IMG/VR virus record: IMGVR_UViG_3300010283_000006
Coordinates: 4,007 to 68,006 of that record
DNA from: a virus
Lineage: Duplodnaviria; Caudoviricetes
Reading direction: 5' to 3' (one strand)
Length of the DNA stretch: 64,000 nucleotides
Positions 1 through 64,000 of this stretch are shown in pieces. The number at the start of each line of letters is the position of its first letter. The first letter of the stretch is position 1. Made by a program: the position numbers and the translations under genes. The notes beneath the pieces were generated by a model that had not been told where the DNA came from, did not search any database, and was given only the letters and a program-made list of their open reading frames with translations.

Positions 1-114
1 CTTGAAAAAGCTAGGAAATATGCTGAAGATGAAAAATCTAAAGCAGAAAAGGCTAAAATTAAAGCTCAAAATATTACAGCATATAATGATGACTTATTAG
101 GTGAACTGTTATGA
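1..114 (+). CDS. 3' end of a hypothetical protein (partial)
   Basis: Open frame from base 1 to TGA 112-114, overlapping the ATG of the next gene (ATGA coupling). Confidence 0.6.
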   Translation, partial: LEKARKYAEDEKSKAEKAKIKAQNITAYNDDLLGELL

Positions 115-2111
115 GTAGTACAGCAGTTGAAACAATTATAGCTAGTGTAGATTTGGTTGATTATGTCAGCCAAACTACCAACTTAAAAAGAGTAGGTAAT
201 ACTTATCGTGGTTGTTGTCCTTTACATGAAGGCAATAATGAAAGCTCATTTACGATTTATAACGATAGAAATTACTATTGCTTTGCTTGCGGTAAGGGTG
301 GCAATATTATTAACTTTGTCAGTGAACAGGAAGGTATTGGTTATATTGAAGCAGTAGAAATGCTTGCTCAAAAAGCTAATATCGACTTGGGAAAAGATGA
401 TGAATGGCAAAGAGAGAAAACTATCTTTGAAAAAAATCAAAGTATTGCTGACAAACATTATCGTCAGTTAGACGTAATTCGTGATTATCTTCACGATGAA
501 CGTGGATTAACTGATGAAACCATTGATAACTTTTATCTTGGTTATGATAATAATCGCAAAGGTAAATCTATCGTCATTCCATTACATGATAAAAATGGTA
601 GGATAGTAGCTTTCTGTAAACGATATTTAGATTGTTTACCTAAGTATGTTAATAGTAAAAACAATGAGCTTTACGAAAAAGGCGAGTTCTTGTTTAACGC
701 TTACAGAGCTAAAAGACAATTAAAAAACTTTCAGCGTTTGTATATCTGTGAAGGCTATATTGACGCAATGAGTGCTTATCAACAAGGTTGTGCTTGCGTT
801 GCTTATTGTGGTAGTGAGCTTACAAAAGGACAAATTAATGAAATAAGGGAAATGTTATTACACGTTCCGAATGTTGTTATAATGTATGCTCCTGACAATG
901 ACGATGTTGGACAATCTAAGATACAGCGCACATGGGAAAAATTCAACGAACTAGCTCCGAAACTAGATGTTAGAGTTGTTTGTTATCCTAAAGATAGAAA
1001 AGACTTTAACGAAGTGTTATTAGCTGATGAAAGTATTCCTGATTTACCTAGTGAACCGATTGCTCTAAAAGCTATCAAACAATCATTAGATGAATGTTTT
1101 GATAAAACGTCAGAGTTTAGTGTAGCTACTGAAAAAATTAAGATGGTTAAAAATCCATTGATTAAAGCTGAAATTGTAGAGTATTTAGCTAAGAGATGGG
1201 ATAAACCAGTTAGTGATGTTAAAGAGATTACTACCATTGATTTTCTTGATGATGAAATGGTAGCTGATTTTAAAGACACTGATAAATGTGTAGCTGACTA
1301 TTTCGACCTTATAAATACAGAAGGATTAGGAATTGGTTTTCCTAGTATTGACAGTGCTATGAAATTAAGACCTACTGATGTTGTGTTTTGGGCAGGATAT
1401 AGTGGAACATACAAAACAATGATAGCTTGTGAAGTTGCCTTGCATAATGCTATCAGATTAAAAAAGAATGTATTGTTCTTCTCTCTTGAAATGTCAGCAG
1501 GAAGTTTATATGAACGTCTTATAGCTAGAATATTAAAGAAATCTACTAAAGAAGTAGAAGAAATGGCAAAAGACGGACAACAAGCTATTATCTTGCAAAA
1601 AATTAAGGAAAAACTTCAAGAACGATTATATGTTGTAGATAAATCTAATTTGACTATCAAAGATGTTGAAAAATACATAATCTTAGCAAATACAAGAATT
1701 ATCCAACAAGGGCAAGTAGACTATGTAATTCTTGATTATTTCCAATATCTTAATATGAACACATTTGAAGAAATGTCAGCAGGTGCAAAGTACACTAAAG
1801 TAATTGCTAAAAATCATAATGTAGTATTCTTTATCCTTAGTCAGCTAAATAGAACAGGTGATAACTTTGTTAAACCTACTCTTAAAATGCTAAAAGGTAC
1901 AGGTGATATGGAAGCTTCAGGCGATTATGTTGCTTTAGCATGGACACCAGCAGAAAATCCCAAATTAGATTTAGACGAAAGAGAAAAGCTACAAGGACAC
2001 GTATGTGTAGCGATTGGTAAAGCACGTCGAGGGACGTATGCTAGAGAGTTTGAGCTTAAATATAATCAGCAAGAAGGAAGATTGATGGATTTAAGTGTGG
2101 AGAATGGATAA
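111..2111 (+). CDS. Bifunctional DNA primase-helicase (CHC2 Zn finger + TOPRIM + DnaB-like helicase)
   Basis: CPLH...YYCFAC zinc finger, ICEGYIDAMS and PDND TOPRIM motifs, Walker A AGYSGTYKT, ILDYFQ Walker B, LSQLNR DnaB motif. Confidence 0.93.
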   Translation: MSSTAVETIIASVDLVDYVSQTTNLKRVGNTYRGCCPLHEGNNESSFTIYNDRNYYCFACGKGGNIINFVSEQEGIGYIEAVEMLAQKANIDLGKDDEWQREKTIFEKNQSIADKHYRQLDVIRDYLHDERGLTDETIDNFYLGYDNNRKGKSIVIPLHDKNGRIVAFCKRYLDCLPKYVNSKNNELYEKGEFLFNAYRAKRQLKNFQRLYICEGYIDAMSAYQQGCACVAYCGSELTKGQINEIREMLLHVPNVVIMYAPDNDDVGQSKIQRTWEKFNELAPKLDVRVVCYPKDRKDFNEVLLADESIPDLPSEPIALKAIKQSLDECFDKTSEFSVATEKIKMVKNPLIKAEIVEYLAKRWDKPVSDVKEITTIDFLDDEMVADFKDTDKCVADYFDLINTEGLGIGFPSIDSAMKLRPTDVVFWAGYSGTYKTMIACEVALHNAIRLKKNVLFFSLEMSAGSLYERLIARILKKSTKEVEEMAKDGQQAIILQKIKEKLQERLYVVDKSNLTIKDVEKYIILANTRIIQQGQVDYVILDYFQYLNMNTFEEMSAGAKYTKVIAKNHNVVFFILSQLNRTGDNFVKPTLKMLKGTGDMEASGDYVALAWTPAENPKLDLDEREKLQGHVCVAIGKARRGTYAREFELKYNQQEGRLMDLSVENG

Positions 2112-2971
2112 TGCCAGCTAAATATTTTAAATGTCTTGACGGCAATAAAATAGAGATTAGTGAGTGCTATAAAGATTGCCGTATGAAAGAAAGATGTATG
2201 CTGTTACCTGTTTTAAAGGCTGTTGGGAAAACAAGAGCTTGGTATGGTAAACCTTCAGTAACACAACTGCTAAAAGATACTAGGCAAACTTACTTAGAAA
2301 TTAAACATGATTATACTATTAATCCGCAAAATGCTATTGCTAGTATGATTGGTACAAATAGTCATAGTTTAATGGAAGGCAATGTTCCAAATGGTTTTCT
2401 TTCAGAAGTTAGGCTAGAGGATGATATTACGTCAGGACAGTTTGACGCTTACGATATGAAAAACAAAACCTTAATTGACTTTAAATTCTTTGGAGCTTAT
2501 CGAATTGCTATGGCTTTAGGTAAACGTCCTAGATGGGTAAATAAAGGTGTATACGTTCGTGGCGTTAATAAAGGCAAACCAAAATGGGTACAGGAATTTC
2601 AAGATGGCGGTGTAAAAGATGTATTAGAGATTAGCAAACAGCTATCGTATTATAAGATTTTAATGAAACAGCATGGTTTAGAAGTCAAAGACATTAAAGT
2701 TCAAATGCTTGTCAGAGGTGGTTTAGATAAAACTGCCAAAGGTTATGGTTTAGACAGAATGAGCTATGTTGTTAGGTTAAATGGTATTTCTGAACATTGG
2801 ATTAGAATGTATATGAAAGCTAAATACGATAAGTTGATGAAAGCTTTAGAAACTGATACATTACCACCTTTGTGTAAAAACAGATGGAATGATTTAAAAT
2901 GCAAGGAATATTGTGGAGTTAATGAGTTCTGTCCGTATTATAAGGAGAAATATATGGAGCATAAAAAGTGA
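2111..2971 (+). CDS. Cas4-like PD-(D/E)XK exonuclease (solo)
   Basis: GQFD...LIDFKF nuclease core, N-terminal Cys and C-terminal C-x8-C-x3-C-x5-C cluster as in Fe-S Cas4/AddB-type nucleases. Confidence 0.75.
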   Translation: MPAKYFKCLDGNKIEISECYKDCRMKERCMLLPVLKAVGKTRAWYGKPSVTQLLKDTRQTYLEIKHDYTINPQNAIASMIGTNSHSLMEGNVPNGFLSEVRLEDDITSGQFDAYDMKNKTLIDFKFFGAYRIAMALGKRPRWVNKGVYVRGVNKGKPKWVQEFQDGGVKDVLEISKQLSYYKILMKQHGLEVKDIKVQMLVRGGLDKTAKGYGLDRMSYVVRLNGISEHWIRMYMKAKYDKLMKALETDTLPPLCKNRWNDLKCKEYCGVNEFCPYYKEKYMEHKK

Positions 2972-3702
2972 AAGAAAACTACGTAGACAAATATAAAGAA
3001 TTGAATTTCTTTGTTGTCGGCAAACCTTTTAGTGGAGCTGGATTAATAGCACGTATGATGTATGGTGATTGGAAAGGATTTAAGTATATTGATATGAATT
3101 ATCTGATTGACGATATGTATAATGACTTTCAAACAATCAATCAACATAAGGGACAAATGAGAATGGCGGTAAGAAGTTCTGTTATTCTTAAAAATGCTGA
3201 ATATCTTTATCGAAGTATCGGTATTCCTGAATTTATAGCGGCTCAAAAAATGTGGGAATGGCAAAAGCTGTTAGACGAAAACTGTTCTCCTGCCAAATTG
3301 AAAACAGTTATTTGGCGAAGTATGTGTGAGTTCAATCCAAATTGGCGTAAAATCTACGTCAGACAAAGAATGATTGAACGTCCTTCGTACAAGTATGTTT
3401 TTAGTCACGCTATGTCAAAAGAGGAATTATCCTTTGTTAAAAACCCTATTATTATATGGGTAGATACAACTGATATTAGCGAATACCGACACTTATATAA
3501 TTCCAAACAAGGCATTGTTAAACAAGATTGGAATTATAGAGAGTATAAAGGCTTTTGTAATTATTGTAGAGATAATGCTACGTTTGTAATTTATAACAAT
3601 GGTAGCATTAATGAATTAGAGTATCAATTAGAAGATTTAAGGAAGGCGATTGGAATTGAAAGAAACACAAAATCATTTGCGTTTTACAGAAAAGTTAAAT
3701 AA
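2968..3702 (+). CDS. Hypothetical protein, possible degenerate nucleotide-kinase fold
   Basis: N-terminal FFVVGKPFSGAG resembles a P-loop; C-terminal FVIYNNGSINEL resembles dNMP kinase ends. Weak. Confidence 0.35.
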   Translation: MKENYVDKYKELNFFVVGKPFSGAGLIARMMYGDWKGFKYIDMNYLIDDMYNDFQTINQHKGQMRMAVRSSVILKNAEYLYRSIGIPEFIAAQKMWEWQKLLDENCSPAKLKTVIWRSMCEFNPNWRKIYVRQRMIERPSYKYVFSHAMSKEELSFVKNPIIIWVDTTDISEYRHLYNSKQGIVKQDWNYREYKGFCNYCRDNATFVIYNNGSINELEYQLEDLRKAIGIERNTKSFAFYRKVK

Positions 3703-3822
3703 CAAGAAAGAAGGTATGTATATGAACAAAACAGATAAAACTAAACAAGGTAGCTATTGCCCTAAAGAGATTGGTTGTTGCTGGAACTTCTTTAAGAAGA
3801 AAAAAGAAACAGTTAAAGCCTA

Positions 3823-4416
3823 ATGCCTTGTATTTGTAATCAGTGTACTGTCAGAAATTGCAAGATGAAAAAGACGTTAAAGAAACGTACTCTAGGCAAA
3901 AGAAACCGCAATACTGGCAGATATGCTGAACAGAAGTTGCTTAAACTATTCCAATCTTGGAATATTAATATTCACCAAACTATCGCTAGTGGTAGTTTGA
4001 AACAGGTTACAAACAGATTATCTAAACAAGATAAGGATTTATTCATTAGTGACTTTTACACAGAAGATTTGATTAAAGGTGAAGTTATTCGCATTGAAAA
4101 CAAAAAACGTCAGTATAAAGTGTTTAAAAAATACTATGAGAAAACAGGCGATAAACCACTAATCATCAAAGACTTTTGTACGATAGTTAATCAAACAGAC
4201 TTCAAGAATATGCTAGATGGAAAATTCAATCAGCCGTATGAAGTAATTGAAGATAAGAATAACAAGCTGTTACATGATTTTTTTAATCAAGATAATGCTC
4301 AAATAGTTAGTTTGATTAGTCCTGATGATAACTCTAGTCGATATAAAGATTTTCTGTTCTGTATAGATAATAAAATTATAAACAAGTTAATTAAAGAAAG
4401 AGGTATGCACAAATGA
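3823..4416 (+). CDS. Hjc-like Holliday junction resolvase (start may be ATG 3865)
   Basis: NRNTGRYAEQKL...IASGS...SD...IRIENK matches the Hjc/PD-(D/E)XK pattern; replication-module context. Confidence 0.6.
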   Translation: MPCICNQCTVRNCKMKKTLKKRTLGKRNRNTGRYAEQKLLKLFQSWNINIHQTIASGSLKQVTNRLSKQDKDLFISDFYTEDLIKGEVIRIENKKRQYKVFKKYYEKTGDKPLIIKDFCTIVNQTDFKNMLDGKFNQPYEVIEDKNNKLLHDFFNQDNAQIVSLISPDDNSSRYKDFLFCIDNKIINKLIKERGMHK

Positions 4417-4721
4417 AATTTTTAAATCAAGTTGTTATTGCTGGTTATATTGGAAATATTGGTGACACTAAAGCTACTAAAGCTGGTTCTCTGATGAACT
4501 TCTCTTTGAGCTTTAGTAATGGTAAGAATAAAGAAAATAAAACTAAATACGCTTTCATCAACTGCACTACTTTTGACGATGAAGTTATTGAAGCTGTATC
4601 TGCTTTCGGCAAAAAGGCTAAAGTCCTTGTAACTGGTCGACTTGCTGAAGATAGCTATACTAATAAAGAAGGTAAAGAAATCCGTCAACTGAAAATGATT
4701 GTAGAAAATGTCTGCCAATAA
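4413..4721 (+). CDS. ssb: Single-stranded DNA-binding protein (short, no acidic tail)
   Basis: LNQVVIAGYIG...VLVTGRL...YTNKEG OB-fold SSB signature. Confidence 0.88.
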   Translation: MKFLNQVVIAGYIGNIGDTKATKAGSLMNFSLSFSNGKNKENKTKYAFINCTTFDDEVIEAVSAFGKKAKVLVTGRLAEDSYTNKEGKEIRQLKMIVENVCQ

Positions 4722-4726
4722 GGAGA

Positions 4727-5689
4727 TTGAATATGAACTTTGATAAATTGAGAAAAGGCGATATGCTCATTACTACCGATACTATTAAACTGACTAATAC
4801 TTGTGATGATTATGTTAAAAAAGGTACGAAACTAGAAGTAGTAGGTAAGTTGAGTAATGGTAATATTGGTGTAAAAGAAGATGTATTTAGTCCTAGTGGA
4901 AAAGTTACTATGTATGTCATTACTAAAGATGATATTGATAAAGTTAAGTTGGTTTCTAAATATGATGTAGGGGATGTATTAGAATTTCCGCACTCTATGC
5001 GCTTAACTGTTTATCGTAATGAGAAAGCTAAAGGTTCTATTAATATAACTTTCCAAAAGGGTAATCAAATTGCTATCCGTTCTATCGTTCCACAATACTA
5101 TAATTGCACAGTAATTAGTGGCGAATATAAAGGTGAGCATATTACTATTGTTCAAGACCTTGCTGACTATTTCTTAGAGAAACTTGGTAATACTATTGAT
5201 GGCGATTTTGGTGATGATAAAAAAAGAGGTGAAAACTACATGAATAAGCCTATTGGTTTTAAATATGGTGATTTGGTAAATTATTATAAATCTGTTTGTG
5301 CTGACGATAAAAAACCTTCTCTTGCATTGAATACTAATCTTATGTTTATTAGTTATTTAGATACACCCATTCCTTATCATAAAGACCATAGTATTCCTCT
5401 TGATTGTGTGTGCTCTACTCTTGATACACATGAAACTGTATTAGCTCATTCCGCTTCTCTTAAAGCCGTAAAGACTAATCATTGCCTTAACAAACATGAA
5501 ATTACTGTGAAAGTAAAAGGTAATCGTGTGAAATATATGGATAAAGTTGGTAATAATGAATATGTTGGCGTAGCTGTTTGTGATAACGAAGATGTATTTA
5601 ATCTTAGAACTGGTTTGCTTTTAGCAATTTCTAGAGCATATGGTGATAAAGCTCTTGGTGATTTTGCTTTAGATAGATTTAAAGACTAA
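4727..5689 (+). CDS. Hypothetical phage protein
   Basis: Long ORF with GGAG RBS; C-terminal GVAVCDNEDVFNLRTGLLLAISRA is a typical phage motif. Confidence 0.6.
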   Translation: MNMNFDKLRKGDMLITTDTIKLTNTCDDYVKKGTKLEVVGKLSNGNIGVKEDVFSPSGKVTMYVITKDDIDKVKLVSKYDVGDVLEFPHSMRLTVYRNEKAKGSINITFQKGNQIAIRSIVPQYYNCTVISGEYKGEHITIVQDLADYFLEKLGNTIDGDFGDDKKRGENYMNKPIGFKYGDLVNYYKSVCADDKKPSLALNTNLMFISYLDTPIPYHKDHSIPLDCVCSTLDTHETVLAHSASLKAVKTNHCLNKHEITVKVKGNRVKYMDKVGNNEYVGVAVCDNEDVFNLRTGLLLAISRAYGDKALGDFALDRFKD

Positions 5690-5701
5690 GGAGATAATAC
5701 A

Positions 5702-8251
5702 TTGAATACACCTATTGAACGCATGAAAACTCAAATTGATTATGCTAAAAATTTTAATGTCAATAAATTTGATTTTTGGTGGAGAGATTATATCGCCAAA
5801 AACATTTTGACTAAAAAATATTATCACGATGAAGAACTGGAAGTTTTTAATAAAGGTGGTACAGAGAACGAAGATATTGCCTTCGATATGTTTGTTAATC
5901 GTGTAGCAAGTATTGTTCCTGAATATGACGATGAAGTAATGAAGTTTATGAAAAACAGCTTATATAGCGGTGATTTTATCTTAGCTGGCAGAAGTCTTTA
6001 TGGTGCTGGTGCTAAAGGTAAATTTAAATCATCTATGAGTAATTGTTATATTCTTCCTAAGCCTGAAGATAATTTAGAAAGTATCTTTGATGTATCGAAA
6101 GAAATGGCACGTATCTTTTCTTATGGCGGTGGTTGTGGCGTAGATATTTCTAACCTTAGACCTAAAAACGCTAAAGTTAAGAATGTAGCGAGAACTTCTA
6201 GCGGTGCTGTTAGCTTTATGAATTTGTTTAGTTCGGTTGGCGAATTGATTGCTCAACAAAACAGGCGAGGTGCAATTCTTATCGCTATGGATTGTAATCA
6301 TCCTGATATTGAAGATTTTCTGACTATCAAACAAAATAATGATAAAGTTCAGGGTGCTAACATTTCTATTAAGTTCACTGATGAATTTATACAAGCTGTT
6401 AAAGGCAATAAAGATATTCAGCTTTACTTTAAGGTAAAAGCTACTGGCGAAGAAATTACTAAAACTATCAATGCTGGTGAGTTCTTCACAAAGTTTGCTG
6501 AAGCTCAACATGGATTTGCTGAACCTGGTGCACTCTTTATTGATACAGTTCGTAATTGGAATATGCTTAGTGAATATAAAGATTATAAGATTGACGTAAC
6601 TAATCCTTGTGCGGAGTTTTGTGGCAATGAATATAATTCATGTAATCTTTCCAGTGTTAATCTTTATAACTTTGTAAAAAATCCATTTACTCGTAATGCT
6701 GAATTTGATTTTGAACGCTTTAAACAGACAGTAACTAACGCTGTACATATGGCAAACTATGTTCTTGATTATGGTTATGATACACAGCCATTAGAAGAAA
6801 ATAGAAAATGTATTGATAACTGGCGTTCTATCGGTATTGGTGTATTTGGAGTAGCTGATATGTTGGTTGCATTAGGTATTCCATATGGCAGTAAAGATAG
6901 CATTAAGGTTATCGAAGATGTTATGAAGCATATGCAAGTATACACCTTTGAAGCTAGTATTGAAAATGCTAGAAAAAATGGTACTTTTGATAAATTTGAT
7001 TGGCAAAAAACTGTTAAGTCAAAATATGTACAGGCATTAATCAAAAACTATGCTGAAATCTATAATATGGCTGAAAAAGGTGCTGAAGCAGAGCTTATCA
7101 ACAAACTTTCTAAATATGGTTTGGCTAATGGTACAATCTTGTCTATCGCTCCTACTGGCAGTATTGCAATGTTGTTTAGAGAAAGTGGCGGTGTAGAACC
7201 TTATTATCAAGTATGTTATGAGCGTACTACACATCAACTTGAAAAAGAACATAAGAAGTTTACTATCTCTATGTTGGCAGTAGAGCATATGCTAAAATCT
7301 AGTGCAATGTGCAAAGATATGGTTTTAGGCAAAGATATTACCGAAAAGGAAATTAAAGAAATGTTTCCGTGGGTAGTTAATACTTATGATGTATCTCCAT
7401 ACGATAGAGTTGATATGCAAGCTGTTATGCAAAAATACGTTGATAATGCTATCTCTAGTACAATCAATCTTAAAGAAAGTGTTAGTCCAATCCTTATCTT
7501 TAACTTATACTTATACGCTTGGCAAAAAGGCTGTAAAGGTATTACAGTATTTAGAGATAACTGTGAGCGTATCAGTATTTTAGGTAAAAATCATGGTAAA
7601 ACTAGAGATAATAAGCAAGATGTATCTTTAGATGAAAATACTAAAGCCATAGAAGATAAAAATAACTCTATTGAAGTTGTATCTAATACACCTGTTTTAG
7701 ATAGCATTATGCCAAATAAACGTAATCCACAAACTTCATTATGGGGCAGAACATTCCTGTATCATACAGCTTGTGTACCTAAGTTCTATGTAACTGTAAA
7801 CATCAAAGATGGTGAGTTGTTTGAAGTATTTGTCGGAGCTGATAAAGGTTGTCAGGCTAATATTGCTACAATTACTAGACTTACAAGTTTGTGTCTGCGT
7901 AGCGGTATTAAAGTAGATGAAGTTATTAAAAATCTTAATTCTGCTTTATGTCCTGCTTGCGCTAATCAGAAACGCAAAGGTGATTTGACCGTAAATAAAT
8001 CTTGTGCAAGTTGTATTGCAAGTGCTTTAATTGAAATGCGTAAATCACTTAATGGTGGTAAAGCAAAACTTGATGATAAACAAAAAGTTGAGTTTACAGA
8101 AGTAGAAAAAGTGCCTACTGAAATTAAAATGGTTAAAGTATCTACTGACAAACCTAAACTTGCTAACTGTCCTGAATGTGGTAAAAATACATTGATTGCC
8201 GAAGGACGTTGCTATTATTGCTCTAATTGCGGTTGGAGTAAGTGCGATTAA
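5702..8251 (+). CDS. nrdJ: Class II (B12-dependent) ribonucleotide reductase with C-terminal Zn-ribbon
   Basis: SNCY, GGGCG, TNPCAEF (radical Cys), CNLSSVNL and IAPTGS motifs; C-terminal CPECG...CYYCSNCGWSKC; no NrdB seen. TTG start after AGGAG. Confidence 0.9.
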   Translation: MNTPIERMKTQIDYAKNFNVNKFDFWWRDYIAKNILTKKYYHDEELEVFNKGGTENEDIAFDMFVNRVASIVPEYDDEVMKFMKNSLYSGDFILAGRSLYGAGAKGKFKSSMSNCYILPKPEDNLESIFDVSKEMARIFSYGGGCGVDISNLRPKNAKVKNVARTSSGAVSFMNLFSSVGELIAQQNRRGAILIAMDCNHPDIEDFLTIKQNNDKVQGANISIKFTDEFIQAVKGNKDIQLYFKVKATGEEITKTINAGEFFTKFAEAQHGFAEPGALFIDTVRNWNMLSEYKDYKIDVTNPCAEFCGNEYNSCNLSSVNLYNFVKNPFTRNAEFDFERFKQTVTNAVHMANYVLDYGYDTQPLEENRKCIDNWRSIGIGVFGVADMLVALGIPYGSKDSIKVIEDVMKHMQVYTFEASIENARKNGTFDKFDWQKTVKSKYVQALIKNYAEIYNMAEKGAEAELINKLSKYGLANGTILSIAPTGSIAMLFRESGGVEPYYQVCYERTTHQLEKEHKKFTISMLAVEHMLKSSAMCKDMVLGKDITEKEIKEMFPWVVNTYDVSPYDRVDMQAVMQKYVDNAISSTINLKESVSPILIFNLYLYAWQKGCKGITVFRDNCERISILGKNHGKTRDNKQDVSLDENTKAIEDKNNSIEVVSNTPVLDSIMPNKRNPQTSLWGRTFLYHTACVPKFYVTVNIKDGELFEVFVGADKGCQANIATITRLTSLCLRSGIKVDEVIKNLNSALCPACANQKRKGDLTVNKSCASCIASALIEMRKSLNGGKAKLDDKQKVEFTEVEKVPTEIKMVKVSTDKPKLANCPECGKNTLIAEGRCYYCSNCGWSKCD

Positions 8252-8345
8252 CTAATTAAATATATTGCCCTGATATGAGAAGGGTGCTATTTCTGTACCC
8301 TTCTTTATCCGAAATTAATTTAAAAACAGATAGGAGAAACAGATA

Positions 8346-8543
8346 ATGAAAAAACGTATTCATTCTAAAACATGGACACCTAAAGTAAAACCTTATGAAC
8401 TCTATAATATCTTTGCTCATCTCGACGAAAAACAGATTGATTTGCGTAGAAATAAACCTTTTGAATGGTGGCAACGTATGTTAGAGAAAGCTAAATCTTT
8501 TAACAAGAAATATATTGAGAAAGCTGGTAATGCTAATGCTTAA
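8346..8543 (+). CDS. Hypothetical protein
   Basis: AGGAG RBS, coupled to the next ORF. Confidence 0.6.
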   Translation: MKKRIHSKTWTPKVKPYELYNIFAHLDEKQIDLRRNKPFEWWQRMLEKAKSFNKKYIEKAGNANA

Positions 8544-8739
8544 ACTTGTAAATACTGTCTTAACTAAAGTTTCCAATGGTTTGTATCAGGCTTCTTTGAA
8601 AGCATATGACTTTGAAAAGAGTGTAGCTAAAAAGCGTGTAAGTATCTTGCGTGATTGTAATTCTCGTATGTCATACAAAATCATGGAGAACAAAGATATT
8701 ATCGTTAGTTTGGAAAACACTTATGATTTGAATAAATAG
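8530..8739 (+). CDS. Hypothetical protein
   Basis: ORF in the coupled middle-gene run. Confidence 0.55.
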   Translation: MLMLKLVNTVLTKVSNGLYQASLKAYDFEKSVAKKRVSILRDCNSRMSYKIMENKDIIVSLENTYDLNK

Positions 8740-8748
8740 GTGTTTTAA

Positions 8749-8931
8749 ATGGTTATTGAAATCTTATGTATTATTACAACTATCTCTATGTTAGTTGCTA
8801 GATTAGCTGGCTGTGAAGCTCTTACAACTGGTGTAATCTTATCGCCGATTATCGGTTATTCAATCGCTTATCTTATGCTTTATATGGCATATAAATTAAT
8901 GCAAGAAAGGAGTGATAACAATGACAATTAA
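8749..8931 (+). CDS. Small membrane protein
   Basis: Two hydrophobic segments, AGGTG RBS. Confidence 0.55.
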   Translation: MVIEILCIITTISMLVARLAGCEALTTGVILSPIIGYSIAYLMLYMAYKLMQERSDNNDN

Positions 8932-9088
8932 AGAGCTTTACGAATGGGCAAAAGCTAATGACTGCGAGGACTATGAAATCAATGTTGAGTGCTATGATGA
9001 AGATGGAGATATTTCTGAAGTGTGGCTTGACAGCGAAAAGATTGTTAAAAAGCGTAGATTTGATGTACTGATTAATTGCGCAAGATAA
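8921..9088 (+). CDS. Small acidic hypothetical protein (not in ORF track)
   Basis: AAGGAG RBS; MTIKELYEWAKAN...INCAR, 55 aa. Confidence 0.6.
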   Translation: MTIKELYEWAKANDCEDYEINVECYDEDGDISEVWLDSEKIVKKRRFDVLINCAR

Positions 9089-9096
9089 GGTGAAAA

Positions 9097-9522
9097 ATGA
9101 ACAGAAACTTAATTCCTGTAATCTGTAAGACGCTAGGCGTAGATATTGAAGAAGAATTTAAAATTAATGTCTATAACGATGATATTTTCCGAATTACCAA
9201 AACTGGATTAGAAAAACAATTTATAGATGAATTTGATGGTTCTAAATGGTGGGAACAACTTTCATCAACTATTTTTACAGATTTATTAGCTGGCAATATA
9301 GAAATTATTAAATTACCGTGGAAACCAAAAGTTGATGAAACGTACTATTCATTTTACTATCGGCAAAAAGATGAAACGTGGGTGGTTACTGGTATATTAT
9401 GGGATAACGATGTTGTTGACAATGCACTTTTTAAAGCTGGGTGGATATTCAAAACAGAAGATGAAGCTCGTGAAGCATTACCATCTATCGCAACAGAAGC
9501 AGGTGCAAAGTATGAACAGTAA
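9097..9522 (+). CDS. Hypothetical phage protein, paralog A
   Basis: MNRNLIPVI..LGV..E.FKI...KLPWKPK; paralogous to the next gene. Confidence 0.7.
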   Translation: MNRNLIPVICKTLGVDIEEEFKINVYNDDIFRITKTGLEKQFIDEFDGSKWWEQLSSTIFTDLLAGNIEIIKLPWKPKVDETYYSFYYRQKDETWVVTGILWDNDVVDNALFKAGWIFKTEDEAREALPSIATEAGAKYEQ

Positions 9523-9639
9523 TTTTGTATGTATGATTTTTTAGTAGCCTTAATTATTGGTACATTTTGTGGTGCTGTAATAATAACCATGTTGTTTTGG
9601 ATTAATGAGTTTTCAAGATATACGAAAGGAGATAAAGAA

Positions 9640-10092
9640 ATGAACGAAAATTTGATACCCAAAATAGCTGAAATGTTAGGGGTAACTCTTAATGAAAAAT
9701 TTAAGATTGATAAATATGGCAATAGGATATTTAAGTTTAGTGATGATAGCCTTTGGGAAAGAGTTGTAGAAGGTGATGATGAAAATCAATACGTTACTTG
9801 GGGCGAAAGCTTGCTCTGTCTAAAACAACTTCTTAATGGTAATGCTAAAGTTATCAAATTGCCGTGGAAACCGAAAGTGGGCGATACTTTCTATACTTTC
9901 GATTTAATTTATGGGAAATGGGTTGTTTGCTCATTTACACGAGCATGGATAGGTTCTCCTTCCAATTATGCTTTACTTGATAAAGGATGGATATATCGTA
10001 CAGCTAAAGAAGCACTGCAAAACTTACCTAAAGTTGCTAAAGAATACGATGTTCCGTGTTCCTTAGATGGACAATCTTACGAGGAAGATTAA
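9640..10092 (+). CDS. Hypothetical phage protein, paralog B (ORF track starts at 9529)
   Basis: AAAGGAG RBS before MNENLIPKI; same LGV/KFKI/KLPWKPK/GWI motifs as paralog A. Confidence 0.7.
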   Translation: MNENLIPKIAEMLGVTLNEKFKIDKYGNRIFKFSDDSLWERVVEGDDENQYVTWGESLLCLKQLLNGNAKVIKLPWKPKVGDTFYTFDLIYGKWVVCSFTRAWIGSPSNYALLDKGWIYRTAKEALQNLPKVAKEYDVPCSLDGQSYEED

Positions 10093-11222
10093 TGAAAATA
10101 GGAATTATTGACGCTGATTTAATTGGTAGAAAGAAACATTACTTTCCTAACCTTGTATGTATGAAGTTATCTGCGTGGCACAAGAAAAAAGGTGATAAAG
10201 TAAAGTTTTTAACTCAATATTATCACCTTACAGAATATGACAGAGTATATGTAGCTAAAGTATTTACAGATACACCTGTTCCTGACGAAGTTTTGAAAAT
10301 GTCTAATGTTATATATGGTGGTACTGGTTTCTTTTATGATAAAGCTGTTCCACTTATGTTTGAAATAGAACAGATTAAACCTGACTATCACCTATATGAC
10401 GAATATGTAAAACAAAAACTATCTGAAGGACAGAGTAGAGATAAATACAAATACTATCTTGATTATTCTATCGGTTTTGCTACTAGAGGTTGCTTTAGAA
10501 AATGCCCATTCTGCGTCAACCAAAATTCAGAGTACGTGACTTTACATTCTAATATTGTTGACTGGGTAGATAAAGACAGAAAGAAGATTTGTCTATTAGA
10601 CGATAATGTTTTGGGTGCTAAACAATGGCAATGGGTATTAGAAAAGCTAATACAGATTGGTAAGCCATTTCAGTTTAAGCAAGGATTAGACGAACGCTTA
10701 CTTACTCACGAAAAACTAGAATGTTTAAGAAATTGTAAGCTTGATGGTGATTTAATCTTTGCTTTTGATAACTTGGCTGACAAAAATATTATTATCTCAA
10801 AACTGAATCTGTTACGTATTTTCTTTCCAACTAAAAAGAATATAAAATTCTATGTTTTATGCGGATTTGATAGAGATAATAAATACGATAAAGAGTTTTG
10901 GATAAAAGATATTCATTCAGTATTTGAGCGTATCAAAATATTAGCTAATTATGGTTGCAAGCCTTATATTATGAGATTTGCAAAGTACAAAGAAAGTCCA
11001 TTTAAAGGTACTTATATTAACCTTGCAAGCTGGTGTAATCAGCCTAGTATATATGCTCATTATAGCTATCAAGATTACTGTTTAGAAAAAGACAAACAGC
11101 TTCACGATGATAGAAAATCTTCTACATACAGATATTACGAAGAATTTCTGCCTTATATGACAGAAGAAGAAAAGACTTTTCAATTTAAAGGGAGATACAA
11201 TTATGCAAGTAACGAATACTAG
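10092..11222 (+). CDS. Radical SAM protein with N-terminal B12-binding-like segment
   Basis: TRGCFRKCPFC (CxxxCxxC); N-terminal IGIIDAD...PNLVCMKLSAWHK..GD.V; LLDDNVL. Confidence 0.82.
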   Translation: MKIGIIDADLIGRKKHYFPNLVCMKLSAWHKKKGDKVKFLTQYYHLTEYDRVYVAKVFTDTPVPDEVLKMSNVIYGGTGFFYDKAVPLMFEIEQIKPDYHLYDEYVKQKLSEGQSRDKYKYYLDYSIGFATRGCFRKCPFCVNQNSEYVTLHSNIVDWVDKDRKKICLLDDNVLGAKQWQWVLEKLIQIGKPFQFKQGLDERLLTHEKLECLRNCKLDGDLIFAFDNLADKNIIISKLNLLRIFFPTKKNIKFYVLCGFDRDNKYDKEFWIKDIHSVFERIKILANYGCKPYIMRFAKYKESPFKGTYINLASWCNQPSIYAHYSYQDYCLEKDKQLHDDRKSSTYRYYEEFLPYMTEEEKTFQFKGRYNYASNEY

Positions 11223-11835
11223 AGTTTATGGTTTAGAAGAAAGTATTTTAGCTAGTGGTTATCCTATGCTTTCTAAGCCATATACAGAAGAAGAATTTAA
11301 AAAAGAAGTAGTAGATATGTTTACTCAACAAGGTGAATGTAAATACGAAAATAAAAACATCTTTGAAGAAAATAAACACTTTAAACGCTTTATGAAGTTA
11401 TCTAAAGCTAAAGCTGGTAGCGGACATGATTGTGCGTTAAAGGGTGCAATCGTTCAAATGGACGTAACAGCTCCACAATACTTTTGGCAACAACTTCAAA
11501 GATACCACTTCATTGATTTTGTAAGCTCAAACTCCAAAATGCACTGTATCACAAAATTTGATTTAGATAAGCAAGTTGATAATAGCGTAAGTTATGAAGC
11601 ACTGAAAAATCTTAAAGAATATATCGACCTGTATCAGAGTAACGAATGTTCTATCGATGATGTTTTGAAAAATGTACCAATGGGATTAAATTTGACTGCT
11701 AGACTGACTACTAACTATCTTCAGTTAAAAACAATCTATTCACAAAGAAAAACACATCGTAGTCAAGAGTGGCACGTATTCTGTGATTGGATTAAAACAT
11801 TACCATACGCAAAGGAGCTGATTACACATGAATGA
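11203..11835 (+). CDS. ThyX/Thy1-like protein (divergent)
   Basis: QQLQRYHF...SSNSKMH resembles the RHRxxS motif; LTTNYLQL...R.TH..QEW resembles the ThyX C-terminus; next to dUTPase. Confidence 0.5.
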   Translation: MQVTNTRVYGLEESILASGYPMLSKPYTEEEFKKEVVDMFTQQGECKYENKNIFEENKHFKRFMKLSKAKAGSGHDCALKGAIVQMDVTAPQYFWQQLQRYHFIDFVSSNSKMHCITKFDLDKQVDNSVSYEALKNLKEYIDLYQSNECSIDDVLKNVPMGLNLTARLTTNYLQLKTIYSQRKTHRSQEWHVFCDWIKTLPYAKELITHE

Positions 11836-12124
11836 ATTAACTATCGAAGAATTACTTGATAAAGCCATTAATAAAGAAAAACTTACCGAAGAACAGTGGA
11901 AAATGGTTGTTAGCTACGCCGAGGATAATGAGATTGATGAAGTAGAGGGGAAAACAAGACGTTGGACTAGACGTTGTGTTATAATTCTCCCTTACAAAGA
12001 TAAGATTTATGGCGTTAATTATGATACAGGATTAACAGAATATCAAGAGAACGATTATACTAGATGTTTTATTTCTGAAGTCCGTCAAGTAGTTAAAGCG
12101 ATTAAAGTTTGGGTGTTTGTGTAA
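11828..12124 (+). CDS. Hypothetical protein
   Basis: Coupled ORF with AAGGAG RBS. Confidence 0.6.
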   Translation: MNELTIEELLDKAINKEKLTEEQWKMVVSYAEDNEIDEVEGKTRRWTRRCVIILPYKDKIYGVNYDTGLTEYQENDYTRCFISEVRQVVKAIKVWVFV

Positions 12125-12384
12125 TGAATGATTTGACTTGTATTGATATGGTTGGCAATACCTTACATATTGGTGACGAAATTATCTTTCACACTAAAAA
12201 GTATGGTAGCTGTTTCGATGTATCTGTTATTGAGAATATAGAGAAAGATGTAAAGCAGGTAGTAAACCAACATAAAAAAGTAAAAAGCGACAAAGTTTAT
12301 TTCAAACAAAAACGCAGTACAGGTTCATATATGATTTATAAATTTAGTTATGAAGTGATTAAACTTATCAGAGAGGAAGAATAG
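12124..12384 (+). CDS. Hypothetical protein
   Basis: TAATG coupling; D..GN.L.IGD.I motif common in phage proteins. Confidence 0.6.
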   Translation: MNDLTCIDMVGNTLHIGDEIIFHTKKYGSCFDVSVIENIEKDVKQVVNQHKKVKSDKVYFKQKRSTGSYMIYKFSYEVIKLIREEE

Positions 12385-12386
12385 TA

Positions 12387-12584
12387 ATGTTATATATCAA
12401 AGATATTAATGGTAATTTTATTGGCAAAGATGATAGAGTTCTGTTTTGTATGAACAATAAACTGCATATTGGTTACTTGTATAAAATCTGTCCACAGAAA
12501 GTAGCGATTAAGTATATGTTTGCTAATCGTTATGAACGCAGAACTTATGTAGACCATAATAAAGTAGTAAAGGCAGAGGTGTAA
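12387..12584 (+). CDS. Hypothetical protein
   Basis: DINGNFIGKDDRV, same small family as the previous ORF. Confidence 0.55.
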   Translation: MLYIKDINGNFIGKDDRVLFCMNNKLHIGYLYKICPQKVAIKYMFANRYERRTYVDHNKVVKAEV

Positions 12585-12586
12585 TA

Positions 12587-13141
12587 ATGAATAAAATTCG
12601 TGGGTTTGAACTTATTTCTGATTTGAACAATACTGATAAAACAACTAAAGCTCTTATCTTACCTGAAAGAAAAACTAAATCATCTGCTGGTTATGATGTT
12701 TCTGTAATTCATCCTTTGGTATTTGAGTTTTTAAAAGAAGGTTTGACTTTACAAGATGCTTGGTTGTCTGCTAGTAATATCTCTACTGATGGTAAACGCT
12801 TCTCTATTGTACATAAGCCTGATGATAAACAAGCTATCTTACTTCCTACTGGCATTAAAGCATATATGCAAGATGATGAAGTATTGCTGATGGCAATTCG
12901 TAGCTCTAAAGGCATTAAACAAGGTATTAGACAAGCCAATCCACCTTCTATTATTGACGCTGATTATTATAACAATATAGATAACGAAGGACATATTTTC
13001 TTTGCTGTATCTAATGCAAGTATTGTTTTCGACCAGCCTATTATGCCTATTGCACAAGGTATGTTTGCTAAATATCTGATTGTTGATAACGATAATGTTG
13101 TTACGGAACGTATGGGTGGAATTGGGAGTACAGATAAATGA
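12587..13141 (+). CDS. dut: Trimeric dUTPase
   Basis: SAGYD, LLPTGIKA, RSS, IIDADYY, AQG and RMGGIGST motifs I-V. Confidence 0.92.
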   Translation: MNKIRGFELISDLNNTDKTTKALILPERKTKSSAGYDVSVIHPLVFEFLKEGLTLQDAWLSASNISTDGKRFSIVHKPDDKQAILLPTGIKAYMQDDEVLLMAIRSSKGIKQGIRQANPPSIIDADYYNNIDNEGHIFFAVSNASIVFDQPIMPIAQGMFAKYLIVDNDNVVTERMGGIGSTDK

Positions 13142-13437
13142 GATATATCGAAGAAGTCGAATTAGGCGGAAAATCTCGGTATTTTAACTTAAACTTGTTT
13201 TCAAGTATTTATCTTGATAAAAAAATTAATTTAGCAAGTTCATTTAACTATATTGTTTTTATTGTTTTAACTGGTGTAGACAAGCATATTCCAATGAACA
13301 TTACACCTATTAGTTTAGATAATGCCAAATATTTACAGCATAAATTTTTAAAATTTCTAGACAATAAAAATGTAAAAATTATTTCTATTAATCCTCTTAA
13401 TGGTGGTATGGTTTACGAAGATGTATGTTTTAACTAA
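13138..13437 (+). CDS. Hypothetical protein
   Basis: ATGA-coupled ORF. Confidence 0.5.
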   Translation: MRYIEEVELGGKSRYFNLNLFSSIYLDKKINLASSFNYIVFIVLTGVDKHIPMNITPISLDNAKYLQHKFLKFLDNKNVKIISINPLNGGMVYEDVCFN

Positions 13438-13502
13438 TTAAGTTTATGGTGGAGCATTAGTCAGTTGATTAGTGCTTCACTATACAAAACAAGGAGAAAT
13501 AA

Positions 13503-13604
13503 ATGCAAAGTTATATTAAACAAGGTGATTGCTTAGAATTGAACGAGAATTATTTCAATATTGCGAAAGAAAGGATTAAAACATATGAAACAAAAAGAAA
13601 CTGA
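13503..13604 (+). pseudogene. Collapsed N4/N6 DNA methyltransferase remnant (N-terminus fused to C-terminus)
   Basis: AAGGAG RBS then MQSYIKQGDCLE|LNENYFNIAKERIK: GDCLE is the usual start and E.NENYF.IAKERI the usual end of beta-class phage MTases. Confidence 0.72.
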
Positions 13605-14124
13605 TGTAGAAGAAGTCATTGTTCATCAATACAAACTGCGCTTCAAAGGTGACTATTACAGAGTTTTAGTTACTGGCAGTAAATATGAAGCCGAAAAATA
13701 TATGAAAACCGAACTTAAAGCTGACGAAATTATTTGGGAAAAGTCTTTCGTAACTAACAAAGATATTGCTATCCGTGTAGGTACTGGCAATAAAACTATT
13801 GCTATGCAAGGTTGTTTCTTGCGAATGAAGTATCTTAGTGCAATGTCAGCGAAACGCTCTAATAATACATCAACCTCTCAACCTCTTAATATGGAGAAAA
13901 TCCAATCTGCTATTAGAAAAGATAGTAATACTAAATTTACTGTTAAAGAAATTAGAAAAGCTCAAAAAATTAGCACTAAAGAACTTGCTGGTGAATTGTT
14001 TATTGACAAGAATTATCTTTATAGTATCGAAAGAGGGAGAATTATCCCTGATGATGATATGAAAGCATTGATTAGTCAATTTTTAAATGTAGATGTAGAT
14101 AACATTGATTGGTTAGGTGAATAA
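13585..14124 (+). CDS. XRE-family HTH protein (C-terminal HTH)
   Basis: VKEIRKAQKISTKELAGELFIDKNYLYSIERG. Confidence 0.78.
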   Translation: MKQKETDVEEVIVHQYKLRFKGDYYRVLVTGSKYEAEKYMKTELKADEIIWEKSFVTNKDIAIRVGTGNKTIAMQGCFLRMKYLSAMSAKRSNNTSTSQPLNMEKIQSAIRKDSNTKFTVKEIRKAQKISTKELAGELFIDKNYLYSIERGRIIPDDDMKALISQFLNVDVDNIDWLGE

Positions 14125-14893
14125 CTTGAATAATACTTTAGACTATGAATTAATGGAATATCTTAGACAAAGTAAACTTCAAGAGTATTCTCTTAGTAGA
14201 AATCATTGGAGAGCTATTGAAAGAGCTTGTAATAAACGTCTTACAGACCAGTTAAACGAAACCTACAAATATAATCCTGAATACATCTATATTGAAAATG
14301 AAAGAGTATGCACCATAGAGTTCTTTTATAAAGAGCTAAAGAAAAGAATAGCGGTTACACCATTTTATGATGTATTGATGGTTTATGTTAACTGTAAGAA
14401 CAATGCTTTGGCTACTGCTAAAGAGCTAAGTGTATCTCATACTACAATTAATAATCACTTAAAGAAACTTCAGGGAATTGTAGATGAATTACTTCAGGAA
14501 TTAGGATTATCTAAAGATGAATTTAAATCTTATTTTACGCCTGAAATTAGTAATTACTTTGCTAGTTCATCTACTAATGTAGGTTATCCGTTTGAACATT
14601 ATATGAATTTACCTAAAGATAAGGAATGGCAAGATAAGTTCGGGACTAAACGTACAAAAGAACAAAATACCTGCCTTATTCCTGAATACTTACAGGCTTG
14701 TGGTTTGTGCAGTTGTCAATGTAATATCTGTACCGACACGAATAATTGTAGACGCAAAGATGTTTTCCCTGATAATGATAGAACTGGTGTATTAAAGCTT
14801 AGTAAAGCTAAAATCGAAGAATGTATTAACAATGCTATCGCTAATACATCAGCTTCAGCTTACAGTGGCTTAGAAAGGATTTATCAGATATGA
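14117..14893 (+). CDS. Possible sigma-like/HTH transcription factor with Cys-rich C-terminus
   Basis: ATAKELSVSHTTINNHLKKL HTH; CGLCSCQCNIC cluster. Confidence 0.45.
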   Translation: MNNLNNTLDYELMEYLRQSKLQEYSLSRNHWRAIERACNKRLTDQLNETYKYNPEYIYIENERVCTIEFFYKELKKRIAVTPFYDVLMVYVNCKNNALATAKELSVSHTTINNHLKKLQGIVDELLQELGLSKDEFKSYFTPEISNYFASSSTNVGYPFEHYMNLPKDKEWQDKFGTKRTKEQNTCLIPEYLQACGLCSCQCNICTDTNNCRRKDVFPDNDRTGVLKLSKAKIEECINNAIANTSASAYSGLERIYQI

Positions 14894-15171
14894 ATACAAA
14901 AAAGATTAGCAAGATGATAACTAAAGCAGAAACTATCTTACAAGCTGGCGAACCATGTAAATCAGTAGATAGTCAAGATAATGAATTATGTATTGGTGAT
15001 ATTGTTTCATGGAATGTAGTTAAATACAATCGTATTACAGGCGAATGTTCTACTGAAAAGCTTCGTGGTATTTTATATGGAATATGTGGCGGTGTAGCCA
15101 GTATATCTCCATATGATAACGGCTATATGATGTACATAGAATTAAACCGATTAACAAAGGAGCGTAAGTAG
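14890..15171 (+). CDS. Hypothetical protein
   Basis: ATGA-coupled; DSQDNELCIGDIV motif. Confidence 0.55.
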   Translation: MNTKKISKMITKAETILQAGEPCKSVDSQDNELCIGDIVSWNVVKYNRITGECSTEKLRGILYGICGGVASISPYDNGYMMYIELNRLTKERK

Positions 15172-15175
15172 AATT

Positions 15176-15388
15176 ATGGTAGAGAAAGCAATTTATGTTT
15201 GCGAATATTGCAATAAAGAATATACCACGAAGGCTAATTGTATTGAATGTGAAAATTTTCATAAAAAGAATTTAAAAATCAGATATGTTGATAAATACGA
15301 ACCATTTACAAAATGGGGCGAAGATGGCTTTCCTAGAATTATCAGGGTTATAGCTGACGATGGTTCGGAACACACATATTATCGTTAA
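15176..15388 (+). CDS. Small Zn-finger-like protein
   Basis: YVCEYCNKEY.....CIECE..H; AAGGAG RBS. Confidence 0.6.
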   Translation: MVEKAIYVCEYCNKEYTTKANCIECENFHKKNLKIRYVDKYEPFTKWGEDGFPRIIRVIADDGSEHTYYR

Positions 15389-15404
15389 TCAAACAATAAG
15401 AAAA

Positions 15405-15425
15405 AGCCTTGCGTAATGCAAGGCT
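15405..15425. terminator. Bidirectional intrinsic terminator
   Basis: AGCCTTGC-gtaat-GCAAGGCT perfect 8-bp stem between converging genes. Confidence 0.75.
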
Positions 15426-15429
15426 AATC

Positions 15430-16242
15430 TTATATAGCAGAGAATATATCTCTAACTTGTTCTCTATGTTGTTGGCTGATATGTAAGTATCTTTGCGTAG
15501 ATTGGATTGATTTATGTCTAAGATGTTCTTTAATTACGAATAGGTTAATATTATTATCCAACAAAGTTACTGCTGAACCATGCCTAAAGCTATGACAATG
15601 CAATTCAGGATAACCAGCTTTAATACAGATATTTTTAATCTCTCTATAAAAAGCTACATAACCAATCTGTGTATTATTTCTAGTATGTAGTAAGTAAGTG
15701 CTGTTATAATCTATATATTCTTTAATCATACTAGCTAAACCATCTGTGATATAAACTTTATAGTCATTATGGTTTTTCGTATCTACAAGAAGAATTGATT
15801 TTTCATCTGCATTATAATTAGCTGTTTTAATACTCAAAACTTCTTCAGCTCTTAAACCATTCTGAAACATTAAAGATACAGCTATCTTACTTCTTAGATG
15901 TGCACAATGGTATAGGATGCGATGATATTGTTCTTTACTGACTACTGCTGGAACAATAGTCTTAGTATCTACTGATTGTAAAACTTGCAAGATAACTGGT
16001 AGACCATCAATGGTGATGTAGTTAGATAAAAAATCAATAAACTTCTTTAATATCCTACATCTTAGAGCTTTAGTATTTACTGAACAATCCCATTGTTGTA
16101 ATTTACTATTGATAAAATCCAATTCCAAATTTACTTTTCCATCCGAAAACCAATTTTTAAAGGCATTACAATAAGTGGTATAAGTATTGGTGGCTCTAGT
16201 AGCCTTAACCGACGCAAGATATTGTTTCAGGTATAAATCCAT
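15430..16242 (-). CDS. XerC/D-like tyrosine recombinase (no arm-binding domain)
   Basis: GLRAEE (Arg I), HSFRH (HxxR), LRHKSI and TQRY (catalytic Tyr); 270 aa. Confidence 0.9.
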   Translation of the reverse strand: MDLYLKQYLASVKATRATNTYTTYCNAFKNWFSDGKVNLELDFINSKLQQWDCSVNTKALRCRILKKFIDFLSNYITIDGLPVILQVLQSVDTKTIVPAVVSKEQYHRILYHCAHLRSKIAVSLMFQNGLRAEEVLSIKTANYNADEKSILLVDTKNHNDYKVYITDGLASMIKEYIDYNSTYLLHTRNNTQIGYVAFYREIKNICIKAGYPELHCHSFRHGSAVTLLDNNINLFVIKEHLRHKSIQSTQRYLHISQQHREQVRDIFSAI

Positions 16243-16309
16243 AATTCAAATACTCCTTTCATACTATGGTAAGTTTACCTAGACCAAATTAAAACAGGGT
16301 ATGTTTTCC

Positions 16310-16415
16310 AAAACCAAAAATGAAATCAGTTTTAAAAACAAAAATCAAAAACAAAATCAGTATTTCCTTTTCCATTATGAAATCTGATTGAAAACCAAAA
16401 TTCAAAAATCAAATA
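16310..16415. repeat. Iterated AAAA(C/T)CAAAA-type A-tracts in a divergent intergenic region
   Basis: aaaaccaaaaat, aaaaacaaaaat, caaaaacaaaat, aaaaccaaaatt, caaaaatcaaat. Confidence 0.5.
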
Positions 16416-16440
16416 CAATATTAAACAGGAGCGTGATACT

Positions 16441-17031
16441 ATGTCTAAAATTAGTGATTATCAATTTGAACAACAAGTACGTGAATTACAGCAACAAGGT
16501 AAATCTATCCGTAAGATTGCTGAAATCTTGAATAAGCAAATTCCTACTGATGATGAACCAATTAGTGAAATGGCTGTATCTCGTTGGCTAAGAGCTGATA
16601 AAAAGCAATTACCAATGATTGAAGTTAAACAAACCTCTTTAGCTGATACAACTGATAGCCTGACTGCAACTGGTGTACAAGCTAGTGAAGATGTTAATCC
16701 ATACGAAGAAACAATTCGCTTAATCAATGACTGCGATTATCAGATTGAAATTCTTAAAAAGCGTATTGAAAGAGAAGCTATGATTACTTTAGGTGACGGA
16801 GCTAAAAAAAGCTCAACAGACCCACAAGCTTTACTTGCTCAATACATTTCAAGAAAACAATCTTTGCTCAACGATATTGCTACATATCAGAAAGACTTGT
16901 CTAACTATGCTAAGGTTAAAGAAACTTTGAAAATCGTATATGATGTTCTCAAAGAAGTTTCACCTGAAAGCTACGAACAGTTCAAGAAAGAAGTTCGAGA
17001 TAAGCAAAGTCTAGTCAATCTGACAAAATAA
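16441..17031 (+). CDS. N-terminal HTH plus helical protein; candidate terminase small subunit
   Basis: QQGKSIRKIAEILN...ISEMAVSRWL HTH then coiled-coil; no TerS next to TerL. Confidence 0.4.
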   Translation: MSKISDYQFEQQVRELQQQGKSIRKIAEILNKQIPTDDEPISEMAVSRWLRADKKQLPMIEVKQTSLADTTDSLTATGVQASEDVNPYEETIRLINDCDYQIEILKKRIEREAMITLGDGAKKSSTDPQALLAQYISRKQSLLNDIATYQKDLSNYAKVKETLKIVYDVLKEVSPESYEQFKKEVRDKQSLVNLTK

Positions 17032-17156
17032 TAAAATAGAGTAGGGAATATATACTGCCAGCAATTTTTGAAATTAGCACTATGCTATTATTCATTAGTT
17101 GCTGGCTTTTTGTTGTTTTTACAGCTCCAGCAATTTTTTAAAATCGCTCTATGCCA

Positions 17157-17393
17157 TTATTTGATTTGAGAACCACCATCTCGTTTAATCCAAACTACAT
17201 CGTAACCTAAATCATCTAAAAGATTAACCAGGTCGATATAACGCCACGAAAAATTATTGATTTTTTGATTAATTGCGCCGCTAGTTACTCCTAGCTTTTC
17301 CGCTAGCCTTGTTTGATTTTGTCCTGAACTTGCGACGGCTTGCAGAAAATTATTCTTTAATTGTACTTTATCCTTTTTCATAATATATCGCAC
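17157..17393 (-). CDS. Cro/XRE-like HTH regulator
   Basis: NQTRLAEKLGVTSGAINQKI; own promoter TTGATT-17-(TG)TATAAT at 17462-17434. Confidence 0.8.
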   Translation of the reverse strand: MRYIMKKDKVQLKNNFLQAVASSGQNQTRLAEKLGVTSGAINQKINNFSWRYIDLVNLLDDLGYDVVWIKRDGGSQIK

Positions 17394-17910
17394 TTCCTTT
17401 TACTTTAAAAATATGGTATAATTTACCTATTTTATTATAACATATCTGTACTAAAAAATCAATAGAAAAAGCTATAAATTTTATAGTAGCCGTGTAAAAC
17501 GCTTATAGCCTTATACAGTGCATGAAGTAAAATACATATCACAATATAACTAAAAAGAAAAAACTCTATGCATGAACGAAAATAGCAAGCTCATAGAGTA
17601 CATGAAAAATCAATGCTAGTATAGTACCACGTATAACCAATATAAGCTCATACAAGGGAAAATAGCAAGCCTTATAAACTGTTTAAAATTGCATAGCTAT
17701 AAAGTACCTATATAATAAAAAAAGCACTATACAAGGCGAATTTATAGCCTTATACAGTGCATGAAAATTGAAATAGGTATTATATACCTATACCGCCGGA
17801 AAAATGCTGTACAGTCAAATTTGAGCGTATGAGCGGTATAATATAATAGTGACGATTGAGAACGGCAGAAGCAGGAGAAGCAGGAGAGAGAGAAGGCAGG
17901 AAAAGAAAAA

Positions 17911-17932
17911 AGCCAGCTTTTACAAGCTGGCT
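17911..17932 (-). terminator. Intrinsic terminator of the leftward early operon
   Basis: AGCCAGCTT-ttac-AAGCTGGCT stem with an A-run on its left (U-run on minus strand). Confidence 0.75.
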
Positions 17933-18002
17933 AGTTATTTAATTCCTTCTCATGAACGATATAATAATATATAAAATAATTAACCCTATTAATTGCATAA
18001 TA

Positions 18003-18296
18003 TCAATCCTTTTTACATCTTACAAAATAATCTTTCATATCCTTGTCATAGTATAGTGTAAATAAATATATTGACTTTCCGTGTAAATTTTCTTTAAATA
18101 CATTATATTTATTATAAATTCCGTTAAAAATAACTGTATCTGTATTTTCAACTTCAATATAATATGTCTGATTATTAATATTGCAAGTAATTTCCTTATT
18201 CTCTACTAATATATTATTATTTTCCCATAACTTATTATTATAAAATTCAACATTTTTTACAACTTCTATAATATTTTCCAATACTTCTGTATTCAT
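18003..18296 (-). CDS. Early hypothetical protein
   Basis: AAGGAG RBS; leftward small-ORF run. Confidence 0.6.
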   Translation of the reverse strand: MNTEVLENIIEVVKNVEFYNNKLWENNNILVENKEITCNINNQTYYIEVENTDTVIFNGIYNKYNVFKENLHGKSIYLFTLYYDKDMKDYFVRCKKD

Positions 18297-18312
18297 TGTT
18301 TTTAACTCCTTG

Positions 18313-18597
18313 TTATAAAAATCTCTTTATAGCTTCATCTGTAAATTTATCTACTCCGAAATTATCAGTATAAATTAATTTTACACCATGTATTAAATAA
18401 TCAAATATATCTTCTATGTTATAATCTTTTTCGTAATTCCAATAAGCAGTATCATGAAAATAAAAATTTAAGTCATAAAGAGTAATACATAATAGCGTAT
18501 TATAACTATTTTTACAAGTTTTTTGTAATTTAGGTATAACCTTTTTACCTTCAATAGTAGCTACTAAATAGCATATTCTTTTTTCTTTATATCTCAT
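18313..18597 (-). CDS. Early hypothetical protein
   Basis: RBS and ORF in leftward run. Confidence 0.6.
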   Translation of the reverse strand: MRYKEKRICYLVATIEGKKVIPKLQKTCKNSYNTLLCITLYDLNFYFHDTAYWNYEKDYNIEDIFDYLIHGVKLIYTDNFGVDKFTDEAIKRFL

Positions 18598-18617
18598 AAT
18601 ACATACGCCTTCCTTTA

Positions 18618-18938
18618 TTATTCAATGTAAAAATCTGTAAAATTCCTACTACAAAAATTCCTTAAAAAATCAATAATTTGTGTATAGTCGCTATTATCAT
18701 AAAAGGGAATAAATACAAATACATGAATATAGTTATTATCTTCACCAACTTCATAATATAGCGGTATAAGCTTTAAAATAGTTGTAAATATATCTTTATC
18801 TTTTTTTAAAATAATAAAGTCATACATTCTTTTTTTATACTTTTCCTGCTTTTCATCTAAAATATAGGGAATTTCCCTATACTTTAAAGTGATAATTGCA
18901 TTTGCTAACTTATCCATAGTATCATTATTTAAATTCAT
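18618..18938 (-). CDS. Early hypothetical protein
   Basis: Start MNLNNDT after AAGGAAG. Confidence 0.6.
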   Translation of the reverse strand: MNLNNDTMDKLANAIITLKYREIPYILDEKQEKYKKRMYDFIILKKDKDIFTTILKLIPLYYEVGEDNNYIHVFVFIPFYDNSDYTQIIDFLRNFCSRNFTDFYIE

Positions 18939-18940
18939 GC

Positions 18941-19429
18941 TTACACTTCCTTTTCTATACAATAACTATTTTCCTTTAAAATAATATCGCAGATATAATA
19001 ATAATTAATATCGTCAAAAAATTCAACAGTAAATATATTTTCTTTTACTTTACGTACAAAATAATTATTTACAATAAAGTATTGCAATATATCTTTATTC
19101 TCATTATAAAATTTAGATAATAATACACCGATAATATAAGGCGCAATATATTTATCAATGCTACTGTATTTTTGTTTATCGTTGGTAGGTATTTTATCGT
19201 TAACTATAAAAGGTGTATTAATAAAATAGCTATTTAATACATAGTTAACCATACTGCCAACTTGACAACTATCAGTAACACTTATTGATAAACCTGGTCC
19301 ACAATAAGGGCAAAACTTTATTTCATAAAAATTTGTTAATTCTCCGCTAAAAGGCTTTCCGCAACATGGACAAAAGCCAAATGCACAACTTTCATCAACT
19401 GCTAAAACATCATACCAATATTTACTCAT
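18941..19429 (-). CDS. Early Zn-ribbon protein
   Basis: CPCCGK...FCPYCG. Confidence 0.65.
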   Translation of the reverse strand: MSKYWYDVLAVDESCAFGFCPCCGKPFSGELTNFYEIKFCPYCGPGLSISVTDSCQVGSMVNYVLNSYFINTPFIVNDKIPTNDKQKYSSIDKYIAPYIIGVLLSKFYNENKDILQYFIVNNYFVRKVKENIFTVEFFDDINYYYICDIILKENSYCIEKEV

Positions 19430-19664
19430 ATTTTTTACCTTCCTTCACTATATATTTTGATAACTTATGCTTTATACGTTCCATGCGGAAAAATTTATCA
19501 ATAGTATTATTTTGATATAATGAAATGAATTGTCTATATTCTCTTGAATAACATTTACAATCTAAACATATACTATTCATAAGATTGTTGTATTCATTTG
19601 CAACTTTATTTGCACTGTATTTATAATAATAGTATAGTTTTATAAATTGCCTTTTTCTTTTCAT
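19422..19664 (-). CDS. Early hypothetical protein
   Basis: Coupled ORF, CLDCKC. Confidence 0.55.
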   Translation of the reverse strand: MKRKRQFIKLYYYYKYSANKVANEYNNLMNSICLDCKCYSREYRQFISLYQNNTIDKFFRMERIKHKLSKYIVKEGKKYE

Positions 19665-19936
19665 ATTGCCTTCAACTCCGTAAATACAGCTTTATTTTTA
19701 TCAGTAACATAAAAATCAGCGCAAATTTTAGCAGGTGTATAGCAATTTACTTTTTTGTTACTCAATCCATAACAAGCGTATTCCTGCGACGTGCCGTGTA
19801 TAACCTTATAACACTTGCTAACTACATCACGCATTAATACAATAATGTTATATACGCTGTTGCCGTTGGTAGTAGTGCGCTTGTATTCGCAGGAGATAAG
19901 CAAACAAGTTATATTTGTATATCTCTCTTTAACCAT
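19661..19936 (-). CDS. Early hypothetical protein
   Basis: AAGGAG 9 nt before MVKERYT. Confidence 0.55.
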   Translation of the reverse strand: MVKERYTNITCLLISCEYKRTTTNGNSVYNIIVLMRDVVSKCYKVIHGTSQEYACYGLSNKKVNCYTPAKICADFYVTDKNKAVFTELKAI

Positions 19937-19952
19937 TTTCCCATACTCCTTA

Positions 19953-20294
19953 TTAGCTATATTGACTACGCAAAAAATCACTTTTTGTATAGTGCAGGTT
20001 ATTTACAAAAAAGTCAACATCTACTTCCTTAATATGCTTTTCATCATAAGCTTGTTTAATATAGCCTTGTTGCCGTGACGTGGTACGGCTGTATTTAGCA
20101 GTTGACAAGTAGCAAGTATAATTCTTATCGTCAATAACTACTACTGCAATGATTGTATTATAGCTATAAATATTGTAGTACACTTTATTATTATTTAAAG
20201 TCTTAATACTATTAATTTTTGCAGTCATAGTATTTATAGAAAATTCCTTAAATTCTTGCAAGTGCGCTTTTAAGTCTTTATAAGTTTTACCCAT
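19953..20294 (-). CDS. Early hypothetical protein
   Basis: IYSYNTIIA...KYSRTTSRQQ motif common in phage early genes; AAGGAG RBS. Confidence 0.65.
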   Translation of the reverse strand: MGKTYKDLKAHLQEFKEFSINTMTAKINSIKTLNNNKVYYNIYSYNTIIAVVVIDDKNYTCYLSTAKYSRTTSRQQGYIKQAYDEKHIKEVDVDFFVNNLHYTKSDFLRSQYS

Positions 20295-20310
20295 AATATA
20301 ATTACTCTCC

Positions 20311-20652
20311 TTATTCTACTATTTTATACAGTAGTTGCTTGCGTTCTGTAATAACCGCTAGCAAACAACCTAATTTATAAGTACAATTATTTTTTAGATA
20401 ACAAGCGGTAATATCATAGCCGCCTACTTCGTGCTTATATTCCCTTTTAAAATAATCTTTACCAACTTTAATAACTTTACCGATATTAATATAATTACTA
20501 TCGATTAAAGCATATTCTTTATTTAATTTAGGGATATATTTTTTATACCGTTCTTCTCCGTGGCTACTGCATACCATAAAAGCAAGAGTTTTTCCTTTGA
20601 TGAGCTTTAAAAATTCGCTATGACTTATTTTTTGCATTTTAATAAATTCCAT
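20311..20652 (-). CDS. Early hypothetical protein
   Basis: AGGCGG RBS. Confidence 0.55.
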   Translation of the reverse strand: MEFIKMQKISHSEFLKLIKGKTLAFMVCSSHGEERYKKYIPKLNKEYALIDSNYINIGKVIKVGKDYFKREYKHEVGGYDITACYLKNNCTYKLGCLLAVITERKQLLYKIVE

Positions 20653-20743
20653 ATAATACACCGCCTTTTAAATTATTTACTTACAATTATATAAGTATTT
20701 CAACGCACTATATAAATATAGTACGCTGAATAAATACATAATA

Positions 20744-21004
20744 TTATTTCAAAATACTTTTAAGGAAGTCAATTTGTACAGCGTCAAATTTTTGACTATC
20801 TCTACATACTTCAATAACCTTATCAATAAAAGTTGCTTTATCGCATTGCAGGATATTTTCCGTGACTTCCTGCACTCTTAAAATATCGTTTTTATCTGTT
20901 ACCATAGTAGCAAGTTGATTATTAGCACTCCTTGCACCTTCTGCAAAAAGATATTGCTTTTTAACATCTCCATTAGTAATAATAATAGCTTCATAGATTT
21001 TCAT
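20744..21004 (-). CDS. Early hypothetical protein
   Basis: AAGGAG RBS. Confidence 0.55.
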   Translation of the reverse strand: MKIYEAIIITNGDVKKQYLFAEGARSANNQLATMVTDKNDILRVQEVTENILQCDKATFIDKVIEVCRDSQKFDAVQIDFLKSILK

Positions 21005-21034
21005 AATAAAATACACTCCTTTTAAATAATTAAT

Positions 21035-21268
21035 TTATTTACACCAATATTCAACAGTCATATACCTATTACTGTTATAGTTGGGTAATAACCACTTATA
21101 GCCTTCTCCGTATATGCCTTTATAAGGTTCTAAACTTCCTGCCGTTTTTCTGCTAATATAGCCACGTGCTAGGCTAGTTTTTTGCAGCTTATAGCCTTTA
21201 GCCGTTAAAGTCTTTTCAACTTCTTTCGCATTTTCTTTGATGATAACGCCTAACTTTTCAAAATTCAT
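21035..21268 (-). CDS. Early hypothetical protein
   Basis: MNFEKLG start coupled to the upstream stop; LARGYISRK motif. Confidence 0.6.
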   Translation of the reverse strand: MNFEKLGVIIKENAKEVEKTLTAKGYKLQKTSLARGYISRKTAGSLEPYKGIYGEGYKWLLPNYNSNRYMTVEYWCK

Positions 21269-21618
21269 ATTTGTTTTTTCCCTTTTTGTGCTATATCGTG
21301 CGCTAACTTTTCCCATAACTCATGTAATTTATCAATAGGAGTAGTAGCAGTATTGTTGTAAAATTTTCGTGCTACTTCTTCGTAGCTGTGTGTAAACTCA
21401 TAGTTTAAACGCAAATTACCAAAAGGAGCATATCCAGTTACAATACAAATACTAGGCGTAATTTCGTATACATCTGCACCCCAACCTTCCATACGTTCTG
21501 TGTGTCCTACTTTTTTTGCTTGTAATAATGTATAGTACAAATCACAGTAACCGCAGTAAGCTATAATTGCATAGTCTTCTTTAATTTGTTTTTTTGTTAA
21601 ACGTGGGTTGATACTCAT
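21265..21618 (-). CDS. First gene of the leftward early operon, hypothetical
   Basis: AAAAGGAG RBS; GYCDLY..L...GWGADVY...IVTGYAPFG typical phage early family. Confidence 0.65.
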   Translation of the reverse strand: MSINPRLTKKQIKEDYAIIAYCGYCDLYYTLLQAKKVGHTERMEGWGADVYEITPSICIVTGYAPFGNLRLNYEFTHSYEEVARKFYNNTATTPIDKLHELWEKLAHDIAQKGKKQI

Positions 21619-21868
21619 TTTCTTTTTTTCTCCTTTTTTGTGTTTGTTTTAAGCAGTAATTTTACTACTACACTAACACACAAATTTAATTGTATGCTAG
21701 TATTAAGTAAAATTTTCGTTTTTATCTAAACTATAACTTCTTGTTTCATAAATTTCTAACAAGATAGAAAATATAAAAATTCTTTTTTTATCTGCCGTTT
21801 ATATTCGGCAGAAGTGCGGAACAGTCTTTTATTCCCTGCTATAAAGTGTTTATAGCCTTCTTTTAAAT

Positions 21869-22130
21869 GCTTACTTCTATGAGCTGTTTCAACATTTAAT
21901 AACTTAAAAGATTGATACATTATGTTATTTTTTGGTTACTTCTATGAGCTGTTTCACCGCATGGAATATTATAATTCGCTTACTTCTATGAGCTGTTTCA
22001 GCGTTCCTAACATATATTCTTCTATATAGGCTTACTTCTATGAGCTGTTTCAGCCTGATATAAGCTAACTACATTTTTAATCATTAGCAAGCTATATATT
22101 ATATATCGGTTACTTCTATGAGCTGTTTCA
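21869..22130 (-). repeat. Array of five 23-nt repeats G(C/G)TTACTTCTATGAGCTGTTTCA, irregularly spaced (hairpin array)
   Basis: Copies at 21869-21891, 21934-21956, 21978-22000, 22030-22052, 22108-22130; gaps 42, 21, 29, 55 nt. Confidence 0.95.
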
Positions 22131-22240
22131 CCGCTATATACTATATAACTGATATTTATTTTCAATGTACAAATACGCTAGGGAAACAAGCAAATCCGCT
22201 TATCGGATTGTAACTATTCTTTTTCCCTTTCATTGTATAT

Positions 22241-22269
22241 ATTATACTACGATTTTATGATAATTGCAA
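22241..22269 (-). promoter_or_regulatory. Sigma70/A-type promoter driving the hairpin array and leftward early genes
   Basis: Minus strand TTGCAA-17 nt-TATAAT. Confidence 0.75.
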
Positions 22270-23425
22270 GCGTTTTTATAGCTTTTTCTAAAAAAATCTT
22301 ATAAAAATCTATGGAAAATAGAATACAAGAATATTCAGTTTATTTGAAAATCCGCTTCAAAACGTCATATTTAGCTTGTACGGCAATGAAGCTTTTACGC
22401 ATATAATTATATTCAAAAATTTTTTTCGTTGAATATGAACCAAAATAACAAGCGGCTTTTTAACAGTGTATTTTGGTATAAGTAGGGAAGTACGCATAAA
22501 TTTATAAAATAGCGTGGCAAGGCTGTAAAAGTGTGTAGTAGTCTAATATTGCAATTTTATAAAATAGTTGCGTTTATCCGCATTTCATACTATTATGTAT
22601 GGTAGTTGTTGGCTATGAAATACATAATATTTACCGGGTACAATAGTTATTATTCATCAATATATTACACAATATAATAATAGTTATTGATAAGAGTAGC
22701 TATAATGTAATGGGTTATGGTTGTTGATTGATAATACACATTCAGTCTAAATTTGATTAAGTAATAATTATTATTCATACAATGCAACAAAATAGACAAG
22801 GCTATATAGTGTATACTAATAAAAATACAGTGTACACTACTGCATACACCATGTTTACTGCATTTTCCCATGTACAGTTAAACATAGCTTATTGATTGTA
22901 TTAGTTAGCATGAGTTAACATAACTTGTCAATCAGATATAGTATTATATATATGATTATATCGTGAATATAGTTAGATAAAGCTAACTGAAAAGACAATA
23001 TAATTGTAGTTATATTGTTGTTACAAGGCTTTTCCCCGTGTAGGTTATAATTCATAGCGTGGCGGTATGTTTTTCCAGACCTGAAAATTCTGAAAATTCA
23101 GTATAAACGCGGTGAAATTCAAACAAATTCTGTCTATATCTTTACATTTTTAGTCAATCTCATTCAACAAAACAATATGTTTACACTTTTTATATAATTA
23201 TTACAAATATAAATCACATTTATACAAATATAATATTTATCTTGTCAATGTTAGCAACTGATATAACACTACCTATGGTATCTACAATTTAACCAAAAAG
23301 GGTGTATCAGGTACTATATAATGAAGAAAAATTTTTATATATTGATGAAAATATCGAAAATCACTGGAAATCTAACAGTAAACCAGTGTTATGCAAAATA
23401 AAATCCGAAAATCCGTAAATAGTGA

Positions 23426-23454
23426 TTGACAACCATATATAAAAGTGATATACT
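23426..23454 (+). promoter_or_regulatory. Strong sigma70/A-type promoter
   Basis: TTGACA-17 nt-TATACT, 30 nt before an AAGGAG-led ORF. Confidence 0.85.
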
Positions 23455-23484
23455 ATACTTAACAAAAGAAAGGAGCTACTGTAT

Positions 23485-23715
23485 ATGAGAAAAATGGAAA
23501 TCTATAAAATCGCACTCAATAATTTAACAGATAAAGAATACAGACTGCTGGAGCTTTATCTTATCGAACTGGGATATTACTATGGTGATGATGATAAGAC
23601 AGTAGAGTGGGTACAGAAATCAGACTTAAAGAAAATCAAGCAGTTTGTTAGAAATCTTGATAATGCTACTATCGAAATCTTAGATACTAGAATTGTTGAT
23701 TTTGTTAAGGAGTGA
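23485..23715 (+). CDS. Small early protein (paralog of 23940-24149)
   Basis: YKIALNNLTDKEYRLLELYL; AAGGAG RBS. Confidence 0.7.
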   Translation: MRKMEIYKIALNNLTDKEYRLLELYLIELGYYYGDDDKTVEWVQKSDLKKIKQFVRNLDNATIEILDTRIVDFVKE

Positions 23716-23719
23716 TAAT

Positions 23720-23866
23720 ATGCCAAAACTAACCAAAGCAGAGTTTATTGAAATGTTTGAAATCGCATGGAGCAGTACCTGTCAGAGTAATTTCTCATAC
23801 ATTGAAGAAGTTGGAGCTGAACAAGCTCTACAAGATGAATGGGACAGTATGATGGATGGCTTGTAA
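23720..23866 (+). CDS. Small acidic early protein (48 aa, not in ORF track)
   Basis: AAGGAG RBS; MPKLTKAEFIEMFEIAW...DEWDSMMDGL. Confidence 0.65.
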   Translation: MPKLTKAEFIEMFEIAWSSTCQSNFSYIEEVGAEQALQDEWDSMMDGL

Positions 23867-23939
23867 GAAGATTATACCTTTAAACCTTTCAAATTGACTG
23901 CCAGTGAAAAGCGTAAATACATGAAAGTGGTAGAAGAAT

Positions 23940-24149
23940 ATGAATAATAAAGAATATAAAATCATAATCAGTAATATCACCATTGATGAACGAAAGCTTA
24001 TTGATATGTACCTAGATGGATTTGATGTTGATGTAATCGACGATGAAGATTATACAATCATATATCAAGATGGTGTAGATGTAGCTTTAATCAATCAATA
24101 CATAGACAGATTAAGCAAAATCGTTGAAATCCATATTGAACGAGAATGA
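23940..24149 (+). CDS. Small acidic early protein
   Basis: YKIIISNITIDERKLIDMYL...DVDVIDDED. Confidence 0.65.
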   Translation: MNNKEYKIIISNITIDERKLIDMYLDGFDVDVIDDEDYTIIYQDGVDVALINQYIDRLSKIVEIHIERE

Positions 24150-24159
24150 GAGGTGTATT

Positions 24160-24357
24160 ATGAAGAACGCAGTAGAACAAGCTAAAACATTAGCTAAGAG
24201 AATGACTGAACTTGAAAATAAATCATGGAAAGGTGAAAAGCTGACAGACGATGAAAAGATTGAATTAGATAATCTTGATACAAAGGTAGCTGAAATTGCA
24301 AACAAGAATAATGTGAATTTCTATCAGCTCCGTATTAAATGTGATGAAACCAATTAA
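24160..24357 (+). CDS. Small helical early protein
   Basis: GAGGTG RBS before MKNAVEQ. Confidence 0.65.
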   Translation: MKNAVEQAKTLAKRMTELENKSWKGEKLTDDEKIELDNLDTKVAEIANKNNVNFYQLRIKCDETN

Positions 24358-24384
24358 TCAAACAACTATCAGAAATTCATTATC

Positions 24385-24415
24385 AAGCACTGGCTTAATT
24401 GCTGGTGCTTATTTT
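24385..24415 (+). terminator. Intrinsic terminator
   Basis: AAGCACTGGC-ttaatt-GCTGGTGCTT then T-rich tail. Confidence 0.75.
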
Positions 24416-25698
24416 ATTTTGTGTTCTGAAACTACTAGCCTATAGATTATACCTGTACTGCTTTAAAAAGCTAAGTATTTTTTATTCACAATTTTGCCAT
24501 AATCAACCATAGTAACCATTATACTTTTACCCATATAGATTAAGCCTTAATTGATTTTTCGTGTCAGAATTGATGTTTGCGATATACTCTCTAATTAGTC
24601 AGTGACACAGATTATCATAGTCAGCAGGAAAGCGGAACTATACTTATTATCATACTCTTAACTAGCTTTTTCTTGAACAGGAAAGGTAGTTGTCTTATTA
24701 GTATTAAGCTATAACTCATTAACCAGTTAATACTCTATCAGAAAGTTAGTAAGCTATATACTACTATAAGCTACAAACCGACTAACTTTCCCTGATTAAT
24801 TCTTAGAAATTCGTTTGCCAGTTATTCTTGCGTAAGCGTTGACACATACACCTCTATGCAATCATGTGTGTTTGACGATAATCATAAAACAATAACATAA
24901 TAAACAGGGATAATATATCTATGTAAGCTAAAACTGTTATCGTGAGTTAAACACCATGATTATTGATGATTTATCAGCAACTTTACCAGTAAATAGCTCA
25001 ATTTCTATCAGAATGTGACTTAATTTGTGAAATCTTTGTAAAATCTTCTAATTTAGGGTTTCAAAAATCTCTCTGTGTGCCTATATTATGTAAGGTTAAA
25101 CACTTACAAAGCTAGTAACTCTATATATTACAAGATTACGAACGTAGTGAGTAATCGCAGTAATATATCAAAGAATTAATAAGTAACTTTTGAGTTTAGA
25201 AATCAATCGAAACTTTAATGTGAGATTGATTGATTAAACGAAAAATGTTACGCTAATATTACTTAGCTAAAGTTAAGTTAAAGCCAGTATATAGTTAGTG
25301 ATTAAAATATAGTTTGTCAAAACATATACAGGTTAAAACTTCGTTAGCAGAAATCCCTTTTTGTATACTTTTATAGATGATAGATTTTAAAGAACAAATG
25401 ATGGTTTAGAATAGTCTTGATGTACTATTATGATTGTATAAGAGCTATACAAAGAGTAAGACATAAAACTAGGCTACAAAGTTTACGCTGTTCTGATAGC
25501 GGTTTAGAGTAGTCCTGATTTAGATTTGCTAGTAATAAATATAGTAAACATAGTGGTAAGTTTGTAATATCGAGAATGTAGCCTATTCTTGATTGAGTTT
25601 ATAACCACTAAATATTGAAGTTAATAGCTATAACTTGTGCTTAGAGGGTTAGATTACCTGACAAGGAATTTCGCTAAAGTTATGGCTATTAATGATAT

Positions 25699-25774
25699 GC
25701 TGATATAGCTCAACTGGTAGAGCAAGTCACTTGTAATGACTAGGTTGTGGGTTCAAGTCCTACTATCAGCTCCA
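25699..25774 (+). tRNA. tRNA-Thr(UGU)
   Basis: 76-nt cloverleaf: GCTGATA/TATCAGC acceptor, AGTCA-CT TGT AA-TGACT anticodon arm, GTTCAAGTC T-loop, encoded CCA. Confidence 0.95.
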
Positions 25775-25782
25775 ACTGATTT

Positions 25783-26222
25783 TATCGTATAAGCTGATAC
25801 TTGTAAAAGATTAGACTTATAACGATTAAAGCAATGCAGATAATTAGTGGAGCAATCTGTACGCAGACCTCTACGATAGCATTGCAATAAATTTAGATTT
25901 GATTGTACAGGCAAAGAACCTAACCATAACCTAGTGTTATGTCATTAGAGCAATAAGACCTGTTGAGCGGTAGCGTAAAAAGTAATCTCCTATTATTAGG
26001 TTGCTACTTGCAAAAGAGTATTGATAGGCAAAGTACCCAACGATTAGCTTAATGCTATGGTTAGAGTTATTGGAGCAATAAGACCTATCTAAATAGTGAC
26101 GTAAAATATATATATTCCGTTCAGGTTGTCACTTTTGATAATATGGCGTAATTGATGTAAGTCATTGTATTAGTTCCAGTAGACGCATTAGTTTTCCTGA
26201 AAGTCGAGAAACTTATACGATA
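25783..26222 (+). ncRNA. Large multi-domain structured RNA (family unassigned; ROOL/GOLLD-like context)
   Basis: 11-bp closing helix 25783-25793/26212-26222, two duplicated covarying modules, no ORF, between tRNA and terminator. Confidence 0.7.
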
Positions 26223-26286
26223 CATATACACCCTTGTTTAGTGATGGAAATAGCTATTTCAAGTTGCCAATAAATAAATTAACTTT

Positions 26287-26321
26287 AAGAGCGTTAGCTG
26301 ATAAAGCTGGCGTTCTTTTTT
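26287..26321 (+). terminator. Intrinsic terminator
   Basis: AAGAGCGTTAGCT-gataa-AGCTGGCGTTCTT plus T-run. Confidence 0.8.
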
Positions 26322-26345
26322 ATTTTAACCAAAAAGGAGAATTTT

Positions 26346-26531
26346 ATGATTACTGATTTAATTAATGTACTTATCTATGCACTTTCAACATTTTTAACAG
26401 GGACTGCTTATTTTGCTATCTTTTTCTTTTGGTGTGCTGTAATTTCGTATTACTTGCGCAAACAGGGTTATGTTATAGGAGTTGAAGAAGTAGATGCTGA
26501 AAGCTCTGAAGAAGAAAAGACCGAAAAATAA
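26346..26531 (+). CDS. Small membrane protein
   Basis: Hydrophobic N-terminal half, acidic tail, AAGGAG RBS. Confidence 0.6.
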   Translation: MITDLINVLIYALSTFLTGTAYFAIFFFWCAVISYYLRKQGYVIGVEEVDAESSEEEKTEK

Positions 26532-26621
26532 AGTCAAGAACAAAAAGATTTATCAAGTCAACAACTTGAACAGCAAAGAAGCAAAGAAAGATATTCTTGA
26601 TTTTAAAAAAGGTAGATATTA

Positions 26622-28202
26622 ATGGCTGTAAAGTCAAAGTTTGATGTTCTAAGTATATTAGAAGATTTAGAGCAAGACAACGAAAATGTTGTAAGTGAAG
26701 AAATTATAGAAGAATGTAGGTGTAACCTGGAGTTATTTGGTAAAACATTCTTCCCTAGAATATTCACTGGTGACTTCTGTGATTTTCATAGAGAAGTGTT
26801 TAAGTCACTAGAGGATTATGTAATTAACAAGTTAGACGAAAAATACTATTATGTTCGAGCCGCTCCACGTGGACATGGTAAAAGTCAGATATTATCTTTT
26901 TTGTTTCCGATATGGTGTATTTGCTATGGTTACGCAAAAAACATCTTAATCGTGTCAGACAGTAGCGAACAGGCTATGCAGTTTATAATGGCTATTCGTG
27001 ATGAGTTAGAAGATAACGAAACTTTAAGATTGGCTTATGGTGATATGGTTGGTAATCGAGTATGGGCAAATGCAAAGATACAAACAATCAATAAAGTACA
27101 GATAGTTGGTAAAGGTGCTGGACAGAAATTACGTGGTATTAAATATGGACATTATCGTCCTGATGTAATTATCGTAGATGATTTAGAGAATGATGAAGCA
27201 GTAGAAACTGAAGCACAAAGACAGAAACTTTTGAACTGGTTTCAGAAAGCTTTAATTCCTTGTGGTAGTACAACTGAAAAAATCATCTATATTGGTACTG
27301 TACTGAACTATGAATCTTTGTTGAACAGATTACTGACAAGTCCTGAATATGCTATGTGGGACAGAAAGCGTTATCAAGCTGTAATTAAGTTTTCTGATAG
27401 TGCTAAATGGGAACAATGGGAAGAAATTCTTAAATCTGATGATATTGAAAGACCAGCCGAAGAAGCTAAAGCTTTCTTTGATAAAAACAAAAAGTCTATG
27501 CTTGCTGGAACACAAGTATTATGGAAAGATAAGCAACCTGATTACTACTATGACTTAATGTTGATGCGAGTAATGAATCCTGATGCTTTCGACAGTGAAT
27601 ATCAGAATGACCCGGTAAGTGAAAATCAGAGAACATTTAAAGAAGAATGGTTTCAATACTGGGAGATTTTACCTGAAATCAAACAGATATATATTGCTGT
27701 TGACCCTAGCTTAGCTAAAACAACAAAGAGTGATAGAAGCGCAATAGTTACTATTGGCAGAGGTAAAGACAATTTTCTGTATGTTATTGAAGCTGATATT
27801 AAAAGGCGTAAACCTGATAAGATTATCGACGATTTAATTAGTAAGTGCATAACATATCAAGACAAGCTGGTTAAGGTTGGTATTGAAACAATTCAGTTTC
27901 AGTATTTCTTTGCACAGGAATGTGGCAGACGAGCATTAGCACAGAATATAGCATTGCCTATTGAGCCTTTACAGAATATGTCTGACAAAGAGTTAAGAAT
28001 TAAAGGGTTAGTTCCTTTGATTAAAAATGGTTATATTAAGTTCAATAGAAATCAGAAGTTGCTTTTAGATGAACTTAGACGTTTTCCTAAAGGTTCTGAT
28101 GATGGTATGGACGCTTTAAAATCTGCTACTGATTTAGTATTCCCTAATGGTAAAAACATTCCGATGGGTTTCTGTTTTGGCAGTTTGAATAATTTACGAT
28201 AG
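26622..28202 (+). CDS. terL: Terminase large subunit
   Basis: APRGHGKS Walker A, IIVDDLEN Walker B, IAVDPS nuclease, DDGMDAL C-terminus. Confidence 0.95.
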   Translation: MAVKSKFDVLSILEDLEQDNENVVSEEIIEECRCNLELFGKTFFPRIFTGDFCDFHREVFKSLEDYVINKLDEKYYYVRAAPRGHGKSQILSFLFPIWCICYGYAKNILIVSDSSEQAMQFIMAIRDELEDNETLRLAYGDMVGNRVWANAKIQTINKVQIVGKGAGQKLRGIKYGHYRPDVIIVDDLENDEAVETEAQRQKLLNWFQKALIPCGSTTEKIIYIGTVLNYESLLNRLLTSPEYAMWDRKRYQAVIKFSDSAKWEQWEEILKSDDIERPAEEAKAFFDKNKKSMLAGTQVLWKDKQPDYYYDLMLMRVMNPDAFDSEYQNDPVSENQRTFKEEWFQYWEILPEIKQIYIAVDPSLAKTTKSDRSAIVTIGRGKDNFLYVIEADIKRRKPDKIIDDLISKCITYQDKLVKVGIETIQFQYFFAQECGRRALAQNIALPIEPLQNMSDKELRIKGLVPLIKNGYIKFNRNQKLLLDELRRFPKGSDDGMDALKSATDLVFPNGKNIPMGFCFGSLNNLR

Positions 28203-28217
28203 CAAGGTGGTGATAAG

Positions 28218-29552
28218 TTGGAGATAAGATTTAACGGCAAAGAGTATTTTTTTGGTAGAAAGCCTAAAGTACCGCAAAGAGAAACATCTATTATGTATTA
28301 TGGTGGTAGTGGTTATACTGTCAATCACTTAGACGTTGCCTTTAATAAAGAAATGTCTGCAACCACTTTGCGTAAGTTTGCTCAAATGCCAGTAGTTCGT
28401 AGGGCAATTAACATTACTAAAAATACACTATTTAATTGTCCGTGGAGTATTTCAAAGAGAGATATTAACAATGACGTTGATTTTAGTAATGAGATTAATA
28501 CTCTGACAAGATGTTTAGAAAGACCTAATAATGGTGATAGTTTTAGAAGTCTTATGGGTGCAACTATTGAAGATATTCTGACAGGTGACTGTGGAGCTAT
28601 TGAAGTTTGTATGAGTGATGATAATAGTAGACCTATTTGGTTATATCCTGTTGATGGTTTTACTTTAGAAGTTTGTACAAAGCAAGTATTAAATCCCAAA
28701 GACATTAAATACAAACAAAGAAAGACTAATGGTGGTTATGTTGATTTGGCTAATGAAGATATTATGTATTTCAACATGAACAATTATAGTTATACGCCTT
28801 TAGGAACTTCACCAGTAGAGCAAGCTTTTATGATTATCCAATATCTGTTAAATGCTCAACGATATGCAGGAACAGTAGCTAGTAATGCTATTCCTAAATA
28901 TCTTCTGAATTTAGGAGAAAACGCAGACCAAAACACAATTACTAAGTTCAGAAAATACTTTGAAGAAGAAATCTATGGTAGTGGCAAAACTCCTATCGTT
29001 GGTGGTAGTAAGGGTATTGCTACTGAACAGTTAAGTGCTAGTGATGATAATGGTTTATATCTGCAATGGCAACATTTTCTGATTACTATTATTTCATATA
29101 CTTTTAACATTGACCCTAAGAGATTAAACGAAGGTAGTCAGACTGATAGAAGTACAGTAGCTGAACAGAAAGAGAATATTCTTGATGAAGCTATTAAGCC
29201 TTTAGCTAAAGTTATTGAGGAAAATATCAATGCTAAAGTTTTAGGCAGAGTAAACTTAGACAATGTTTTGATTTTCAAATTTCATTTTGAAGATAATGAA
29301 ACTAGAAAGAAAGCTAAGTCTGATAGAGTTTTAGCTGAATTTAATGCAGATATTCTTACTTTAAATGAAGCTAGACAGTTGTTAGGTTACGAAAAGGTTA
29401 GTGATAAAGAACTTAAAGAATATGGTGATATGTTGAAATCTCAATATAAGACAGCACTCAACACTAAATACGCTAAAGAAACACAAGGTGCTGGTGGTTA
29501 TAATGGCGTAGGTAAAGATAGATACGATGGTAATAAAAAAGAAGGTGATTAA
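28218..29552 (+). CDS. Portal protein
   Basis: Follows TerL; WLYPVDG, GTSPVEQA and LNEARQLLG portal-type motifs. Confidence 0.88.
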   Translation: MEIRFNGKEYFFGRKPKVPQRETSIMYYGGSGYTVNHLDVAFNKEMSATTLRKFAQMPVVRRAINITKNTLFNCPWSISKRDINNDVDFSNEINTLTRCLERPNNGDSFRSLMGATIEDILTGDCGAIEVCMSDDNSRPIWLYPVDGFTLEVCTKQVLNPKDIKYKQRKTNGGYVDLANEDIMYFNMNNYSYTPLGTSPVEQAFMIIQYLLNAQRYAGTVASNAIPKYLLNLGENADQNTITKFRKYFEEEIYGSGKTPIVGGSKGIATEQLSASDDNGLYLQWQHFLITIISYTFNIDPKRLNEGSQTDRSTVAEQKENILDEAIKPLAKVIEENINAKVLGRVNLDNVLIFKFHFEDNETRKKAKSDRVLAEFNADILTLNEARQLLGYEKVSDKELKEYGDMLKSQYKTALNTKYAKETQGAGGYNGVGKDRYDGNKKEGD

Positions 29553-29620
29553 TCATAAGTGAATTACAAGTAAATTTTAGTAGTTTTAATTTTGCTGACA
29601 GTGATAATCACATCAATAAA

Positions 29621-30481
29621 ATGCCTTTTAGTGGTATTTGCTTAAAAGCTGATACTCCTAGTGATGGTATTCCATGTGGTAGTGATAAACCTGTTGCTTT
29701 TTCAGCTTCTGCAATTACTAAAGCTAGTCAATCTTTCGTTGGTATGGGAGTTAATTGCGTTTACGATAATTGGGATAGACCTAATCGAGCTTTAACCGGG
29801 CATGATACACGATTTAAGATTGGTGTAGTAGAAAATGCAGATTTAACTGCTGATGGATTAAATGTCAGTGGTTGTTTATGGAAACGTGATTTTAATGATG
29901 TATGTTTCCAAATTAAAAACGCAAAAGATAGTTTAGGTTTCTCCGTTGAAGTCATTGTAAATGATATGACTGACAAGGGAGATTTTTATTTAGTGGAAGA
30001 TTTTGCCTTTACTGGCGTTGCAATCTTATACAAAAATCTCGCCGCTTTTAAAGAAACTCAATTAGTGGCACAAAAAAGAAAGGAAGTTGATAATACTATG
30101 AATGAACAACAATTTCAAACTTTCATGGACGCTGTAAATGGTATTGGCGAATCTATGAAAACCGCTATGTCTGCTATGGACGCAAAACTTGATGAACTCA
30201 ACAAGAAAGAAGTAAAAGTTGATTTTGCAGAAGTAACTACTGCTGTAAATGAGATGAAAGCAGAATTTGCCAAAGTAAATACCAAAGTTGAACAAAAGGA
30301 AGAAAAAGCTCCTGAACAAAAAACAGAGGGCATGAACTTTGTAGGTAAAAATGATAATAAAGAAAAAACTCTTGCTGAAATCTGCAAAGAGATTGACGAA
30401 AATCCGTCTATTTCCTTTAACGATAAAGCGCAAGCTAAGATGAAAGCATTTGCTGATTCTATGAAAATTAAAGCTAACTAA
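29621..30481 (+). CDS. Prohead protease/scaffold
   Basis: H..RFKIGVV, GFSVE, FTGVAIL..AAF protease-like N-terminus; coiled-coil C-terminus. Confidence 0.7.
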   Translation: MPFSGICLKADTPSDGIPCGSDKPVAFSASAITKASQSFVGMGVNCVYDNWDRPNRALTGHDTRFKIGVVENADLTADGLNVSGCLWKRDFNDVCFQIKNAKDSLGFSVEVIVNDMTDKGDFYLVEDFAFTGVAILYKNLAAFKETQLVAQKRKEVDNTMNEQQFQTFMDAVNGIGESMKTAMSAMDAKLDELNKKEVKVDFAEVTTAVNEMKAEFAKVNTKVEQKEEKAPEQKTEGMNFVGKNDNKEKTLAEICKEIDENPSISFNDKAQAKMKAFADSMKIKAN

Positions 30482-30511
30482 TTTAGATAGAAGAAAGAAG
30501 GTAGATAATTA

Positions 30512-31483
30512 ATGTCTAATGCACAATTTATGAGTTTTACTGAAGCTGGTACTAAGACTGGTAATGGTTTTATCCAAGTTCCTGTATTTGAAAAAGAAAT
30601 CCTTGATATGGTAGGTAAGCGTGGTACAATGCTTTCTCGTATTAAAGCACGTCCTGCTACTGGTAATCCTACTCGTTATTTTGAAAAACAACCTGCTGAC
30701 AAAACCGCAGCTTTCCAAGACCCGCATAACCTGAAAGCAAATAAGTATAACGTAAAACGTGTAGATAAATCTGCATTTATTAAAGCAATTACCAATGAGA
30801 TTGAGTTCTCTCACTTTGACCGTGAAGTTGGTGCTCAACAGGGTATTTACAAAGGTTTGACTACTGAAGATGTTCAGGATATGGTAACTGATTTGCTGAC
30901 CTTGCAGGACGAAAAACTGTGGACTGGTAATGATACTAAACTGTCCGAAGCAACTACTAATGAATATGTTGGTTTGCTGACACAGCTCACTCAAACCTCT
31001 GCTATCGCTGATGGTGTAAAGATTGTTGATGCTATTCGTTCTGAAATTGCTAACTTGTCTGCTCGTAAAGATTATGACGTTAAACCTTCCGTTATCGTTG
31101 TTAATCCGATTACCTATGATTTGATTGAACAGGAAGAACAAGCACGTCCGACTAACTACAAACATTACGAAGTTACTATGACTGCTGGCGTTAAAGTTAT
31201 TGGTGTAATGACTGCTATGGGTGTACTGCCGATTATCGCTGACCCTTATCTGCCGTTGGACACTACCACTACTGAAGGTTCTACTATTCACAAAATTGCT
31301 ATTCTGTCTGAAAACCTGCTGACACGTTATTATGTTGGTTCTGCTAATCCTCGTATTTTCGCTTTCGGTATTCAAGATGAATCTCTGAATGAAAAATATA
31401 TGGCTCTGCAATATGGCTGTATTGTAGCTAAGGGTGCTGAATACGCTCATACAATTCTGACTAAAACTGTTAAAAATGCCTAA
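30512..31483 (+). CDS. Major capsid protein
   Basis: Position, size and high-expression codon bias (ctg, ggt, act); followed by a terminator. Confidence 0.85.
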   Translation: MSNAQFMSFTEAGTKTGNGFIQVPVFEKEILDMVGKRGTMLSRIKARPATGNPTRYFEKQPADKTAAFQDPHNLKANKYNVKRVDKSAFIKAITNEIEFSHFDREVGAQQGIYKGLTTEDVQDMVTDLLTLQDEKLWTGNDTKLSEATTNEYVGLLTQLTQTSAIADGVKIVDAIRSEIANLSARKDYDVKPSVIVVNPITYDLIEQEEQARPTNYKHYEVTMTAGVKVIGVMTAMGVLPIIADPYLPLDTTTTEGSTIHKIAILSENLLTRYYVGSANPRIFAFGIQDESLNEKYMALQYGCIVAKGAEYAHTILTKTVKNA

Positions 31484-31510
31484 GAGTGGAGATAATTCCA
31501 CTCTTTTATT
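31482..31510 (+). terminator. Terminator after capsid gene
   Basis: AAGAGTGGA-gataat-TCCACTCTT plus T-rich tail. Confidence 0.75.
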
Positions 31511-31530
31511 TTAACTAAAAAGGAGAAATA

Positions 31531-31749
31531 ATGGCTAGACCTAGAAAAGTAGTAGAAGAACAAGTAAATAAAACTGCTCCTGTTTCTGTTGCTAAAAATG
31601 CAGATGAAAGAGTAGCAGTAGAGTTGAAAGATAAGAATTTGAAAACATATACAGTATATCTTCCTTATGGTTTTGTTAAATTTGAAGATGGCAAGGCTTC
31701 TGTTTTACCGAAAACTAGAGATATTTTGAAAAATATGGGAGTGATTTAA
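31531..31749 (+). CDS. Small head-associated protein
   Basis: AAGGAG RBS; position after MCP. Confidence 0.55.
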   Translation: MARPRKVVEEQVNKTAPVSVAKNADERVAVELKDKNLKTYTVYLPYGFVKFEDGKASVLPKTRDILKNMGVI

Positions 31750-31750
31750 T

Positions 31751-32329
31751 ATGTCGCAATACATTACAGAAGAAGAAATTCCTAAGTATTGTGCTTCACA
31801 AGCTGGTGTAGAAGTTGGCGATTTAATTATTGCTTCACAACTTATTGATGGTTATATCGGTAAATCGTTTGATGTGCAAGAGGTTTCTGAAACTGTTAAT
31901 GTAAATGCTAAACATAGAGGTAAATTAAAACATTATCCGATTGTTGAGATTAAGTCACTTACAGAGATAATGATTACTCCTTTAGGCGTTAATAAACAAG
32001 AGGTTAATATTGACAATATTGTATTAGACGCTGATAATGATGGTTATTTCTACTATATCAGTAGTAGTAAATCGCCATTTGCATTTATTCCATATGGTTT
32101 CTGTGAATACGAACCGAAAGCACAGAGATTAGAAGTATCTTACTCTTATGGTTACGATGTAATTCCCGAAGAAATCAAAGTAGTTTGTGGTATGTTAGCT
32201 CAAAACATTAGACAATTACAAAGTTTTGTAGGTTTTAAGAGATTAAATACTCTTGATTATACTGTTGAAATGGCTAATCCTTCATTCTTTACACAAGATA
32301 TGAAATTGATTTTAGATAAGTTCAGGTGA
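31751..32329 (+). CDS. Head-tail adaptor
   Basis: YITEEE...SQLIDGYIG...YSYGYDVIPEEIK pattern. Confidence 0.7.
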   Translation: MSQYITEEEIPKYCASQAGVEVGDLIIASQLIDGYIGKSFDVQEVSETVNVNAKHRGKLKHYPIVEIKSLTEIMITPLGVNKQEVNIDNIVLDADNDGYFYYISSSKSPFAFIPYGFCEYEPKAQRLEVSYSYGYDVIPEEIKVVCGMLAQNIRQLQSFVGFKRLNTLDYTVEMANPSFFTQDMKLILDKFR

Positions 32330-32333
32330 TGTT

Positions 32334-32903
32334 ATGAATTTACAAGGTTTTTTCACAAAAGAAGATTTTGATATTTATAGCACAGACGGAACTTTAAAAG
32401 CTACTGAACCGATGCACTTAACTAGACAGGGTATTAGTAATAATGACTTTGCTCATACTCACAAGTATAAAGGTTTATTATTAACAGATACAGTTTTAGA
32501 AGAAGGTGATTTAGTAGTATCTAAATCAGATGAAAAATTTCTGACAACATCTGTACGAAGAATTATATTTATGAATACCAATCAGGCTAATTTATGGCGT
32601 TGTGATTATGAATGTTCGATTATGCGTTTAGAAGATAAGTTTATTGGTACTAACAAAGCTGGTACAGAGCTGGTTGTTCTAAAAGACCATATCCCTTGTG
32701 TTCAGAAAGATACTAATGCTAAAATGCAATTCTTTGATGGTGGTTTACTGGAAGGTACAATCAAATTGGTTTATTTACAGGCTATGGATATTAAACTTGC
32801 TGACAGATTGGTAATCAACGAAGTTAGTTATCAGATTAATTCTATTGATACATCTGTAAAAGGTTTAATGTGTATTCAGTTGGCAGAGGATAAACGTAAA
32901 TGA
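32334..32903 (+). CDS. Head closure protein
   Basis: Position and beta-rich composition. Confidence 0.55.
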   Translation: MNLQGFFTKEDFDIYSTDGTLKATEPMHLTRQGISNNDFAHTHKYKGLLLTDTVLEEGDLVVSKSDEKFLTTSVRRIIFMNTNQANLWRCDYECSIMRLEDKFIGTNKAGTELVVLKDHIPCVQKDTNAKMQFFDGGLLEGTIKLVYLQAMDIKLADRLVINEVSYQINSIDTSVKGLMCIQLAEDKRK

Positions 32904-33520
32904 TTAGTGCTATATCAGCTCAAAAGATTGTATTAAAAGCTATCAGAAAAGTATTAGCTGAAGAAGCAGATATAATTACGTCACAGGTTTATATGGATTG
33001 GGCGCAGTATGGTAATTGGAAATTAGGTAATGCAGAAATCGAAAAACAAAAAGTTATTCACGATGAAGCTAAAAGGTTGCTTAATTTAGTATTCTATGCA
33101 AAAGGACAAAGAGCATTAATAGCTGAATATGGCAAAGGTTCTAAATTAGATAGAACTAATCCAGCATTACAAGAATATCTTAACGGCACTGTATTTAACA
33201 GAGATAGATTAAAGTTTAATTTAGCTACTGCAAGTCGAGTTAAGGATGGTAATGGTGAATTTTATTATGATTTAGATGGCAAACCGCATAGAAAAGGAAC
33301 TACCAAATTAAGAAACAGAGAAACAGGTTTAGACGAACATGGAAATGTAGTTGATAGGAGCGTAAATCCTGCTTATAAACCTATTGAACCTAGACATATC
33401 GTTGCACAAGCAATAAGGCAAAGATTAAATATTATATGTATGAAAATTATCACGGCTGTTGTTGCTAGTAATTTTGCGACATTTATGATTAATGGATTAA
33501 GGTTAAAGGTGACATTATGA
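32900..33520 (+). CDS. Neck/tail-completion protein
   Basis: Position; EYGKG motif as in HK97 gp10-like proteins. Confidence 0.55.
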   Translation: MISAISAQKIVLKAIRKVLAEEADIITSQVYMDWAQYGNWKLGNAEIEKQKVIHDEAKRLLNLVFYAKGQRALIAEYGKGSKLDRTNPALQEYLNGTVFNRDRLKFNLATASRVKDGNGEFYYDLDGKPHRKGTTKLRNRETGLDEHGNVVDRSVNPAYKPIEPRHIVAQAIRQRLNIICMKIITAVVASNFATFMINGLRLKVTL

Positions 33521-33942
33521 TAGATAGTTTTCAGTTATTAGATGATATATTCGATTGGTGTATAGCTGATGAAGAATTTTGTGAGATTATTGGAATAGAT
33601 AATACTCTAACAGGTAATCAGTTATTAGTTAATCAAAACAATAAATTAAGGCGTGAATATCAGACTGATGATGTAATTAAACCTGATGATGTTCCGTTTA
33701 TTAGTTATTATTTTATGCACTCCGAAAAAGCTAAAACAAATTGGATGGTTAATATTGGTGATTTGTATATTGATATTTACGCAAATACAATGTATAAGAT
33801 TAGTCAAATTTCAAGATGTTTTAGAAGAATATTAGCTGAACATATGGAAACGATGTTGAATTATGAAGGACAGCATTATTCAGGTGTAAATGGTGTGTAT
33901 AAATACAGATTAATATATAATCCATTGATTGATGGTGAATAA
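33517..33942 (+). CDS. Tail terminator
   Basis: Position before major tail; IDIYA motif. Confidence 0.55.
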   Translation: MIDSFQLLDDIFDWCIADEEFCEIIGIDNTLTGNQLLVNQNNKLRREYQTDDVIKPDDVPFISYYFMHSEKAKTNWMVNIGDLYIDIYANTMYKISQISRCFRRILAEHMETMLNYEGQHYSGVNGVYKYRLIYNPLIDGE

Positions 33943-33951
33943 AGAAAGGTT

Positions 33952-34722
33952 GTGTTAAATTTGGCAAATGTAAAAAGTAATAATCTCGTACTTCATGGTG
34001 TAGGTGAAGCGTTTTTGTTGTCTGCTGATGGTAGTATTGCTGGTCGACTGTCTAAACTGCAATCTATGTCCATTGAAGTATCTTCCGAGAGTGAAGATGT
34101 TTATGGTGGTGACAGTCTGTTCCCTATTTTTAACTATATTAAATCTAAAACAGCTACATTTAAATTCAAAAATGCTACAATGGATATGAATGTACTTGCT
34201 GTTACACAAGGTACTGTTGTAGAGGGTAATGGCGAAGTAAATGCCGTAGAAACTCTTGTGGTAAAGGGTAATAAAGCTAATCTTTCTGCTACTACTGGTG
34301 TAGATTTAGAAAGTGTAGTTGTTATTGCTGATGGTAAGGCTTTAAAAAGAGCTACAAGTCCCACTACATCTGACCAGTTCTCTGTTACCGAAACTGGCGC
34401 ATTAACTTTTGCTATTGGCTTTACTAATACTACTATTGAAGTAAGTTATGTATATAAAGTAACAGATGGTTCTACTGTAAATGTATTGACTAATGATGTT
34501 CCTGGTTTTGTTGAACTCCGTCATACTTCTGCACCTGTAAAACTTCCTGATGGTAGAAAAGTACAACTGCATACTCGTGTATACAAAGCAGTATGTGATG
34601 GTGGTTTTAATCTTGAATATACTCGTGATGGTGCTGTTGCTCCTGAAGTAACTTTCAAGTCTGTTGACCCTGAACGTCCTGATAAGCGTTTCGTAACTTA
34701 TTCTTTGACCGAAGTAAAATAA
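33952..34722 (+). CDS. Major tail tube protein (start may be TTG 33961)
   Basis: Position, high-expression codon bias, followed by chaperones and TMP; no sheath gene. Confidence 0.8.
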   Translation: MLNLANVKSNNLVLHGVGEAFLLSADGSIAGRLSKLQSMSIEVSSESEDVYGGDSLFPIFNYIKSKTATFKFKNATMDMNVLAVTQGTVVEGNGEVNAVETLVVKGNKANLSATTGVDLESVVVIADGKALKRATSPTTSDQFSVTETGALTFAIGFTNTTIEVSYVYKVTDGSTVNVLTNDVPGFVELRHTSAPVKLPDGRKVQLHTRVYKAVCDGGFNLEYTRDGAVAPEVTFKSVDPERPDKRFVTYSLTEVK

Positions 34723-34788
34723 TTCAAAGAAAGATAGGAGTGTTATCGTATATGGTAGCACTCCATTTTTTAATCTAAGGAGATAAAC

Positions 34789-35148
34789 ATGGAAGAAAAT
34801 AAAGTTATTGACCCTTTTACAGCATACGAAGATGTTATGTGTAGGGATGGAGTAAAACGTAGAGTTTACCCAGCTAAATTAAAATACAAAGATTTAATTA
34901 GAAAACTCACGCCTAAGTTCAATGATATTTTTATTCTTGAAAATATTATTACTGATGGTGCTAACGATACAGAAGTTGATGAAGCATGGAACGCTATGCT
35001 AGATTTGTTATTCCTTGCTTTTGACGAAAAATACACCAAAGAAGAAATTACTGAATGGTTAGACTTAGATAGTGTACCCAAGGTATTTGAAATTTTTTAT
35101 GGCTTGTCTAGTTTAAAAAAAAAGCAAGCAATGATGATGAAACAGTAG
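34789..35148 (+). CDS. Tail assembly chaperone (short form)
   Basis: Between MTP and TMP; ends just past slippery A AAA AAG at 35118-35124. Confidence 0.8.
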   Translation: MEENKVIDPFTAYEDVMCRDGVKRRVYPAKLKYKDLIRKLTPKFNDIFILENIITDGANDTEVDEAWNAMLDLLFLAFDEKYTKEEITEWLDLDSVPKVFEIFYGLSSLKKKQAMMMKQ

Positions 35149-35360
35149 AAACAGAGTGGGATAAGTTATACGCAAGTATCATTCAAAACACTTCTATGAC
35201 GATGAAAGATGTAGTTAATCTTTCTATTCCACAACTAGAATATTTATTAGATGGTTGTAGTAAAAACAATAAAGATATTGAAAAAGATAGTAGTGAACAT
35301 AATACTTTTGAAGGTGCTGATGCTATTCAATATCTGATTGATAGTGGAGAAGTCAAATAA
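35121..35360 (+). CDS. -1 frameshift extension of tail assembly chaperone
   Basis: Open -1 frame K-ASNDDETVETEWDKLYASII...GEVK ending TAA 35358-35360. Confidence 0.75.
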   Translation, partial: KASNDDETVETEWDKLYASIIQNTSMTMKDVVNLSIPQLEYLLDGCSKNNKDIEKDSSEHNTFEGADAIQYLIDSGEVK

Positions 35361-35373
35361 AGAAGGTGAATGA

Positions 35374-38300
35374 ATGTCAGTTACAGTAGATAATGTAGCA
35401 AAGATTAGCTTAACTTTAGATACGGCTAATATCTTTAAACAGATTGAGAATATTCAAGAAAAACTCAATAAGTTATCTGTTAAGAATATTAAAGCTAGTA
35501 GAGGTGAGCAAGTCTTTGATGGTATGGTAAAAGGTGCTAAGAAAGCTAAGGAAGAAGCTAAAACTCTGCAACAGGCAGTCCGTGAAGCAGAAAATGCTTA
35601 TTCTAAAGCCTATTATAAAAATAGCACTAATATGTTATGGCAACAATCTGAAGAAGCTAAAAAGTTAGTTGAAAATATTAGGATTGCCAAAACAGCGTTG
35701 ATTGATTTTAATAATGTACGAAAAGCCATAGACGAATCAATTACTGGTAAACAAGCTGGTAAAGTTCAAGATAAAGATTATCAACGTCAGCAAAGAGAAG
35801 CATTAGAACAAGCAAAACAAAATAAACGAGAATTAGAAAAATTAGCTAAACAAGAAGCGCAAGAAAAACAGCGTGTAGAGAGAAAAAAGGCTAAAGAACT
35901 AGCACGTATTCAAAAAGAACAAGTACGCCAAGCTAAAGAACTGGCACAGCAAGAGGTCAAGATAAATAAAGAAAAACAGAAAGAGCTTAAAAGATTAGCA
36001 AAGCAACAAGACAAACTTGACAGTCGCTCTATTACGCAACAGATTAGAGATTTGAAGAAAGAAATGTCTGTAAATTATGCTAAAAATCCAAACTACCTTA
36101 ATAGTTTTGAATTAGAGTTGGATATAAATAAATTACAGAGGTTAATATCCCTAGAAAATGAATATCAGAAAAGAGTTTCTAATCGTCCAAAGAAATTAAA
36201 TGATTTGTCTGATGCTTTTACATATCAAGAGGAAATTTCTAGACGCAGAAAAGATATTCAGAATAAGATGCGTACTATTAGTAATTACTATGGCTCTGAT
36301 GAATACAAAACTGATATTGCTAATGTTCAAAAATTGCAGACTGAATATGATAAGTTAAAAGCTGACTTAAAAGGTGTAGTAGAGAAAAAGCAGGAAGTCA
36401 ATAAGACTAAAATTAAGTCAGATGATGTAGACAATTACTCTAAGAGAATTAAACAGTTAAAAAATGACTTAGAGAAGAAATCGCTCAATAATAAAGATTA
36501 TATTGATAGCGAAGATTATAAAAAGAAAATTGCCGAAATTAAAGAACTGCAAACTGCTTATGATAAGTTGCGTACTGATATTAAAGGGGTAACTAAACAG
36601 GCTAGTGGTTTTAAAAACTATCAGACTGAAATGGATAAAATAGCTAAAGAAGCCGCTAAAGTTTTCCATAAATTAAACTCTAACGATATTCAAACTGGTG
36701 AATATGCGAAGTTGCAAAAAAAATTACATGAATTATCTACTGAATATCAAAGGCTTAATAAAGAGAGTGTTAAATTTAGAAAAGCTATTGGCATTTCTTC
36801 TAGTAGGGGTTTCTATGATTTAAACAGCACTTATGATTATTTCTTAGCTAAATTTAGAAGCAAGGTAACTGCTGGTATTGCTGGAACAGTTGAAAATTAT
36901 GCAATGAACGCTATTCCAAATTTTGTAGAAGCTATGAGTAATTATCAGCAAAATAGAGTAAATTTTGCACAAGTGCTCCCTGATGATTTGGCTAATAATC
37001 AAAAGATAATGAATGACGCTATGCGTGATTTTACTAAAATTGCTAGTGATTATGGTGCAAGCGTACAAGAGGTTACTGAAGCTGGTAGACTTTGGGGAAG
37101 GCAATATAAAGATATATCTATCATTCAAGAATTAGTAAGAAATTCTACCAAATTATCCATTACTGATAATATGAGTTTAATCGAAGTTAACAAAGGCTTA
37201 GAAGCTACTATGCAACAGTATAATGTCCACTTAAAAGACGCTAATGAAGCTCAACAGGCTAGTGGAAAGATTGTTGATACATGGGCAAAATTAGCTGATA
37301 ATGCTGTTGTTACTGCAAGTGATTTAGCGAAAGCAAATGAGCGTTCCGCTGGCGCAGCATATAATGCTGGTATTGGTTTTGATTATCTTAATGCTATGAT
37401 AGCTACAATGTCTAGTGCTACTGGTAAAGCTGGCGGTGAGATTGGTAATAGTATTAGGTCAATGATTGTTTCTATGCAAACAGGCAAAGCTCAAAAATAT
37501 CTTAAAGAAATGAATATCGCCACTAAGGAATTAGGCGAGGATGGGACATTAAAGATGCGTAGTTACGAAAAAGTAATTACAGAAGTAATGCAAAAAATTA
37601 AAAACAGTCCTAAAGATTATTCTGATGCTATTAATGCGTTTAGCGGGGGTAAATTTCAATATAATAACGTAATGGCATTACTGAAAAATTATGATAATAT
37701 GCAGAAAAATTTGCAGACCTCAAAGACTTCTGCTGGTTGGGCAGATGAGCAGGTTGGCTTACAATACGAAACAATTAGTAGACAGTTAAAGGCATTAAAT
37801 GCAGATTTTCAACAACTTATTATTACTTTAGATAAGGCTGGTGCTAGTTCTGTTATTGGTGATTTTATAAGTATATTGAGAACGATTACTCAATTATTTG
37901 CTAGTTTAAATCCTGCTATTATAGAAACTGTGGGTTCTATGGTTAAATTGATAGCTATTACTAAAGGTATGGTAACATTTCTCCCTTACATTAAAATGTT
38001 GTTTTTAGGGTTTACGGAGTGTTTTGCCGTTATGCGTAGCGGTACTACTATTATCAATGCAGTTGCTACTAATACGATAAAATTAGGTAATGCTTTTAAA
38101 ATGTTAAGTATGGCTACTGGTTATATTGGAATAGCCATCGTTGCTTTAACTACATTATATGGATTATATGACAGTTACAGTCAAAAGCAAAAAGAATTAG
38201 CTGATTTAGAAAGTGTTGTTACTAATAAGACAGAACAGAATATTGTTGCTTATCAAAGTAAAGCTAAACAAATTAGTGAATTAAATGATATTATCCAAAA

Positions 38301-40263
38301 TAATCAATCTATTATTGAAGATAATACTAAGTCAGAATTAGAACACGAAAAAGCTAATCAAAAGTTAATGACTGCGAAAAAACAGTTAATTGAATTACTA
38401 CCAAAAGAAGCACAAGAAAAGGTTTTAGCTTCTAATTATAGTAAGAAAGCTATTGACAATGAAGCTAAGGCTGTTGCATATTTAGCTAAAGTTGAATATG
38501 AAAAAGCTGTTAAGGGAATTAATCTACAAATTAAGCAGAGTAAGGCTGTAATTGAACAAACAAATGTAAGAATTAAGGCTTATGAAGCTGAAATTAACGC
38601 ATTAGAAGCTAGAAATAATATGTTGCTAGTTGCTGAAAAGGTAGCTAATGATAATGGCGGTTATAGTAGTGGTAACATTATTAGCGGTGAACAGAATTAT
38701 ACTTCCGAAATGCTTAAATCTTTAAAAGATGAATTAGAAAAAGCCAAGCAAGAAAGGGAGAAAAATTTACAAAAATTAAAATCAGCAGAACAACAATTAA
38801 AAGATATTAATAATCCTTCATGGTTTAAAAATTCAATTATTGGTTCTACTGGTGGTGAAGTAGAAGATATAGACGAAGATAAAGGTAAATCTAAATCTAC
38901 TGGTTCTAATGTTAATAATGCCGAACAATTACAACGAAATGTCTTACAAGCTAGACGTAATGAATTGTGGTATGAAGGCAGTATTCAAGCTAAAAAATAT
39001 GAGAACTCTTTAAAAGATATTACTAATGATGAACAGTATTATGGAACTACTGTTGCTAGTATTATTGCTAAATCTAGTTTGTATGGTGAACGTAGTAAAG
39101 AGTTGGAAGATTATAAAGCTAAATTAGAAAAGTTTAGAGCTGACTTAGAAAACGAACTTGAAGCTAAAATGAAAGCTAGTCCACAGTTAGCTCAATTAGC
39201 AAAGTATACTATTGGCTTAAAAGGTGAAGAACTAGAAAAGAATATCGAAGTCAACAAAGAAGTGTATCAACAATCTAAGACTGTATCTAATATTATTAAT
39301 TTAATCAGTGCTGTTAATCAAAAATTAGAAGAAACTAAAACTAAGTCTATTGATATTGCTAATGAACAGCGCAAGATAGCCGATGAAATTAGTAAGCAGA
39401 AGATTAGCGATATTGAACAGCAAGCTAGTATTGATATTGCTAGAATTAATAGACCTACTAACTTCGATTACAGCAAACAGAAAAATCAGATTGAATTAGA
39501 AGCTGAAAGAGCTAAGTTAAAACAGTATGAAGAAGATTTACGAAAAACACAAGATTTGATAAACAATATTAGCGATAAGGACAACGCGAAAGATATAGCC
39601 GATTTATATAAACGTCAACAAACTGAAATTAAAATAGTAGAGGAAACTAAAGCTAAAGTTGCTGAATTAGAAAACGAGAAAACAGCTACTATTCGACAAG
39701 GTTTATATGATGTAACTCAACAGTTCTTAATTCAGGGTAATTCACTAAAAGATATTTGGAATAACTTATGGAAAGATTTAGCTAGAGAAGCATTACAAAG
39801 ATTGTTCCAAATTCAAGCACAAGCTAGTATTTTAGGTAGTTTATTTGGTTGGAGTGGCGGTGGTAAAACTGCTACTGTGACTGCTGGAAATTATAATTTT
39901 GGTAAATCGTTCGGTTATAGTGATTTTAAAATATCTCATACTGGTGAAAACCTTAGTGGCTATCCTAAAATGCACACAGGCGGTATGGTTCAGCAAGGCA
40001 GATTAGGTGTAGTGCCTGAGATTAAATCTGATGAAGTTATCCGTACCTTGCAGGTTGGCGAAGAAGTTAATAGTGTTTCTGACAGACGTAGTAATGAAAT
40101 TCTTGCTACTGTTGCTATGAAAGCTATCGACAGTAGAAATCAACAGCCAAACAATATTAACATTATGGCGATTGACAGTAGGAGTTTTGCAGAATACTTA
40201 AATGATAATGCAGATGTATTATTAGCTGTATTAAACAAACAGGGTGCTTTAGGTAGACGATGA
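35374..40263 (+). CDS. Tape measure protein
   Basis: 1629 aa, mostly helical; TP901-type core (EAGRLWGR, DLAKANERS) and hydrophobic mid-segment. Confidence 0.93.
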   Translation: MSVTVDNVAKISLTLDTANIFKQIENIQEKLNKLSVKNIKASRGEQVFDGMVKGAKKAKEEAKTLQQAVREAENAYSKAYYKNSTNMLWQQSEEAKKLVENIRIAKTALIDFNNVRKAIDESITGKQAGKVQDKDYQRQQREALEQAKQNKRELEKLAKQEAQEKQRVERKKAKELARIQKEQVRQAKELAQQEVKINKEKQKELKRLAKQQDKLDSRSITQQIRDLKKEMSVNYAKNPNYLNSFELELDINKLQRLISLENEYQKRVSNRPKKLNDLSDAFTYQEEISRRRKDIQNKMRTISNYYGSDEYKTDIANVQKLQTEYDKLKADLKGVVEKKQEVNKTKIKSDDVDNYSKRIKQLKNDLEKKSLNNKDYIDSEDYKKKIAEIKELQTAYDKLRTDIKGVTKQASGFKNYQTEMDKIAKEAAKVFHKLNSNDIQTGEYAKLQKKLHELSTEYQRLNKESVKFRKAIGISSSRGFYDLNSTYDYFLAKFRSKVTAGIAGTVENYAMNAIPNFVEAMSNYQQNRVNFAQVLPDDLANNQKIMNDAMRDFTKIASDYGASVQEVTEAGRLWGRQYKDISIIQELVRNSTKLSITDNMSLIEVNKGLEATMQQYNVHLKDANEAQQASGKIVDTWAKLADNAVVTASDLAKANERSAGAAYNAGIGFDYLNAMIATMSSATGKAGGEIGNSIRSMIVSMQTGKAQKYLKEMNIATKELGEDGTLKMRSYEKVITEVMQKIKNSPKDYSDAINAFSGGKFQYNNVMALLKNYDNMQKNLQTSKTSAGWADEQVGLQYETISRQLKALNADFQQLIITLDKAGASSVIGDFISILRTITQLFASLNPAIIETVGSMVKLIAITKGMVTFLPYIKMLFLGFTECFAVMRSGTTIINAVATNTIKLGNAFKMLSMATGYIGIAIVALTTLYGLYDSYSQKQKELADLESVVTNKTEQNIVAYQSKAKQISELNDIIQNNQSIIEDNTKSELEHEKANQKLMTAKKQLIELLPKEAQEKVLASNYSKKAIDNEAKAVAYLAKVEYEKAVKGINLQIKQSKAVIEQTNVRIKAYEAEINALEARNNMLLVAEKVANDNGGYSSGNIISGEQNYTSEMLKSLKDELEKAKQEREKNLQKLKSAEQQLKDINNPSWFKNSIIGSTGGEVEDIDEDKGKSKSTGSNVNNAEQLQRNVLQARRNELWYEGSIQAKKYENSLKDITNDEQYYGTTVASIIAKSSLYGERSKELEDYKAKLEKFRADLENELEAKMKASPQLAQLAKYTIGLKGEELEKNIEVNKEVYQQSKTVSNIINLISAVNQKLEETKTKSIDIANEQRKIADEISKQKISDIEQQASIDIARINRPTNFDYSKQKNQIELEAERAKLKQYEEDLRKTQDLINNISDKDNAKDIADLYKRQQTEIKIVEETKAKVAELENEKTATIRQGLYDVTQQFLIQGNSLKDIWNNLWKDLAREALQRLFQIQAQASILGSLFGWSGGGKTATVTAGNYNFGKSFGYSDFKISHTGENLSGYPKMHTGGMVQQGRLGVVPEIKSDEVIRTLQVGEEVNSVSDRRSNEILATVAMKAIDSRNQQPNNINIMAIDSRSFAEYLNDNADVLLAVLNKQGALGRR

Positions 40264-40282
40264 TATATGGCTATGATATAAT
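40254..40282 (+). promoter_or_regulatory. Extended -10 promoter of the inserted secreted-protein gene
   Basis: TAGACG-17-TATAAT with TG at -15/-14. Confidence 0.55.
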
Positions 40283-40303
40283 TAGAGTAAGAGGTGATTT
40301 ATA

Positions 40304-40837
40304 ATGAAGAAATTTATCCTTACTCTAATTTGTCTATTTTGTTTTAGTTTAAACTGTTTTGCTGGCGAACAAGAAGCGGTAGCTAGTTTTAAAGCTATGA
40401 CTAATAATATTGTTTCAGAAATACAAGAGAGCTATAATCATGGTGCTAAAGTAGAATATATGAAATATAAACCTAAATTTAATATTGGTGATTATTGGTA
40501 CAAGTATCAAATGACGAATTTAAAAGTAGAATTAGACGTTCAAAAAACTGATTCTTTAATTAGCCCGTATAAAGGTATATTAGAGTTGCAAGCAGATAAA
40601 ATTTGGTATATTTCTAAAGATAATTCTGTTGGACACTTTGCTACAATGGAAGAAGCAAAAAATGCCAATTTTTCAAAGTATAATCCTGCTTATAATGTTT
40701 ACAGATTTACTTATATGTATCAGGGTGATAATTGGGTTTTAAAAGATGTGAGCTTTAGATTTTTAGATGAATATGTATGGAAACAAAATGATTTAAAATC
40801 GCCACAAGAATATTTTTGCATGGAAAAAGATAACTAA
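40304..40837 (+). CDS. Secreted/periplasmic protein (moron; superinfection-exclusion candidate)
   Basis: Signal peptide MKKFILTLICLFCFSLNCFA; own promoter and terminator inside the tail operon. Confidence 0.6.
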   Translation: MKKFILTLICLFCFSLNCFAGEQEAVASFKAMTNNIVSEIQESYNHGAKVEYMKYKPKFNIGDYWYKYQMTNLKVELDVQKTDSLISPYKGILELQADKIWYISKDNSVGHFATMEEAKNANFSKYNPAYNVYRFTYMYQGDNWVLKDVSFRFLDEYVWKQNDLKSPQEYFCMEKDN

Positions 40838-40843
40838 ACAACT

Positions 40844-40870
40844 AACCAGTCTATTCGTAGACTGGTTTTT
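40844..40870 (+). terminator. Intrinsic terminator (UUCG loop)
   Basis: AACCAGTCTA-TTCG-TAGACTGGTT plus T-run. Confidence 0.85.
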
Positions 40871-40884
40871 TAATTGGAGAAAAT

Positions 40885-41286
40885 ATGAAAAAACAAGATT
40901 TAACTAGATTTGTAGGTTTGCCATATAAATTTCTAGGAACAGACTTTACTGGCGTAGACTGTATTGGTTTATGCCAGTTATTTTTTAATGAACATGGTTA
41001 TCCTATTGAAATCAGGGATGGTAGACCGATTAAAAAAGATTGGTATTTAACAGAGCCATACAGACTAGCTAGATGGTTAGTCAAAAATTTTAACAAGATA
41101 GAGAAAATGGAAGATATGCAATATGGTGATATTGTATTATTTGAGATTAATGGAGAAAGTCATACAGGTATATACATTGATAATGGAAAAGTGCTGACTA
41201 TATTAGAAGTTTTCAAAAATTCTATGATTATGCACTTAAAAAAGAGAAATATATTTTATCAATGTGGTTTTCGATTAAGGGAGTGA
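40885..41286 (+). CDS. NlpC/P60-like tail assembly protein (lambda gpK-like)
   Basis: VGLPY...GVDCIGL...GDIVLF...HTGIYI. Confidence 0.8.
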   Translation: MKKQDLTRFVGLPYKFLGTDFTGVDCIGLCQLFFNEHGYPIEIRDGRPIKKDWYLTEPYRLARWLVKNFNKIEKMEDMQYGDIVLFEINGESHTGIYIDNGKVLTILEVFKNSMIMHLKKRNIFYQCGFRLRE

Positions 41287-41290
41287 TAGT

Positions 41291-41653
41291 TTGAGAGTAT
41301 TTAACTTTAATGCTTATGGAGATGTTAAACGAACTATCAGATATTTAGATAGAACTATTGACTTTGAAACTGGTACATTTCAAGTTCAGCGTATTGGCGT
41401 AAAACCTATTGTTACTTTTGAAGGTACTTATCAAGGTTCAGCTAAGAAAATGAAAGAGATAGAAGATTTTTATAATCAACATCGTAAGTCTGAAAGATTT
41501 TTATTGCTTTATGATGGTATATATTATACTTGTCAATTTACTTCTGATTTTTCTTGTACAGATAGTTTTGGTTATACAAGAGGTGAAGTAGGTAATGTTA
41601 GAGTAATTGTTAAAAAACAGGTTACTTTGACTATGAGGGTAGTTAATATATGA
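41291..41653 (+). CDS. Distal tail protein (lambda gpM-like)
   Basis: Position and size; IEDFYNQH...F motif. Confidence 0.6.
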   Translation: MRVFNFNAYGDVKRTIRYLDRTIDFETGTFQVQRIGVKPIVTFEGTYQGSAKKMKEIEDFYNQHRKSERFLLLYDGIYYTCQFTSDFSCTDSFGYTRGEVGNVRVIVKKQVTLTMRVVNI

Positions 41654-42462
41654 AGATTTTACCTGTTAGTATGGAAAAGGCTAAAGAAAGTAATAATCCA
41701 TTTTTTATCGAGTTGTATCGTATTTATCTAAAGACAGGTATAATTCGTATTTGTAATTGTGATGTAGTTATTACGTTTGCTGGTGAAACTTATCATCCAG
41801 TACCTATTGAACGTGGTAGTATTAAAACTACTGTTGATGCAAAGATTGATAATATGGATTTAAAAATTGCTGATGCTGATAATGAAAAAATATCTGCCTT
41901 AATGCAAGGTTTTGATTTTCGTGGTAGAAAAGTAGAGATTATTCGTATTCAATATCCTGATAGCTTATGGGATGAAAGTTTAGTAATACCTATCTTTTGG
42001 GGTTATCTAGATGCTCCGTCTTACAATAATGGTGAGTTTTCTGTTACTGTAAAAGCTAGTTTTCCTAAAGGTAATGTTCCCTTTAGAACTACTCAATACA
42101 TTTGTTGTAATACATTTGGTGATTTAAATTGTCAGATGGATAAAGTTAGAAAAGAATTTGAGATAGAAACAGCTAGTAGTACACCATTAAAAATAAAGCT
42201 AAAAGGCAATATTGAGAATGATTTTTACAAAAATGGTTTGATTACTATTGGCTATGAAACTAAGTTAATTAAAACTTGCTACACAGAAGGTGCTAATTAT
42301 TTTTATGTAGAACCATATTATCAGTTCAATGTAGATTTGACTGGTAAAGCGGTATTAACTCGTAATTGTGATAAAACACCTGAAATGTGTGCAAAGTATA
42401 ATAACAGAAAACATTATGGTGGATTTGTAGCAATTCCTAAAGAATTTAGATTAGGAACATAA
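41650..42462 (+). CDS. Minor tail/hub protein (lambda gpL-like, Fe-S Cys motif)
   Basis: ICCN...NC and CDKTPEMCAKYNNRKHYGGF C-terminus. Confidence 0.75.
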   Translation: MKILPVSMEKAKESNNPFFIELYRIYLKTGIIRICNCDVVITFAGETYHPVPIERGSIKTTVDAKIDNMDLKIADADNEKISALMQGFDFRGRKVEIIRIQYPDSLWDESLVIPIFWGYLDAPSYNNGEFSVTVKASFPKGNVPFRTTQYICCNTFGDLNCQMDKVRKEFEIETASSTPLKIKLKGNIENDFYKNGLITIGYETKLIKTCYTEGANYFYVEPYYQFNVDLTGKAVLTRNCDKTPEMCAKYNNRKHYGGFVAIPKEFRLGT

Positions 42463-42487
42463 TACAGTATAGAAAGAAGGTGAGAGT

Positions 42488-45400
42488 TTGGGCAAAGGTG
42501 GTAAAAGTAAAGGTAAAATAGCATTTACATTAATCGGTGCTGTTGCTGGCGGTTTTCTTGCTACTGGCGGTTGGTTTGCTGGTATGGGTATGGGTGCTAG
42601 TTTTGGCGTAGGTGCTATGTATGGTGCTTCTTTAGCTAGTACATTATGGTCGGTGACACAAAAACCAAATAATTTAGGTAATCTTGATAGCGATTATTCA
42701 CAAGATGATTACTCTAGATTTAATACTGTTACTAATGATGTAAACCAAAATGCTTGTATTCCTGTTATTTATGGCACTCGTAAATATGGCGGTTTGCAAA
42801 CATGGCATAATCCTTATAATGGCAGTAGATATTTACAGAAAGATGTAGTTGTGTGTGAAGCTGGCGTAGATGGAATTTACAATGTAATGGCTAACGAAGA
42901 ACTAATTCGTGACGATACAAATATTTCTATTTATAACATTCAACACAAAGACGCTACTGTAAAAAGAAGTGGTAATACACTGATTTTATCTGCTGGTGGA
43001 AAAACACAAGAATACGCTTTAGGTAGTACAAACGATTATAATGCTCAAACTTCTCTTTTAAGTACAGTAATAGATAAAATCAAGAGTGAAGCTGGTAATG
43101 GTTGGAAGATAGATGGTGCTGTTGATGATAGAACATCTAAAGGTATTTCAGCTAATAGTATGCAGTTCAATAGCTCTACACCTGTTAATTGTTATTGTCC
43201 TGCTGATAATCCCTCTCGTAATAATATGGTAGTTCTTGATGTTCGTGGTTATAAGATTGGTACGTACAAAGTTCATCAAAATGAAGTTCCTGATAATTAT
43301 ATGGATGTTGGTGGTTATCCTAATTTAGCATGGATTAGAACAGATTTGGTTGCTAGTAGTAGATTGAGCGGTAGCAATCCTACAATTAATTCTGTCATTC
43401 GTGGTATGAGAGTAAAAGTTTTTCGTAATGGTAGTTGGTTTACAGAATACAGTGAAAATCCAGCATGGATAATTCGAGATTTTCTAACTTCTGAAAGATA
43501 TGGAACAGGTGCATATATTACCGAAGATATGCTAGATGATGATAGCTTTAAAGAAGTTGCTAGTTATTGTGACGAAGAAATAGAGTATGTAGACGAAAAT
43601 GGTAATAAACAAAAAACTGCTAGATATAAGCTAAATATTATTCTTGATAGTCAGAAAGCTCCTATTGAACATTTATCAAGTATGTTAGCTGTATTTGGTG
43701 GTTTTATTACTTTTGGCAGTCAGATAGCTTTAAAGATAGAGAAAGCAGAAGTTCCAGTTTACGCTTTTGACGATAGCACTATTGTAAAAGACAGTGTTTC
43801 GATTGGACAGACTTCTCTTGATGATACTCCTAATCGTTATAAAATTGGCTATTTCGACCCATCGCAATTATGGACAGAAGTAAAAGTGGTTGTTGAAGAT
43901 TTAGAAATGCAAGAAGAGCAAGAAGGTAAGATTACAGAAAAAACAGTTACTCTTGCTGGTTGTACTTCTCAAAATCAAGCTCTGCGTATTGGCAGATTAT
44001 ATCGTGATTTAAACAAAGTATGTTCTTTGACTATCAGCTTTAGTGTAGCTACACAAGGTATGATGTTGGAATGTGGTGATGTAGTTACAGTTACTTATGG
44101 TGGTATTTTTACTAAAATGCCATTTAGAATTACACAGATTGAAGAAACAAATACAGGTATTTATCAATTAACTTGTAGACAATATAATGCAAGTATTTAT
44201 AACGATAGCTTAGGAGCGCAGGTTGTTAATCCTAGTTATATTAACAACAATTCTAGCTATACTAAAATTCCACCTGTTGTCAGCGGATTAAAGTTAAAAG
44301 AAAATACAGTGACTAATGCAAACGGCACATTACAGATTGGTTTTGATGCAACATGGGATGAATTGTATTATGAGTATTTCGACCACTACGAAGTCAGCTA
44401 TTCTACTGATGGCTATAAATATATTGTAGGTACTAATACATTTGATAATACTGCATATGTAACGAATCTTATTAAAGGCAAATATTATGTGAGTGTACAG
44501 ATAGTTACCAAAGATGGTATCAAAGGTAGTCCTTGTATCGGTGAAATTGAATTAAGTGGCGTAGATGAACCACCTGATAATGTTTCTATGTTAGATACGG
44601 ATATTCTTGATGATGGTACAAGACGTTTTTGGTGGAGCTATAAATACCCTGAACCGAACGATATTGTTGGTTTTAAATTAAAATACACACAAGGTAATAA
44701 TCCTGATTGGAATAATGCCTACGAACTTCATACAGGCGTAATCACTATGCAACCTTTTGAAACGAAAGCTTTAAGACAGGGCGTACATACAGTAATGATT
44801 AAAGCTGTTGATAATGCTGGTAATGAAAGTAAAAATCCTGCTTATGCTGTTTTGAATTTAGGTGAGCCTTTACAGAATAATGTATTATGGAGTGTTGATT
44901 TATCAGCTAACGATTGGAGTTCTGTTAGCCATAATGGTATTAAAGAAAATGGAGTTATTAAAGCTCATACTAAGGATGATGTATTGGAAATCAATGCTCA
45001 ATTACAGCCTATGGCTTATGGTAATTTTTGGATTGAATACGAAATTGCTGGTAGTGCTACTGTTCAATATTGTGTCGGCTCAAATACAAACGCATGGCAA
45101 ACTGTTGATAGTGTAGCATGGGATAATCCTAATTCTCAGCAATGGAAGTTTAAAGGTTTATACAAGCCTTATACTGGTAAAGTTTTAATTAGTAGTACAG
45201 ATACAACGTATATCAAGATTATAGCAAAGAGTAATACAGATGTTATTCCTGCTGTATCTAAGTTAAAGGTATATATTGATGTTCCTGATAGACAAGAGAA
45301 CTTTGAAAATTTATCTATTCCTGTTACTGGACTAACATTACCAATCCAAACTCCATATTATTATACTACTGCTGTTAATGTCAGTGCTGTTCAGACAAAT

Positions 45401-45553
45401 ATTAAAGGTGAGTATGAGTTAGAGATTATGAATAAAACTCCTTGTAAGATTAGATTTAATAGACTTATTAAGGGAGCTACAATTAAACGTGAGCCTGTTG
45501 CTGTTGTTGCTGATATTATATGGCAAGGTTTCCAAAGAGAGGTGCTTACATAA
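42488..45553 (+). CDS. Tail tip/host-specificity protein (lambda gpJ-like, with FnIII domains)
   Basis: IPVIYG, YSENPAWIIRDFLTSERYG, GDVVTV and FnIII-like repeats. Confidence 0.88.
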   Translation: MGKGGKSKGKIAFTLIGAVAGGFLATGGWFAGMGMGASFGVGAMYGASLASTLWSVTQKPNNLGNLDSDYSQDDYSRFNTVTNDVNQNACIPVIYGTRKYGGLQTWHNPYNGSRYLQKDVVVCEAGVDGIYNVMANEELIRDDTNISIYNIQHKDATVKRSGNTLILSAGGKTQEYALGSTNDYNAQTSLLSTVIDKIKSEAGNGWKIDGAVDDRTSKGISANSMQFNSSTPVNCYCPADNPSRNNMVVLDVRGYKIGTYKVHQNEVPDNYMDVGGYPNLAWIRTDLVASSRLSGSNPTINSVIRGMRVKVFRNGSWFTEYSENPAWIIRDFLTSERYGTGAYITEDMLDDDSFKEVASYCDEEIEYVDENGNKQKTARYKLNIILDSQKAPIEHLSSMLAVFGGFITFGSQIALKIEKAEVPVYAFDDSTIVKDSVSIGQTSLDDTPNRYKIGYFDPSQLWTEVKVVVEDLEMQEEQEGKITEKTVTLAGCTSQNQALRIGRLYRDLNKVCSLTISFSVATQGMMLECGDVVTVTYGGIFTKMPFRITQIEETNTGIYQLTCRQYNASIYNDSLGAQVVNPSYINNNSSYTKIPPVVSGLKLKENTVTNANGTLQIGFDATWDELYYEYFDHYEVSYSTDGYKYIVGTNTFDNTAYVTNLIKGKYYVSVQIVTKDGIKGSPCIGEIELSGVDEPPDNVSMLDTDILDDGTRRFWWSYKYPEPNDIVGFKLKYTQGNNPDWNNAYELHTGVITMQPFETKALRQGVHTVMIKAVDNAGNESKNPAYAVLNLGEPLQNNVLWSVDLSANDWSSVSHNGIKENGVIKAHTKDDVLEINAQLQPMAYGNFWIEYEIAGSATVQYCVGSNTNAWQTVDSVAWDNPNSQQWKFKGLYKPYTGKVLISSTDTTYIKIIAKSNTDVIPAVSKLKVYIDVPDRQENFENLSIPVTGLTLPIQTPYYYTTAVNVSAVQTNIKGEYELEIMNKTPCKIRFNRLIKGATIKREPVAVVADIIWQGFQREVLT

Positions 45554-45554
45554 A

Positions 45555-45731
45555 ATGGTATGTAATGATGATGGTACATTAACTCTAAGATGCGACACGT
45601 TAGATAATTGGAGTAATGTTAATCCTATTTTAGAATATGGTGAATTAGTTATAGTAACAGAGAATGACAGTGTAAAATTAAAAGCTGGAAATGGTAAAAC
45701 TAGATTTAATGATTTGCCATATGTAACGTGA
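45555..45731 (+). CDS. Short Mtd/hyaluronidase N-terminal-like tail protein
   Basis: W..VNPIL..GEL......KLKAGNG.TRFNDLPY motif. Confidence 0.7.
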   Translation: MVCNDDGTLTLRCDTLDNWSNVNPILEYGELVIVTENDSVKLKAGNGKTRFNDLPYVT

Positions 45732-45740
45732 GGTGATTAT

Positions 45741-46067
45741 ATGCTACAAGTAAAAGGTAATGATTTATATATCTCGTATGGAGATACACTAGATGTTATC
45801 TTTAGGGTAGTTGGTTTTGAGGTAGAACTTACAGACAAAATTCGATTTACTGTTAAAGATGAAGTATATGATAAAGAGCCTTTGATAGAAAAGGAATTTA
45901 CTAATATTGAAGGCACTGATATTAATATTGTTTTGTCTAGTGAAGAAATGAAAAAGATTAAAGTTGGCACTAACTACTATGATTTACTTTGTATAAAGGA
46001 AGATAACAAAGTTACTTTAAATTTTCCAGCTAAGTTAGTAGTAGAGAGAGTTGTTCATAATGGATAA
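45741..46067 (+). CDS. BppU-like baseplate/fibre anchor domain protein
   Basis: LYISYGDT...IRFTVK...YYDL pattern. Confidence 0.55.
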   Translation: MLQVKGNDLYISYGDTLDVIFRVVGFEVELTDKIRFTVKDEVYDKEPLIEKEFTNIEGTDINIVLSSEEMKKIKVGTNYYDLLCIKEDNKVTLNFPAKLVVERVVHNG

Positions 46068-46416
46068 GATAGTTATATTAAATAATGAAAAGAAAGCTGT
46101 TGTTACTTTAAATCAGAATAAATATGGAAATCCTAATACTACATCACCTGATAATTTTGTTTCTTTAACTAAGAAAGCACAAGAAGCCGCTGAAATTGCA
46201 AGAAAATCAGCAGATAAAGTTTTAAACGTGGTTAATAATTTACAAGTTGGTAATGTAGTAAATTCTGTAAAAGAAGAAAATGGTAATGTTATAGTTACTA
46301 AAGTAAATGGCGATACAAATAGCTTTAAAGTAGTAAAGACAGTTAATGGTGTAGCTTCTGATGATTTAGGCAATATTGAATTACCTAATCAGATTATAGT
46401 AAAGTTCTTAGATTGA
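46060..46416 (+). CDS. Tail fibre-related protein
   Basis: VKTVNGVASDDLGNIEL repeat motif also seen in 47919-48725. Confidence 0.5.
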   Translation: MDKIVILNNEKKAVVTLNQNKYGNPNTTSPDNFVSLTKKAQEAAEIARKSADKVLNVVNNLQVGNVVNSVKEENGNVIVTKVNGDTNSFKVVKTVNGVASDDLGNIELPNQIIVKFLD

Positions 46417-46435
46417 GAAAGCGAGCGTGATATGA

Positions 46436-47494
46436 ATGGCAAGTAAAAATGTATTACTTCAAATGAAAATCGAAGATGTTTTAACAGATATTTTAGTACA
46501 GACTGGCTCTGATAATGTAATCGTAGATACAACAACAAATAAAACTCTGACAACTTATCTTTCTGAAATTGTAGCAAAGATTAATAATGTTCAGGGTTCA
46601 GCTACTAACGAAACACAAATTAAGGGTTGGATTAGTGAAGCTATTAGTAGTTTGATTGATGGTGCTCCTGAAACATACGATACTTTAAAAGAGATTGCTG
46701 ATTATATTTCCAATAACCAATCTGCTGTTGAAGCATTAAATAGTGCTATTGGAACTAAAGTAGATAAGGAAGAAGGTAAAGGTTTATCTGCAAATGATTT
46801 TACAGATGTTTTAAAAAATAAATTAGATGGCATTACTGCAAATGCTAATAAAACAGAGAAATCCGCTACTAATGGTAATATCAAGATTGATGGCAAAGAA
46901 GTTAATGTTTATACACATCCTAATACTGCTGGCAGTAAGCATATTCCTCTAGGTGGTTCTTTAGGACAAGTTTTACAAAACAATGGTAATGGTAGTGTTG
47001 GCTGGGCAGACAGTCAAATACGTGAAATATGTAGTAATGAGTTGGTACTTAGTGCCTTTCCTGCTGATTTTAGTAAATATCTGCAAACAGTAAAAGTAAC
47101 ATCTAGTATTACCAAAGATACTCCTATATATACTTATGATACTATGTGGTTGCCTTCAGCAACAGAAATGTACATAGATACAACGAAAATAATGCCATAT
47201 GGTTTTACGCAAATAGCTGAAGGTAATGATAATGAAAAATATTGGAAAGATGTAATGAAAGTATCAAGTAAATTTGATATAAATTATTCGACTAACGAAA
47301 AATTACAATCTGCTGATGTTGCTTATCCATATTGGTTACGTTCTAGTGCTTTTAGTGTAGCACCAAAAGCACCTAACGATTATACTTACACGTATAAGTA
47401 TAATATTTATTATGTAGATGCAAATGGACATATACAAGTTGCTAAAGGTAACGAAAAAAAAGCTAGTGTTAGATTAATGTGTTTCTTTGCTTAG
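46436..47494 (+). CDS. Tail fibre/receptor-binding protein with DUF6273-like C-terminus
   Basis: GAPETYDTLKEIA and KVDKEEGKGLSANDFT fibre motifs; WLPSATEM...YWLRSS C-terminal domain. Confidence 0.65.
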   Translation: MASKNVLLQMKIEDVLTDILVQTGSDNVIVDTTTNKTLTTYLSEIVAKINNVQGSATNETQIKGWISEAISSLIDGAPETYDTLKEIADYISNNQSAVEALNSAIGTKVDKEEGKGLSANDFTDVLKNKLDGITANANKTEKSATNGNIKIDGKEVNVYTHPNTAGSKHIPLGGSLGQVLQNNGNGSVGWADSQIREICSNELVLSAFPADFSKYLQTVKVTSSITKDTPIYTYDTMWLPSATEMYIDTTKIMPYGFTQIAEGNDNEKYWKDVMKVSSKFDINYSTNEKLQSADVAYPYWLRSSAFSVAPKAPNDYTYTYKYNIYYVDANGHIQVAKGNEKKASVRLMCFFA

Positions 47495-47506
47495 AGGTGA
47501 TTATAA

Positions 47507-47893
47507 ATGAATATAGCTAATATTAAACTTCCTGAAGAATGGCAGTTGGACTTATATAAAAAAGAAAAAATCTCTAAGCTAAAAAGTGACAGAGATAATA
47601 AAGAAGTAGAACCGATAAAATACAATGGTTTTTTATATGATTATGATAGTAAAGCTAGAGAAAGAATAAATGCAGCTATCATTGCTTTAGATGATATGGG
47701 TGCTGGTTCTAGAATAAATTGGACAACTTATAATAACTATGATGTATTAGTTACAGCTAATGATTTACGTAAAATTATTGCAAATGTAGCTATTAGAAGT
47801 AATAAATTACACACAGTTTATAGGCTTGCTAAAGAGAAAGTAGAACAGGCTACAACTAAAGAAGAAGTAGATAAAATTACATTAGAGCTTTAA
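47507..47893 (+). CDS. DUF4376-like fibre-associated protein, copy 1
   Basis: YDYDSKARERI...INWTTYNN...T.NDL. Confidence 0.7.
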   Translation: MNIANIKLPEEWQLDLYKKEKISKLKSDRDNKEVEPIKYNGFLYDYDSKARERINAAIIALDDMGAGSRINWTTYNNYDVLVTANDLRKIIANVAIRSNKLHTVYRLAKEKVEQATTKEEVDKITLEL

Positions 47894-47918
47894 TATATTT
47901 TGAAAGGAGAGTGGTATA

Positions 47919-48725
47919 ATGGCAGAAACAATTCCTAAGTTAATAACTGATGTGGAAAAATACTTCCAGTACGAAGGCTCTGCTAATCCAACTACACAAG
48001 ATGAATTGCAAGCTTTTATGAAGAACGAGCATAGTGTAGTAGCTTGTTTGACTAAAAAGTTATGGCAACCTGAAACCAACTATACACAAGGGCAGATTGT
48101 TGAAAGTCCAAATATGCCAGTTGGTTTTTATGCGGTTGCTTTAGTTAATGGTACATCTTATAGTAATGAGCCTGACTGGGGTAATGGTAGTACCGATATT
48201 TCTGATGGTAGTATGAAGTGGTATATGACTAAAGGTAATATTACAGTTAATGGTGTAAAGCCTGATGATAGCGGTAATATACAGATTGATAATATTGCTC
48301 ATGCGAATAATGCAGATAATGCTACTAAAGCTACAAACGATAGTAAGGGACAAAATATTACTGGTTACGTAAAAAAAATTGGGGGCAATAACAGTAGTTT
48401 AGTTATTACTGATGGTAATGGCAATGAAAGTACAATTAATATTGCTACTGACGCTAACCCTTTTACTAAAAATATTAATGTGACAGCAAGTACGCAGGAA
48501 ACTATAAAGCCTACTATGAGTGTATCAGTATCAACCAATCGTAGTACCAGCGTGGGTGTTAGTATTAGTAATACAATAGATACAATTACTGGTTTGAAAG
48601 CTGGAACTTATACATTACAAACACTCTTGCAGAATTTAGTAAATCAAAGTCATAAACACAGTAAAATTAACATAAGCGCATCGGATTCAGACGGTAATTG
48701 CGATTGTTGTGGCTCTGATTCTTAA
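47919..48725 (+). CDS. Tail fibre protein with switchable C-terminal tip (variant A expressed in this orientation)
   Basis: LWQPETNYTQG and TVNGVKPDDSGNI fibre motifs; ends SHKH...NCDCCGSDS; crosses inverted repeat at 48484-48497. Confidence 0.8.
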   Translation: MAETIPKLITDVEKYFQYEGSANPTTQDELQAFMKNEHSVVACLTKKLWQPETNYTQGQIVESPNMPVGFYAVALVNGTSYSNEPDWGNGSTDISDGSMKWYMTKGNITVNGVKPDDSGNIQIDNIAHANNADNATKATNDSKGQNITGYVKKIGGNNSSLVITDGNGNESTINIATDANPFTKNINVTASTQETIKPTMSVSVSTNRSTSVGVSISNTIDTITGLKAGTYTLQTLLQNLVNQSHKHSKINISASDSDGNCDCCGSDS

Positions 48726-48978
48726 CTATCAGAATCACCTGCACAGCAATTACAGTTTTTATAACTATTATAATGATATGTTGTATGCGTGTGAGATTTA
48801 TCAACCAGTTGTTGTAAAAGATTTTTAAGTGTGTAAGTTCCACCGCTTAAACCTGTATTTGTTCTAAACTGTACGTACCCTGTATAAGTATCGCCTTTAC
48901 CAACATCTTCGTTAATATCGTAAACATTACAACTAGCTTCACTACTGCTGATAGTTCTATATCTCTGCGTACTTGCTG
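48484..48978. mobile_element. Putative 495-bp invertible DNA cassette bounded by 14-bp inverted repeats CAGCAAGTACGCAG
   Basis: IR at 48484-48497 (+) and 48965-48978 (-); inversion keeps frame (ASTQ) and joins an 80-aa paralogous tip. Confidence 0.85.
48722..48964 (-). CDS. Silent alternative C-terminus (variant B) of the tail fibre; no start codon
   Basis: RYRTISSSEASCNVYDINEDVGKGDTYTGYVQFRTNTGLSGGTYTLKNLLQQLVDKSHTHTTYHYNSYKNCNCCAGDSDS*. Confidence 0.85.
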   Translation of the reverse strand, partial: RYRTISSSEASCNVYDINEDVGKGDTYTGYVQFRTNTGLSGGTYTLKNLLQQLVDKSHTHTTYHYNSYKNCNCCAGDSDS

Positions 48979-49004
48979 GTTTAAAATAAAGAAGGTGATA
49001 ATAA

Positions 49005-49895
49005 TTGATAGAACTTAGCCGTGTTTGTATTCCATTAGGGTTAGATTGTAACTTTAAATGTAGATATTGTTATCGTGATTTTTGTCGCAAACAAATACCA
49101 ACTAAATTATCTAATTGTGTAAAAGAATATTTAAAACAGCTTACACCTGATAAAACAGAAAGCGTGTGTATGTCAGGTGGCGAACCTTTAATTTATTGGA
49201 ATACTATTAAAGAAATATATAGTTATCTTCCTAAAGATATTCACTTGAAAATAATGACTAACGGAAGTTTATTAACGCAAGAAATTATAGATTTTGTTAA
49301 CCAAAATAATGCTGAAATTTTCTTTAGTCACGATGGTATTCAAACAAAGTATCTTAGAGGGATAGATGTACTAGAGGATAAAAATAAACTACAATTAATT
49401 AAACAAGTTAAAAATTTAGTTGTTGCTAGTGTAATCACTAATCGTAATGAAGATTTAGTAAAAAATTATCAATATATCAGTGAAAAGTTACAAAGAGAAG
49501 ATTTTGTATATAGATTTACCAATTTAATGGATACTGGTTATGTAGATGATTTGATAAAGGGATTTAACTATGATGTATTTGCTAGGAGTTATAGAGAATA
49601 TACTGAAAACTATAAAACAGAAGTTCCTTATTACAATAGAATAGAGCGTAATAAAAAGTATAATATGGGTGGCTTTAATGTGGATTTAGATGGTAATGTT
49701 ATAGGTATGAATACATTAAAGAAGTATGGCACGATATACAATACATATGAGGAATGTTATCAAAAAATGTTAGAGGTAGAGAATTTATATTGTACTAAAG
49801 TTAATTGTCCTTTAATTTTTAATTGCCAAACAGTTAAACAAGGTGTAAGTGAACATACTTGTAAATGTGTGAAAGCTATGAATGGAGTTTTATGA
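49005..49895 (+). CDS. Radical SAM protein 1 (reduced SPASM)
   Basis: CNFKCRYC, SGGEP, IMTNG; C-terminal Cys cluster; TTG start after AAGGTG. Confidence 0.85.
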   Translation: MIELSRVCIPLGLDCNFKCRYCYRDFCRKQIPTKLSNCVKEYLKQLTPDKTESVCMSGGEPLIYWNTIKEIYSYLPKDIHLKIMTNGSLLTQEIIDFVNQNNAEIFFSHDGIQTKYLRGIDVLEDKNKLQLIKQVKNLVVASVITNRNEDLVKNYQYISEKLQREDFVYRFTNLMDTGYVDDLIKGFNYDVFARSYREYTENYKTEVPYYNRIERNKKYNMGGFNVDLDGNVIGMNTLKKYGTIYNTYEECYQKMLEVENLYCTKVNCPLIFNCQTVKQGVSEHTCKCVKAMNGVL

Positions 49896-50959
49896 TGAGT
49901 ATAGATAGAAAATACGATATATTAAATGTTAAAACCATATATCTTATGATGGGATTTAATTGTAATTTTAGATGTAGACATTGTATACAGGATAGTTGCA
50001 ATACATCTATACAAAAAAATAATATTAGCAAAGATGTAATAGATTACTTAAATCGGCTAATAAATATTAGACCAACAAGCTATGATAAAATTACTATAAT
50101 GTTTTGGGGTGGAGAACCATTAATTTATTGGAATACTATTAAAGATGTAATTGATATTTTTCATGATAAATTCAGTTATTCTATGGTAACTAATGGCAGT
50201 TTACTTACGCAAGATAAGGTTGATTATATTAATAAATATCAAATAAAAGTGGCACTGTCTTATGACGGGAAGAACACTGATAAAGTTCGTATGGTAAATG
50301 TATTACAAGATAAGGATAAGTTAGAATTATTTAAGCAGATAAAAAATAAAAGCATCTGTGCAGTAAGTTCTGCTTATAATTATGATTATCAAGAATTATA
50401 CAATCATATAGATGAATTAATTGATACGGAAATTCCAGTAGGTATTGAACAATTTAGAGTAACTTGGGATATGCCAAAAGATTTATATGATATTGATTTA
50501 GTAGAATATCGAGATAAATTACATGAGTTAGCTATACAAGCAAAAGAAGATATTTTAAACGTAAAATATAGTAGACCAGTTAGTTTTTTCTTAAAACACT
50601 TATGGGGATTATGTTATACAGATAAGATGTATAGTTTGAAATGCGGGCAAATGTATAATAAGTTAAATATTGACTTACAGGGAAATATATATTCTTGCCA
50701 TAACTTGTGTAATCCTATCGGTACTGTGCGTGATGATAGGGTTAGTTTGGTTAATAAACAGGATAGATGGGTAAGTGATAATTTACCTACTAACTGTAAA
50801 AACTGTAAATATTACATTGTATGTAATGGTGGTTGTCCAAATGAATTAATTAAAGATGGTGAGCGCATTTCTTGTAAGATTAATAAGGTAATATTTGATG
50901 AAGTGTTTTGGTTGGCTAATGAATTAGAGAATAGTTTTATGTGTGTAGATTTGGGGTGA
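49892..50959 (+). CDS. Radical SAM/SPASM protein 2
   Basis: CNFRCRHC, WGGEP, VTNG, SYDG; SPASM CGQ...GNIYSCH...CKNC...CNGGCP...C. Confidence 0.9.
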   Translation: MMSIDRKYDILNVKTIYLMMGFNCNFRCRHCIQDSCNTSIQKNNISKDVIDYLNRLINIRPTSYDKITIMFWGGEPLIYWNTIKDVIDIFHDKFSYSMVTNGSLLTQDKVDYINKYQIKVALSYDGKNTDKVRMVNVLQDKDKLELFKQIKNKSICAVSSAYNYDYQELYNHIDELIDTEIPVGIEQFRVTWDMPKDLYDIDLVEYRDKLHELAIQAKEDILNVKYSRPVSFFLKHLWGLCYTDKMYSLKCGQMYNKLNIDLQGNIYSCHNLCNPIGTVRDDRVSLVNKQDRWVSDNLPTNCKNCKYYIVCNGGCPNELIKDGERISCKINKVIFDEVFWLANELENSFMCVDLG

Positions 50960-50963
50960 TATT

Positions 50964-51722
50964 TTGAAAGTTAAGATTATTCATAAAGAGTATATAGAAA
51001 ACAAAAGTTATGATGAAGAAGGCAATGAACTAAAGAACGAACAACAAGAAGAATATAAATCTCCATATGAAATTACTTTAGATGGCGATATTCTTAATAT
51101 TAAAGTATCTACTAAATATCATAATAAAGATGTAGAATTTTCTACTCAATTTGATTTATCCAATCAAGATGATAAATTGCTAGAAGTTTTGCTTAGAGAT
51201 AGTATGAATGGAACAGAGCTTAGCTGTTATGAAATTTTTAAATTTGTAGATACTATCACTGGAACAAGAAATTATTCTTACAATGGCGATAAGATTTGTA
51301 GAGTGCTTATTGATAAGGAAAATAATACTTGCTGGATATATTTGTTTTTACGTACTAAAGATATTAATGGTTTTAAAAATGTATTACAGAAAACAAATAT
51401 ATCTACAACTGGTATGTTACAATCCGTATGTCCTTGGTTTAAACAGCGTTGTGTAGACATTGAACGAAAAAGAAAGCTTATTAATGAAGTAGATATTTAT
51501 AAATCTATTGCTTATCTTGAAGCACAGGTAGATTTATTAACAAGGTTGGTTATTCAATATGCACCTAAATCAAAATTAGTAGAGTTATTGGAGATTGCGG
51601 ATAAATATTCTGTTTTAAATAACAAGCCTGACGAAGATATAAAAAATGAGTTTGAAGTAAGTAAAGCTGATTTTAGAAAGAAACAGGAAGATTACTATGA
51701 GCGAGTGCAAAAAACCTTATAA
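50964..51722 (+). CDS. Hypothetical protein within the radical SAM cluster
   Basis: Coupled ORF; C-terminal coiled-coil. Confidence 0.6.
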   Translation: MKVKIIHKEYIENKSYDEEGNELKNEQQEEYKSPYEITLDGDILNIKVSTKYHNKDVEFSTQFDLSNQDDKLLEVLLRDSMNGTELSCYEIFKFVDTITGTRNYSYNGDKICRVLIDKENNTCWIYLFLRTKDINGFKNVLQKTNISTTGMLQSVCPWFKQRCVDIERKRKLINEVDIYKSIAYLEAQVDLLTRLVIQYAPKSKLVELLEIADKYSVLNNKPDEDIKNEFEVSKADFRKKQEDYYERVQKTL

Positions 51723-52713
51723 ATCGCTGGTGTTAAAATTAGGTGGACAATGTAATTTAAACTGCAAATATTGTCACTGTAAGCGTGTAGATTTTAAATT
51801 CAATCCCGATATATATAAATATATAGAGGATAATGGATATAATCATATTGTATTTAGTGGCGGTGAGCCGCTGTTATATTGGAATATTATTAAAGAAGTT
51901 ATAGAGCATTTTGGCGATAGTATTAGGTATAGGCTTGTTAGTAATGGGAATTTACTTAACAAGGAAATAGTAGATTTTCTCAATGAATATGATGTTTATT
52001 ATTGCGTATCTTATGATGGTAAAAATAATTTTAGCCGTGATATAAATAGTGCTATTCGATGGAGAGAATTTGCTAAAATTAACAATATCGGATTTGCCAC
52101 GTTGTATAGTTATAGTAATGAGGATATTAATAAATTACTGCAAGATATAGAAAGCGAAATCAATCGTTATCACTTAAATATAAATATTGGCACAAGGCAT
52201 ATTAATTTCCCGCATTCTACAAATATTAACAAGAATGATATGATTGATAGAGAGTTGGCAAAGAAGTATTGTATGATTATATGTAGGTTTTTGGAATTAG
52301 ATTTTATTAAGCTAAAATCTATAAACGATTATAAACAAGTTAATTGGTTTAAAGATTTTCCAGTTATAAAGAAATGTTTTGAGAGGTATATAAAAAAACA
52401 AGAAATCCGTGGAGTTAAATGTTGTAATGAGAATATTACTCCAATGACTATCGAAGGGAAGTTTTTATTATGTCCTTATGATGAACAGTATGTTGGTGAT
52501 ATTTATACTGGTATTGACTGGGATAAAGTTGAAAGTTATATTCCTGATAGATGTAAAGGTTGCCCGCAATGGAAATCTTGTATGAATACTTGCATCGCAA
52601 ATGTTACGGATAATGAGTGCTATATTAGTAAAGTAATATATAAGCATTTTTACAAACTCATGGATAAATACAATTATGATTATAATTTTATGAATGAACA
52701 TATTACGAGGTGA
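51697..52713 (+). CDS. Radical SAM/SPASM protein 3
   Basis: CNLNCKYC, SGGEP, VSNG, SYDG; KCC...LLCPY...CKGC...CMNTC...C. Confidence 0.88.
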   Translation: MSECKKPYKSLVLKLGGQCNLNCKYCHCKRVDFKFNPDIYKYIEDNGYNHIVFSGGEPLLYWNIIKEVIEHFGDSIRYRLVSNGNLLNKEIVDFLNEYDVYYCVSYDGKNNFSRDINSAIRWREFAKINNIGFATLYSYSNEDINKLLQDIESEINRYHLNINIGTRHINFPHSTNINKNDMIDRELAKKYCMIICRFLELDFIKLKSINDYKQVNWFKDFPVIKKCFERYIKKQEIRGVKCCNENITPMTIEGKFLLCPYDEQYVGDIYTGIDWDKVESYIPDRCKGCPQWKSCMNTCIANVTDNECYISKVIYKHFYKLMDKYNYDYNFMNEHITR

Positions 52714-52717
52714 TAAG

Positions 52718-53170
52718 ATGGAATTTGAATATGCTATTAAATTAGCTTTAGGCATTACTGCTTTAGAAGATATTCCTATTATGTTTAGGGATAAAGCTAG
52801 TGATTTACAGAATACAGAAGAATTACTGGAGTACGTTCGCAGTAAACAATGGGAAGAAATTAAGGTGAATAGAGATAATGCAGAAACAAGTGGGTTGCCG
52901 TTTAAAGATAAAATTCTTGATTATGATATGCGTAGTGCTTTTAAACTAGATATTGCTATGGAAACAGCTAAACAAGTTGGGGAAGGTTTTTCTATTGATT
53001 GGACTATGCAGGATAATACAGTAATGACTTTAACTTATTCTGATTTGTTATCTATTCCGTTAATTGCGGCTAATTATTCTAATGAATTACATAAGAAAGC
53101 TAGAATTTATCGTGATAAGATTTATAATGAAACAGATATTAAAGCTATTGCTAAAATCAAATGGGAGTAG
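52718..53170 (+). CDS. DUF4376-like protein, copy 2
   Basis: LDYDMRSAFKL...IDWTMQDN...LTYSDL; paralog of 47507-47893. Confidence 0.7.
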   Translation: MEFEYAIKLALGITALEDIPIMFRDKASDLQNTEELLEYVRSKQWEEIKVNRDNAETSGLPFKDKILDYDMRSAFKLDIAMETAKQVGEGFSIDWTMQDNTVMTLTYSDLLSIPLIAANYSNELHKKARIYRDKIYNETDIKAIAKIKWE

Positions 53171-53173
53171 ACA

Positions 53174-54175
53174 ATGGATAGGTTATTACAGGTTCATCTT
53201 AGCGAAAAATGTAATTTAAAATGTAAGCATTGTTATCAAGAAGGGAAAGATTGTAAGTCTTTTATAGATTTGCAGTCTTTTTCTGTTTTATTAGACCAGT
53301 TCAAAGAGCTAACTGACTATACTAAATGTGATAAAATGACTATGAACTTAACGGGTGGCGAACCATTGTTGTTTAAGAATATTTTAGATTATATTGATTT
53401 AGCACGAGCTAAAGGTGTTGGTAAAATTAGGTTACTTACAAATGGCTTATTATTAACTAGAGAATTATTACAACAGCTAAAAGATAGAGATATTGGTATT
53501 CAAGTATCTATTGAAGGAACAAGAGAATGTAATGATTTTATTCGTGGTAAAGGTTCATTTGATAAAATTTTAAAAAGCATTTCTTTAGCTAAGTCTATGG
53601 ATATAGATATATTAGTATCTTACACTCTTAATGGTTGGAATTGTGAATTTGTATCTGATACAATAGATGAAGTTTATAGAGCTGGTGCTAAAGGAATATG
53701 GTTTGATAGAGTTATTCCATTTAATAATAATATTCCAATTATGACAGAAGAACAGTTTATATATACGATGCAAACTATTAGAGATAAGAAAGAACAATAT
53801 AAAGATAGTAATTTTAATGTTCAACTACAAAGAGCTATGCAATTTTTCTTTAATGATTGTAGCAGTTGCTATCGTTGTAGTGCTATTAATAGAGCTTTTA
53901 CTGTTCTATCTAATGGAGATATTCTTCCATGTAGACGTATGCCTATTTCACTTGGTAATTTTAAGTCAAGAACATTACTAGATATTTATAAAAGTAATAG
54001 TTGTCAAAAGTTAGGTGAGGCTATAAATAGTATTTCTGATGAATGTAATGGTTGTGAGTATATAAATTATTGCAAAGGTGGTTTAAGATGCTTAACTTAC
54101 GCTTTGCATGGCACTTTCAACAAAGGAGATGTACATTGTCCGGTTTTAGCTCTTAAACAATTAGAAAGTAGGTGA
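53174..54175 (+). CDS. Radical SAM/SPASM protein 4 (canonical SPASM)
   Basis: CNLKCKHC, TGGEP, LTNG; CSA...GDILPCRR...CNGC...CKGG.RC...C. Confidence 0.9.
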   Translation: MDRLLQVHLSEKCNLKCKHCYQEGKDCKSFIDLQSFSVLLDQFKELTDYTKCDKMTMNLTGGEPLLFKNILDYIDLARAKGVGKIRLLTNGLLLTRELLQQLKDRDIGIQVSIEGTRECNDFIRGKGSFDKILKSISLAKSMDIDILVSYTLNGWNCEFVSDTIDEVYRAGAKGIWFDRVIPFNNNIPIMTEEQFIYTMQTIRDKKEQYKDSNFNVQLQRAMQFFFNDCSSCYRCSAINRAFTVLSNGDILPCRRMPISLGNFKSRTLLDIYKSNSCQKLGEAINSISDECNGCEYINYCKGGLRCLTYALHGTFNKGDVHCPVLALKQLESR

Positions 54176-54507
54176 TAACCATAGCTATATTAGTACAAAT
54201 TGTAATAGGTGTATTAGTTGGCATATTGACAGCAGTAATTTTAAATTTTCGTGATGAATGGCAAAAAGAAAATCTCAATAAGAAAATTGAAGATGAAACT
54301 ATTAAACGTGCTATGAAAGAAATCTTAGGTAAATTTTTAGATGATATGTATAGTTATTATACTGATGTTGGCTTTATTCCATTAGACAAACTTCATCAAG
54401 CTAGACGCATTTATGACAGCTATCACGCATTAGGCGGTAATGGTACTGGAACAGCAGAGATTAATAAACTAGAGCTTTTACCGAATAGCAAGGAAGAAAT
54501 AAAATGA
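54172..54507 (+). CDS. Holin-like/lysis-associated membrane protein
   Basis: One N-terminal TM; YHALGGNG motif common in lysis cassettes. Confidence 0.55.
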   Translation: MITIAILVQIVIGVLVGILTAVILNFRDEWQKENLNKKIEDETIKRAMKEILGKFLDDMYSYYTDVGFIPLDKLHQARRIYDSYHALGGNGTGTAEINKLELLPNSKEEIK

Positions 54508-54845
54508 AAGATAAAATCTTATCATTCATCGGTAAGCTAACTAATAAGCTAAAAGTAAGTACAAAAAGAAATCGTAAAATCAGACTTGATATAATCAAAT
54601 TTATTGTTGGTTATATCATTTTTGTTTTTACACTCTTTTTGGTTGGTTGGTGTTTTCTATGGTATGTTAAAGGTTTACCTGATTTGATGTTATTACTAGA
54701 GGGAATTAAAGCATTATCAGCACCAGCAGTATTAGCAGTAGTTAAGTTTATCTGTGATAGTACAATGAATTTTGTTGATAAAAATAACAATGGAATACCT
54801 GACGAATTAGAAGAAGGGAATAATAGATTGGAGCGTGATAAATAA
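54504..54845 (+). CDS. Holin
   Basis: Two TM segments, charged tail, directly before endolysin. Confidence 0.6.
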   Translation: MKDKILSFIGKLTNKLKVSTKRNRKIRLDIIKFIVGYIIFVFTLFLVGWCFLWYVKGLPDLMLLLEGIKALSAPAVLAVVKFICDSTMNFVDKNNNGIPDELEEGNNRLERDK

Positions 54846-55204
54846 TGAAATATTTTGATATGAGTGAGTTTAAATGTAAACATTGTCATTTATTACCTGA
54901 AAATGGTATGAATCCAATTTTGTTAGCTAATCTTGATAAATTACGTGAAATGTATGGTTATCCTATTATTGTTAGCTGTGGTTATCGTTGTCCTAATCAT
55001 AATCGTGAAGTTGGTGGCGTTTGGAATAGTCAGCACGTTTTAGGTAACGCCGCTGATATTTATGTAAATGGTGACTATCAAACTTTTTATAACTTAGTTG
55101 TACAGAGTAGATTATTTGATGGTGTTGGTTATTATCCGTATGACGAATTTGTTCATGTAGATGTACGTGATAATGGCAACAATCCTAACCTGTATATGTG
55201 GTAA
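54845..55204 (+). CDS. Endolysin, peptidase M15A
   Basis: SCGYRC..HN..VGG...SQHVLGNAADI...FVHVDVR Zn-peptidase motifs; no cell-wall-binding domain. Confidence 0.9.
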   Translation: MKYFDMSEFKCKHCHLLPENGMNPILLANLDKLREMYGYPIIVSCGYRCPNHNREVGGVWNSQHVLGNAADIYVNGDYQTFYNLVVQSRLFDGVGYYPYDEFVHVDVRDNGNNPNLYMW

Positions 55205-55206
55205 TC

Positions 55207-55770
55207 ATGTATGCAATATTTAGATATGTAGCTGTTGGAATGGTTGGCTTTGGGTTAGGTTGTAGCTATGTTTATACACGATTTGTGCCTAACCTTAAAA
55301 GTCAAATAGCAGTACAAGGCGATACAATCAGTGATTTAAGAAAGATTATTCGCTTTAGAGATATAGCTAAAAATGAGAATAAAACGGAAATTAAATATGT
55401 TGAAAAACAAGGAAAAGCTGATAGTGATGTAGAATTAACTGACAAAGAAAATATTGAAGTTAGAGTAAATAATAATAATTATCAATTACCCAATAATATC
55501 ACTGAAAGCAGTAAATTTGAGAATGGCAAATTGGTTATCGGTAGAGAAAACATTACTACTGTTGATTTGACTAATATAGTGAATGAACTGGCTGATGAAA
55601 AGGCTAAGGAATATAACCGAATTGGAAAATCCGATTTTGGTTGTATATATAATAGGAAGGAAAGTGATATTTACGCTGGAATTAGATATAATGCAAAGGC
55701 TTGGGACGCTGGATATTATCATAATGTCAATGGCTCTGATTGGCTGATTGGCGTACATTATAAGTTTTGA
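55207..55770 (+). CDS. Spanin-like lysis protein candidate
   Basis: N-terminal hydrophobic anchor, soluble middle, C-terminal amphipathic strands ending YKF; last gene of lysis unit. Confidence 0.5.
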   Translation: MYAIFRYVAVGMVGFGLGCSYVYTRFVPNLKSQIAVQGDTISDLRKIIRFRDIAKNENKTEIKYVEKQGKADSDVELTDKENIEVRVNNNNYQLPNNITESSKFENGKLVIGRENITTVDLTNIVNELADEKAKEYNRIGKSDFGCIYNRKESDIYAGIRYNAKAWDAGYYHNVNGSDWLIGVHYKF

Positions 55771-55775
55771 TTTTA

Positions 55776-55807
55776 GGCTTGTGGAGAAATCTGCAAGCCA
55801 TTTTTTT
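55776..55807 (+). terminator. Terminator ending the late operon
   Basis: GGCTTGTGGA-gaaa-TCTGCAAGCC plus T-run. Confidence 0.8.
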
Positions 55808-55831
55808 GTTTAAAAAATCATAAAATCCGTA

Positions 55832-55860
55832 TTGACATATCCGTAAATCTGTGTTAAAAT
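55832..55860 (+). promoter_or_regulatory. Sigma70/A-type promoter
   Basis: TTGACA-17-TAAAAT with TG extension. Confidence 0.8.
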
Positions 55861-55890
55861 AAATACATCGTTAAGAAAGGAGTGTAGCTT

Positions 55891-56322
55891 ATGAAAACGA
55901 GGTGGAAAACTGTAAGTGCTGTATTGGCTGTGTTGACAATCGTGTCAGCTTATCATGCAGAACAAAAAACAGTTATAGAAAGAGAAGTAGTTAGATATGA
56001 AAAACTATCTACTAAAACAGTACAATCGTTCACTGCTGAAGTAACAGCTTATACTGCTGGTTATGAGAGCTGTGGGAAATTACCTAACCATCCTGCATAT
56101 GGCATTACTGCAAATGGGAACAAAGTCAGAAAAGGAATTATAGCTGCTGATACTAATGTTCTACCATTTGGTACTAAAGTTTATATTGAAGATTTAGGTA
56201 TTTTCACAGTAGACGATACTGGCGGTGATATTAAAGGTAATCGTATTGATATTTATATGGACAACCTAAATGAAGCTGTAAAGTTCGGTAGACAAAACAG
56301 GAAATTAATTGTGTTGAATTAA
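55891..56322 (+). CDS. 3D (Asp-Asp-Asp) domain cell-wall protein with signal anchor
   Basis: TAYT...GITANG...IAAD..LPFGTKVYI...VDDTGG.IKGNRIDIY. Confidence 0.9.
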   Translation: MKTRWKTVSAVLAVLTIVSAYHAEQKTVIEREVVRYEKLSTKTVQSFTAEVTAYTAGYESCGKLPNHPAYGITANGNKVRKGIIAADTNVLPFGTKVYIEDLGIFTVDDTGGDIKGNRIDIYMDNLNEAVKFGRQNRKLIVLN

Positions 56323-56334
56323 GGAGTAGTTTTT

Positions 56335-57267
56335 ATGTGCAATTCAATATCCGAAAATAAAACAAAAACGGATTTATGTGAAATTCTCGGAATTAAGCAA
56401 GAAGATTTGGTTCAGCTCGTTCTTCCGTTTACAGTGGCTAAAGCTACATATCCTTGTGCTGTACAAGAAAAGTATGACGGCTGTTTTTGTATCGCATATA
56501 GAGATATGAACAGTGAAGATGGTTTTAGTTATACGAAGATTTATAGTAGAACAGGTAAGCACTATCTTTCGATGCAACATCTAGAGAAGTGCTTTGATGA
56601 AATGTTCAACGGAACAAATAAAGACTTTGTTATCTTTGAAGCTTATATTCCGAATACAATCCAATCTGAAATCAGTGGAGCTTGCCGAGATACAGTTAAT
56701 CAACATCCTGAAATAATTGCTGTTATTCACGATTGGCTAACTATGGGCGAATATCTCGGTAAAGTCCAAACGCCTTACAACACTAGATTAGGTGAGTTAA
56801 TAGTCGCATATTCTAATTTTCATTATCCTTGTATGATGTTACCAAAAGGGAGAGTTTGCTATAACCTTCAGCAGATTAAAGACTTTGCACAAGAAATCTT
56901 TGATAGAGGTGGCGAAGGCGTAGTTGTTAAAAAACTTGCTGGTTATTACAAACATGGTAAAAGAGTAGCTGATTTAATGAAGTACAAACAGACAATCTCT
57001 TATGATTTAGAAGTTGTCGATTTGCAAGAAGGTACTGGTAGGTATAAAAATGCTGTTGGCTCACTGATTTGTAGATTTAGTGGTAATCGACTTATCAGCG
57101 TAGGGACTGGATTAACAGCACAACAACGTAAATTATGGTGGTTAAATAAAAATCTTGCTATTGGACAGATAGCTGAAGTACAGGCTATGAGATTAACAGC
57201 AAGTGGATTATTGAGAGAGCCACGTTTTAAAGGATTCAGAACAGATAAGGCGGTGGCTGATTATTAA
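56335..57267 (+). CDS. ATP-dependent DNA ligase
   Basis: EKYDG adenylation motif, FEAY, EGVVVK, KYK and LREPRF. Confidence 0.9.
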   Translation: MCNSISENKTKTDLCEILGIKQEDLVQLVLPFTVAKATYPCAVQEKYDGCFCIAYRDMNSEDGFSYTKIYSRTGKHYLSMQHLEKCFDEMFNGTNKDFVIFEAYIPNTIQSEISGACRDTVNQHPEIIAVIHDWLTMGEYLGKVQTPYNTRLGELIVAYSNFHYPCMMLPKGRVCYNLQQIKDFAQEIFDRGGEGVVVKKLAGYYKHGKRVADLMKYKQTISYDLEVVDLQEGTGRYKNAVGSLICRFSGNRLISVGTGLTAQQRKLWWLNKNLAIGQIAEVQAMRLTASGLLREPRFKGFRTDKAVADY

Positions 57268-57357
57268 AAATGCAATTATTGAATATCTATTAGCCTTAAT
57301 CGTAGTTGGTAGCTTTTTATTAGTGGCATATTTTTCATTACATTAAGAGGTGATAGA

Positions 57358-57570
57358 GTGAATATTGTTATTATATTAAGTTTATTTTTGCTATTAGCTA
57401 AAGAAGCTGGTTGGACATTAGTTTCGTATGAATCAATCTGTGGCTTTATGGCTTGTTTAGTTGGAACATATGCCTTTATTACCATTATGAGCTTTTTGCT
57501 TTTCGCATGGTTTGTATATTATGTATTGAAGAAAGGGACAGAGTATGGAAGAAACAACAAAAACATCTAA
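57358..57570 (+). CDS. Small membrane protein
   Basis: Two hydrophobic segments. Confidence 0.5.
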   Translation: MNIVIILSLFLLLAKEAGWTLVSYESICGFMACLVGTYAFITIMSFLLFAWFVYYVLKKGTEYGRNNKNI

Positions 57571-57877
57571 GCATTATGGACATAAGATTCAGCCAATAGA
57601 ATACATTCAGCAAGTAATTAAAGATTTACCTGTTAATGGCTTTGAAGGTGCTTGCATTAAAGATATTATCAAATACTGTTCTCGTTATGGTTTAAAGGAT
57701 AGTAAAGAACAAGAAGCTAAGAAAATTCTTGATTATGCTTTATGGCTTTATATGGAAAGTCAAAATATGACAATTAATCCACGTACAGATAATCATGAAG
57801 AAATCTATAAGGTTTTGTTCTTGCCGAGATTTAAAGATGCTTATGGTGGTAAATACGAGGTAGATAATGACTTATAA
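57545..57877 (+). CDS. DUF3310-like protein
   Basis: HYGHKIQPIEYI...IKYCSRYGLK..........KILDY. Confidence 0.75.
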   Translation: MEETTKTSKHYGHKIQPIEYIQQVIKDLPVNGFEGACIKDIIKYCSRYGLKDSKEQEAKKILDYALWLYMESQNMTINPRTDNHEEIYKVLFLPRFKDAYGGKYEVDNDL

Positions 57878-58064
57878 AGATATTAGCTTTTGTCTAAGAA
57901 GTAAAGAACGCTTCTGTAAAGAACATGATAATGCTCCAATTTGTCAAAATAAAAGATGTTTTAGACATGGTTCTAAAATTCCTAGTGATTTACCTAAATG
58001 GGAATTAATCTGTTGAGCAGATATGAGCTATGATTGTAAATATTACAATAAGAAAAATAAGTAA
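57867..58064 (+). pseudogene. Small Cys-rich ORF interrupted by an in-frame TGA at 58014-58016
   Basis: MTYKDISFC...WELIC*ADMSYDCKYYNKKNK; frame stays open 15 codons past the TGA. Confidence 0.45.
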
Positions 58065-58098
58065 AAATACTCAACTCAAAAGAAAAGAGGTTTAGTAA

Positions 58099-58590
58099 AT
58101 GATTTTTTACAAAGATGAGAAAATCAGATTAACTCTTACTGGTAATCGTGATTTTAGTGATTATAGCAAGTTTTGTTTTTATGCTGATAATTTCATTCAG
58201 CAAATTCTTACATCAATACTAATTACTAAAAACTTTAAAAGCAATGAAATTGAAATTATTGTACTTGAAGGAATGGGATTAGAAGATTTTACAAGACAGT
58301 ACGCTAAAGAACACAATTATCATGTCATGGAAGTTGAATTAGGGAATAAAGACGAAATTAAACAAGATTATTTGTCCTTAAAAAATCTATATGGAGATAA
58401 GGTAAGATTAGAAGATTATTTTGATATTGCTAGAAATTATATGATTACAAAGATGGCTAGTTTTGTTCTCATTTTTTGGGATGGCAGAAGAAATTCAACT
58501 AAAATGTTATATGATATATGTCATGCTTCTGATGATGTGAGTTCTATGTTAATTACTTATTCTAAAGTTGGTGCTGGATTATGTTCATAA
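58099..58590 (+). CDS. YspA/SLOG-family-like protein
   Basis: LTLTGNRDFSDY...RNY.....VLIFWDG...STK pattern. Confidence 0.6.
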   Translation: MIFYKDEKIRLTLTGNRDFSDYSKFCFYADNFIQQILTSILITKNFKSNEIEIIVLEGMGLEDFTRQYAKEHNYHVMEVELGNKDEIKQDYLSLKNLYGDKVRLEDYFDIARNYMITKMASFVLIFWDGRRNSTKMLYDICHASDDVSSMLITYSKVGAGLCS

Positions 58591-60518
58591 ACCTGCATAC
58601 TCACGATAGTAAAGGCTCTGTTCGTGATGCAATAGCTATTCCTGAAGAAATTACTGCTAGAGTAAAAGAGTTAAATCAAACTGCTTATGCTATCACTAAT
58701 CATGGTAGTACGAGCAGTCTACTAACTCATTATAAGTTAGCTAAAAAAGCTGATTTAAAATTTGTCTTTGGTTTAGAAGCATATATCTGTTCTCATATCG
58801 GTATTAAAGATAGAGATTATAAGCATATCTGTTTGTTCGCTAAAGATATGACTGGTTATCTAAATATTTTAAAGATGGCTACAATCAGTTATGATAAAGG
58901 TTTCTATTATAAGCCTAGAATTGACTGGAATATTCTTAGAGAACATCAAGAAGGGTTAATTATCTCTAGTGCTTGTTTAGGTGGTATTCTTGTTTTCAGG
59001 AATGAAGATGGTAGTTTTAATGAAATGGCTATCTTTCACGAATTAGAAAAATGTAAGAATGATTTTGGTGATAACTTTTATATTGAGTTCCATACTAATC
59101 AGATGAAAGAACAGATTGAGTTTAATAAGTTGTTATATCGTATGTGTAATGATTTGAATATTACGAATGTTATAGCTACTTGCGATGCTCATTATGTTTT
59201 AAAAGAACAGGCTTGGGTACATCGTTATTGGAATGGTATTGATGAAAATGATGAGAAAGCCTATTATCAGACAGATGATTTTTACTTACATTCAGAAGAT
59301 GAAGTAAAGAAAGCATTGTCTTATTTGCCTAAAGATTTTGTTCAACTTTGCATTGATAATACAGTTAAATTGACTGATAGATGTAATGTTGAATTAAAGT
59401 TTGGTGAAGATAATTTCCCAATCTATAAATGTGATAATCAGGTCGAGAAAGTTAAAGAAATTTGTAGAATAGGTTGGAAAGATAAGATTATTCCATTTAT
59501 TCCTAAAGATAATCGACAGGTGTATTTAGATAGGTTTCTTGAAGAAATGAATATTTTAGAGAAAGCTAATTATCTTAATATGATGCTGATTACATGGGAT
59601 TATATGAAGTGGGGACAGGATAATGGTATTCGGTTTGGTGTAGGTAGGGGAAGTGTAGGTGGCAGTTTAGTTGCTTATTTAATGGATATAACTAAAGTAG
59701 ACCCAGTTAAAAACAATTTATATTTTTCACGTTTCTGTAATTTACATAGAGTGACAACCGCGGATATAGATGTCGATGTTATGCAAAGAGAAAGACAAAG
59801 AGTAATTGAATACCTGCGTGAGAAGTATGGTTATGTTTATCAGGTTAGAACTTTTACAAGTATGAAGCCTAAAGCCGCTTTACAGAAAGCTGGAATGTGT
59901 TTAGGTGTGCAAGCTAGTAAAATCAGAGAGTTATCTAAATTAATCAATGATGATGATAAATTATCTAATGATGATAAGTTTGCTGATATTCCACTTAAAA
60001 CAGAAGAAGATAAAAAGCTAGTTAAATTAGCTAAAGCATTTTTAGGTATTATTTCTAATACTTCTGTTCATGCTAGTGCAGTATTGGTTTTTCCAAAAGA
60101 GCCAACTAATTTCTGTGCTATTGAACGAAAAGGTGATACTTTCTTAGCGGCTTATGATTACCACGAATTAGAAGAATTAGGCTTAGCTAAGATTGATGTT
60201 CTTGGTTTGAAAAATATGGATATTATTCAAGATACTTTAGATTTACTTAAACAACAAGGTATTGATTTAGATTTAAATACAATTCCAACAGACGATAGTA
60301 AAACAGCAGAATTATTGTGTAATGCTGAAACTGCTGGTGTATTTCAGATTGAAAGTAATATGATGCGTGGTTTAGTAAAGGAAATTCAGCCAAAGTGTTT
60401 TGAAGATTTAACTGCTATTGTTGCTTTAGGTAGACCAGCAGTATTATCTTGTGGAATTGACAAAGAGTATATCAAAGAAAGGAAGAAAAAGATTGGTATT
60501 CATTCTAGGACAAAATAA
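58581..60518 (+). CDS. dnaE: DNA polymerase III alpha, N-terminal part (PHP + palm)
   Basis: LHTHD/TNHG/CDAHY PHP, GRGSVGGSLVAY, ADIDVD, HASAV and KIDVLGL; ends after ALGRP. Confidence 0.92.
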   Translation: MFINLHTHDSKGSVRDAIAIPEEITARVKELNQTAYAITNHGSTSSLLTHYKLAKKADLKFVFGLEAYICSHIGIKDRDYKHICLFAKDMTGYLNILKMATISYDKGFYYKPRIDWNILREHQEGLIISSACLGGILVFRNEDGSFNEMAIFHELEKCKNDFGDNFYIEFHTNQMKEQIEFNKLLYRMCNDLNITNVIATCDAHYVLKEQAWVHRYWNGIDENDEKAYYQTDDFYLHSEDEVKKALSYLPKDFVQLCIDNTVKLTDRCNVELKFGEDNFPIYKCDNQVEKVKEICRIGWKDKIIPFIPKDNRQVYLDRFLEEMNILEKANYLNMMLITWDYMKWGQDNGIRFGVGRGSVGGSLVAYLMDITKVDPVKNNLYFSRFCNLHRVTTADIDVDVMQRERQRVIEYLREKYGYVYQVRTFTSMKPKAALQKAGMCLGVQASKIRELSKLINDDDKLSNDDKFADIPLKTEEDKKLVKLAKAFLGIISNTSVHASAVLVFPKEPTNFCAIERKGDTFLAAYDYHELEELGLAKIDVLGLKNMDIIQDTLDLLKQQGIDLDLNTIPTDDSKTAELLCNAETAGVFQIESNMMRGLVKEIQPKCFEDLTAIVALGRPAVLSCGIDKEYIKERKKKIGIHSRTK

Positions 60519-60735
60519 AGATATTATCATTACTGACATTAGTAAATATTATTTTTGCTATGATTACTATGAGTATAAAAAAGAATACTGGTTGTTAGCT
60601 CAACCTATCGACAGTGACGAATCTTCTAGAGCTTTAGTTTTAGGTGAGTTTAATGAAGAATATAAGGCACAAGAAGCTTTAGAAGAAATGTATTCTGCTT
60701 TAAAAGAAGGATGTAGTTACGAGGTGAAAGCATGA
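60451..60735 (+). CDS. Hypothetical protein inside the dnaE split (start may be TTG 60493)
   Basis: ILGQNKD...LGEFN..YKAQEAL typical small phage family. Confidence 0.6.
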   Translation: MELTKSISKKGRKRLVFILGQNKDIIITDISKYYFCYDYYEYKKEYWLLAQPIDSDESSRALVLGEFNEEYKAQEALEEMYSALKEGCSYEVKA

Positions 60736-60911
60736 TGATTAAAACTTATTTGACTTTTACAGCATTGTGTTTACTTGTTCTTGATTTGTATTGTACTAGC
60801 AAGATGATTTTAGAAGATGATATAGATAAATCCACTCAATATTGTAAGATTGGTATTGGTTTGTCTGTTTCTGTAATTTTAATTTGTCTGTATTCGTGGG
60901 TGATGTTATGA
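60732..60911 (+). CDS. Small two-TM protein inside the dnaE split
   Basis: GAGGTG RBS; ATGA-coupled on both sides. Confidence 0.55.
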   Translation: MMIKTYLTFTALCLLVLDLYCTSKMILEDDIDKSTQYCKIGIGLSVSVILICLYSWVML

Positions 60912-61222
60912 AAAATAAAGTAGTCTATGTTTACGAAAATCACGCTGGCGGTGATAATTTTATCAGTGATAAAGAATATACTGATGAAGAATTATATTGT
61001 GAAGAATGTAGAGATAGTGATAGACTACTTTATAAAGGCACATACGATGAAATTCTTACTTTGTTAAAGAAAGATATTAAGAAGGCTCAACGTATCTATA
61101 AAAAGGCTAATACTGACAATGAAAGGTTTGATGCAGAATTTGAACTTGATAGAGCTGTATCTAACTATCAATATATTAATAACTTGCTTAATCAGTATTT
61201 TTGGGATAGAGAGGAAGAATAA
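60908..61222 (+). CDS. Hypothetical protein inside the dnaE split
   Basis: YVYENHAGG...CEEC.DSD motif. Confidence 0.6.
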   Translation: MKNKVVYVYENHAGGDNFISDKEYTDEELYCEECRDSDRLLYKGTYDEILTLLKKDIKKAQRIYKKANTDNERFDAEFELDRAVSNYQYINNLLNQYFWDREEE

Positions 61223-61377
61223 TGCTAGAACATGAAATTGCTTATATAACAGCAGTTACTTATGTATTATTTCGTTTGATTGCTGTCGGATTATTGTTAT
61301 TTGTATTAGCTACTTTGTCTATGTACGCTTTTTATTATCTGTTGAAATTAGGGAGAAAATTATTCGATGAGTGGTAA
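61222..61377 (+). CDS. Small membrane protein inside the dnaE split
   Basis: TAATG-coupled, 51 aa, hydrophobic; overlaps the dnaE-C start. Confidence 0.5.
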   Translation: MLEHEIAYITAVTYVLFRLIAVGLLLFVLATLSMYAFYYLLKLGRKLFDEW

Positions 61378-63373
61378 TATTATTTTACATGGGTTAGATG
61401 AAAGACTTGATAAGATTTTAGAAGATACTTATTATCAGCTAATTTATCAAGAACAGGTAACTGCAATAGCTACGCAATTAGCTGGTTGGTCAGAAGGTGA
61501 AGCTGATGGTATTCGTAAAACTATCGGCAGAAAAATTCAGAAAGAACTTGACTTGCTTATTCCTAGACTGATTAAAGATTTTATTAGTCATGGAATGAAA
61601 GAAGAAAGTGCAAAACAATTAGCTAGTGCTATACAGGCTTGTGGTAGCTACTCGTTCAATAAATGTTTAGCTGGTAGTGAAACTATTATGCGATTAAATA
61701 ATTGTATGCCCTTAACGCTAGAGGAAATGTATAAGATTTGTAATAACAAAGATTATGCTAAAAAAACAGGGCATAGAAGTCTGTGTTTTAAATATCGTAG
61801 ACATAATTATGGTACTGGTTATAGCATGGATGAAGAAAATACAGTTATAGATAATAGAATTTTTAATATTGAATTTGGTGGAATTAGAGAAGTATTTAAA
61901 GTTACTTTATCTAATGGCGAAACTGTTCGTTGTACATCTAACCATAAATTTCCAACTAATAAGGGTGTATTGCAATTATCAGAGTTACAGGTAGGTGATA
62001 GTCTTTATGTAATTAAAAAAGAAAAGCAATTAAATTATGGCTATATGGTTGGAGAAGGAACTAATTTACCGCAAAAAGGGCAATTAGGTTTTCAAAAAAA
62101 AGAAATTGCTATATCTAGAATATTTGAAAACTATCGTGATGAATGTAAAAATTTAAAAAAATCATGTGAACTTTGTGGTAAGTCTTATGATGGAAGTAGG
62201 TTTGAATTACATCATAAGGATTTAAATAGAAATAATAGTAACTTAACTAATCTTCAATGGCTGTGTTGTTCTTGTCATAAAAAAGAACATTATCGTATCG
62301 GTAGGCGTTCTGTTGGGTATGCTAGAAGATATTTTGAAGAATGTGAAATTATATCTATTGTACCTGATGGCGTTGATAATACTTATTCAGTGGAAATGCT
62401 TGGTGAGCCACATAATTTCGTGTTAGCTAATGGTATTGTAAGTTGTAATTCTCATTCTGTTGAATATGGTTTAATAGCATATCAAACAGCCTACTTAAAG
62501 GCTAATTACCCAGTACAATATATGTGCTCATTACTTAATGCCAATATAGATACAACAGATGATGTAATTCCTTATATCAACGAATGTAAGCGTATGGGAA
62601 TTAAAATATTACCACCTGATGTAAGTAGAGGAAATCTTCTCTTTGTTCCTGAAAATGGTGCTATCAGAGTTGGTTTGTCTTATATTAAAGGTATTAGCAA
62701 TATTACTGTCGATTATTCTGATAAAGGCAATCTAATTAACTTCTTTGCTCGTAATAAATATAACAAGCGTATTAAAGAAGCATTAATTAAAGCTGGTGCA
62801 TTAGATTGTTTTAATTGTAGTAGAGCAGAACAATTTGCTATCGCCATGAATATCAAAGATGAAATCAATAGCGAGAAAACTAAAATTAGAGTGGCTAATA
62901 CTAAAATCAGAGAAAAAGAAGAAGAATTAGCTAAATCTAAAGAAGGCACTAAAAAGGTTGGTAATCTTAAAAACCAAATAGAAAATCAACATAAAGCTAT
63001 TGCTAAATCAGAAAAAAGAATTAAAGAATTACAAGACAGTATTAAAGCTGATTATGATGAAGCACAAGGCGAAATTGATGTTCTTGGTTTTACTTTTCAT
63101 GATAAATATGAGAAGTACGATACTGAAAAATATCAGGTATATAACAAAGAACTGACAATTCAACAGAAGATAATTTGTGATATTATTTCCGTCAGAAAGA
63201 TTAAAGATAAACGTGGTAGGAATATGGCATTTATATCTGCTATCCCATATATGGGTGTAAAGCAAGACTTTGTTATGTTCGCTAATCACTATCAAGAAGT
63301 TAAAGACGGAATATATGCTATGTTAGTAGCTGGAAATCAAGTTATCGGCGTTGGTGTAGCACAAAAAAAATAG
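61367..63373 (+). CDS. dnaE: DNA polymerase III alpha, C-terminal part (fingers/HhH/OB) with intein
   Basis: ILEDTY..IYQEQV, ADGIRKTIGRK, YSFNK|SHS..Y..IAYQTAYLKANYP, ILPPDVS and ALIKAGALD. Confidence 0.92.
   Translation: MSGNIILHGLDERLDKILEDTYYQLIYQEQVTAIATQLAGWSEGEADGIRKTIGRKIQKELDLLIPRLIKDFISHGMKEESAKQLASAIQACGSYSFNKCLAGSETIMRLNNCMPLTLEEMYKICNNKDYAKKTGHRSLCFKYRRHNYGTGYSMDEENTVIDNRIFNIEFGGIREVFKVTLSNGETVRCTSNHKFPTNKGVLQLSELQVGDSLYVIKKEKQLNYGYMVGEGTNLPQKGQLGFQKKEIAISRIFENYRDECKNLKKSCELCGKSYDGSRFELHHKDLNRNNSNLTNLQWLCCSCHKKEHYRIGRRSVGYARRYFEECEIISIVPDGVDNTYSVEMLGEPHNFVLANGIVSCNSHSVEYGLIAYQTAYLKANYPVQYMCSLLNANIDTTDDVIPYINECKRMGIKILPPDVSRGNLLFVPENGAIRVGLSYIKGISNITVDYSDKGNLINFFARNKYNKRIKEALIKAGALDCFNCSRAEQFAIAMNIKDEINSEKTKIRVANTKIREKEEELAKSKEGTKKVGNLKNQIENQHKAIAKSEKRIKELQDSIKADYDEAQGEIDVLGFTFHDKYEKYDTEKYQVYNKELTIQQKIICDIISVRKIKDKRGRNMAFISAIPYMGVKQDFVMFANHYQEVKDGIYAMLVAGNQVIGVGVAQKK
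61664..62449 (+). mobile_element. Intein (262 aa) with HNH endonuclease, inserted at FNK/SH
   Basis: Starts CLAG, block B CTSNHKF, HNH CELC...HHKD.N..N...NLQWLC..CH..EH, ends HNFVLANGIVSCN before Ser. Confidence 0.92.
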
Positions 63374-63396
63374 ACTGGACATTTTAGTCCAGCCTA
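63371..63396. terminator. Bidirectional terminator hairpin
   Basis: CTGGAC-atttta-GTCCAG between converging dnaE-C and repressor. Confidence 0.55.
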
Positions 63397-63405
63397 TCTT
63401 AAAAA

Positions 63406-63789
63406 TTATAATTGTGAGCCAATCTCTTTAGCTTTGCGTTCAAGTTCAGTTACTTTGTCTTGTTTGCATTGCTGATAAGCTTTTATAATATATGGAACAG
63501 CTTCATCGCTATCAAGCCAACGTCTGATTTGTGAGCTAAGGCAATTTGTATTTAAAGGTTTAATCCAAAAATCAGCAGATGTATTGAACTTTTCACATAA
63601 TCTGTCTACGAGTTCTACTGAAATTTTAGTGACTTTACCTTTCTCGTTTTGATAATATGTAGTGTAACTAGAGCCGATAAATTTAGCAAATTCGTTAATT
63701 CCTAAACCTAATTTCATACGAGCATTGTAAAGTTTTTGGGCAAATTGAGAAACGTCATAATCATTCCCTGAATAAAACTTCATAGTCAT
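63406..63789 (-). CDS. cI-like XRE repressor
   Basis: KLYNARMKLGLGINEFAKFIG.S..TY...EKG HTH. Confidence 0.8.
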   Translation of the reverse strand: MTMKFYSGNDYDVSQFAQKLYNARMKLGLGINEFAKFIGSSYTTYYQNEKGKVTKISVELVDRLCEKFNTSADFWIKPLNTNCLSSQIRRWLDSDEAVPYIIKAYQQCKQDKVTELERKAKEIGSQL

Positions 63790-63822
63790 TTTGATAACTC
63801 CTTTCTCATTCTCTATGATTTA

Positions 63823-63851
63823 ATTATACGTTATAAATTCAAATATGTCAA
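63823..63851 (-). promoter_or_regulatory. Consensus promoter of the repressor gene
   Basis: Minus strand TTGACA-17-TATAAT, perfect consensus. Confidence 0.88.
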
Positions 63852-64000
63852 TCCGAATAATGAATTATAATACTAAAGTTTCTGAAATATGATGTGTAAT
63901 TATTCAAAAAGGGATTAGAAATGTTTTCAAAAATGTTTTTTAGAAACGTAGATACAGTAACCATGCTGGTTTGAAGGCATTGTTCGCTTTTATACTATAA

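Follow-up and report, generated by a model that had tools for sequence, protein, structure and literature searches.

Genes and features of the early leader

The window examined here is a stretch of 64,000 nucleotides (nt) from a gut phage, corresponding to positions 4007-68006 of a 68-kb IMG/VR virus record, itself estimated to be 97% complete. Within it, a leftward operon of small genes without known families begins at a sigma-70-type promoter on the minus strand (TTGCAA-17-TATAAT, 22269-22241; 10/12 consensus matches) and ends near a tyrosine integrase. The first conserved gene of the operon, at 21265-21618 on the minus strand, encodes a 117-amino acid (aa) protein of no known family and is preceded by the ribosome binding site (RBS) AAAAAGGAG. 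Between the promoter and this gene lies a variable cassette of ~560 nt (~21637-22200, minus strand) comprising an array of repeated units and a structured tail of ~220 nt. The array is built on a 21-mer core, TGAAACAGCTCATAGAAGTAA, that is present in five exact minus-strand copies at 21871-21891, 21936-21956, 21980-22000, 22032-22052 and 22110-22130; with 100 shuffles, the number expected by chance is zero. Five repeated minus-strand units with complementary flanks had been described in an earlier note on this DNA, and these counts bear that description out. The core motif is confined to 280 bp of the record, with no sixth copy in the window at up to three mismatches and no copy beyond the five in the whole 68-kb record.

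The promoter had been described as pointing into the array, and it is conserved in every relative recovered. Both hexamers are kept in the relatives L014, L023-25, L036 and L037, and the sequence in L039 and L040 is TGTAAT. In relatives that lack the array, the same promoter has an AAAGGAG RBS and an ATG ~45 nt downstream. Since the promoter drives the first open reading frame (ORF) in those genomes, it is taken to be a real operon promoter and the array to be an insert in its 5' leader. Judged from this arrangement of sequences, the array should form the 5' leader of the leftward early operon and would be transcribed as such. Homologues of the 117-aa protein are encoded by array-bearing and array-less genomes alike.

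As previously reported, the stretch from the promoter to the ATG at 21618 has no RBS-led ORF. Two listed ORFs run over the array (22022-22165 and 21756-21920). Neither has an RBS, and with unit spacings that are not multiples of 3 the repeats do not share a reading frame; a coding repeat is ruled out on these grounds. Array variants of the CTTAG type place a stop codon in the spurious ORF. Public gene calls over such arrays in L036 (972-1205) and L037 (733-966) translate only 'with TAG=Q'; these calls reflect a spurious ORF that runs through the hairpins and do not point to recoding of a stop codon. Calls of this sort are, for their part, a useful handle for fetching non-coding relatives, and about 20 further contigs were recovered by a protein search with the spurious 54-codon frame over unit 5. 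Phage promoters of the T7 type were also considered for the repeats and rejected: the motif is confined to 280 bp, and no phage RNA polymerase is encoded among the ten ORFs of 111-14893 that were scanned.

Several observations concern the surroundings of the operon. Near the end of the leftward block, 15430-16242 encodes a tyrosine recombinase of 270 aa (Pfam Phage_integrase, 5e-26; PHROG integrase, 1e-36), so the phage is probably temperate or plasmid-like. Apart from this integrase, the genes neighboring the cassette have no informative family, and none has a known counter-defence function. On the other side, ~1.2 kb of AT-rich DNA without an RBS-led ORF (22300-23480) separates the divergent leftward and rightward operons; it is ~87% conserved in relatives and holds several repeats and palindromes. 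Upstream of the early promoter, direct repeats of 15-17 nt (consensus ~CTATTTTATAAAWTTGT, minus strand) are found at 22498-22512 and 22553-22567, exactly 55 nt apart, and this spacing is kept in all relatives (L014 2134/2189, L023 45/100, L025 1017/1072). The pair is a candidate for the operator sites of the genetic switch. In a 169-kb ENA scaffold (L026), a more distant homologue of the 117-aa protein, with 66% identity, is encoded between a tyrosine integrase and a gene for a T7-like RNA polymerase N-terminal domain; L026 may represent a larger element of another kind, or host DNA that carries a prophage.

Stem pairing around an invariant core

Numbered from the promoter, the five units share a closing U-A pair. 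Because this pair never varies, the invariant core is 21 nt long, and of the invariant 19-nt loop proposed earlier the invariance stands and the length does not. Outside the closing pair, flank positions -1/+1 read G-C, C-G, C-G, G-C and U-G in units 1 to 5, positions -2/+2 are invariably G-C, and positions -3/+3 read C-G, G-C, C-G, C.A and U-A. The gaps between hairpin bases are ~50, 24, 18 and 36 nt (start-to-start 78, 52, 44 and 65); these values correct the 42, 21, 29 and 55 nt given before and leave intact the claim that the spacing is irregular.

All of the hairpins lie on the minus strand. Unit 1 (22090-22150) combines the stem CGG/CCG with a long A-U helix for a total of 19 pairs and folds with an energy of -16.6 kcal/mol (z -3.4). 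Unit 2 (22023-22062) reaches 18 pairs through the stem AGGC/GCCU, a bulged C and then an A-U helix. Unit 3 (21977-22003) has the stem CGC/GCG, and its centroid structure is the closing helix. Unit 4 (21934-21958) is the weakest, having only GG/CC before the C.A position, and unit 5 (21863-21899) has a 9-bp stem, UUAAAUGUU/AGCAUUUAA, with one U.G pair. The counts of 19, 18 and 9 pairs for units 1, 2 and 5 refer to folds with the core held open, and the helices are A-U-rich. The longest spacer, between units 1 and 2 (22057-22106), could form a small hairpin, GCUAA-15 nt-UUAGC, and is nearly unchanged in all five-unit relatives.

Further hairpins lie on either side of the units. A leader hairpin (AAUCCG/CGGAUU, 22193-22209) followed by a U-rich tract is terminator-like and marks the left edge of the array cassette; its 3' arm is found only in array-bearing genomes. 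In the tail, the hairpin GCUAUAAA-CAC-UUUAUAGC (21838-21856) is part of the cassette and is kept alongside the array in L022 and L036-38. A second tail hairpin, UCUGCCG-8 nt-CGGCAGA (21791-21812), is followed by an A-tract and then a U-tract and is no canonical terminator. For the units themselves, intrinsic terminators were ruled out by the lack of a U-tract after any array stem.

The stems differ between units yet stay complementary, just as the earlier note described, and their pairing beats both shuffled and slid controls. We aligned 14 distinct units, drawn from the window and its relatives. Pairing of the 4-bp closing helix in this alignment is 91%, versus 71% after shuffling of the 3' letters; none of 500 shuffles reaches 91%, a count that overstates independence since the rows are paralogues or close orthologues. 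When the partner is slid by 1-3 columns, pairing is at most 46%, and the covariation score across the 14 units is 0.445 versus 0.115. The same closing helix is predicted unaided by RNAalifold, and at least three double-sided (compensatory) changes distinguish the five paralogous stems.

Conservation of the stems in homologues had been proposed as a check, and orthologous arrays do carry compensated stem changes. In L036-38, the 3' arm of unit 2 changes from CCUA to CUGA and a register shift bulges a G instead of the C; with this double substitution, the folding energy moves from -10.2 to -10.1 on the minus strand and from -6.6 to -3.7 on the antisense strand. In the same three genomes, C21807 in the tail hairpin at 21791-21812 is replaced by U, and the resulting U.G wobble can pair only on the minus strand. 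In L036 and L037, the C22205-G22197 pair of the leader hairpin is replaced in a compensatory manner by U-A. On comparative grounds, then, the units look like hairpins whose pairing is under selection.

When the core is kept open in the fold, each of the five units closes across it on the sense strand, and four are more stable on this strand than on the antisense strand (in unit 5, -4.9 versus -2.3); the exception is unit 4, which folds better on the plus strand. The argument from G-U pairs for a minus-strand RNA thus holds for most units and fails for unit 4. Since the bias in stability agrees with the orientation of the promoter, a minus-strand RNA is favored. Hairpins 3 and 4 are thermodynamically marginal, with 3-4 bp closing 19 nt, and being so weak alone they must be aided in closure by a partner or by a non-canonical structure of the core. 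A partition function gives ~45% for an upper stem within the core, consisting of A5-U19, C6-G18, a 2x2 purine internal loop, C9-G15, U10-A14 and a C-N-U tip. The sole polymorphic base of the core (A/U) is the middle one of this predicted apical triloop.

Pairing of the flanks bears on whether the element works as RNA at all. The control region between the divergent operons is AT-rich and poor in ORFs, and its five identical 21-bp direct repeats resemble the clustered ~20-bp repeats of origin iterons and asymmetric operators, and the copies could be double-stranded DNA (dsDNA) sites of that sort, or partition or packaging sites. Such an assignment is quite improbable. Iterons and operators are recognized as duplex, with flanks that may vary without staying complementary, whereas the flanks here covary as stems, which a dsDNA site does not need. 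The array is also missing from close relatives whose flanking control region is ~87% identical, it comes in 5 or 2 copies, its start-to-start spacings (78, 52, 44, 65) are out of helical phase, and its units sit 100-370 nt inside what would be the transcribed leader. Moreover, the repeat pair at 22498-22512/22553-22567 makes a better operator candidate.

Covariation is equally compatible with hairpins in single-stranded DNA, where G.T pairs are tolerated, and the phage encodes its own primase-helicase and DnaE; the units might then serve replication or recombination, for example in primosome loading or as recombinase sites. This seems highly improbable, given that the array is optional among relatives and located in a promoter-proximal leader. 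No HUH or Rep-type gene was found near the array, and loops of 19 nt extrude poorly from duplex DNA.

A swappable slot and the variation of the array

Comparison with relatives shows that the cassette occupies a slot with changing content. Homology with L014 breaks at 22194 and 21636, with 82-93% identity on both sides; 1470 nt of small ORFs replace window positions 22193-21637 in that genome, and its first conserved protein is 81% identical. In L023/24 and L025, ORFs fill the slot and the repeats are absent. In L022, two hairpins are present, 21658-21973 with the tail of the cassette is 95% identical, and ~950 nt of ORFs come next; array and ORFans are found together in the slot in L022 and L027-35. 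Among pig-gut contigs aligned to the region, those of three runs cover the array, and one contig swaps 21599-22218 for 262 other bases. Array variants occur in ~20 contigs from pig, human and other gut-type assemblies, with either 5 or 2 units. The array is therefore an optional, accessory element that sits in a hypervariable ORFan slot. Across the slot (L014 2510-3979; L025 1400-2940; L022 3447-4402), the sets of 40-144-aa ORFans differ and include one small membrane protein; no slot ORF matches a Pfam or PHROG family.

A swappable slot is the usual layout of early accessory or counter-defence regions. With the array optional in such a slot, an accessory role resembling counter-defence or host takeover fits better than an essential signal in cis, such as antitermination. 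A lambda-type nut site (boxA/boxB) is comparable in that it, too, is a leader hairpin of a leftward early operon directly after the promoter. It differs in being one essential site, with a boxA partner and a loop of 5 nt; the array has a 19-nt loop in each of its five copies and is missing from close relatives. A nut-type antitermination site was rejected on the five copies and on L014, L023 and L025, which keep the promoter and operon without the array. The existence of close relatives without the array argues in the same way against an essential site, an origin or an operator.

A less specific role in cis is harder to dismiss. The units could be sites for RNase III or other processing, 5' stabilizers, or sites for a factor that tunes how the early operon is read through or translated. 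The array has its place in the 5' leader just behind the small hairpin with a U-rich tail, which could attenuate transcription; the stems of units 1 and 2 (18-19 bp) are long enough for RNase III, whose preference for stem length is well established; and the leader as a whole (617 nt) is unusually structured, folding far better than shuffles (z -5.4). Against this, the same promoter serves the same operon in close relatives that have no array, processing or stabilizing hairpins need no invariant 21-nt core, a flexible number of copies (5 or 2) suits dosage better than a switch, and no array stem is followed by a U-tract. A leader function in cis is accordingly rated unlikely.

The array variants fall into four forms. 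In form a (the window and L038) there are five units, and all cores read ..CUCAUAG..; in form b (L036 and L037) there are again five units, and all cores read ..CUCUUAG... The same spacers are conserved in all five-unit relatives. Form c (L022, L027-35) has two units, a unit 1/unit 4 fusion whose core has U and unit 5 whose core has A, and form d (L039, L040) consists of unit 1 and a unit 2/unit 5 fusion, both with U. As the fusion units indicate, the two-unit forms arose by core-to-core recombination. Since copy number can shift between 5 and 2 by this route, dosage is flexible.

The cores also evolve in concert. All five cores of L038 and L036 differ at one and the same position (A/U), and outside the cores only 1 of 187 array positions differs between the two genomes. 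The five-unit lineage with the switch from A to U in every core comprises two contigs (L036, L037). Because of the concerted evolution, only ~21 core sites are independent, and a change at 1 of 21 does not fall below the 4.7% by which the spacers diverge. Invariance of the core between lineages is therefore no proof in itself of purifying selection; selection is demonstrated for stem pairing only.

These features give some room to the notion of a selfish or neutral repeat, spread locally, homogenized by gene conversion and without function for phage or host. Recombination and conversion of the cores are evident in the fusion units and in the five-fold A/U change, core divergence between lineages is no lower than that of spacers once concerted evolution is allowed for, and the element is confined to one phage lineage. 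A neutral repeat offers no reason, however, for the unique flanks of each copy to pair or for substitutions in them to be compensated, and the cassette persists in ~20 contigs from pig and human gut. A functionless repeat is therefore considered improbable.

Possible role and comparison with known RNAs

The reading that we favor, and hold tentatively at somewhat less than even confidence, takes the array for an accessory module of non-coding RNA that is transcribed in the leader of the early operon and serves as a multivalent decoy or sponge. In such a module, each unit would be a hairpin whose basal stem need only pair in order to present the invariant 21-nt core, either single-stranded or folded as an irregular upper stem tipped by 3 nt. 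With five copies per transcript, one recognition element would be displayed multivalently. Most likely the RNA would act in trans, being made early in infection and titrating either an RNA-binding factor, of host or phage, or a host RNA complementary to it. The decoy or sponge might be of the counter-defence or host-takeover type, because the position of the cassette and its optional nature point there. Transcription, action in trans and decoy function are all presumed in this account. The multivalent early RNA element suggested in the earlier note is supported in part, by hairpins whose pairing is under selection and by the conserved promoter; any likeness to ToxI, CRISPR repeats or tracrRNA would be conjectural.

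A more specific version can be put forward with considerably less confidence. The array may be an RNA decoy for counter-defence or host takeover of a new class, distinct from CRISPR-repeat mimicry, whose invariant 21-nt core, perhaps compactly folded, captures an RNA-binding immune effector, a nuclease or a global regulator of the host as infection begins, with the A/U tip tracking host alleles. This is a minority option, and a doubtful one.

In their proposed mode of action, the closest match to the array is provided by the sponges CsrB, RsmY/RsmZ and CrcZ, in which one RNA carries several hairpins with the same motif in each and the number of copies sets the capacity. The array departs from them in having a motif of 19-21 nt with neither GGA nor an A-rich CA motif, and in being phage-encoded, optional and part of an operon leader. 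Sponges of the Csr/Rsm type bear GGA in their loops; the core GAAACAGCUCAUAGAAGUA has no GGA, and there is no Rfam match to the type either.

Phage pseudo-ToxI and type III antitoxin RNAs offer another parallel as repeated RNA units in phages whose copy number is altered by recombination. ToxI-type units of ~34-36 nt are contiguous, head-to-tail and without spacers, and fold as a pseudoknot with the toxin, whereas the array has a 21-nt core with unique flanks and spacers of 18-50 nt. Contiguous tandem units are not what is found here, with starts 65, 44, 52 and 78 nt apart and unique spacers between them. No ToxN/AbiQ-type endoribonuclease family was detected by Pfam or PHROG among the ten downstream phage genes. 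A CRISPR array, which would have a regular period and spacers that vary from strain to strain, was rejected as well, on the irregular spacing and on the occurrence of the same spacers in all five-unit relatives. Since the spacers are unique, irregular and conserved, the element is neither a CRISPR array nor a ToxI-type tandem.

Phage RNA anti-CRISPRs are established in the form of repeat mimics (PMC10651486) and viral sgRNA mimics for Cas9 (bioRxiv 10.64898/2026.06.03.729762; 10.64898/2026.06.01.729453). Racr or solitary repeat units and sgRNA mimics resemble the array in being small structured phage RNAs that have an early promoter and lie in accessory regions, and they inactivate a host factor by mimicry (PMC10651486; bioRxiv 10.64898/2026.06.03.729762). 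None of these published phage RNA inhibitors of CRISPR is described with an array architecture of the present kind (PMC10651486; bioRxiv 10.64898/2026.06.03.729762, 10.64898/2026.06.01.729453). Racr RNAs preserve the repeat's own stem-loop; in the array the stems differ and the 'loop' is fixed, the reverse of a repeat mimic, and there are five units with unique spacers.

Could the core nonetheless imitate or pair with a host CRISPR repeat or a tracrRNA anti-repeat? The precedents just cited speak for such a mimic or sponge, which is judged very improbable on several counts. No CRISPR-DR or tracrRNA model in Rfam matches at E up to 10, no array-like multiple match at up to three mismatches appears in 401 genomes of one Firmicutes phylum, and the 19-mer has only single chance matches in bacterial reference genomes. 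Known repeat mimics keep the stem of the repeat, whereas the stems of the array vary freely, and a 'loop' of 19-21 nt is unlike the hairpins bound by Cas6, Cas12a and Cas13.

Some short likenesses of the core may be drawn, all of them conjectural. The core loosely resembles a type II tracrRNA anti-repeat (AAACAGC..AUAG.AAGU.AA), and it starts with UGAAAC, as many class 1 CRISPR repeat ends do. It may likewise be compared with a AUUGAAAC-type crRNA tag, with the H43 loop of 23S rRNA (CUUAGAAG) or with the anticodon loop of tRNA-Met/Lys (CUCAUA/CUCUUA), and its stem-adjacent bases with sarcin-ricin (AGUA/GAA) or UAA/GAN internal-loop motifs. Likenesses of such sizes are expected by chance.

The earlier note recognized no family, and this stands. 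A search of Rfam with the 3-kb region and with the array alone (E up to 10) gave no match, including to the CRISPR-DR, tracrRNA and Csr/Rsm models; the best scores (E 0.29-8.9) were far below gathering thresholds, and none fell on the hairpin cores. The array belongs to no known family and is best filed under the idea of a multivalent or decoy RNA. To our knowledge, the known RNA weapons of phages are few, namely CRISPR-repeat and sgRNA mimics and pseudo-ToxI, and all were found through resemblance to a host RNA. The array, by comparison, came to light purely through its structure and has no catalogued likeness. Should it titrate a host factor, RNA-based counter-defence would extend beyond CRISPR, and hairpin arrays in ORF-free leaders of uncultured gut phages would merit systematic searches. 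If it is merely a leader in cis or a selfish repeat, it would still be a clean example of concerted evolution and compensatory change in non-coding phage DNA. Since array-plus and array-minus, five-unit, two-unit and A/U variants occur naturally, the proposals are directly testable in a ready genetic system.

Searches for relatives, partners and hosts complete the analysis. An exact-motif scan of metagenome contigs returned one true relative, L022. Among viral contigs, the core in its A and T versions, searched exactly, matched either nothing or, singly and by chance, an unrelated and apparently coding sequence that 7 of the 8 contigs have in common. Among bacterial reference genomes, the 19-mer gave 7 single chance matches in seemingly coding DNA of unrelated bacteria, as judged by eye from the flanks and not by ORF calling. 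A duplex scan of the loop against the whole phage gave a best non-self energy of -19.4 kcal/mol, within the range of shuffles (-15.8 to -19.9). The region and an 8-kb structural block had no blastn match to isolated phages. By tblastn, the terminase and DnaE matched only at 40% identity or less, to phages of many hosts, and so point to no one host. In 401 evenly drawn genomes of the one Firmicutes phylum, searched on both strands at up to three mismatches, core matches were at the level of a reversed-pattern control, with no array-like or rRNA-like multi-copy signal. The portal protein found three matches in 401 genomes, at ~33% identity. One sampled Firmicutes genome (G247) holds GAAATACCTCAAAGAAGTA, three mismatches from the core, in four copies, and this is probably an unrelated multi-copy element.

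Follow-up and report, generated by a model that had tools for sequence, protein, structure and literature searches.

The non-coding DNA directly behind a tRNA-Thr gene in an uncultured ~68-kb phage contains a diverged tandem duplication of a ~125-nt unit, each copy of which is predicted to form two short hairpins, and this block is carried by some phages of the lineage and missing from a sibling. The stretch analyzed here, referred to as the window, is 64,000 nt long and covers bases 4007-68006 of an IMG/VR virus record with a length of 68,006 nt and a completeness rating of 97%; pig-gut metagenome runs from a dozen studies contain near-identical sequence. We read the block as accessory cargo in the plus-strand 3' trailer of the tRNA-Thr transcription unit that ends at a terminator at position 26287. 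This reading as a whole stands at roughly even chances; its structural and transcript part is likely to hold, and a decoy function for the repeated modules is a tentative proposal.

A preliminary description of this DNA had placed an ORF-free region directly behind tRNA-Thr and ahead of a terminator, and this was confirmed on the plus strand. The tRNA-Thr gene (anticodon UGU, with an encoded CCA) was located at 25699-25774 (+) by ARAGORN and is matched by the Rfam tRNA model at 71.7 bits. No ORF of at least 90 aa is present in 21620-26345 of the window, and the plus strand has none of at least 30 aa in 25775-26233. The intrinsic terminator lies at 26287-26317 (+), with the terminator part as a whole spanning 26287-26327, and consists of a 13-pair stem and then a T run. 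Another intrinsic terminator is found upstream at 24385-24410 (+), and the ~1.9-kb stretch between the two holds one tRNA gene and no credible ORF. The sequence from the tRNA end to the terminator folds at z = -2.44 relative to shuffles on the plus strand vs z = -0.50 on the minus strand. The stem of the 26287 terminator includes G.U pairs that are functional on the plus strand only, and substitutions at this stem in the sibling locus L076 retain pairing via A-U and G.U. Because this G.U-rich stem and a U-G pair in one of the L076 module stems (described below) can pair only as plus-strand RNA, the non-coding unit between the two terminators is assigned to the plus strand.

The ribosome-binding site of a 61-aa gene lies within about 20 nt downstream of the 26287 terminator. 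This gene (26346-26531), the first of the late operon, encodes a hydrophobic membrane protein and is followed by the large terminase gene (TerL, 26622-28202; PHROG 38, E = 1e-114) and, downstream of TerL, by a gene for the portal protein (PHROG match). A 42-aa ORF at 26494-26622 overlaps the 3' end of the 61-aa gene, and its own end coincides with the terminase start; in L112, L120, L121, L134, L135 and L136 the equivalent position also has a called ORF, of 32-47 aa, and the 42-aa product may be a small basic packaging protein.

The A-B-A-B layout seen earlier in the region behind the tRNA corresponds to a block at 25888-26140 whose two units can be aligned end to end with about 70% identity, and every motif quoted for it is present where it had been placed. 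Unit 1 (25888-26012, +, 125 nt), delimited by alignment with unit 2 and by the pair counts, begins with module A1 (25907-25963, +), in which helix P1, formed by ACAGG (25907-25911) and CCTGT (25959-25963), leads to an A-rich internal loop and helices P2 and P3. Module B1 follows at 25970-26007 (+), with GTAGC (25970-25974) and GCTAC (26003-26007) closing around GUAAAA...AGGUU. Unit 2 (26013-26140, +, 128 nt) is a tandem paralogue related to unit 1 by compensated pairs and contains module A2 (26023-26089, +), closed by GATAGG (26023-26028) and CCTATC (26084-26089), and module B2 (26096-26132, +), closed by GTGAC (26096-26100) and GTCAC (26128-26132). Each unit thus has the same two predicted hairpins: A with its conserved A-rich internal loop, and B with GUAAAA and AGGUU adjoining the closing stem.

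The modules had been described as covarying, and the pair counts agree with this. Counts were made for four helices (P1, P2, P3 and the B stem) in four sequences, both units of the window and both of L076. In every unit copy the 18 pairs are all standard, and none is broken, with six changed on both sides (C-G to U-A in P1, U-A to C-G in P2, A-U to G-C in P3, and three in the B stem) and one changed to U-G; these counts lean towards the structure because the helices were read from the counted sequences themselves, and the four copies amount to only about three independent ones (two paralogues and one diverged sibling). The changes in the L076 B2 stem, which reads GCGAT/GTCGC, are U-A to C-G and C-G to U-G, the latter being the U-G pair valid on the plus strand only. 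When the 3' partner columns were slid by 1-3 positions as a control, no compensated pairs were seen and 19-50% of positions paired.

Conservation between the window and L076 gives independent support for the module, beside the pair counts. Identity is 100% for A1, 97% for B1 and 98.5% for A2, with the modules at 96-100% overall, and the tail that separates them from the terminator (26141-26286) stands at 78% with 25 gap columns. A further variant is present in pig-gut runs X1 and X5; the block changes listed for it lie in linkers and B loops and leave the A and B stems and the A-loop positions untouched, and another 33 differences beyond those listed are spread across the whole stretch compared. 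The units consist of short stems around large conserved loops and are not more stable than shuffled sequences (z of +0.4 and +0.6), and the support for their helices is purely comparative. As judged from these alignments, the four local helices and the module sequence are under selection.

Within its lineage the block is accessory and dispensable, being cleanly absent from a sibling phage. The TerL of this sibling, L077, is 99% identical to that of the window, and the two are 96% identical over 24114-25885; beyond this, L077 passes from the hairpin that precedes the block (A0) directly to the tail, with window positions 25886-26132 absent. L076 and L077 derive from one and the same metagenome. 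Two units each are found in the window, L076, L127 (identical to L076), X1 and X5, and zero in L077, DNA run X8 and contigs of metatranscriptome run X18. Four sequencing runs were examined as assembled contigs, in which both forms are present and from which RNA ends, strand and level are not readable; gaps in the coverage of X18 and X8 carry no weight either way. A block-minus contig of the X18 RNA library spans the tRNA 3' end through the two hairpins ahead of the block (H0 and A0), a weak observation in material that may include DNA. Gain or loss of a module between near-identical phages of one gut sample is typical of accessory, conflict-driven cargo.

The same dispensability and lineage restriction would be expected of a neutral by-product, that is, a functionless recent slippage duplication in a fast-evolving spacer, at a tRNA locus prone to recombination. 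The lack of unusual stability in the units, the mosaic nature of the locus with its homing endonucleases in kin, and the occurrence of AATAA(A/T)TT at both borders of the block fit with such an origin. Against it, although the units have diverged to about 70% identity, all 18 stem pairs are intact and six are compensated, and the module sequence is far better kept than the adjoining tail; we regard a neutral origin as rather unlikely. The block could also act at the level of DNA, as pac or cos repeats, as an origin or single-strand initiation signal, or as direct repeats ~125 bp apart that bind a protein. It lies just upstream of the terminase gene, no small terminase was recognized between the tRNA and TerL, and conserved 8-14-mers recur in the units as direct repeats. 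However, duplex binding sites would not be expected to show compensated changes in short stems, the U-G pair of L076 B2 and the G.U-rich terminator point to plus-strand RNA, and a sibling with a 99% identical terminase does without the repeats, which makes a DNA-level role improbable.

The region lies on the same strand as, and directly upstream of, a strong terminator, a late-operon gene and TerL, and it may for this reason be read as a cis-acting leader, the hairpins of which would modify RNA polymerase or refold and in so doing control read-through at 26287 into the late (packaging, head) operon, like HK022 put or lambda pR'-tR'. The HK022 put sites, in work by King and colleagues from 1996, are reportedly paired stem-loops in two covarying copies; put RNA acts in cis and is required for terminator read-through. 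The likeness to put and to the lambda late leader extends to a structured RNA before a terminator ahead of late genes and to covarying paired stem-loops in two copies, and a terminator is also found between the tRNA region and the small membrane-protein gene in several kin (L078, L114 and L121). Whereas put is required in cis, the A-B block is missing from L077, a sibling that retains this terminator and the late genes; by this comparison, late expression seems not to need the block. In addition, the modules are set apart from the terminator by about 150 nt of poorly conserved tail, no terminator is evident in L116 between its tRNA region and the small gene, and no late promoter was identified, sigma-70-like sites being no commoner than in shuffles. 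A leader function is consequently possible and on balance unlikely, and we favor the reading of the block as cargo in the trailer.

Beyond this locus in a few pig-gut phages of near-identical sequence, searches did not find the unit. In a blastn search of 24400-26400 against GenBank phages, the tRNA alone was matched. The 15-mer GGAGCAATAAGACCT occurs at 74 loci in IMG/VR, of which the sole real one is L021, from the same contig as L076. Tight and loose patterns for module A, run against IMG/VR twice, 185,579 species genomes and JGI metagenomes, recovered only L021/L076 and L127; the remaining matches were in GC-rich coding sequence, hence chance, and were rejected. A covariance model of the unit (R1) found only its training copies in 470 kb of related loci and in the whole record of the phage itself, and when the trailer was compared by BLAST with 10 phages whose TerL is 63-79% identical, only the tRNA, a 23S-related box described below and small genes were similar. 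The earlier suggestion of a possible new class thus stands insofar as the module is unclassified, but the module is confined to one small pig-gut phage lineage and is dispensable there; on present evidence it is a narrow, lineage-specific element. Hairpins resembling B, of the form stem-GUAA...GGUU-stem, occur in L107 right after tRNA-Thr (1672-1786 and 1797-1861) and in L078 between tRNAs (2659-2736). We do not claim a wider B family because the loose descriptor gives chance matches in coding DNA too.

The preliminary description had joined the region into a single ~440-nt molecule closed by an 11-nt stem between TATCGTATAAG (25783-25793) and CTTATACGATA (26212-26222). This closure could not be upheld: the helix is at chance level, and every relative breaks it with no compensating change. 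For perfect 11-mer inverted repeats within 600 nt, the expected number is 0.10 in the 546-nt stretch concerned, and by the same criterion 3.2 are expected and two observed in the 5-kb ORF-poor zone. L076, L077 and L127 have CTAATATAATA as the 3' arm, runs X1 and X5 have the substitutions 26214 T>A and 26218 C>T in it, and the 5' arm is unchanged in each case. A second proposed helix, ATTTAGAT/ATCTAAAT, shares positions with the stem that closes A2 and has a mismatch in X1 and X5 (26093 A>T). Because the closing helix is chance-level and not conserved, the architecture is a chain of local hairpins, like beads on a string, and not one closed fold.

The first of these beads is H0 (25784-25826, +), a strong local hairpin that the TATCGTATAAG arm forms instead of the long-range stem; its MFE is -13.6 kcal/mol (z = -4.1, with 0 of 200 shuffles as good), and it is 100% identical in L076, L077 and L127. 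The pairing of GCAATGC (25831-25837) with GCATTGC (25879-25885) was borne out, closing the stable hairpin A0 (25831-25885, +; MFE -18.6 kcal/mol, z = -3.2), which encloses GGAGCAAT...AGACCT. A0 is found in block-plus and block-minus phages alike and is 96-98% identical in kin. Its inner helix is not proven, because most relatives carry 25848 T>C, which gives a C.A mismatch in the inner stem. As a possible ancestor of module A, A0 has repeat D3 (74% over 31 nt), which is no better than chance repeats in the zone. At the other end, the variable tail between the modules and the terminator (26141-26286, +) includes the 3' arm of the closing stem that was not upheld and folds at z = +0.3.

Membership in, or kinship with, the ROOL and GOLLD families had been suggested for this RNA, and no match to either was found in a cmscan search against 4227 Rfam models at E ≤ 10. 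At the gathering threshold, the tRNA was the only match in the whole window; at E ≤ 10, positions 25000-26800 gave the tRNA and noise, with no ROOL, GOLLD, raiA, riboswitch or ribozyme. The best match apart from the tRNA was group-II-D1D4-2, at 14.3 bits vs a gathering score of 36. ROOL and GOLLD RNAs are often encoded beside tRNA genes in phages and prophages, possibly co-transcribed with the tRNAs, and ROOL has a mean length of 581 nt (PMC5737381). The trailer, which begins 1 nt behind tRNA-Thr on a phage contig, has a context of the ROOL/GOLLD type that is not defining alone, and its length of ~545 nt from tRNA to terminator (~300 nt in the block-minus sibling) is close to that mean. One could therefore picture a distant relative of these large ornate RNAs that forms multimers. 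However, neither covariance model (RF03087 for ROOL, RF01998 for GOLLD) was matched even at E ≤ 10, local hairpins were the only structures upheld in the trailer, with no supported long-range helix, multistem junction or pseudoknot, and about half of the RNA is an optional duplication restricted to one phage lineage. We consider a ROOL/GOLLD-like RNA very improbable.

Derivation of the units from the neighboring tRNA was likewise rejected, with Smith-Waterman alignment to tRNA-Thr giving p = 0.5-0.6 against shuffles. The Rfam tRNA model matches 25699-25771 only, and ARAGORN run at 80% of its default score thresholds (-ps80) called only tRNA-Thr; lowering this to -ps70 added calls that are not plausible, with introns as long as 687 nt. 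The units show no likeness to E. coli rRNA, sense or antisense.

Several known RNAs resemble parts of this arrangement. In T4, RNAC and RNAD sit inside the tRNA cluster. Like these, the trailer is a phage non-coding RNA alongside a tRNA, but RNAC and RNAD are single species of ~120-140 nt with demonstrated expression, whereas the trailer is a set of tandem modules read from sequence alone, and the T4 RNAs have no sequence or model similarity to it. They are described as small phage RNAs of the tRNA region, of unknown function (PMC9697503). The pseudo-ToxI of phage PhiTE, a mimic of a type III antitoxin RNA, is a repeat RNA that neutralizes the toxin of a host abortive-infection system, and its copy number shifts under selection by host defence (PMC3475682). 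The A-B units share with it tandem RNA repeats whose copy number differs between close phages, here 0 or 2. In form they depart from ToxI repeats: ToxI units are ~36 nt in tandem, with one pseudoknot each, and are cut out by ToxN, whereas the A-B units are 125 and 128 nt and have two hairpins. The 3'ETS of leuZ in E. coli is reportedly a sponge RNA freed from the trailer of a tRNA transcript by processing, as described by Lalaouna and colleagues in 2015. Like it, the phage RNA lies in the trailer of a tRNA transcript and is proposed to act in trans; the 3'ETS is short and base pairs with known sRNAs, and the conserved parts of the phage trailer are internal loops.

With these precedents in mind, the trailer would probably offer repeated binding sites for some factor. 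The unit would be transcribed in the order of a long-stem hairpin with antisense to 23S rRNA, tRNA-Thr(UGU), and the ~545-nt trailer with H0, A0, two A-B units, the tail and the terminator. Processing of the tRNA, by RNase P at its 5' end and by trimming at its 3' end, would release a stable trailer RNA, shielded by H0 and the terminator hairpin. Working in trans, the repeated A and B modules could then bind a host or phage protein or RNA at several sites, serving as a decoy or sponge whose dose is raised by duplication and tuned by duplication and loss, as in pseudo-ToxI (PMC3475682). The circulation of block-minus phages, the unexceptional thermodynamics of the units and the C.A mismatch inside A0 count against this explanation. 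No host RNA bearing the module A motif, and so available for mimicry, was found in an exact-pattern scan of 185,579 species genomes, in which the one match was a chance hit in a coding region and diverged mimics would escape. Ordered by the weight we give them, the alternatives run from the cis leader through neutral duplication and a DNA-level site to a ROOL/GOLLD-like RNA. Phage tRNA regions are usually annotated as tRNAs and spacers, and here a spacer carries a structurally selected module. If the module binds a host factor, it would be an RNA-only addition to the short list of phage RNA decoys, for which natural plus/minus phage pairs are available for testing.

The long-stem hairpin upstream of the tRNA is located at 25621-25692 (+), with a 16-17-bp stem (25621-25636 with 25677-25692) and a ~40-nt loop, and ends 6 nt before tRNA-Thr. 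A 23-nt box in the loop (25654-25676) is the reverse complement of 23S rRNA with 22 of 23 positions matching; its target is at E. coli rrl gene positions 1925-1947/1950, in the helix 70-71 region. The hairpin folds at -25.6 kcal/mol on the plus strand (z = -4.5) and at -15.1 kcal/mol on the minus strand. The box is single-copy in the window and is the only non-coding sequence common to the window and more distant kin, in which its identity to the rRNA antisense is 25/25 (L107), 26/26 (L114), 24/25 (L132), 22/24 (L116), 17/18 (L121) and 20/21 (L135). A 56-nt query from L107 that includes the box matched the 23S gene, in antisense, in all 5,426 of 5,426 E. coli genomes. A literature search for phages integrating into 23S rDNA returned nothing relevant.

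In the window, L107, L114, L132 and L135, no more than ~50 nt separate the box from tRNA-Thr, on one side of it or the other; other tRNAs intervene in L121 and L116, at distances of ~185 and ~530 nt. As stem sequences are unalignable between lineages, the box hairpins were folded singly (L107 1508-1583, L114 3250-3331, L132 3222-3301, L116 3561-3627, L121 1480-1551 and L135 92-161). In all seven lineages the box is presented in a ~40-nt loop of a 15-18-bp stem (z of -2.1 to -4.8, with weaker minus-strand energies), and the stems differ completely between lineages and include G.U pairs valid on the plus strand only. Of the five kinds of substitution found in the box, four are C>U or A>G changes that would still allow wobble pairing with the rRNA; this is suggestive, with AT mutation bias as a caveat. 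Recurring as it does across lineages, this hairpin may be the more general lead. The tRNA-Thr is the processing punctuation between the non-coding RNAs that flank it. One may go further and imagine a tRNA-punctuated operon of phage effector RNAs, with the loop-presented anti-23S box 5' of tRNA-Thr and, 3' of it, an expandable A-B module whose conserved internal loops would bind a host factor, such as a ribosome-associated or defence protein, and with an arms race setting the number of copies (0 or 2), as in pseudo-ToxI; we offer this version as speculative and doubtful.

In related phages, among them those whose TerL is 63-79% identical, the locus is a hypervariable cargo space for tRNA arrays and homing endonucleases. 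The same place in the relatives examined (L078, L080-L082, L114, L116-L119, L121, L130, L132 and L136) holds one to eight tRNA genes in differing combinations; tRNA-Thr(UGU) is found at the locus in most kin examined, and none was called in L079. A GIY-YIG homing endonuclease is encoded at the locus in L116-L119 (L116 2269-2901), and an HNH-like or GIY-YIG endonuclease in L114 (2297-2947) and L132 (2448-3098). The T4 tRNA region includes the GIY-YIG homing endonuclease segB, and the arrangement of tRNAs and endonucleases in the relatives resembles the T4 tRNA/segB region.

Other short repeats were noted in the same non-coding zone. Five copies of TTACTTCTATGAGCTGTTTCA with 44-78-nt spacing are present at 21856-22136, in the divergent intergenic zone (repeat families D1 and D2). 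The exact 9-mer CTATCAGAA occurs seven times in the window, and four of these copies, at 24366, 24735 and 25005 (+) and at 25491 (-), cluster in the 1.1-kb ORF-free stretch upstream of tRNA-Thr. The equivalent zone in relatives has scattered short repeats of its own, with AATCAGAAA in L121, AATCAAGG in L116 and AAACAG in L107; these and CTATCAGAA may be iteron-like or regulator sites. Also upstream of the tRNA, the ORF-free sequence at 25086-25310 forms strongly stable hairpins on both strands (z of -2.5 to -3.8), which are 93-96% conserved in L076 and L077.

Follow-up and report, generated by a model that had tools for sequence, protein, structure and literature searches.

A very probable two-state DNA inversion switch in a tail fibre gene of an uncultured gut phage

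Described inversion switches and the present locus

Gin-type inversion systems combine 26-bp dyad-symmetric crossover sites with a Fis-bound recombinational enhancer. Serine invertases of this type switch the C-termini of tail fibres in Mu (Gin, G segment), P1 (Cin, C segment), p15B (Min), and e14 (Pin) (PMC6109161). In these switches a constant fibre N-terminus is joined by inversion to alternative promoterless C-termini, which lie as two cassettes tail to tail in a segment of 3 to 4 kb beside the recombinase gene, and the outcome is an alternative receptor specificity. The first phage shufflon driven by a tyrosine invertase, Rin of Bifidobacterium prophages, was described by Mavrich et al. 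in 2018 (PMC6109161). Here the crossover site is short (11 bp), asymmetric, and in frame at the start of the variable C-termini; several cassettes are exchanged, the armless XerD-like recombinase is encoded directly beside them, and the phages carry a canonical integrase as well. Rin shufflons reportedly occur in Eggerthella prophages too.

A third kind is known from bifidophages 689b-1 / Bb423phi2, in which an orphan inversion of about 500 bp takes place at an 8-bp repeat with no flanking recombinase, and for which the authors proposed an invertase supplied in trans (PMC6109161). In addition, a survey of gene-altering programmed inversions in RefSeq bacterial genomes found phage tail fibre genes to be a significantly enriched target class, the signature being a gene, an inverted partial pseudogene-like copy of it, and short inverted repeats (PMC9881135).

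Here, we describe a locus at 48484 to 48978 that is, with high probability, a simple two-state DNA inversion switch in a tail fibre (probable receptor-binding) gene. The window analyzed is a stretch of 64,000 nucleotides, bases 4007 to 68006 of a 68,006-bp IMG/VR virus record estimated to be 97% complete, with a GC content of about 31% across its length. The phage appears to belong to an uncultured, low-GC gut lineage with no relative among GenBank phages, in which the fibre protein (268 aa) has no protein match and the fibre gene upstream of it gave only short, low-coverage matches. Relatives of the J protein (63 to 70% identity) occur in two Negativicutes genomes with a GC content of 41 to 43%, versus 31% in the phage, and may give a weak hint of the host at the class level. 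A search for a host flank by way of the 372-aa integrase gave no exact product.

The arrangement resembles the Gin, Cin, Min, and Pin switches in its constant fibre N-terminus, its alternative promoterless C-termini brought in by inversion, and its two tail-to-tail cassettes, and the outcome would likewise be an alternative receptor specificity. It differs from them in having no invertase adjoining the segment and no serine recombinase in the genome, and in its size, the segment being 0.5 kb long, without a cassette-specific assembly-chaperone gene, between repeats of 14 to 17 nt. With Rin it shares a short in-frame repeat at the 5' end of each cassette that is rare elsewhere in the genome (two copies in all, the repeat being 14 to 17 nt against 11 bp), alternative arrangements, found here between relatives in two lineages, and a genome that encodes both a canonical integrase and an armless recombinase. 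Unlike in the Rin phages, however, the armless recombinase lies 32 kb away, as a candidate only, and there are two cassettes rather than several.

Since the genome lacks a serine recombinase, no tyrosine recombinase adjoins the segment, and the cassettes number only two, we assign the switch to the class of orphan inversions of about 0.5 kb, which is a descriptive class and not a sequence family (PMC6109161), rather than to the Gin or Rin kind. As in 689b-1 / Bb423phi2, the 3' end of a structural gene is swapped with a small dissimilar segment, but the bifidophage sequences, host phylum, and site are unrelated to those of the present phage, which in turn offers matches to tail fibre folds, 21 loci of two lineages, and Cys-repeat tips beside radical SAM genes. 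The signature of the bacterial survey is also seen here, in a phage lineage without a GenBank phage relative, whereas the survey covered RefSeq bacterial genomes.

That a phage changes its receptor-binding end by DNA inversion is a known mode, and the present switch works like Gin and Rin. What is new is how small the cassette is, that the invertase is distant or absent, and that the tips form an unnamed Cys-repeat family beside radical SAM genes; the invertase question and this tip family are the parts most worth pursuing. The locus extends tail fibre inversion switches to an uncultured low-GC gut phage lineage and indicates that two cassettes of about 80 codons, set between 14-nt sites and lacking a nearby invertase gene, can suffice for a switch. 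Annotation pipelines and inverton finders would overlook it if they require a neighbouring recombinase or longer repeats.

The fibre gene and its two cassettes

Genes for a J-like central tail fibre, a tail fibre protein, and a DUF4376 protein precede the switched gene, and the lysis genes lie further on (Table 1). No sequence match to the fibre protein was found in Pfam, PHROG, or PDB. An AlphaFold model of it (mean pLDDT, 78.7; above 90 for residues 11 to 100) has as its best fold matches in BFVD baseplate wedge, tail fibre, and L-shaped tail fibre proteins (E values from 6e-10 to 1e-4), and Foldseek against PDB returned only weak matches, led by the tailspike of cyanophage Pam1 (E = 0.05), with chitin-binding modules next. 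Given the tail module context and the BFVD matches to tail fibre and baseplate proteins, the identification as a tail fibre with an exchangeable tip is well supported, and the protein probably binds the receptor.

Table 1. Coordinates of the switch, its gene neighbourhood, and the tyrosine recombinases of the genome (window positions unless stated otherwise)
Feature	Position	Strand	Remarks
Tail fibre / receptor-binding protein gene as assembled (state A)	47919..48725	+	268 aa; ORF and translation
Constant N-terminal part of the fibre	47919..48483	+	Residues 1-188; nearly identical in A-state and B-state relatives
Invertible segment	48484..48978		495 bp including both repeats
Left inverted repeat/crossover site	48484-48497	+	CAGCAAGTACGCAG; codons A-S-T-Q
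Right inverted repeat/crossover site	48965-48978	-	CAGCAAGTACGCAG
Expressed tip A	48498..48725	+	75 codons after ASTQ, plus stop (79-codon tip with ASTQ)
Silent tip B	48722..48964	-	80 codons after ASTQ, plus stop (84-codon tip with ASTQ); own start codon and promoter absent
J-like central tail fibre	42488-45553		Upstream of the switched fibre gene
Tail fibre protein	46436-47494		Upstream of the switched fibre gene
DUF4376 protein (tail-fibre-associated)	47507..47893	+	Just upstream of the fibre gene, outside the invertible segment
Four radical SAM genes (last with SPASM domain), 252-aa unknown gene, second DUF4376 gene	49005..54175	+	
Armless Xer-like tyrosine recombinase, candidate trans-acting invertase	15430..16242	-	270 aa; PF00589, 93 bits
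Canonical tyrosine integrase	G000:C1:217-1335 (locus L004)	-	372 aa; left end of the record, upstream of the window

The first-pass annotation, made from the sequence alone, had described a 14-mer lying in frame inside the fibre gene and again, inverted, beyond its end, with a startless minus-strand frame of 80 codons read from the second copy. A repeat search confirmed the two copies, and scanning for further copies of CAGCAAGTACGCAG gave none, whether as many as 2 mismatches were allowed in the window or 1 in the full 68,006-bp record. The minus-strand frame is open from beyond 49030 to a stop at 48724-48722 and has no ATG, GTG, or TTG upstream of the cassette, its sole start being an internal GTG at 48843 (58-aa ORF). 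The overlap of the two stop codons in a single TTAA (48722-48725) was borne out as well. The repeat is read in the same codon phase in the fibre gene and in the minus-strand frame (xCA GCA AGT ACG CAG, encoding x-A-S-T-Q).

The claim that the silent frame is paralogous to the expressed tip also stands. BLASTP aligns the two with 24 identities in 49 positions (E = 2e-12), confined to the C-terminal half, where both tips have the scaffold GTYTL..LLQ.LV..SH.H followed by a Cys-rich end; the roughly 35 residues after ASTQ cannot be aligned.

A 14-nt repeat by itself proves nothing, being within chance expectation in this AT-rich window: perfect 14-nt inverted repeats within 1 kb number 3, against 0.9 expected from Markov-1 simulations. 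What makes it meaningful is the codon phase together with the paralogous open frame and, most of all, the relatives in which the segment is flipped. Besides this one, the window has perfect inverted repeats of at least 14 nt within 1 kb at 51335-51403 and 60915-61033.

Recombination between the inverted A-S-T-Q-encoding sites of 14 to 17 nt would flip the 495-bp segment, and the constant 188-residue N-terminal part would then be joined in frame either to tip A, expressed here, or to tip B, silent here. The exchange would be catalysed by a site-specific recombinase acting from a distance. With two cassettes and two sites present in all 21 loci, fewer than the three or more cassettes that define a shufflon, the two-state character proposed at first reading is upheld.

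Both orientations among relatives

A search of 5.8 billion proteins with fibre residues 150 to 268 as the query returned five clusters. One of them (P0003) is 98% identical to the fibre protein of the window, and another (P0006, 273 aa) shares its N-terminus as far as ASTQ, after which tip B follows. Tip B is joined in frame to the constant part both in P0006 and in the P0021-P0034 cluster (18 member sequences), and overall the protein clusters hold 23 distinct member sequences in state A and 18 in state B. Among the 21 loci fetched, which are assembled contigs from different samples, 12 are in state A, and the flipped state B was found in 9, across two lineages. In the flipped form the junction falls exactly at the ASTQ codons and in frame, which agrees with the earlier claim that flipping the 495 bp keeps the frame.

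The clearest pair comes from different sequencing runs. Loci L010 (state A) and L009 (state B) are identical at 499 of 500 positions in the left flank and 799 of 800 in the right, while the 467-bp middle matches at 466 of 467 positions only as the reverse complement (270/494 in the same orientation); apart from the flip, 3 bases differ in about 1,770. This is a clean inversion between otherwise near-identical phages, and finding such phages in other samples with the 0.5-kb piece reversed is the reason for regarding the DNA switch as real. Both states are also seen in a second, more divergent lineage, in which L012, L013, and L014 express tip A' with B' silent and L011 shows the reverse; its repeat, CAGCAAGCACGCAGGAA, carries the same synonymous T-to-C change in both arms. 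In the B-state loci L009, L025, L026, and L039-L043 it is tip A that lies inverted and silent, and the ASTQ-R junction variant that is silent in the window belongs to the expressed tip in L039-L041. A maximum-likelihood tree built from 780 bases of the flanks implies no fewer than 3 switches between the states, and well-supported branches force 2 of these.

The relatives also help to narrow down the site of exchange. In L009, L010, and L012 the repeat extends to 17 nt, in L018 and L025 to 15 nt, and the arms have only these 14 to 17 nt in common, their flanking sequences being different. Bases 15 to 17 beside the core always stay with the cassette (GAA for A; GAA, GGA, or AGA for B), which places the strand exchange inside a core of 14 to 15 nt.

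Constraint on the minus-strand frame in homologues, whose absence the first-pass annotation would have counted against the switch, is likewise visible. The silent frame lacks a stop codon in 21 of 21 loci and takes length changes in frame, for example an extra Cys-Asp pair in L018. Comparison of the two lineages gives dN/dS values of 0.31 (tip A) and about 0.5 (tip B), with dS at 0.7 to 0.85, whichever copy is silent. Among close relatives, tip differences comprise 0 to 1 synonymous versus 5 to 13 nonsynonymous changes. The invertible segment is a divergence hot spot: L009 and L018 differ at 21 of 473 positions in it versus 5 of 950 in the flanks, and across L009, L018, and L025 there are 21 to 28 differences in 473 nt versus 5 to 8 in 950 nt. 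Such a pattern is what would be expected of a receptor-contacting surface under diversifying selection. The tips share a scaffold and yet differ completely in the approximately 35 residues that follow ASTQ, so a change of receptor specificity is the most likely effect of the switch. It would also change host range, judging from the position in the tail module, the tail-fibre-like fold, and the excess of amino acid changes in the tips.

Searches of IMG/VR added little on the tips. With the fibre as the query, three loci were found, none with the same tip (L005 has another C-terminus, L006 is cut, and L007 is a weak match); in L005, from another phage, fibre residues 1 to 126 are joined to an unrelated C-terminus. 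A match to tip B (L008) proved spurious, and the tip profile found only one locus (L038). Several short contigs from different assemblers end alike past the right repeat, L023 and L026 at 36 nt and L013 and L024 at 69 to 70 nt, positions that fall just inside the first radical SAM gene. We rejected these ends as a sign of mixed orientation, as they are not at the repeat; they more probably stem from strain mixtures at the module boundary, perhaps with differing tip modules ahead of radical SAM genes held in common.

In L015, which carries a single tip of a third type, there is neither a silent cassette nor a repeat, and the first radical SAM gene begins 38 bp past the stop. By comparison, the 280-bp "intergenic" stretch of the window is an extra cassette.

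No match to the serine recombinase families PF00239 and PF07508 was found at E ≤ 1 in the 68-kb record (97% complete), for which controls matched, and in the gene lists of relatives no recombinase Pfam match lies within 10 kb on either side of the switch, so the absence of an invertase beside it, noted at first reading, holds. A separate earlier note had taken the 270-aa enzyme for the only recombinase, which the 372-aa integrase upstream of the window refutes. No reverse transcriptase (PF00078) was matched in the genome, and a diversity-generating retroelement was therefore rejected as the source of tip variation.

The 270-aa enzyme, 32 kb from the switch, is the nearest PF00589 match. Its best NCBIfam matches are XerA, XerC, and XerD, all far below cut-off, and the arm-binding N-terminal region is absent. 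We favour a tyrosine recombinase and rank this enzyme first, because an armless Xer-like recombinase next to a canonical integrase in one genome is the arrangement described for the Rin phages (PMC6109161); its role as the invertase is put forward tentatively. This 270-aa recombinase and the 14-nt site make a pair on which inversion in trans can be tested directly. Homologues with 44% identity are encoded in G002, where the tip is cut off, and in G329, where there is no match to the tip family; G171 has neither recombinase nor tip, and G001 is an incomplete genome.

The flips could also be real and made not by a phage enzyme but by a host-encoded invertase acting in trans, comparable to master invertases such as Mpi of Bacteroides. 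The lack of a recombinase within 10 kb, the missing link between the phage Xer-like enzyme and the tip family in both distant relatives that allowed a check, and the same proposal made for the orphan bifidophage inversion of about 500 bp by Mavrich et al. 2018 (PMC6109161) all point this way, whereas a phage that already encodes an armless tyrosine recombinase and a canonical integrase, as described for Rin phages, argues against it; we regard a host enzyme as somewhat unlikely.

It is improbable that the inversions arise from general, homology-driven recombination on 14 to 17 nt of microhomology, perhaps by an exonuclease/annealing pair, as occasional rather than programmed events. The repeat is indeed the longest identical stretch common to the two cassettes, an exonuclease gene at 2111-2971 is followed by an unassigned 244-aa gene, and the dedicated invertase is so far a candidate. 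However, all 21 loci are joined at the same site with no hybrid cassettes formed through the GTYTL...SH.H region, at least 3 flips are placed among phages with less than 1% flank difference, and the silent frame is intact everywhere. Moreover, 14 to 17 nt is very short for homologous exchange.

That A and B are old fixed alleles, or mis-assemblies, with no switching today is very improbable: the evidence does come from assembled contigs, and no sample among those looked up contained both states, but the same two junctions were recovered by assemblers and projects independent of one another (Logan, ENA, IMG), very few bases besides the flip set L009 apart from L010, the state is scattered over the flank tree, and short-read assemblers do not invert 467 bp between repeats of 14 to 17 nt, shorter than their k-mers.

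The tip family and its radical SAM neighbourhood

Returning to the inversion switch, its two tips (48486-48722, plus strand; 48725-48976, minus strand) fall within an unnamed C-terminal module, for which a 79-position profile recovers 196 representative clusters. No Pfam or PHROG match to the module was found, and a PDB sequence search with the profile gave no significant match. Its members begin with (V)T(A/K)STQ and continue with a variable stretch, a GxxAGTYTLQxLLQxLVNxSHTH helix (HxH motif), and Asn/Asp-Cys repeats. The crossover site thus falls at the conserved STQ with which the module opens. Distant, non-inverted family members keep the ASTQ motif as well, so part of the conservation of the repeat could be at the protein level. 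In some members (P0094, P0084, and P0146) a Hint domain, associated with intein-like autoprocessing (PF05203/PF01079), directly follows the SHTH helix in place of the Cys repeats, which suggests alternative ways of maturing the fibre end.

The gene set at 49005..54175 is kept behind the switch in all relatives, and a search of the stretch from the fibre gene to the first radical SAM gene showed no terminator-like site. Radical SAM/SPASM genes stand behind a tip gene in four separate contexts: the window, L015, L016, and L028, of which L016 is a Phascolarctobacterium MAG prophage with two fibres that carry the tip module. The enzymes of the window match best, far below cut-offs, to maturases of the PapB-type ranthipeptide, SCIFF, and QhpD kinds. 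A distal phage Xer-like or a host enzyme may act in trans on the 14-nt core, and the switch may toggle the substrates of a four-enzyme radical SAM/SPASM system that cross-links the Cys/Asx-rich tip end; as a whole, this combined reading is doubtful. If true, a switch of host range would be superimposed on a receptor-binding tip of the virion that is matured after translation in a RiPP-like manner. The two tips in any case provide a natural variant pair with which to study radical SAM action on a virion protein.

A different layout is found in a distant branch of the family. The locus at L028:102-1891 contains a tipless fibre N-part (211 aa), three tandem tip ORFs on the same strand (82, 110, and 121 aa), and radical SAM genes, with each tip ORF preceded by a DGxxKWxL motif like that of residues 96 to 103 of the window protein. 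These tandem ORFs may be another way of carrying several tips. L028-L030 were rejected as inverted cassettes, the small tip ORFs being on the same strand. Finally, at a great distance from the fibre cluster, the early/replication region of the window contains the gene for a fifth radical SAM protein (10056-11222, plus strand; phrog_9298, E = 2e-51).

Follow-up and report, generated by a model that had tools for sequence, protein, structure and literature searches.

Two invertible cysteine-ladder fibre tips and a co-occurring radical SAM enzyme set suggest that a tailed phage cross-links its host-binding tip

Which bacteria a phage can infect depends on its receptor-binding tips, and to our knowledge no route of maturation is described for these other than folding, the help of chaperones, metal binding and self-cleavage. 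In the 64,000-nucleotide stretch analysed here, from an uncultured Caudoviricetes phage (the window), a tail-fibre gene is followed by four genes for radical SAM enzymes (r1 to r4), and the locus raises the question of what these enzymes act on. The original prediction was that they modify the cysteine-rich fibre tip in a RiPP-like way. Judging from gene association and family resemblance, we consider it fairly probable that the r1-r3 cassette modifies the tip, which ends in a ladder of cysteines. Because two invertible cysteine-ladder tips stand beside a conserved, co-occurring radical SAM set, the virus probably cross-links the part that would bind its host.

A fibre gene with two exchangeable tips

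The ORF calls gave the predicted layout, with r1-r4, a hypothetical protein and a second DUF4376 gene placed between fibre and lysis genes, all on the plus strand. Upstream of the fibre gene (268 aa; 47919..48725 in its present orientation) lies a first DUF4376 gene, a fibre-module accessory (128 aa; 47507..47893; Pfam PF14301, E 9e-14; PHROG tail protein families). Downstream are r1 (296 aa; 49005..49895), r2 (364 aa; 49865..50959), the hypothetical accessory protein (252 aa; 50964..51722), r3 (338 aa; 51697..52713), the second DUF4376 gene (158 aa; 52694..53170; Pfam E 3e-11) and r4 (333 aa; 53174..54175), followed by two small membrane proteins and then an M15 peptidase. The two Pfam matches agree with the DUF4376-like identity given to both genes beforehand, and a second DUF4376 gene follows the third enzyme in L013, L024 and L027 as well. 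The label "holin" used in this region has position and membrane helices only as its basis.

The fibre consists of an N-terminal fibre/baseplate-type domain, a NADNATKA-type repeat and a C-terminal tip domain. The 268-aa protein has no match in Pfam or PHROG, and BLAST of the fibre and of the 8-kb region against 50,697 GenBank phage records gave none either. Its AF2 model resembles models of phage tail fibres and baseplate wedges (BFVD search, E 2e-8 to 1e-3), and its N-terminus is common to the fibres of L005, L013 and L016. Gene position, this shared domain and the fold matches suggest that the fibre is present in the virion. With protein P0049, BLAST against the same phage records recovered generic fibre repeats only, and in locus L007 a generic fibre repeat is the sole shared part.

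The tip domain makes up the last ~80 residues and runs, in order, from a TASTQ start through a variable stretch, an amphipathic GTYTLxxLLQxLV helix, SHxH, a second short variable stretch and an N-C-x-C ladder to a Gly/Asp/Ser end of 3-6 residues. In the active tip (79 aa; 48486..48722, plus strand), the variable stretch is followed by the helix TLQTLLQNLVNQ, SHKH, the ladder NCDCC and the end GSDS. The silent alternative tip (84 aa; 48725..48976, minus strand), which has no start codon, carries a variable stretch, GTYTLKNLLQQLV, SHTH, NCNCC and the end AGDSDS. Both tips thus contain the SHxH, the NC(D/N)CC with its Gly/Asp/Ser end and the GTYTL..LLQ.LV segment, as had been noted. They are identical at 14/45 positions upstream of GTYTL and at 21/42 from GTYTL onward, so that they differ mainly in the variable stretches, with helix, HxH and ladder kept. 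Compared with the NCNCNC runs of the wider family, the two ladders are short and atypical, and searching the PDB with a profile of the tip domain gave no match.

The two convergent tip cassettes occupy an invertible segment (48484..48978) bounded by perfect 14-nt inverted repeats. The left repeat, CAGCAAGTACGCAG (48484..48497, plus strand), lies in the T-A-S-T-Q codons, ASTQ being conserved across the tip family, and the same 14-mer is matched exactly on the minus strand at the right end (48965..48978). Exactly two copies occur in the window, against 0 expected from 100 shuffles. In the near-identical wild phage L027, identity to the window across the 467 bp inside the repeats is 98.5% as reverse complement and 58.5% in direct orientation, the flanks of the segment are 98.7-100% identical, and the fibre (P0039, 273 aa) joins the N-terminus to the alternative tip. 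The inversion is real, since L027 carries the 467-bp segment flipped; the DNA inversion proposed for these tips is therefore documented by a natural variant with the other orientation. The variable stretches may carry receptor specificity, in which case inversion would change host range.

As for the invertase, a tyrosine recombinase (270 aa; 15430..16242, minus strand; Pfam Phage_integrase, E 5e-26) was the only recombinase among the ORFs scanned with Pfam, which comprised the fibre-lysis region and ~20 ORFs of the window outside it. It may be the enzyme responsible, lying 32 kb from the cassette. No serine recombinase was found by a simple motif search over six frames, and none turned up beside the cassette. 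Compared with switches of the Gin/Cin/Hin type, the locus has the repeats and both orientations, but the only recombinase seen is this distant tyrosine one in place of an adjacent serine invertase.

The radical SAM enzymes and the accessory protein

All four enzymes match Radical_SAM (PF04055) with 42.7-68.3 bits against a cut-off of 29.5 bits (E 9e-11 to 1e-18; r1 4e-13, r3 9e-11, r4 1e-18), and all carry CxxxCxxC in the first 40 residues and GGEP, the SAM-binding GGE motif, in keeping with the four radical SAM genes originally proposed. The SPASM-like C-termini ascribed to the same four are borne out for r2 and r3 (CX2CX5CX3C, in r3 at residues 286-299, with no SPASM HMM row listed) and for r4 (CX2CX5CX5C; Pfam PF13186, 35.6 bits versus a cut-off of 21.5, E 1e-8), but in r1 the Cys pattern is degenerate. 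For r2 the SPASM model TIGR04085 scores 41.3 bits versus 27; the true start of r2 is possibly ~10 codons later than called.

In NCBIfam and the PDB, the enzymes come closest to the thioether-forming maturases PapB, SCIFF/CteB (5WGG) and QhpD. The PapB maturase model NF047865 has a cut-off of 340 bits and gave 105 for r2, 97 for r4, 55 for r1 and 53 for r3; r2 scored 75 bits with SCIFF/CteB (TIGR03974, cut-off 425) and 68.6 with QhpD (TIGR03906, cut-off 453), and with anSME (TIGR03942, cut-off 349) r4 scored 80 and r2 54. The chemistry is not readable from homology, since all four enzymes fall far below every curated NCBIfam cut-off. As judged from the protein sequences, r1-r3 are without an RRE peptide-recognition domain. 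In r2 an N-terminal RRE is absent: the CxxxCxxC falls in the first 40 residues, and the alignment with CteB starts at residue 86 of 5WGG, past its RRE.

Each of r1, r2 and r3 is closer to its own counterpart elsewhere (33-48% identity) than to the other two (30-36%). Orthologues of r1, the first cassette enzyme in other phages, are 33-48% identical (L008, L009, L013, L015, L024), those of r2 36-40% and those of r3 36-48%. A local expansion was rejected as the origin of r1-r3, which are ancient paralogues with cross-phage orthologues; together with the 252-aa protein they form an ancient orthologous core, co-inherited with ladder tips. By contrast, r4 has no orthologue in the other cassettes compared, and a search for related loci with r4 found none. 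Its 477 relatives are mostly bacterial and chromosomal, in unrelated contexts, and it is a lineage-specific, host-like addition from a bacterial chromosomal family. Of the four enzymes first grouped as one system, r1-r3 thus belong to a conserved system and r4 does not.

The accessory protein has no known family (35 clusters, all unnamed). Its AF2 model (pLDDT 87) shows an N-terminal beta-sandwich and a C-terminal helical bundle; fold searches gave no clear match, the best being SPP1 gp22 (Z 4.6) and helical-bundle noise, and neither the protein atlas nor BLAST against the 50,697 GenBank phage records returned any. A homologue is present in Achromobacter phage JWF (hhalign probability 96%, E 3e-9). 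The idea that the protein stands in for an RRE was dropped as unsupported, given the fold and protein-atlas searches. Complex prediction with the tip gave a score of 0.01, which weighs neither for nor against binding.

Ladder tips and their enzymes in other phages

Profile A3, defined by TASTQ, the GTYTLxxLLQxLV helix, HxH, the N-C-x-C ladder and a short end or a Hint domain, recovered a previously unannotated tip family of 189 clusters (E <= 1e-3), and both window tips align at all its invariant columns. Spacer positions in the ladder are Asn or Asp in 232/282 cases, and in 78/98 members the first Cys has an Asn before it. The domain ends fibres of 250-640 aa, some members are only 69-150 aa (the short P0051 is a silent cassette), and about a fifth of the family carries a self-cleaving Hint-like domain placed after the ladder. 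Sutterella prophages and phage JWF have neither the helix nor SHxH, yet they keep the ladder together with the enzymes and accessory protein. The conserved TYTL..LLQ.LV helix can thus not be a general recognition element, as had been suggested.

The proposed co-occurrence of NCxC-ended fibres and radical SAM clusters passes strongly: all of the ~25 tip or ladder loci with enough flanking DNA have radical SAM/SPASM genes only a few genes away. Such loci are L008-L012, L013-L015, L016, L022, L024-L026, L027, L029, L031, L034 and L035. In a metagenome scan, such genes were present in 11/11 informative contigs, six more being too short to judge, and the pairing recurs in two cultured phages, at genes PJWF_00028-00030 of the Achromobacter phage JWF and in RSP15, a phage of Ralstonia. 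The background is low, with r2-like genes in 42/50,697 GenBank phage records. In the close relative L005, the flanking genes are ~95% identical to the window and the fibre N-terminus 89%, but the C-terminus is different, with neither ladder nor radical SAM genes. Locus L034 was considered as a tip without enzymes and rejected, as a truncated gene, of which the SPASM end is left, opens its contig 3.3 kb upstream of the tip. The distant Parasutterella locus L032, which counts against the link, has one radical SAM gene, a weak accessory-protein match and no ladder in 12 kb.

Candidate chemistry and known systems

In the mechanism that we propose, r1-r3 would dock straight onto the tip while it folds or once it has folded, much as QhpD engages its protein substrate, and 5'-deoxyadenosyl radicals together with auxiliary Fe-S clusters would join cysteines of the ladder to residues beside them. 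The likeliest bonds would be thioethers, with the beta-carbon of an adjacent Asn or Asp as acceptor, like those of NxxcB and PapB, and the product would be a small, rigid, covalently stapled fibre end. On the trimer axis, a metal ion is probably held by the HxH. The bond made by NxxcB runs from Cys to the beta-carbon of Asn, with Asp tolerated (PMC9389541), and QhpD cross-links a protein subunit, Cys to Asp/Glu (PMC7876137). In favour of modification we count that both invertible tips retain the ladder; against it, that the host of JWF is an aerobe, which is awkward for oxygen-labile enzymes. On this sequence evidence, thioethers specifically are only a tentative choice. The additional enzyme r4 would stand outside this proposal. 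The RiPP-like framing needed correction, as this is not a canonical RiPP system: leader and RRE are absent, and no protease, transporter or RRE was found in the window cassette or its examined relatives.

The enzymes could modify the ladder by another chemistry, such as sactionine (alpha-thioether) formation, an anSME-like oxidation of Cys that yields formylglycine or dehydro-residues, C-C bonding or staples between the chains of the trimer. Sactipeptide, anSME and cyclophane maturases indeed match the enzymes at similarly weak NCBIfam scores, the best PDB match of r4 is SkfB, and the conservation of three distinct enzymes points to more than a single type of reaction. The alternation of Asn/Asp and Cys, however, fits the acceptors that NxxcB and PapB are reported to prefer, and the target motif of anSME, C/S-x-P/A-x-R, was not found in either tip; we regard these chemistries as rather unlikely. 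Less probable still would be that ladder and HxH form a metal or Fe-S knob, the enzymes acting on some other residue or protein of the fibre module, on a host envelope component or on a metabolite. HxH motifs bind metal in the solved fibre tips of T4 gp12 and gp37, Cys-rich ends can bind metals, and the r4 family is chromosomal and bacterial, without a peptide partner. Yet r1-r3 are strictly co-inherited with ladders even where HxH and helix are missing, L005 lost enzymes and ladder tip together, and the enzyme relatives are peptide or protein maturases.

A gene for a Cys-rich precursor with radical SAM maturases after it is also the classic RiPP order, and, given members of only 69-150 aa and the Hint-like domain in ~1/5 of the family, the ladder protein might be a precursor that sheds its modified end to serve as a bacteriocin, signal or lysis factor outside the virion. 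We hold this to be very improbable: the cassette has no protease, exporter or immunity gene, inversion fuses the domain in frame to the fibre N-terminus, the domain ends long fibres, and some short members are silent cassettes. With the Hint domain on the far side of the ladder, self-cleavage would also keep the ladder attached to the fibre.

Returning to modification of the ladder tip by r1-r3, a bolder extension would make it a widespread, undescribed virion chemistry in phages of gut anaerobes and in cultured phages of Achromobacter, Ralstonia and Campylobacter. In all of these, dedicated RRE-less radical SAM enzymes would weave thioether staples, possibly inter-chain, in the Asn/Asp-Cys ladder at the fibre end. 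In the phage of the window, one enzyme set would serve the two invertible tips and host-range switching would be coupled to maturation, and in fibres with a Hint domain after the ladder, self-cleavage would expose the same modified C-terminus. Taken as a whole, this is doubtful. If modification holds, phage assembly would gain a new step, in which enzymes cross-link a virion protein by radical chemistry, and SPASM enzymes a new natural substrate class, with whole proteins recognised without leader or RRE, and fibres of the ladder family might fail to fold or work in another phage or host lacking the enzyme cassette. The window amounts to a clean natural experiment, in which a single enzyme set stands beside two tips that can be exchanged and a sister phage has neither.

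Phage radical SAM genes are already catalogued, because all four enzymes match PHROG 1802 (E 1e-17 to 6e-35). This family, "radical SAM domain-containing protein", is given no function or substrate, the link of these enzymes to ladder-ended fibres is unannotated there, and our literature search found no paper describing radical SAM modification of such fibre tips. The ranthipeptide and SCIFF maturases PapB (freyrasin) and CteB (PDB 5WGG) and the streptococcal NxxcB are, like r2, radical SAM enzymes that carry SPASM auxiliary clusters and have the gene of a Cys-rich substrate beside them. PapB and CteB are the best sequence relatives of r2, and the reported Asn/Asp acceptors next to Cys fit the ladder. 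The phage enzymes differ from these two in having no RRE, and r2 scores 105 against the 340 bits set for PapB. Unlike in all three, the substrate would be the end of a 268-aa fibre and not a leader-core peptide, and the cassette, in a late operon, has three paralogous enzymes and an accessory protein but no protease or exporter. In the QhpD/QhpC pair of quinohemoprotein amine dehydrogenase, the cross-linked protein stays a structural subunit (PMC7876137). QhpD is among the NCBIfam matches, at 69 versus 453 bits; here there is no QhpG/QhpE and no quinone cofactor, the substrate family is another and the target would be viral. In Mu (Gin), P1 (Cin), their related phages and Rci shufflons, inverted repeats in a fibre gene swap the C-terminal receptor-binding ends, and at our locus, too, both orientations exist in nature. 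In contrast to these systems, the repeats are only 14 nt, a serine invertase was not found beside the cassette or in the ORFs scanned, the fibre-assembly genes are not inverted, and both ends would need the same downstream enzymes.

An invertible pair of fibre tips in the late operon

The late (structural) operon of a 68 kb viral contig from IMG/VR (rated 97% complete) has the module of fibre and radical SAM genes at its end; bases 4007-68006 of the contig form the window (G+C ~31%). Downstream of a J-like central fibre gene, the operon has small ORFs, genes for a fibre protein with DUF6273 and for a DUF4376 protein, and then the gene of the 268-aa fibre (47919-48725 (+)). Next come four radical SAM genes, r1 to r4, among which an ORF of 252 aa and another DUF4376 gene are interspersed, and the operon is closed by genes for two small membrane proteins and for an M15 peptidase. 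All the way from r1 to the lysis genes, consecutive genes overlap or are separated by gaps of 3-4 nt. Elsewhere in the window, DnaE is encoded in two separate genes (58581-60518 and 61367-63373, both (+)); its C-terminal part has an intein splicing domain slightly under the Pfam cut-off (34.4 versus 35.8 bits), with an HNH endonuclease inside (Pfam).

The active end of the fibre (48486-48722 (+)) consists of a helix, SHKH and a terminal NCDCC-GSDS, while the opposite strand holds a silent frame of 84 codons without a start codon (48725-48976 (-)), ending with SHTH and NCNCC-AGDSDS. The two tip frames are convergent, have a common stop region and lie between the copies of a perfect 14-nt inverted repeat, which is absent elsewhere in the window (0 expected by chance). 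The predicted DNA inversion of this segment (48484-48978) was borne out by L027, a Logan contig from a near-identical phage in which the segment is flipped: the 467 bp between the repeats are 98.5% identical as reverse complement versus 58.5% in direct orientation, and the flanks are 98.7-100% identical to the window. Its fibre, P0039 (273 aa), shares the first 194 residues with the window fibre and then continues into the alternative tip. A database protein of 69 aa, P0051, closely matches the active tip of the window and would fit a silent tip copy in a flipped relative like L027. The inverted repeat (48484-48497) is located in the stretch encoding T-A-S-T-Q, the motif with which the tip domain begins throughout the family (alignment A5). 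The crossover site codes for a motif that starts this domain in many unrelated members, and tips may generally recombine or be exchanged at the TASTQ boundary.

Beyond the fibre-lysis region, Pfam was run on about 20 ORFs of the window, and the sole recombinase found was a tyrosine recombinase of 270 aa, 32 kb off (15430-16242 (-)). It is without an arm-binding domain, adjoins HTH regulators (13561-14893), and could act as invertase, integrase or dimer resolvase.

The tip family and its radical SAM neighbors

A tip profile of 71 positions, built from both tips of the window plus five distant relatives, matched 189 clusters at the 50% identity level with E <= 1e-3, and 49 of them with E <= 1e-10, among 1.84 billion representatives. 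The tip domain belongs to a large unannotated family and is nearly always C-terminal in proteins of 69-640 aa. The Asn-Cys-x-Cys run near the end (hereafter, ladder) was characterized in 98 members picked by a strict pattern. It has three to six cysteines per member, with single-residue spacers that are mostly Asn (148/282) or Asp (84/282); Asn precedes the first cysteine in 78 members, and 71 have HxH 8-10 residues upstream of the ladder. Only 1-6 residues rich in Asp, Ser and Gly come after the ladder, or the protein, in 19 of the 98, continues instead into a Cys-initiated extension of 150-212 residues. Pfam Hom_end_hint matches two of the extended members, one slightly over and one slightly under the cut-off. 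Examples of Hint/intein-like extensions are L013:4846-6087, L029:3282-4007 and L040:2670-4121 (PJWF_00028 of Achromobacter phage JWF). Self-cleavage by Hint would leave the ladder as the C-terminus of the fibre, the same kind of end as in members without it, perhaps via a thioester usable for further chemistry. AF2 predicts the conserved TLQTLLQNLVNQ of the window fibre to be helical (pLDDT 83-91) and leaves the ladder unmodelled; taken whole, the model matches those of phage tail fibres and baseplate wedges.

Co-occurrence with radical SAM clusters, suggested as a check in the original prediction, was confirmed, as every tip/ladder locus with enough flank has radical SAM/SPASM genes a few genes away. 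This was seen in five IMG/VR contigs found through r2 (36-37% identity), in Phascolarctobacterium-type prophage contigs and a JGI contig to which the 252-aa protein led, in five contigs picked up with a DNA pattern of the helix, in L027, in the contigs L034 and L035, and in all 11 informative contigs of a pattern scan across metagenomes, six further ones being too short to judge. As a background, r2-like genes are present in 42 of 50,697 GenBank phage records, and some of these phages also pair the gene with a Cys-rich ladder protein. The JWF fibre combines an NCNCDCNCNC ladder with a Hint domain and is followed by an accessory-protein homologue (hhalign probability 96%, E 3e-9) and then by a single radical SAM gene, directly before the lysis genes. 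In Ralstonia phage RSP15, a side tail fibre with NCQCGN at its end is encoded two genes upstream of a radical SAM gene, and in Campylobacter phage vB_CjeM_WX1, a CxCNYCT-repeat protein (L039:1132-2694) lies ~3 kb upstream of one. The latter, with five such repeats and many more Cys-x-Cys pairs, is annotated as "putative N-acetylneuraminate pyruvate lyase", which is probably wrong given the repeats and the nearby radical SAM gene.

The commonest gene order is tip, r1-type, r2-type, accessory protein, r3-type and DUF4376, with one or two enzymes only in some lineages. The 252-aa accessory protein (50964-51722 (+)), which accompanies r1-r3, falls into 35 clusters, none of them named, and has no Pfam match. 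Relatives of the cassette occur in MAGs of Sutterella, Parasutterella, Acidaminococcales and Phascolarctobacterium, all gut anaerobes. The proposal that the helix serves as recognition element does not hold in general: Sutterella prophages and JWF are without helix and likewise HxH, yet they keep ladder, enzymes and accessory protein. As the association persists without these two elements, the ladder is its common denominator, with helix and HxH dispensable for it.

The converse of the pairing is found in one case, the sister phage L005. Its flanking genes are nearly identical to those of the window and it shares the fibre N-terminus (89% across residues 1-126); its fibre end is another, and it has neither ladder nor radical SAM genes. 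In their place, L005:10001-13661 encodes the different fibre end and proteins of 419 (Gly-rich), 349 and 198 aa, the 349-aa one resembling, by eye, a PLP enzyme of Cys/Met metabolism. This block may be another enzyme-assisted fibre module.

The enzymes and a proposed ladder modification

The four radical SAM genes, r1 (49005-49895), r2 (49865-50959), r3 (51697-52713) and r4 (53174-54175), all (+), encode genuine radical SAM proteins, which match Pfam with E-values of 4e-13 to 1e-18, have CxxxCxxC among their first 40 residues and keep GGEP. SPASM-like C-termini hold for r2 and r3 (canonical CX2CX5CX3C) and for r4 (CX2CX5CX5C variant plus a Pfam SPASM match), but r1 has only a degenerate Cys pattern. 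A fifth ORF with CxxxCxxC, of 388 aa (10056-11222 (+)), has the motif at residues 146-153 and no Pfam match at E <= 0.001; this gene of the early/replication region may encode a divergent member of the radical SAM proteins.

Orthologues of r1, r2 and r3 in other cassettes are 33-48% identical to them, versus 30-36% among r1-r3 themselves. Because the identity across cassettes is the higher one, r1-r3 form an old triplet as opposed to a recent local expansion. The predicted coupling of four enzymes to the tip is thus retained for r1-r3, which sit in the conserved cassette, but not for r4: no counterpart was found outside this phage lineage among the cassettes compared, most of the 477 relatives at E <= 1e-20 are bacterial chromosomal genes, and both contexts inspected are unrelated to phage or peptide genes, so that r4 is not assignable to the tip.

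The nearest characterized relatives are thioether-forming maturases, namely PapB, SCIFF and QhpD in NCBIfam and, in the PDB, CteB (5WGG) and 8VPO for r1-r3, SkfB and CteB for r4. Since all NCBIfam scores are far under the curated cut-offs, none of the four belongs to a named family. Alignments to CteB start past its RRE, and r1-r4 are too short N-terminally to hold one.

In the literature searched, no description of radical SAM maturation of a phage fibre was found, and papers on JWF-related phages leave the genes unmentioned. Particular to this window are the proven invertible two-tip arrangement with one enzyme set serving both, the full three-enzyme core with a fourth, host-like enzyme, and the existence of a sister phage without the whole module.

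In the mechanism we propose, r1-r3 would put thioether links, intra- or inter-chain and alpha or beta, in the ladder, giving a rigid covalent fibre end beneath a probable HxH metal site, while the variable stretches, the part differing between the invertible tips, would carry receptor specificity. We infer links within the ladder from the NxxC spacing held by the invariant N-C-x-C of the family and from the precedents of QhpD, which acts on a whole protein without leader (PMC7876137), and of NxxcB and PapB, which form Cys-to-Asn/Asp beta-thioethers, NxxcB taking Asp too (PMC9389541).
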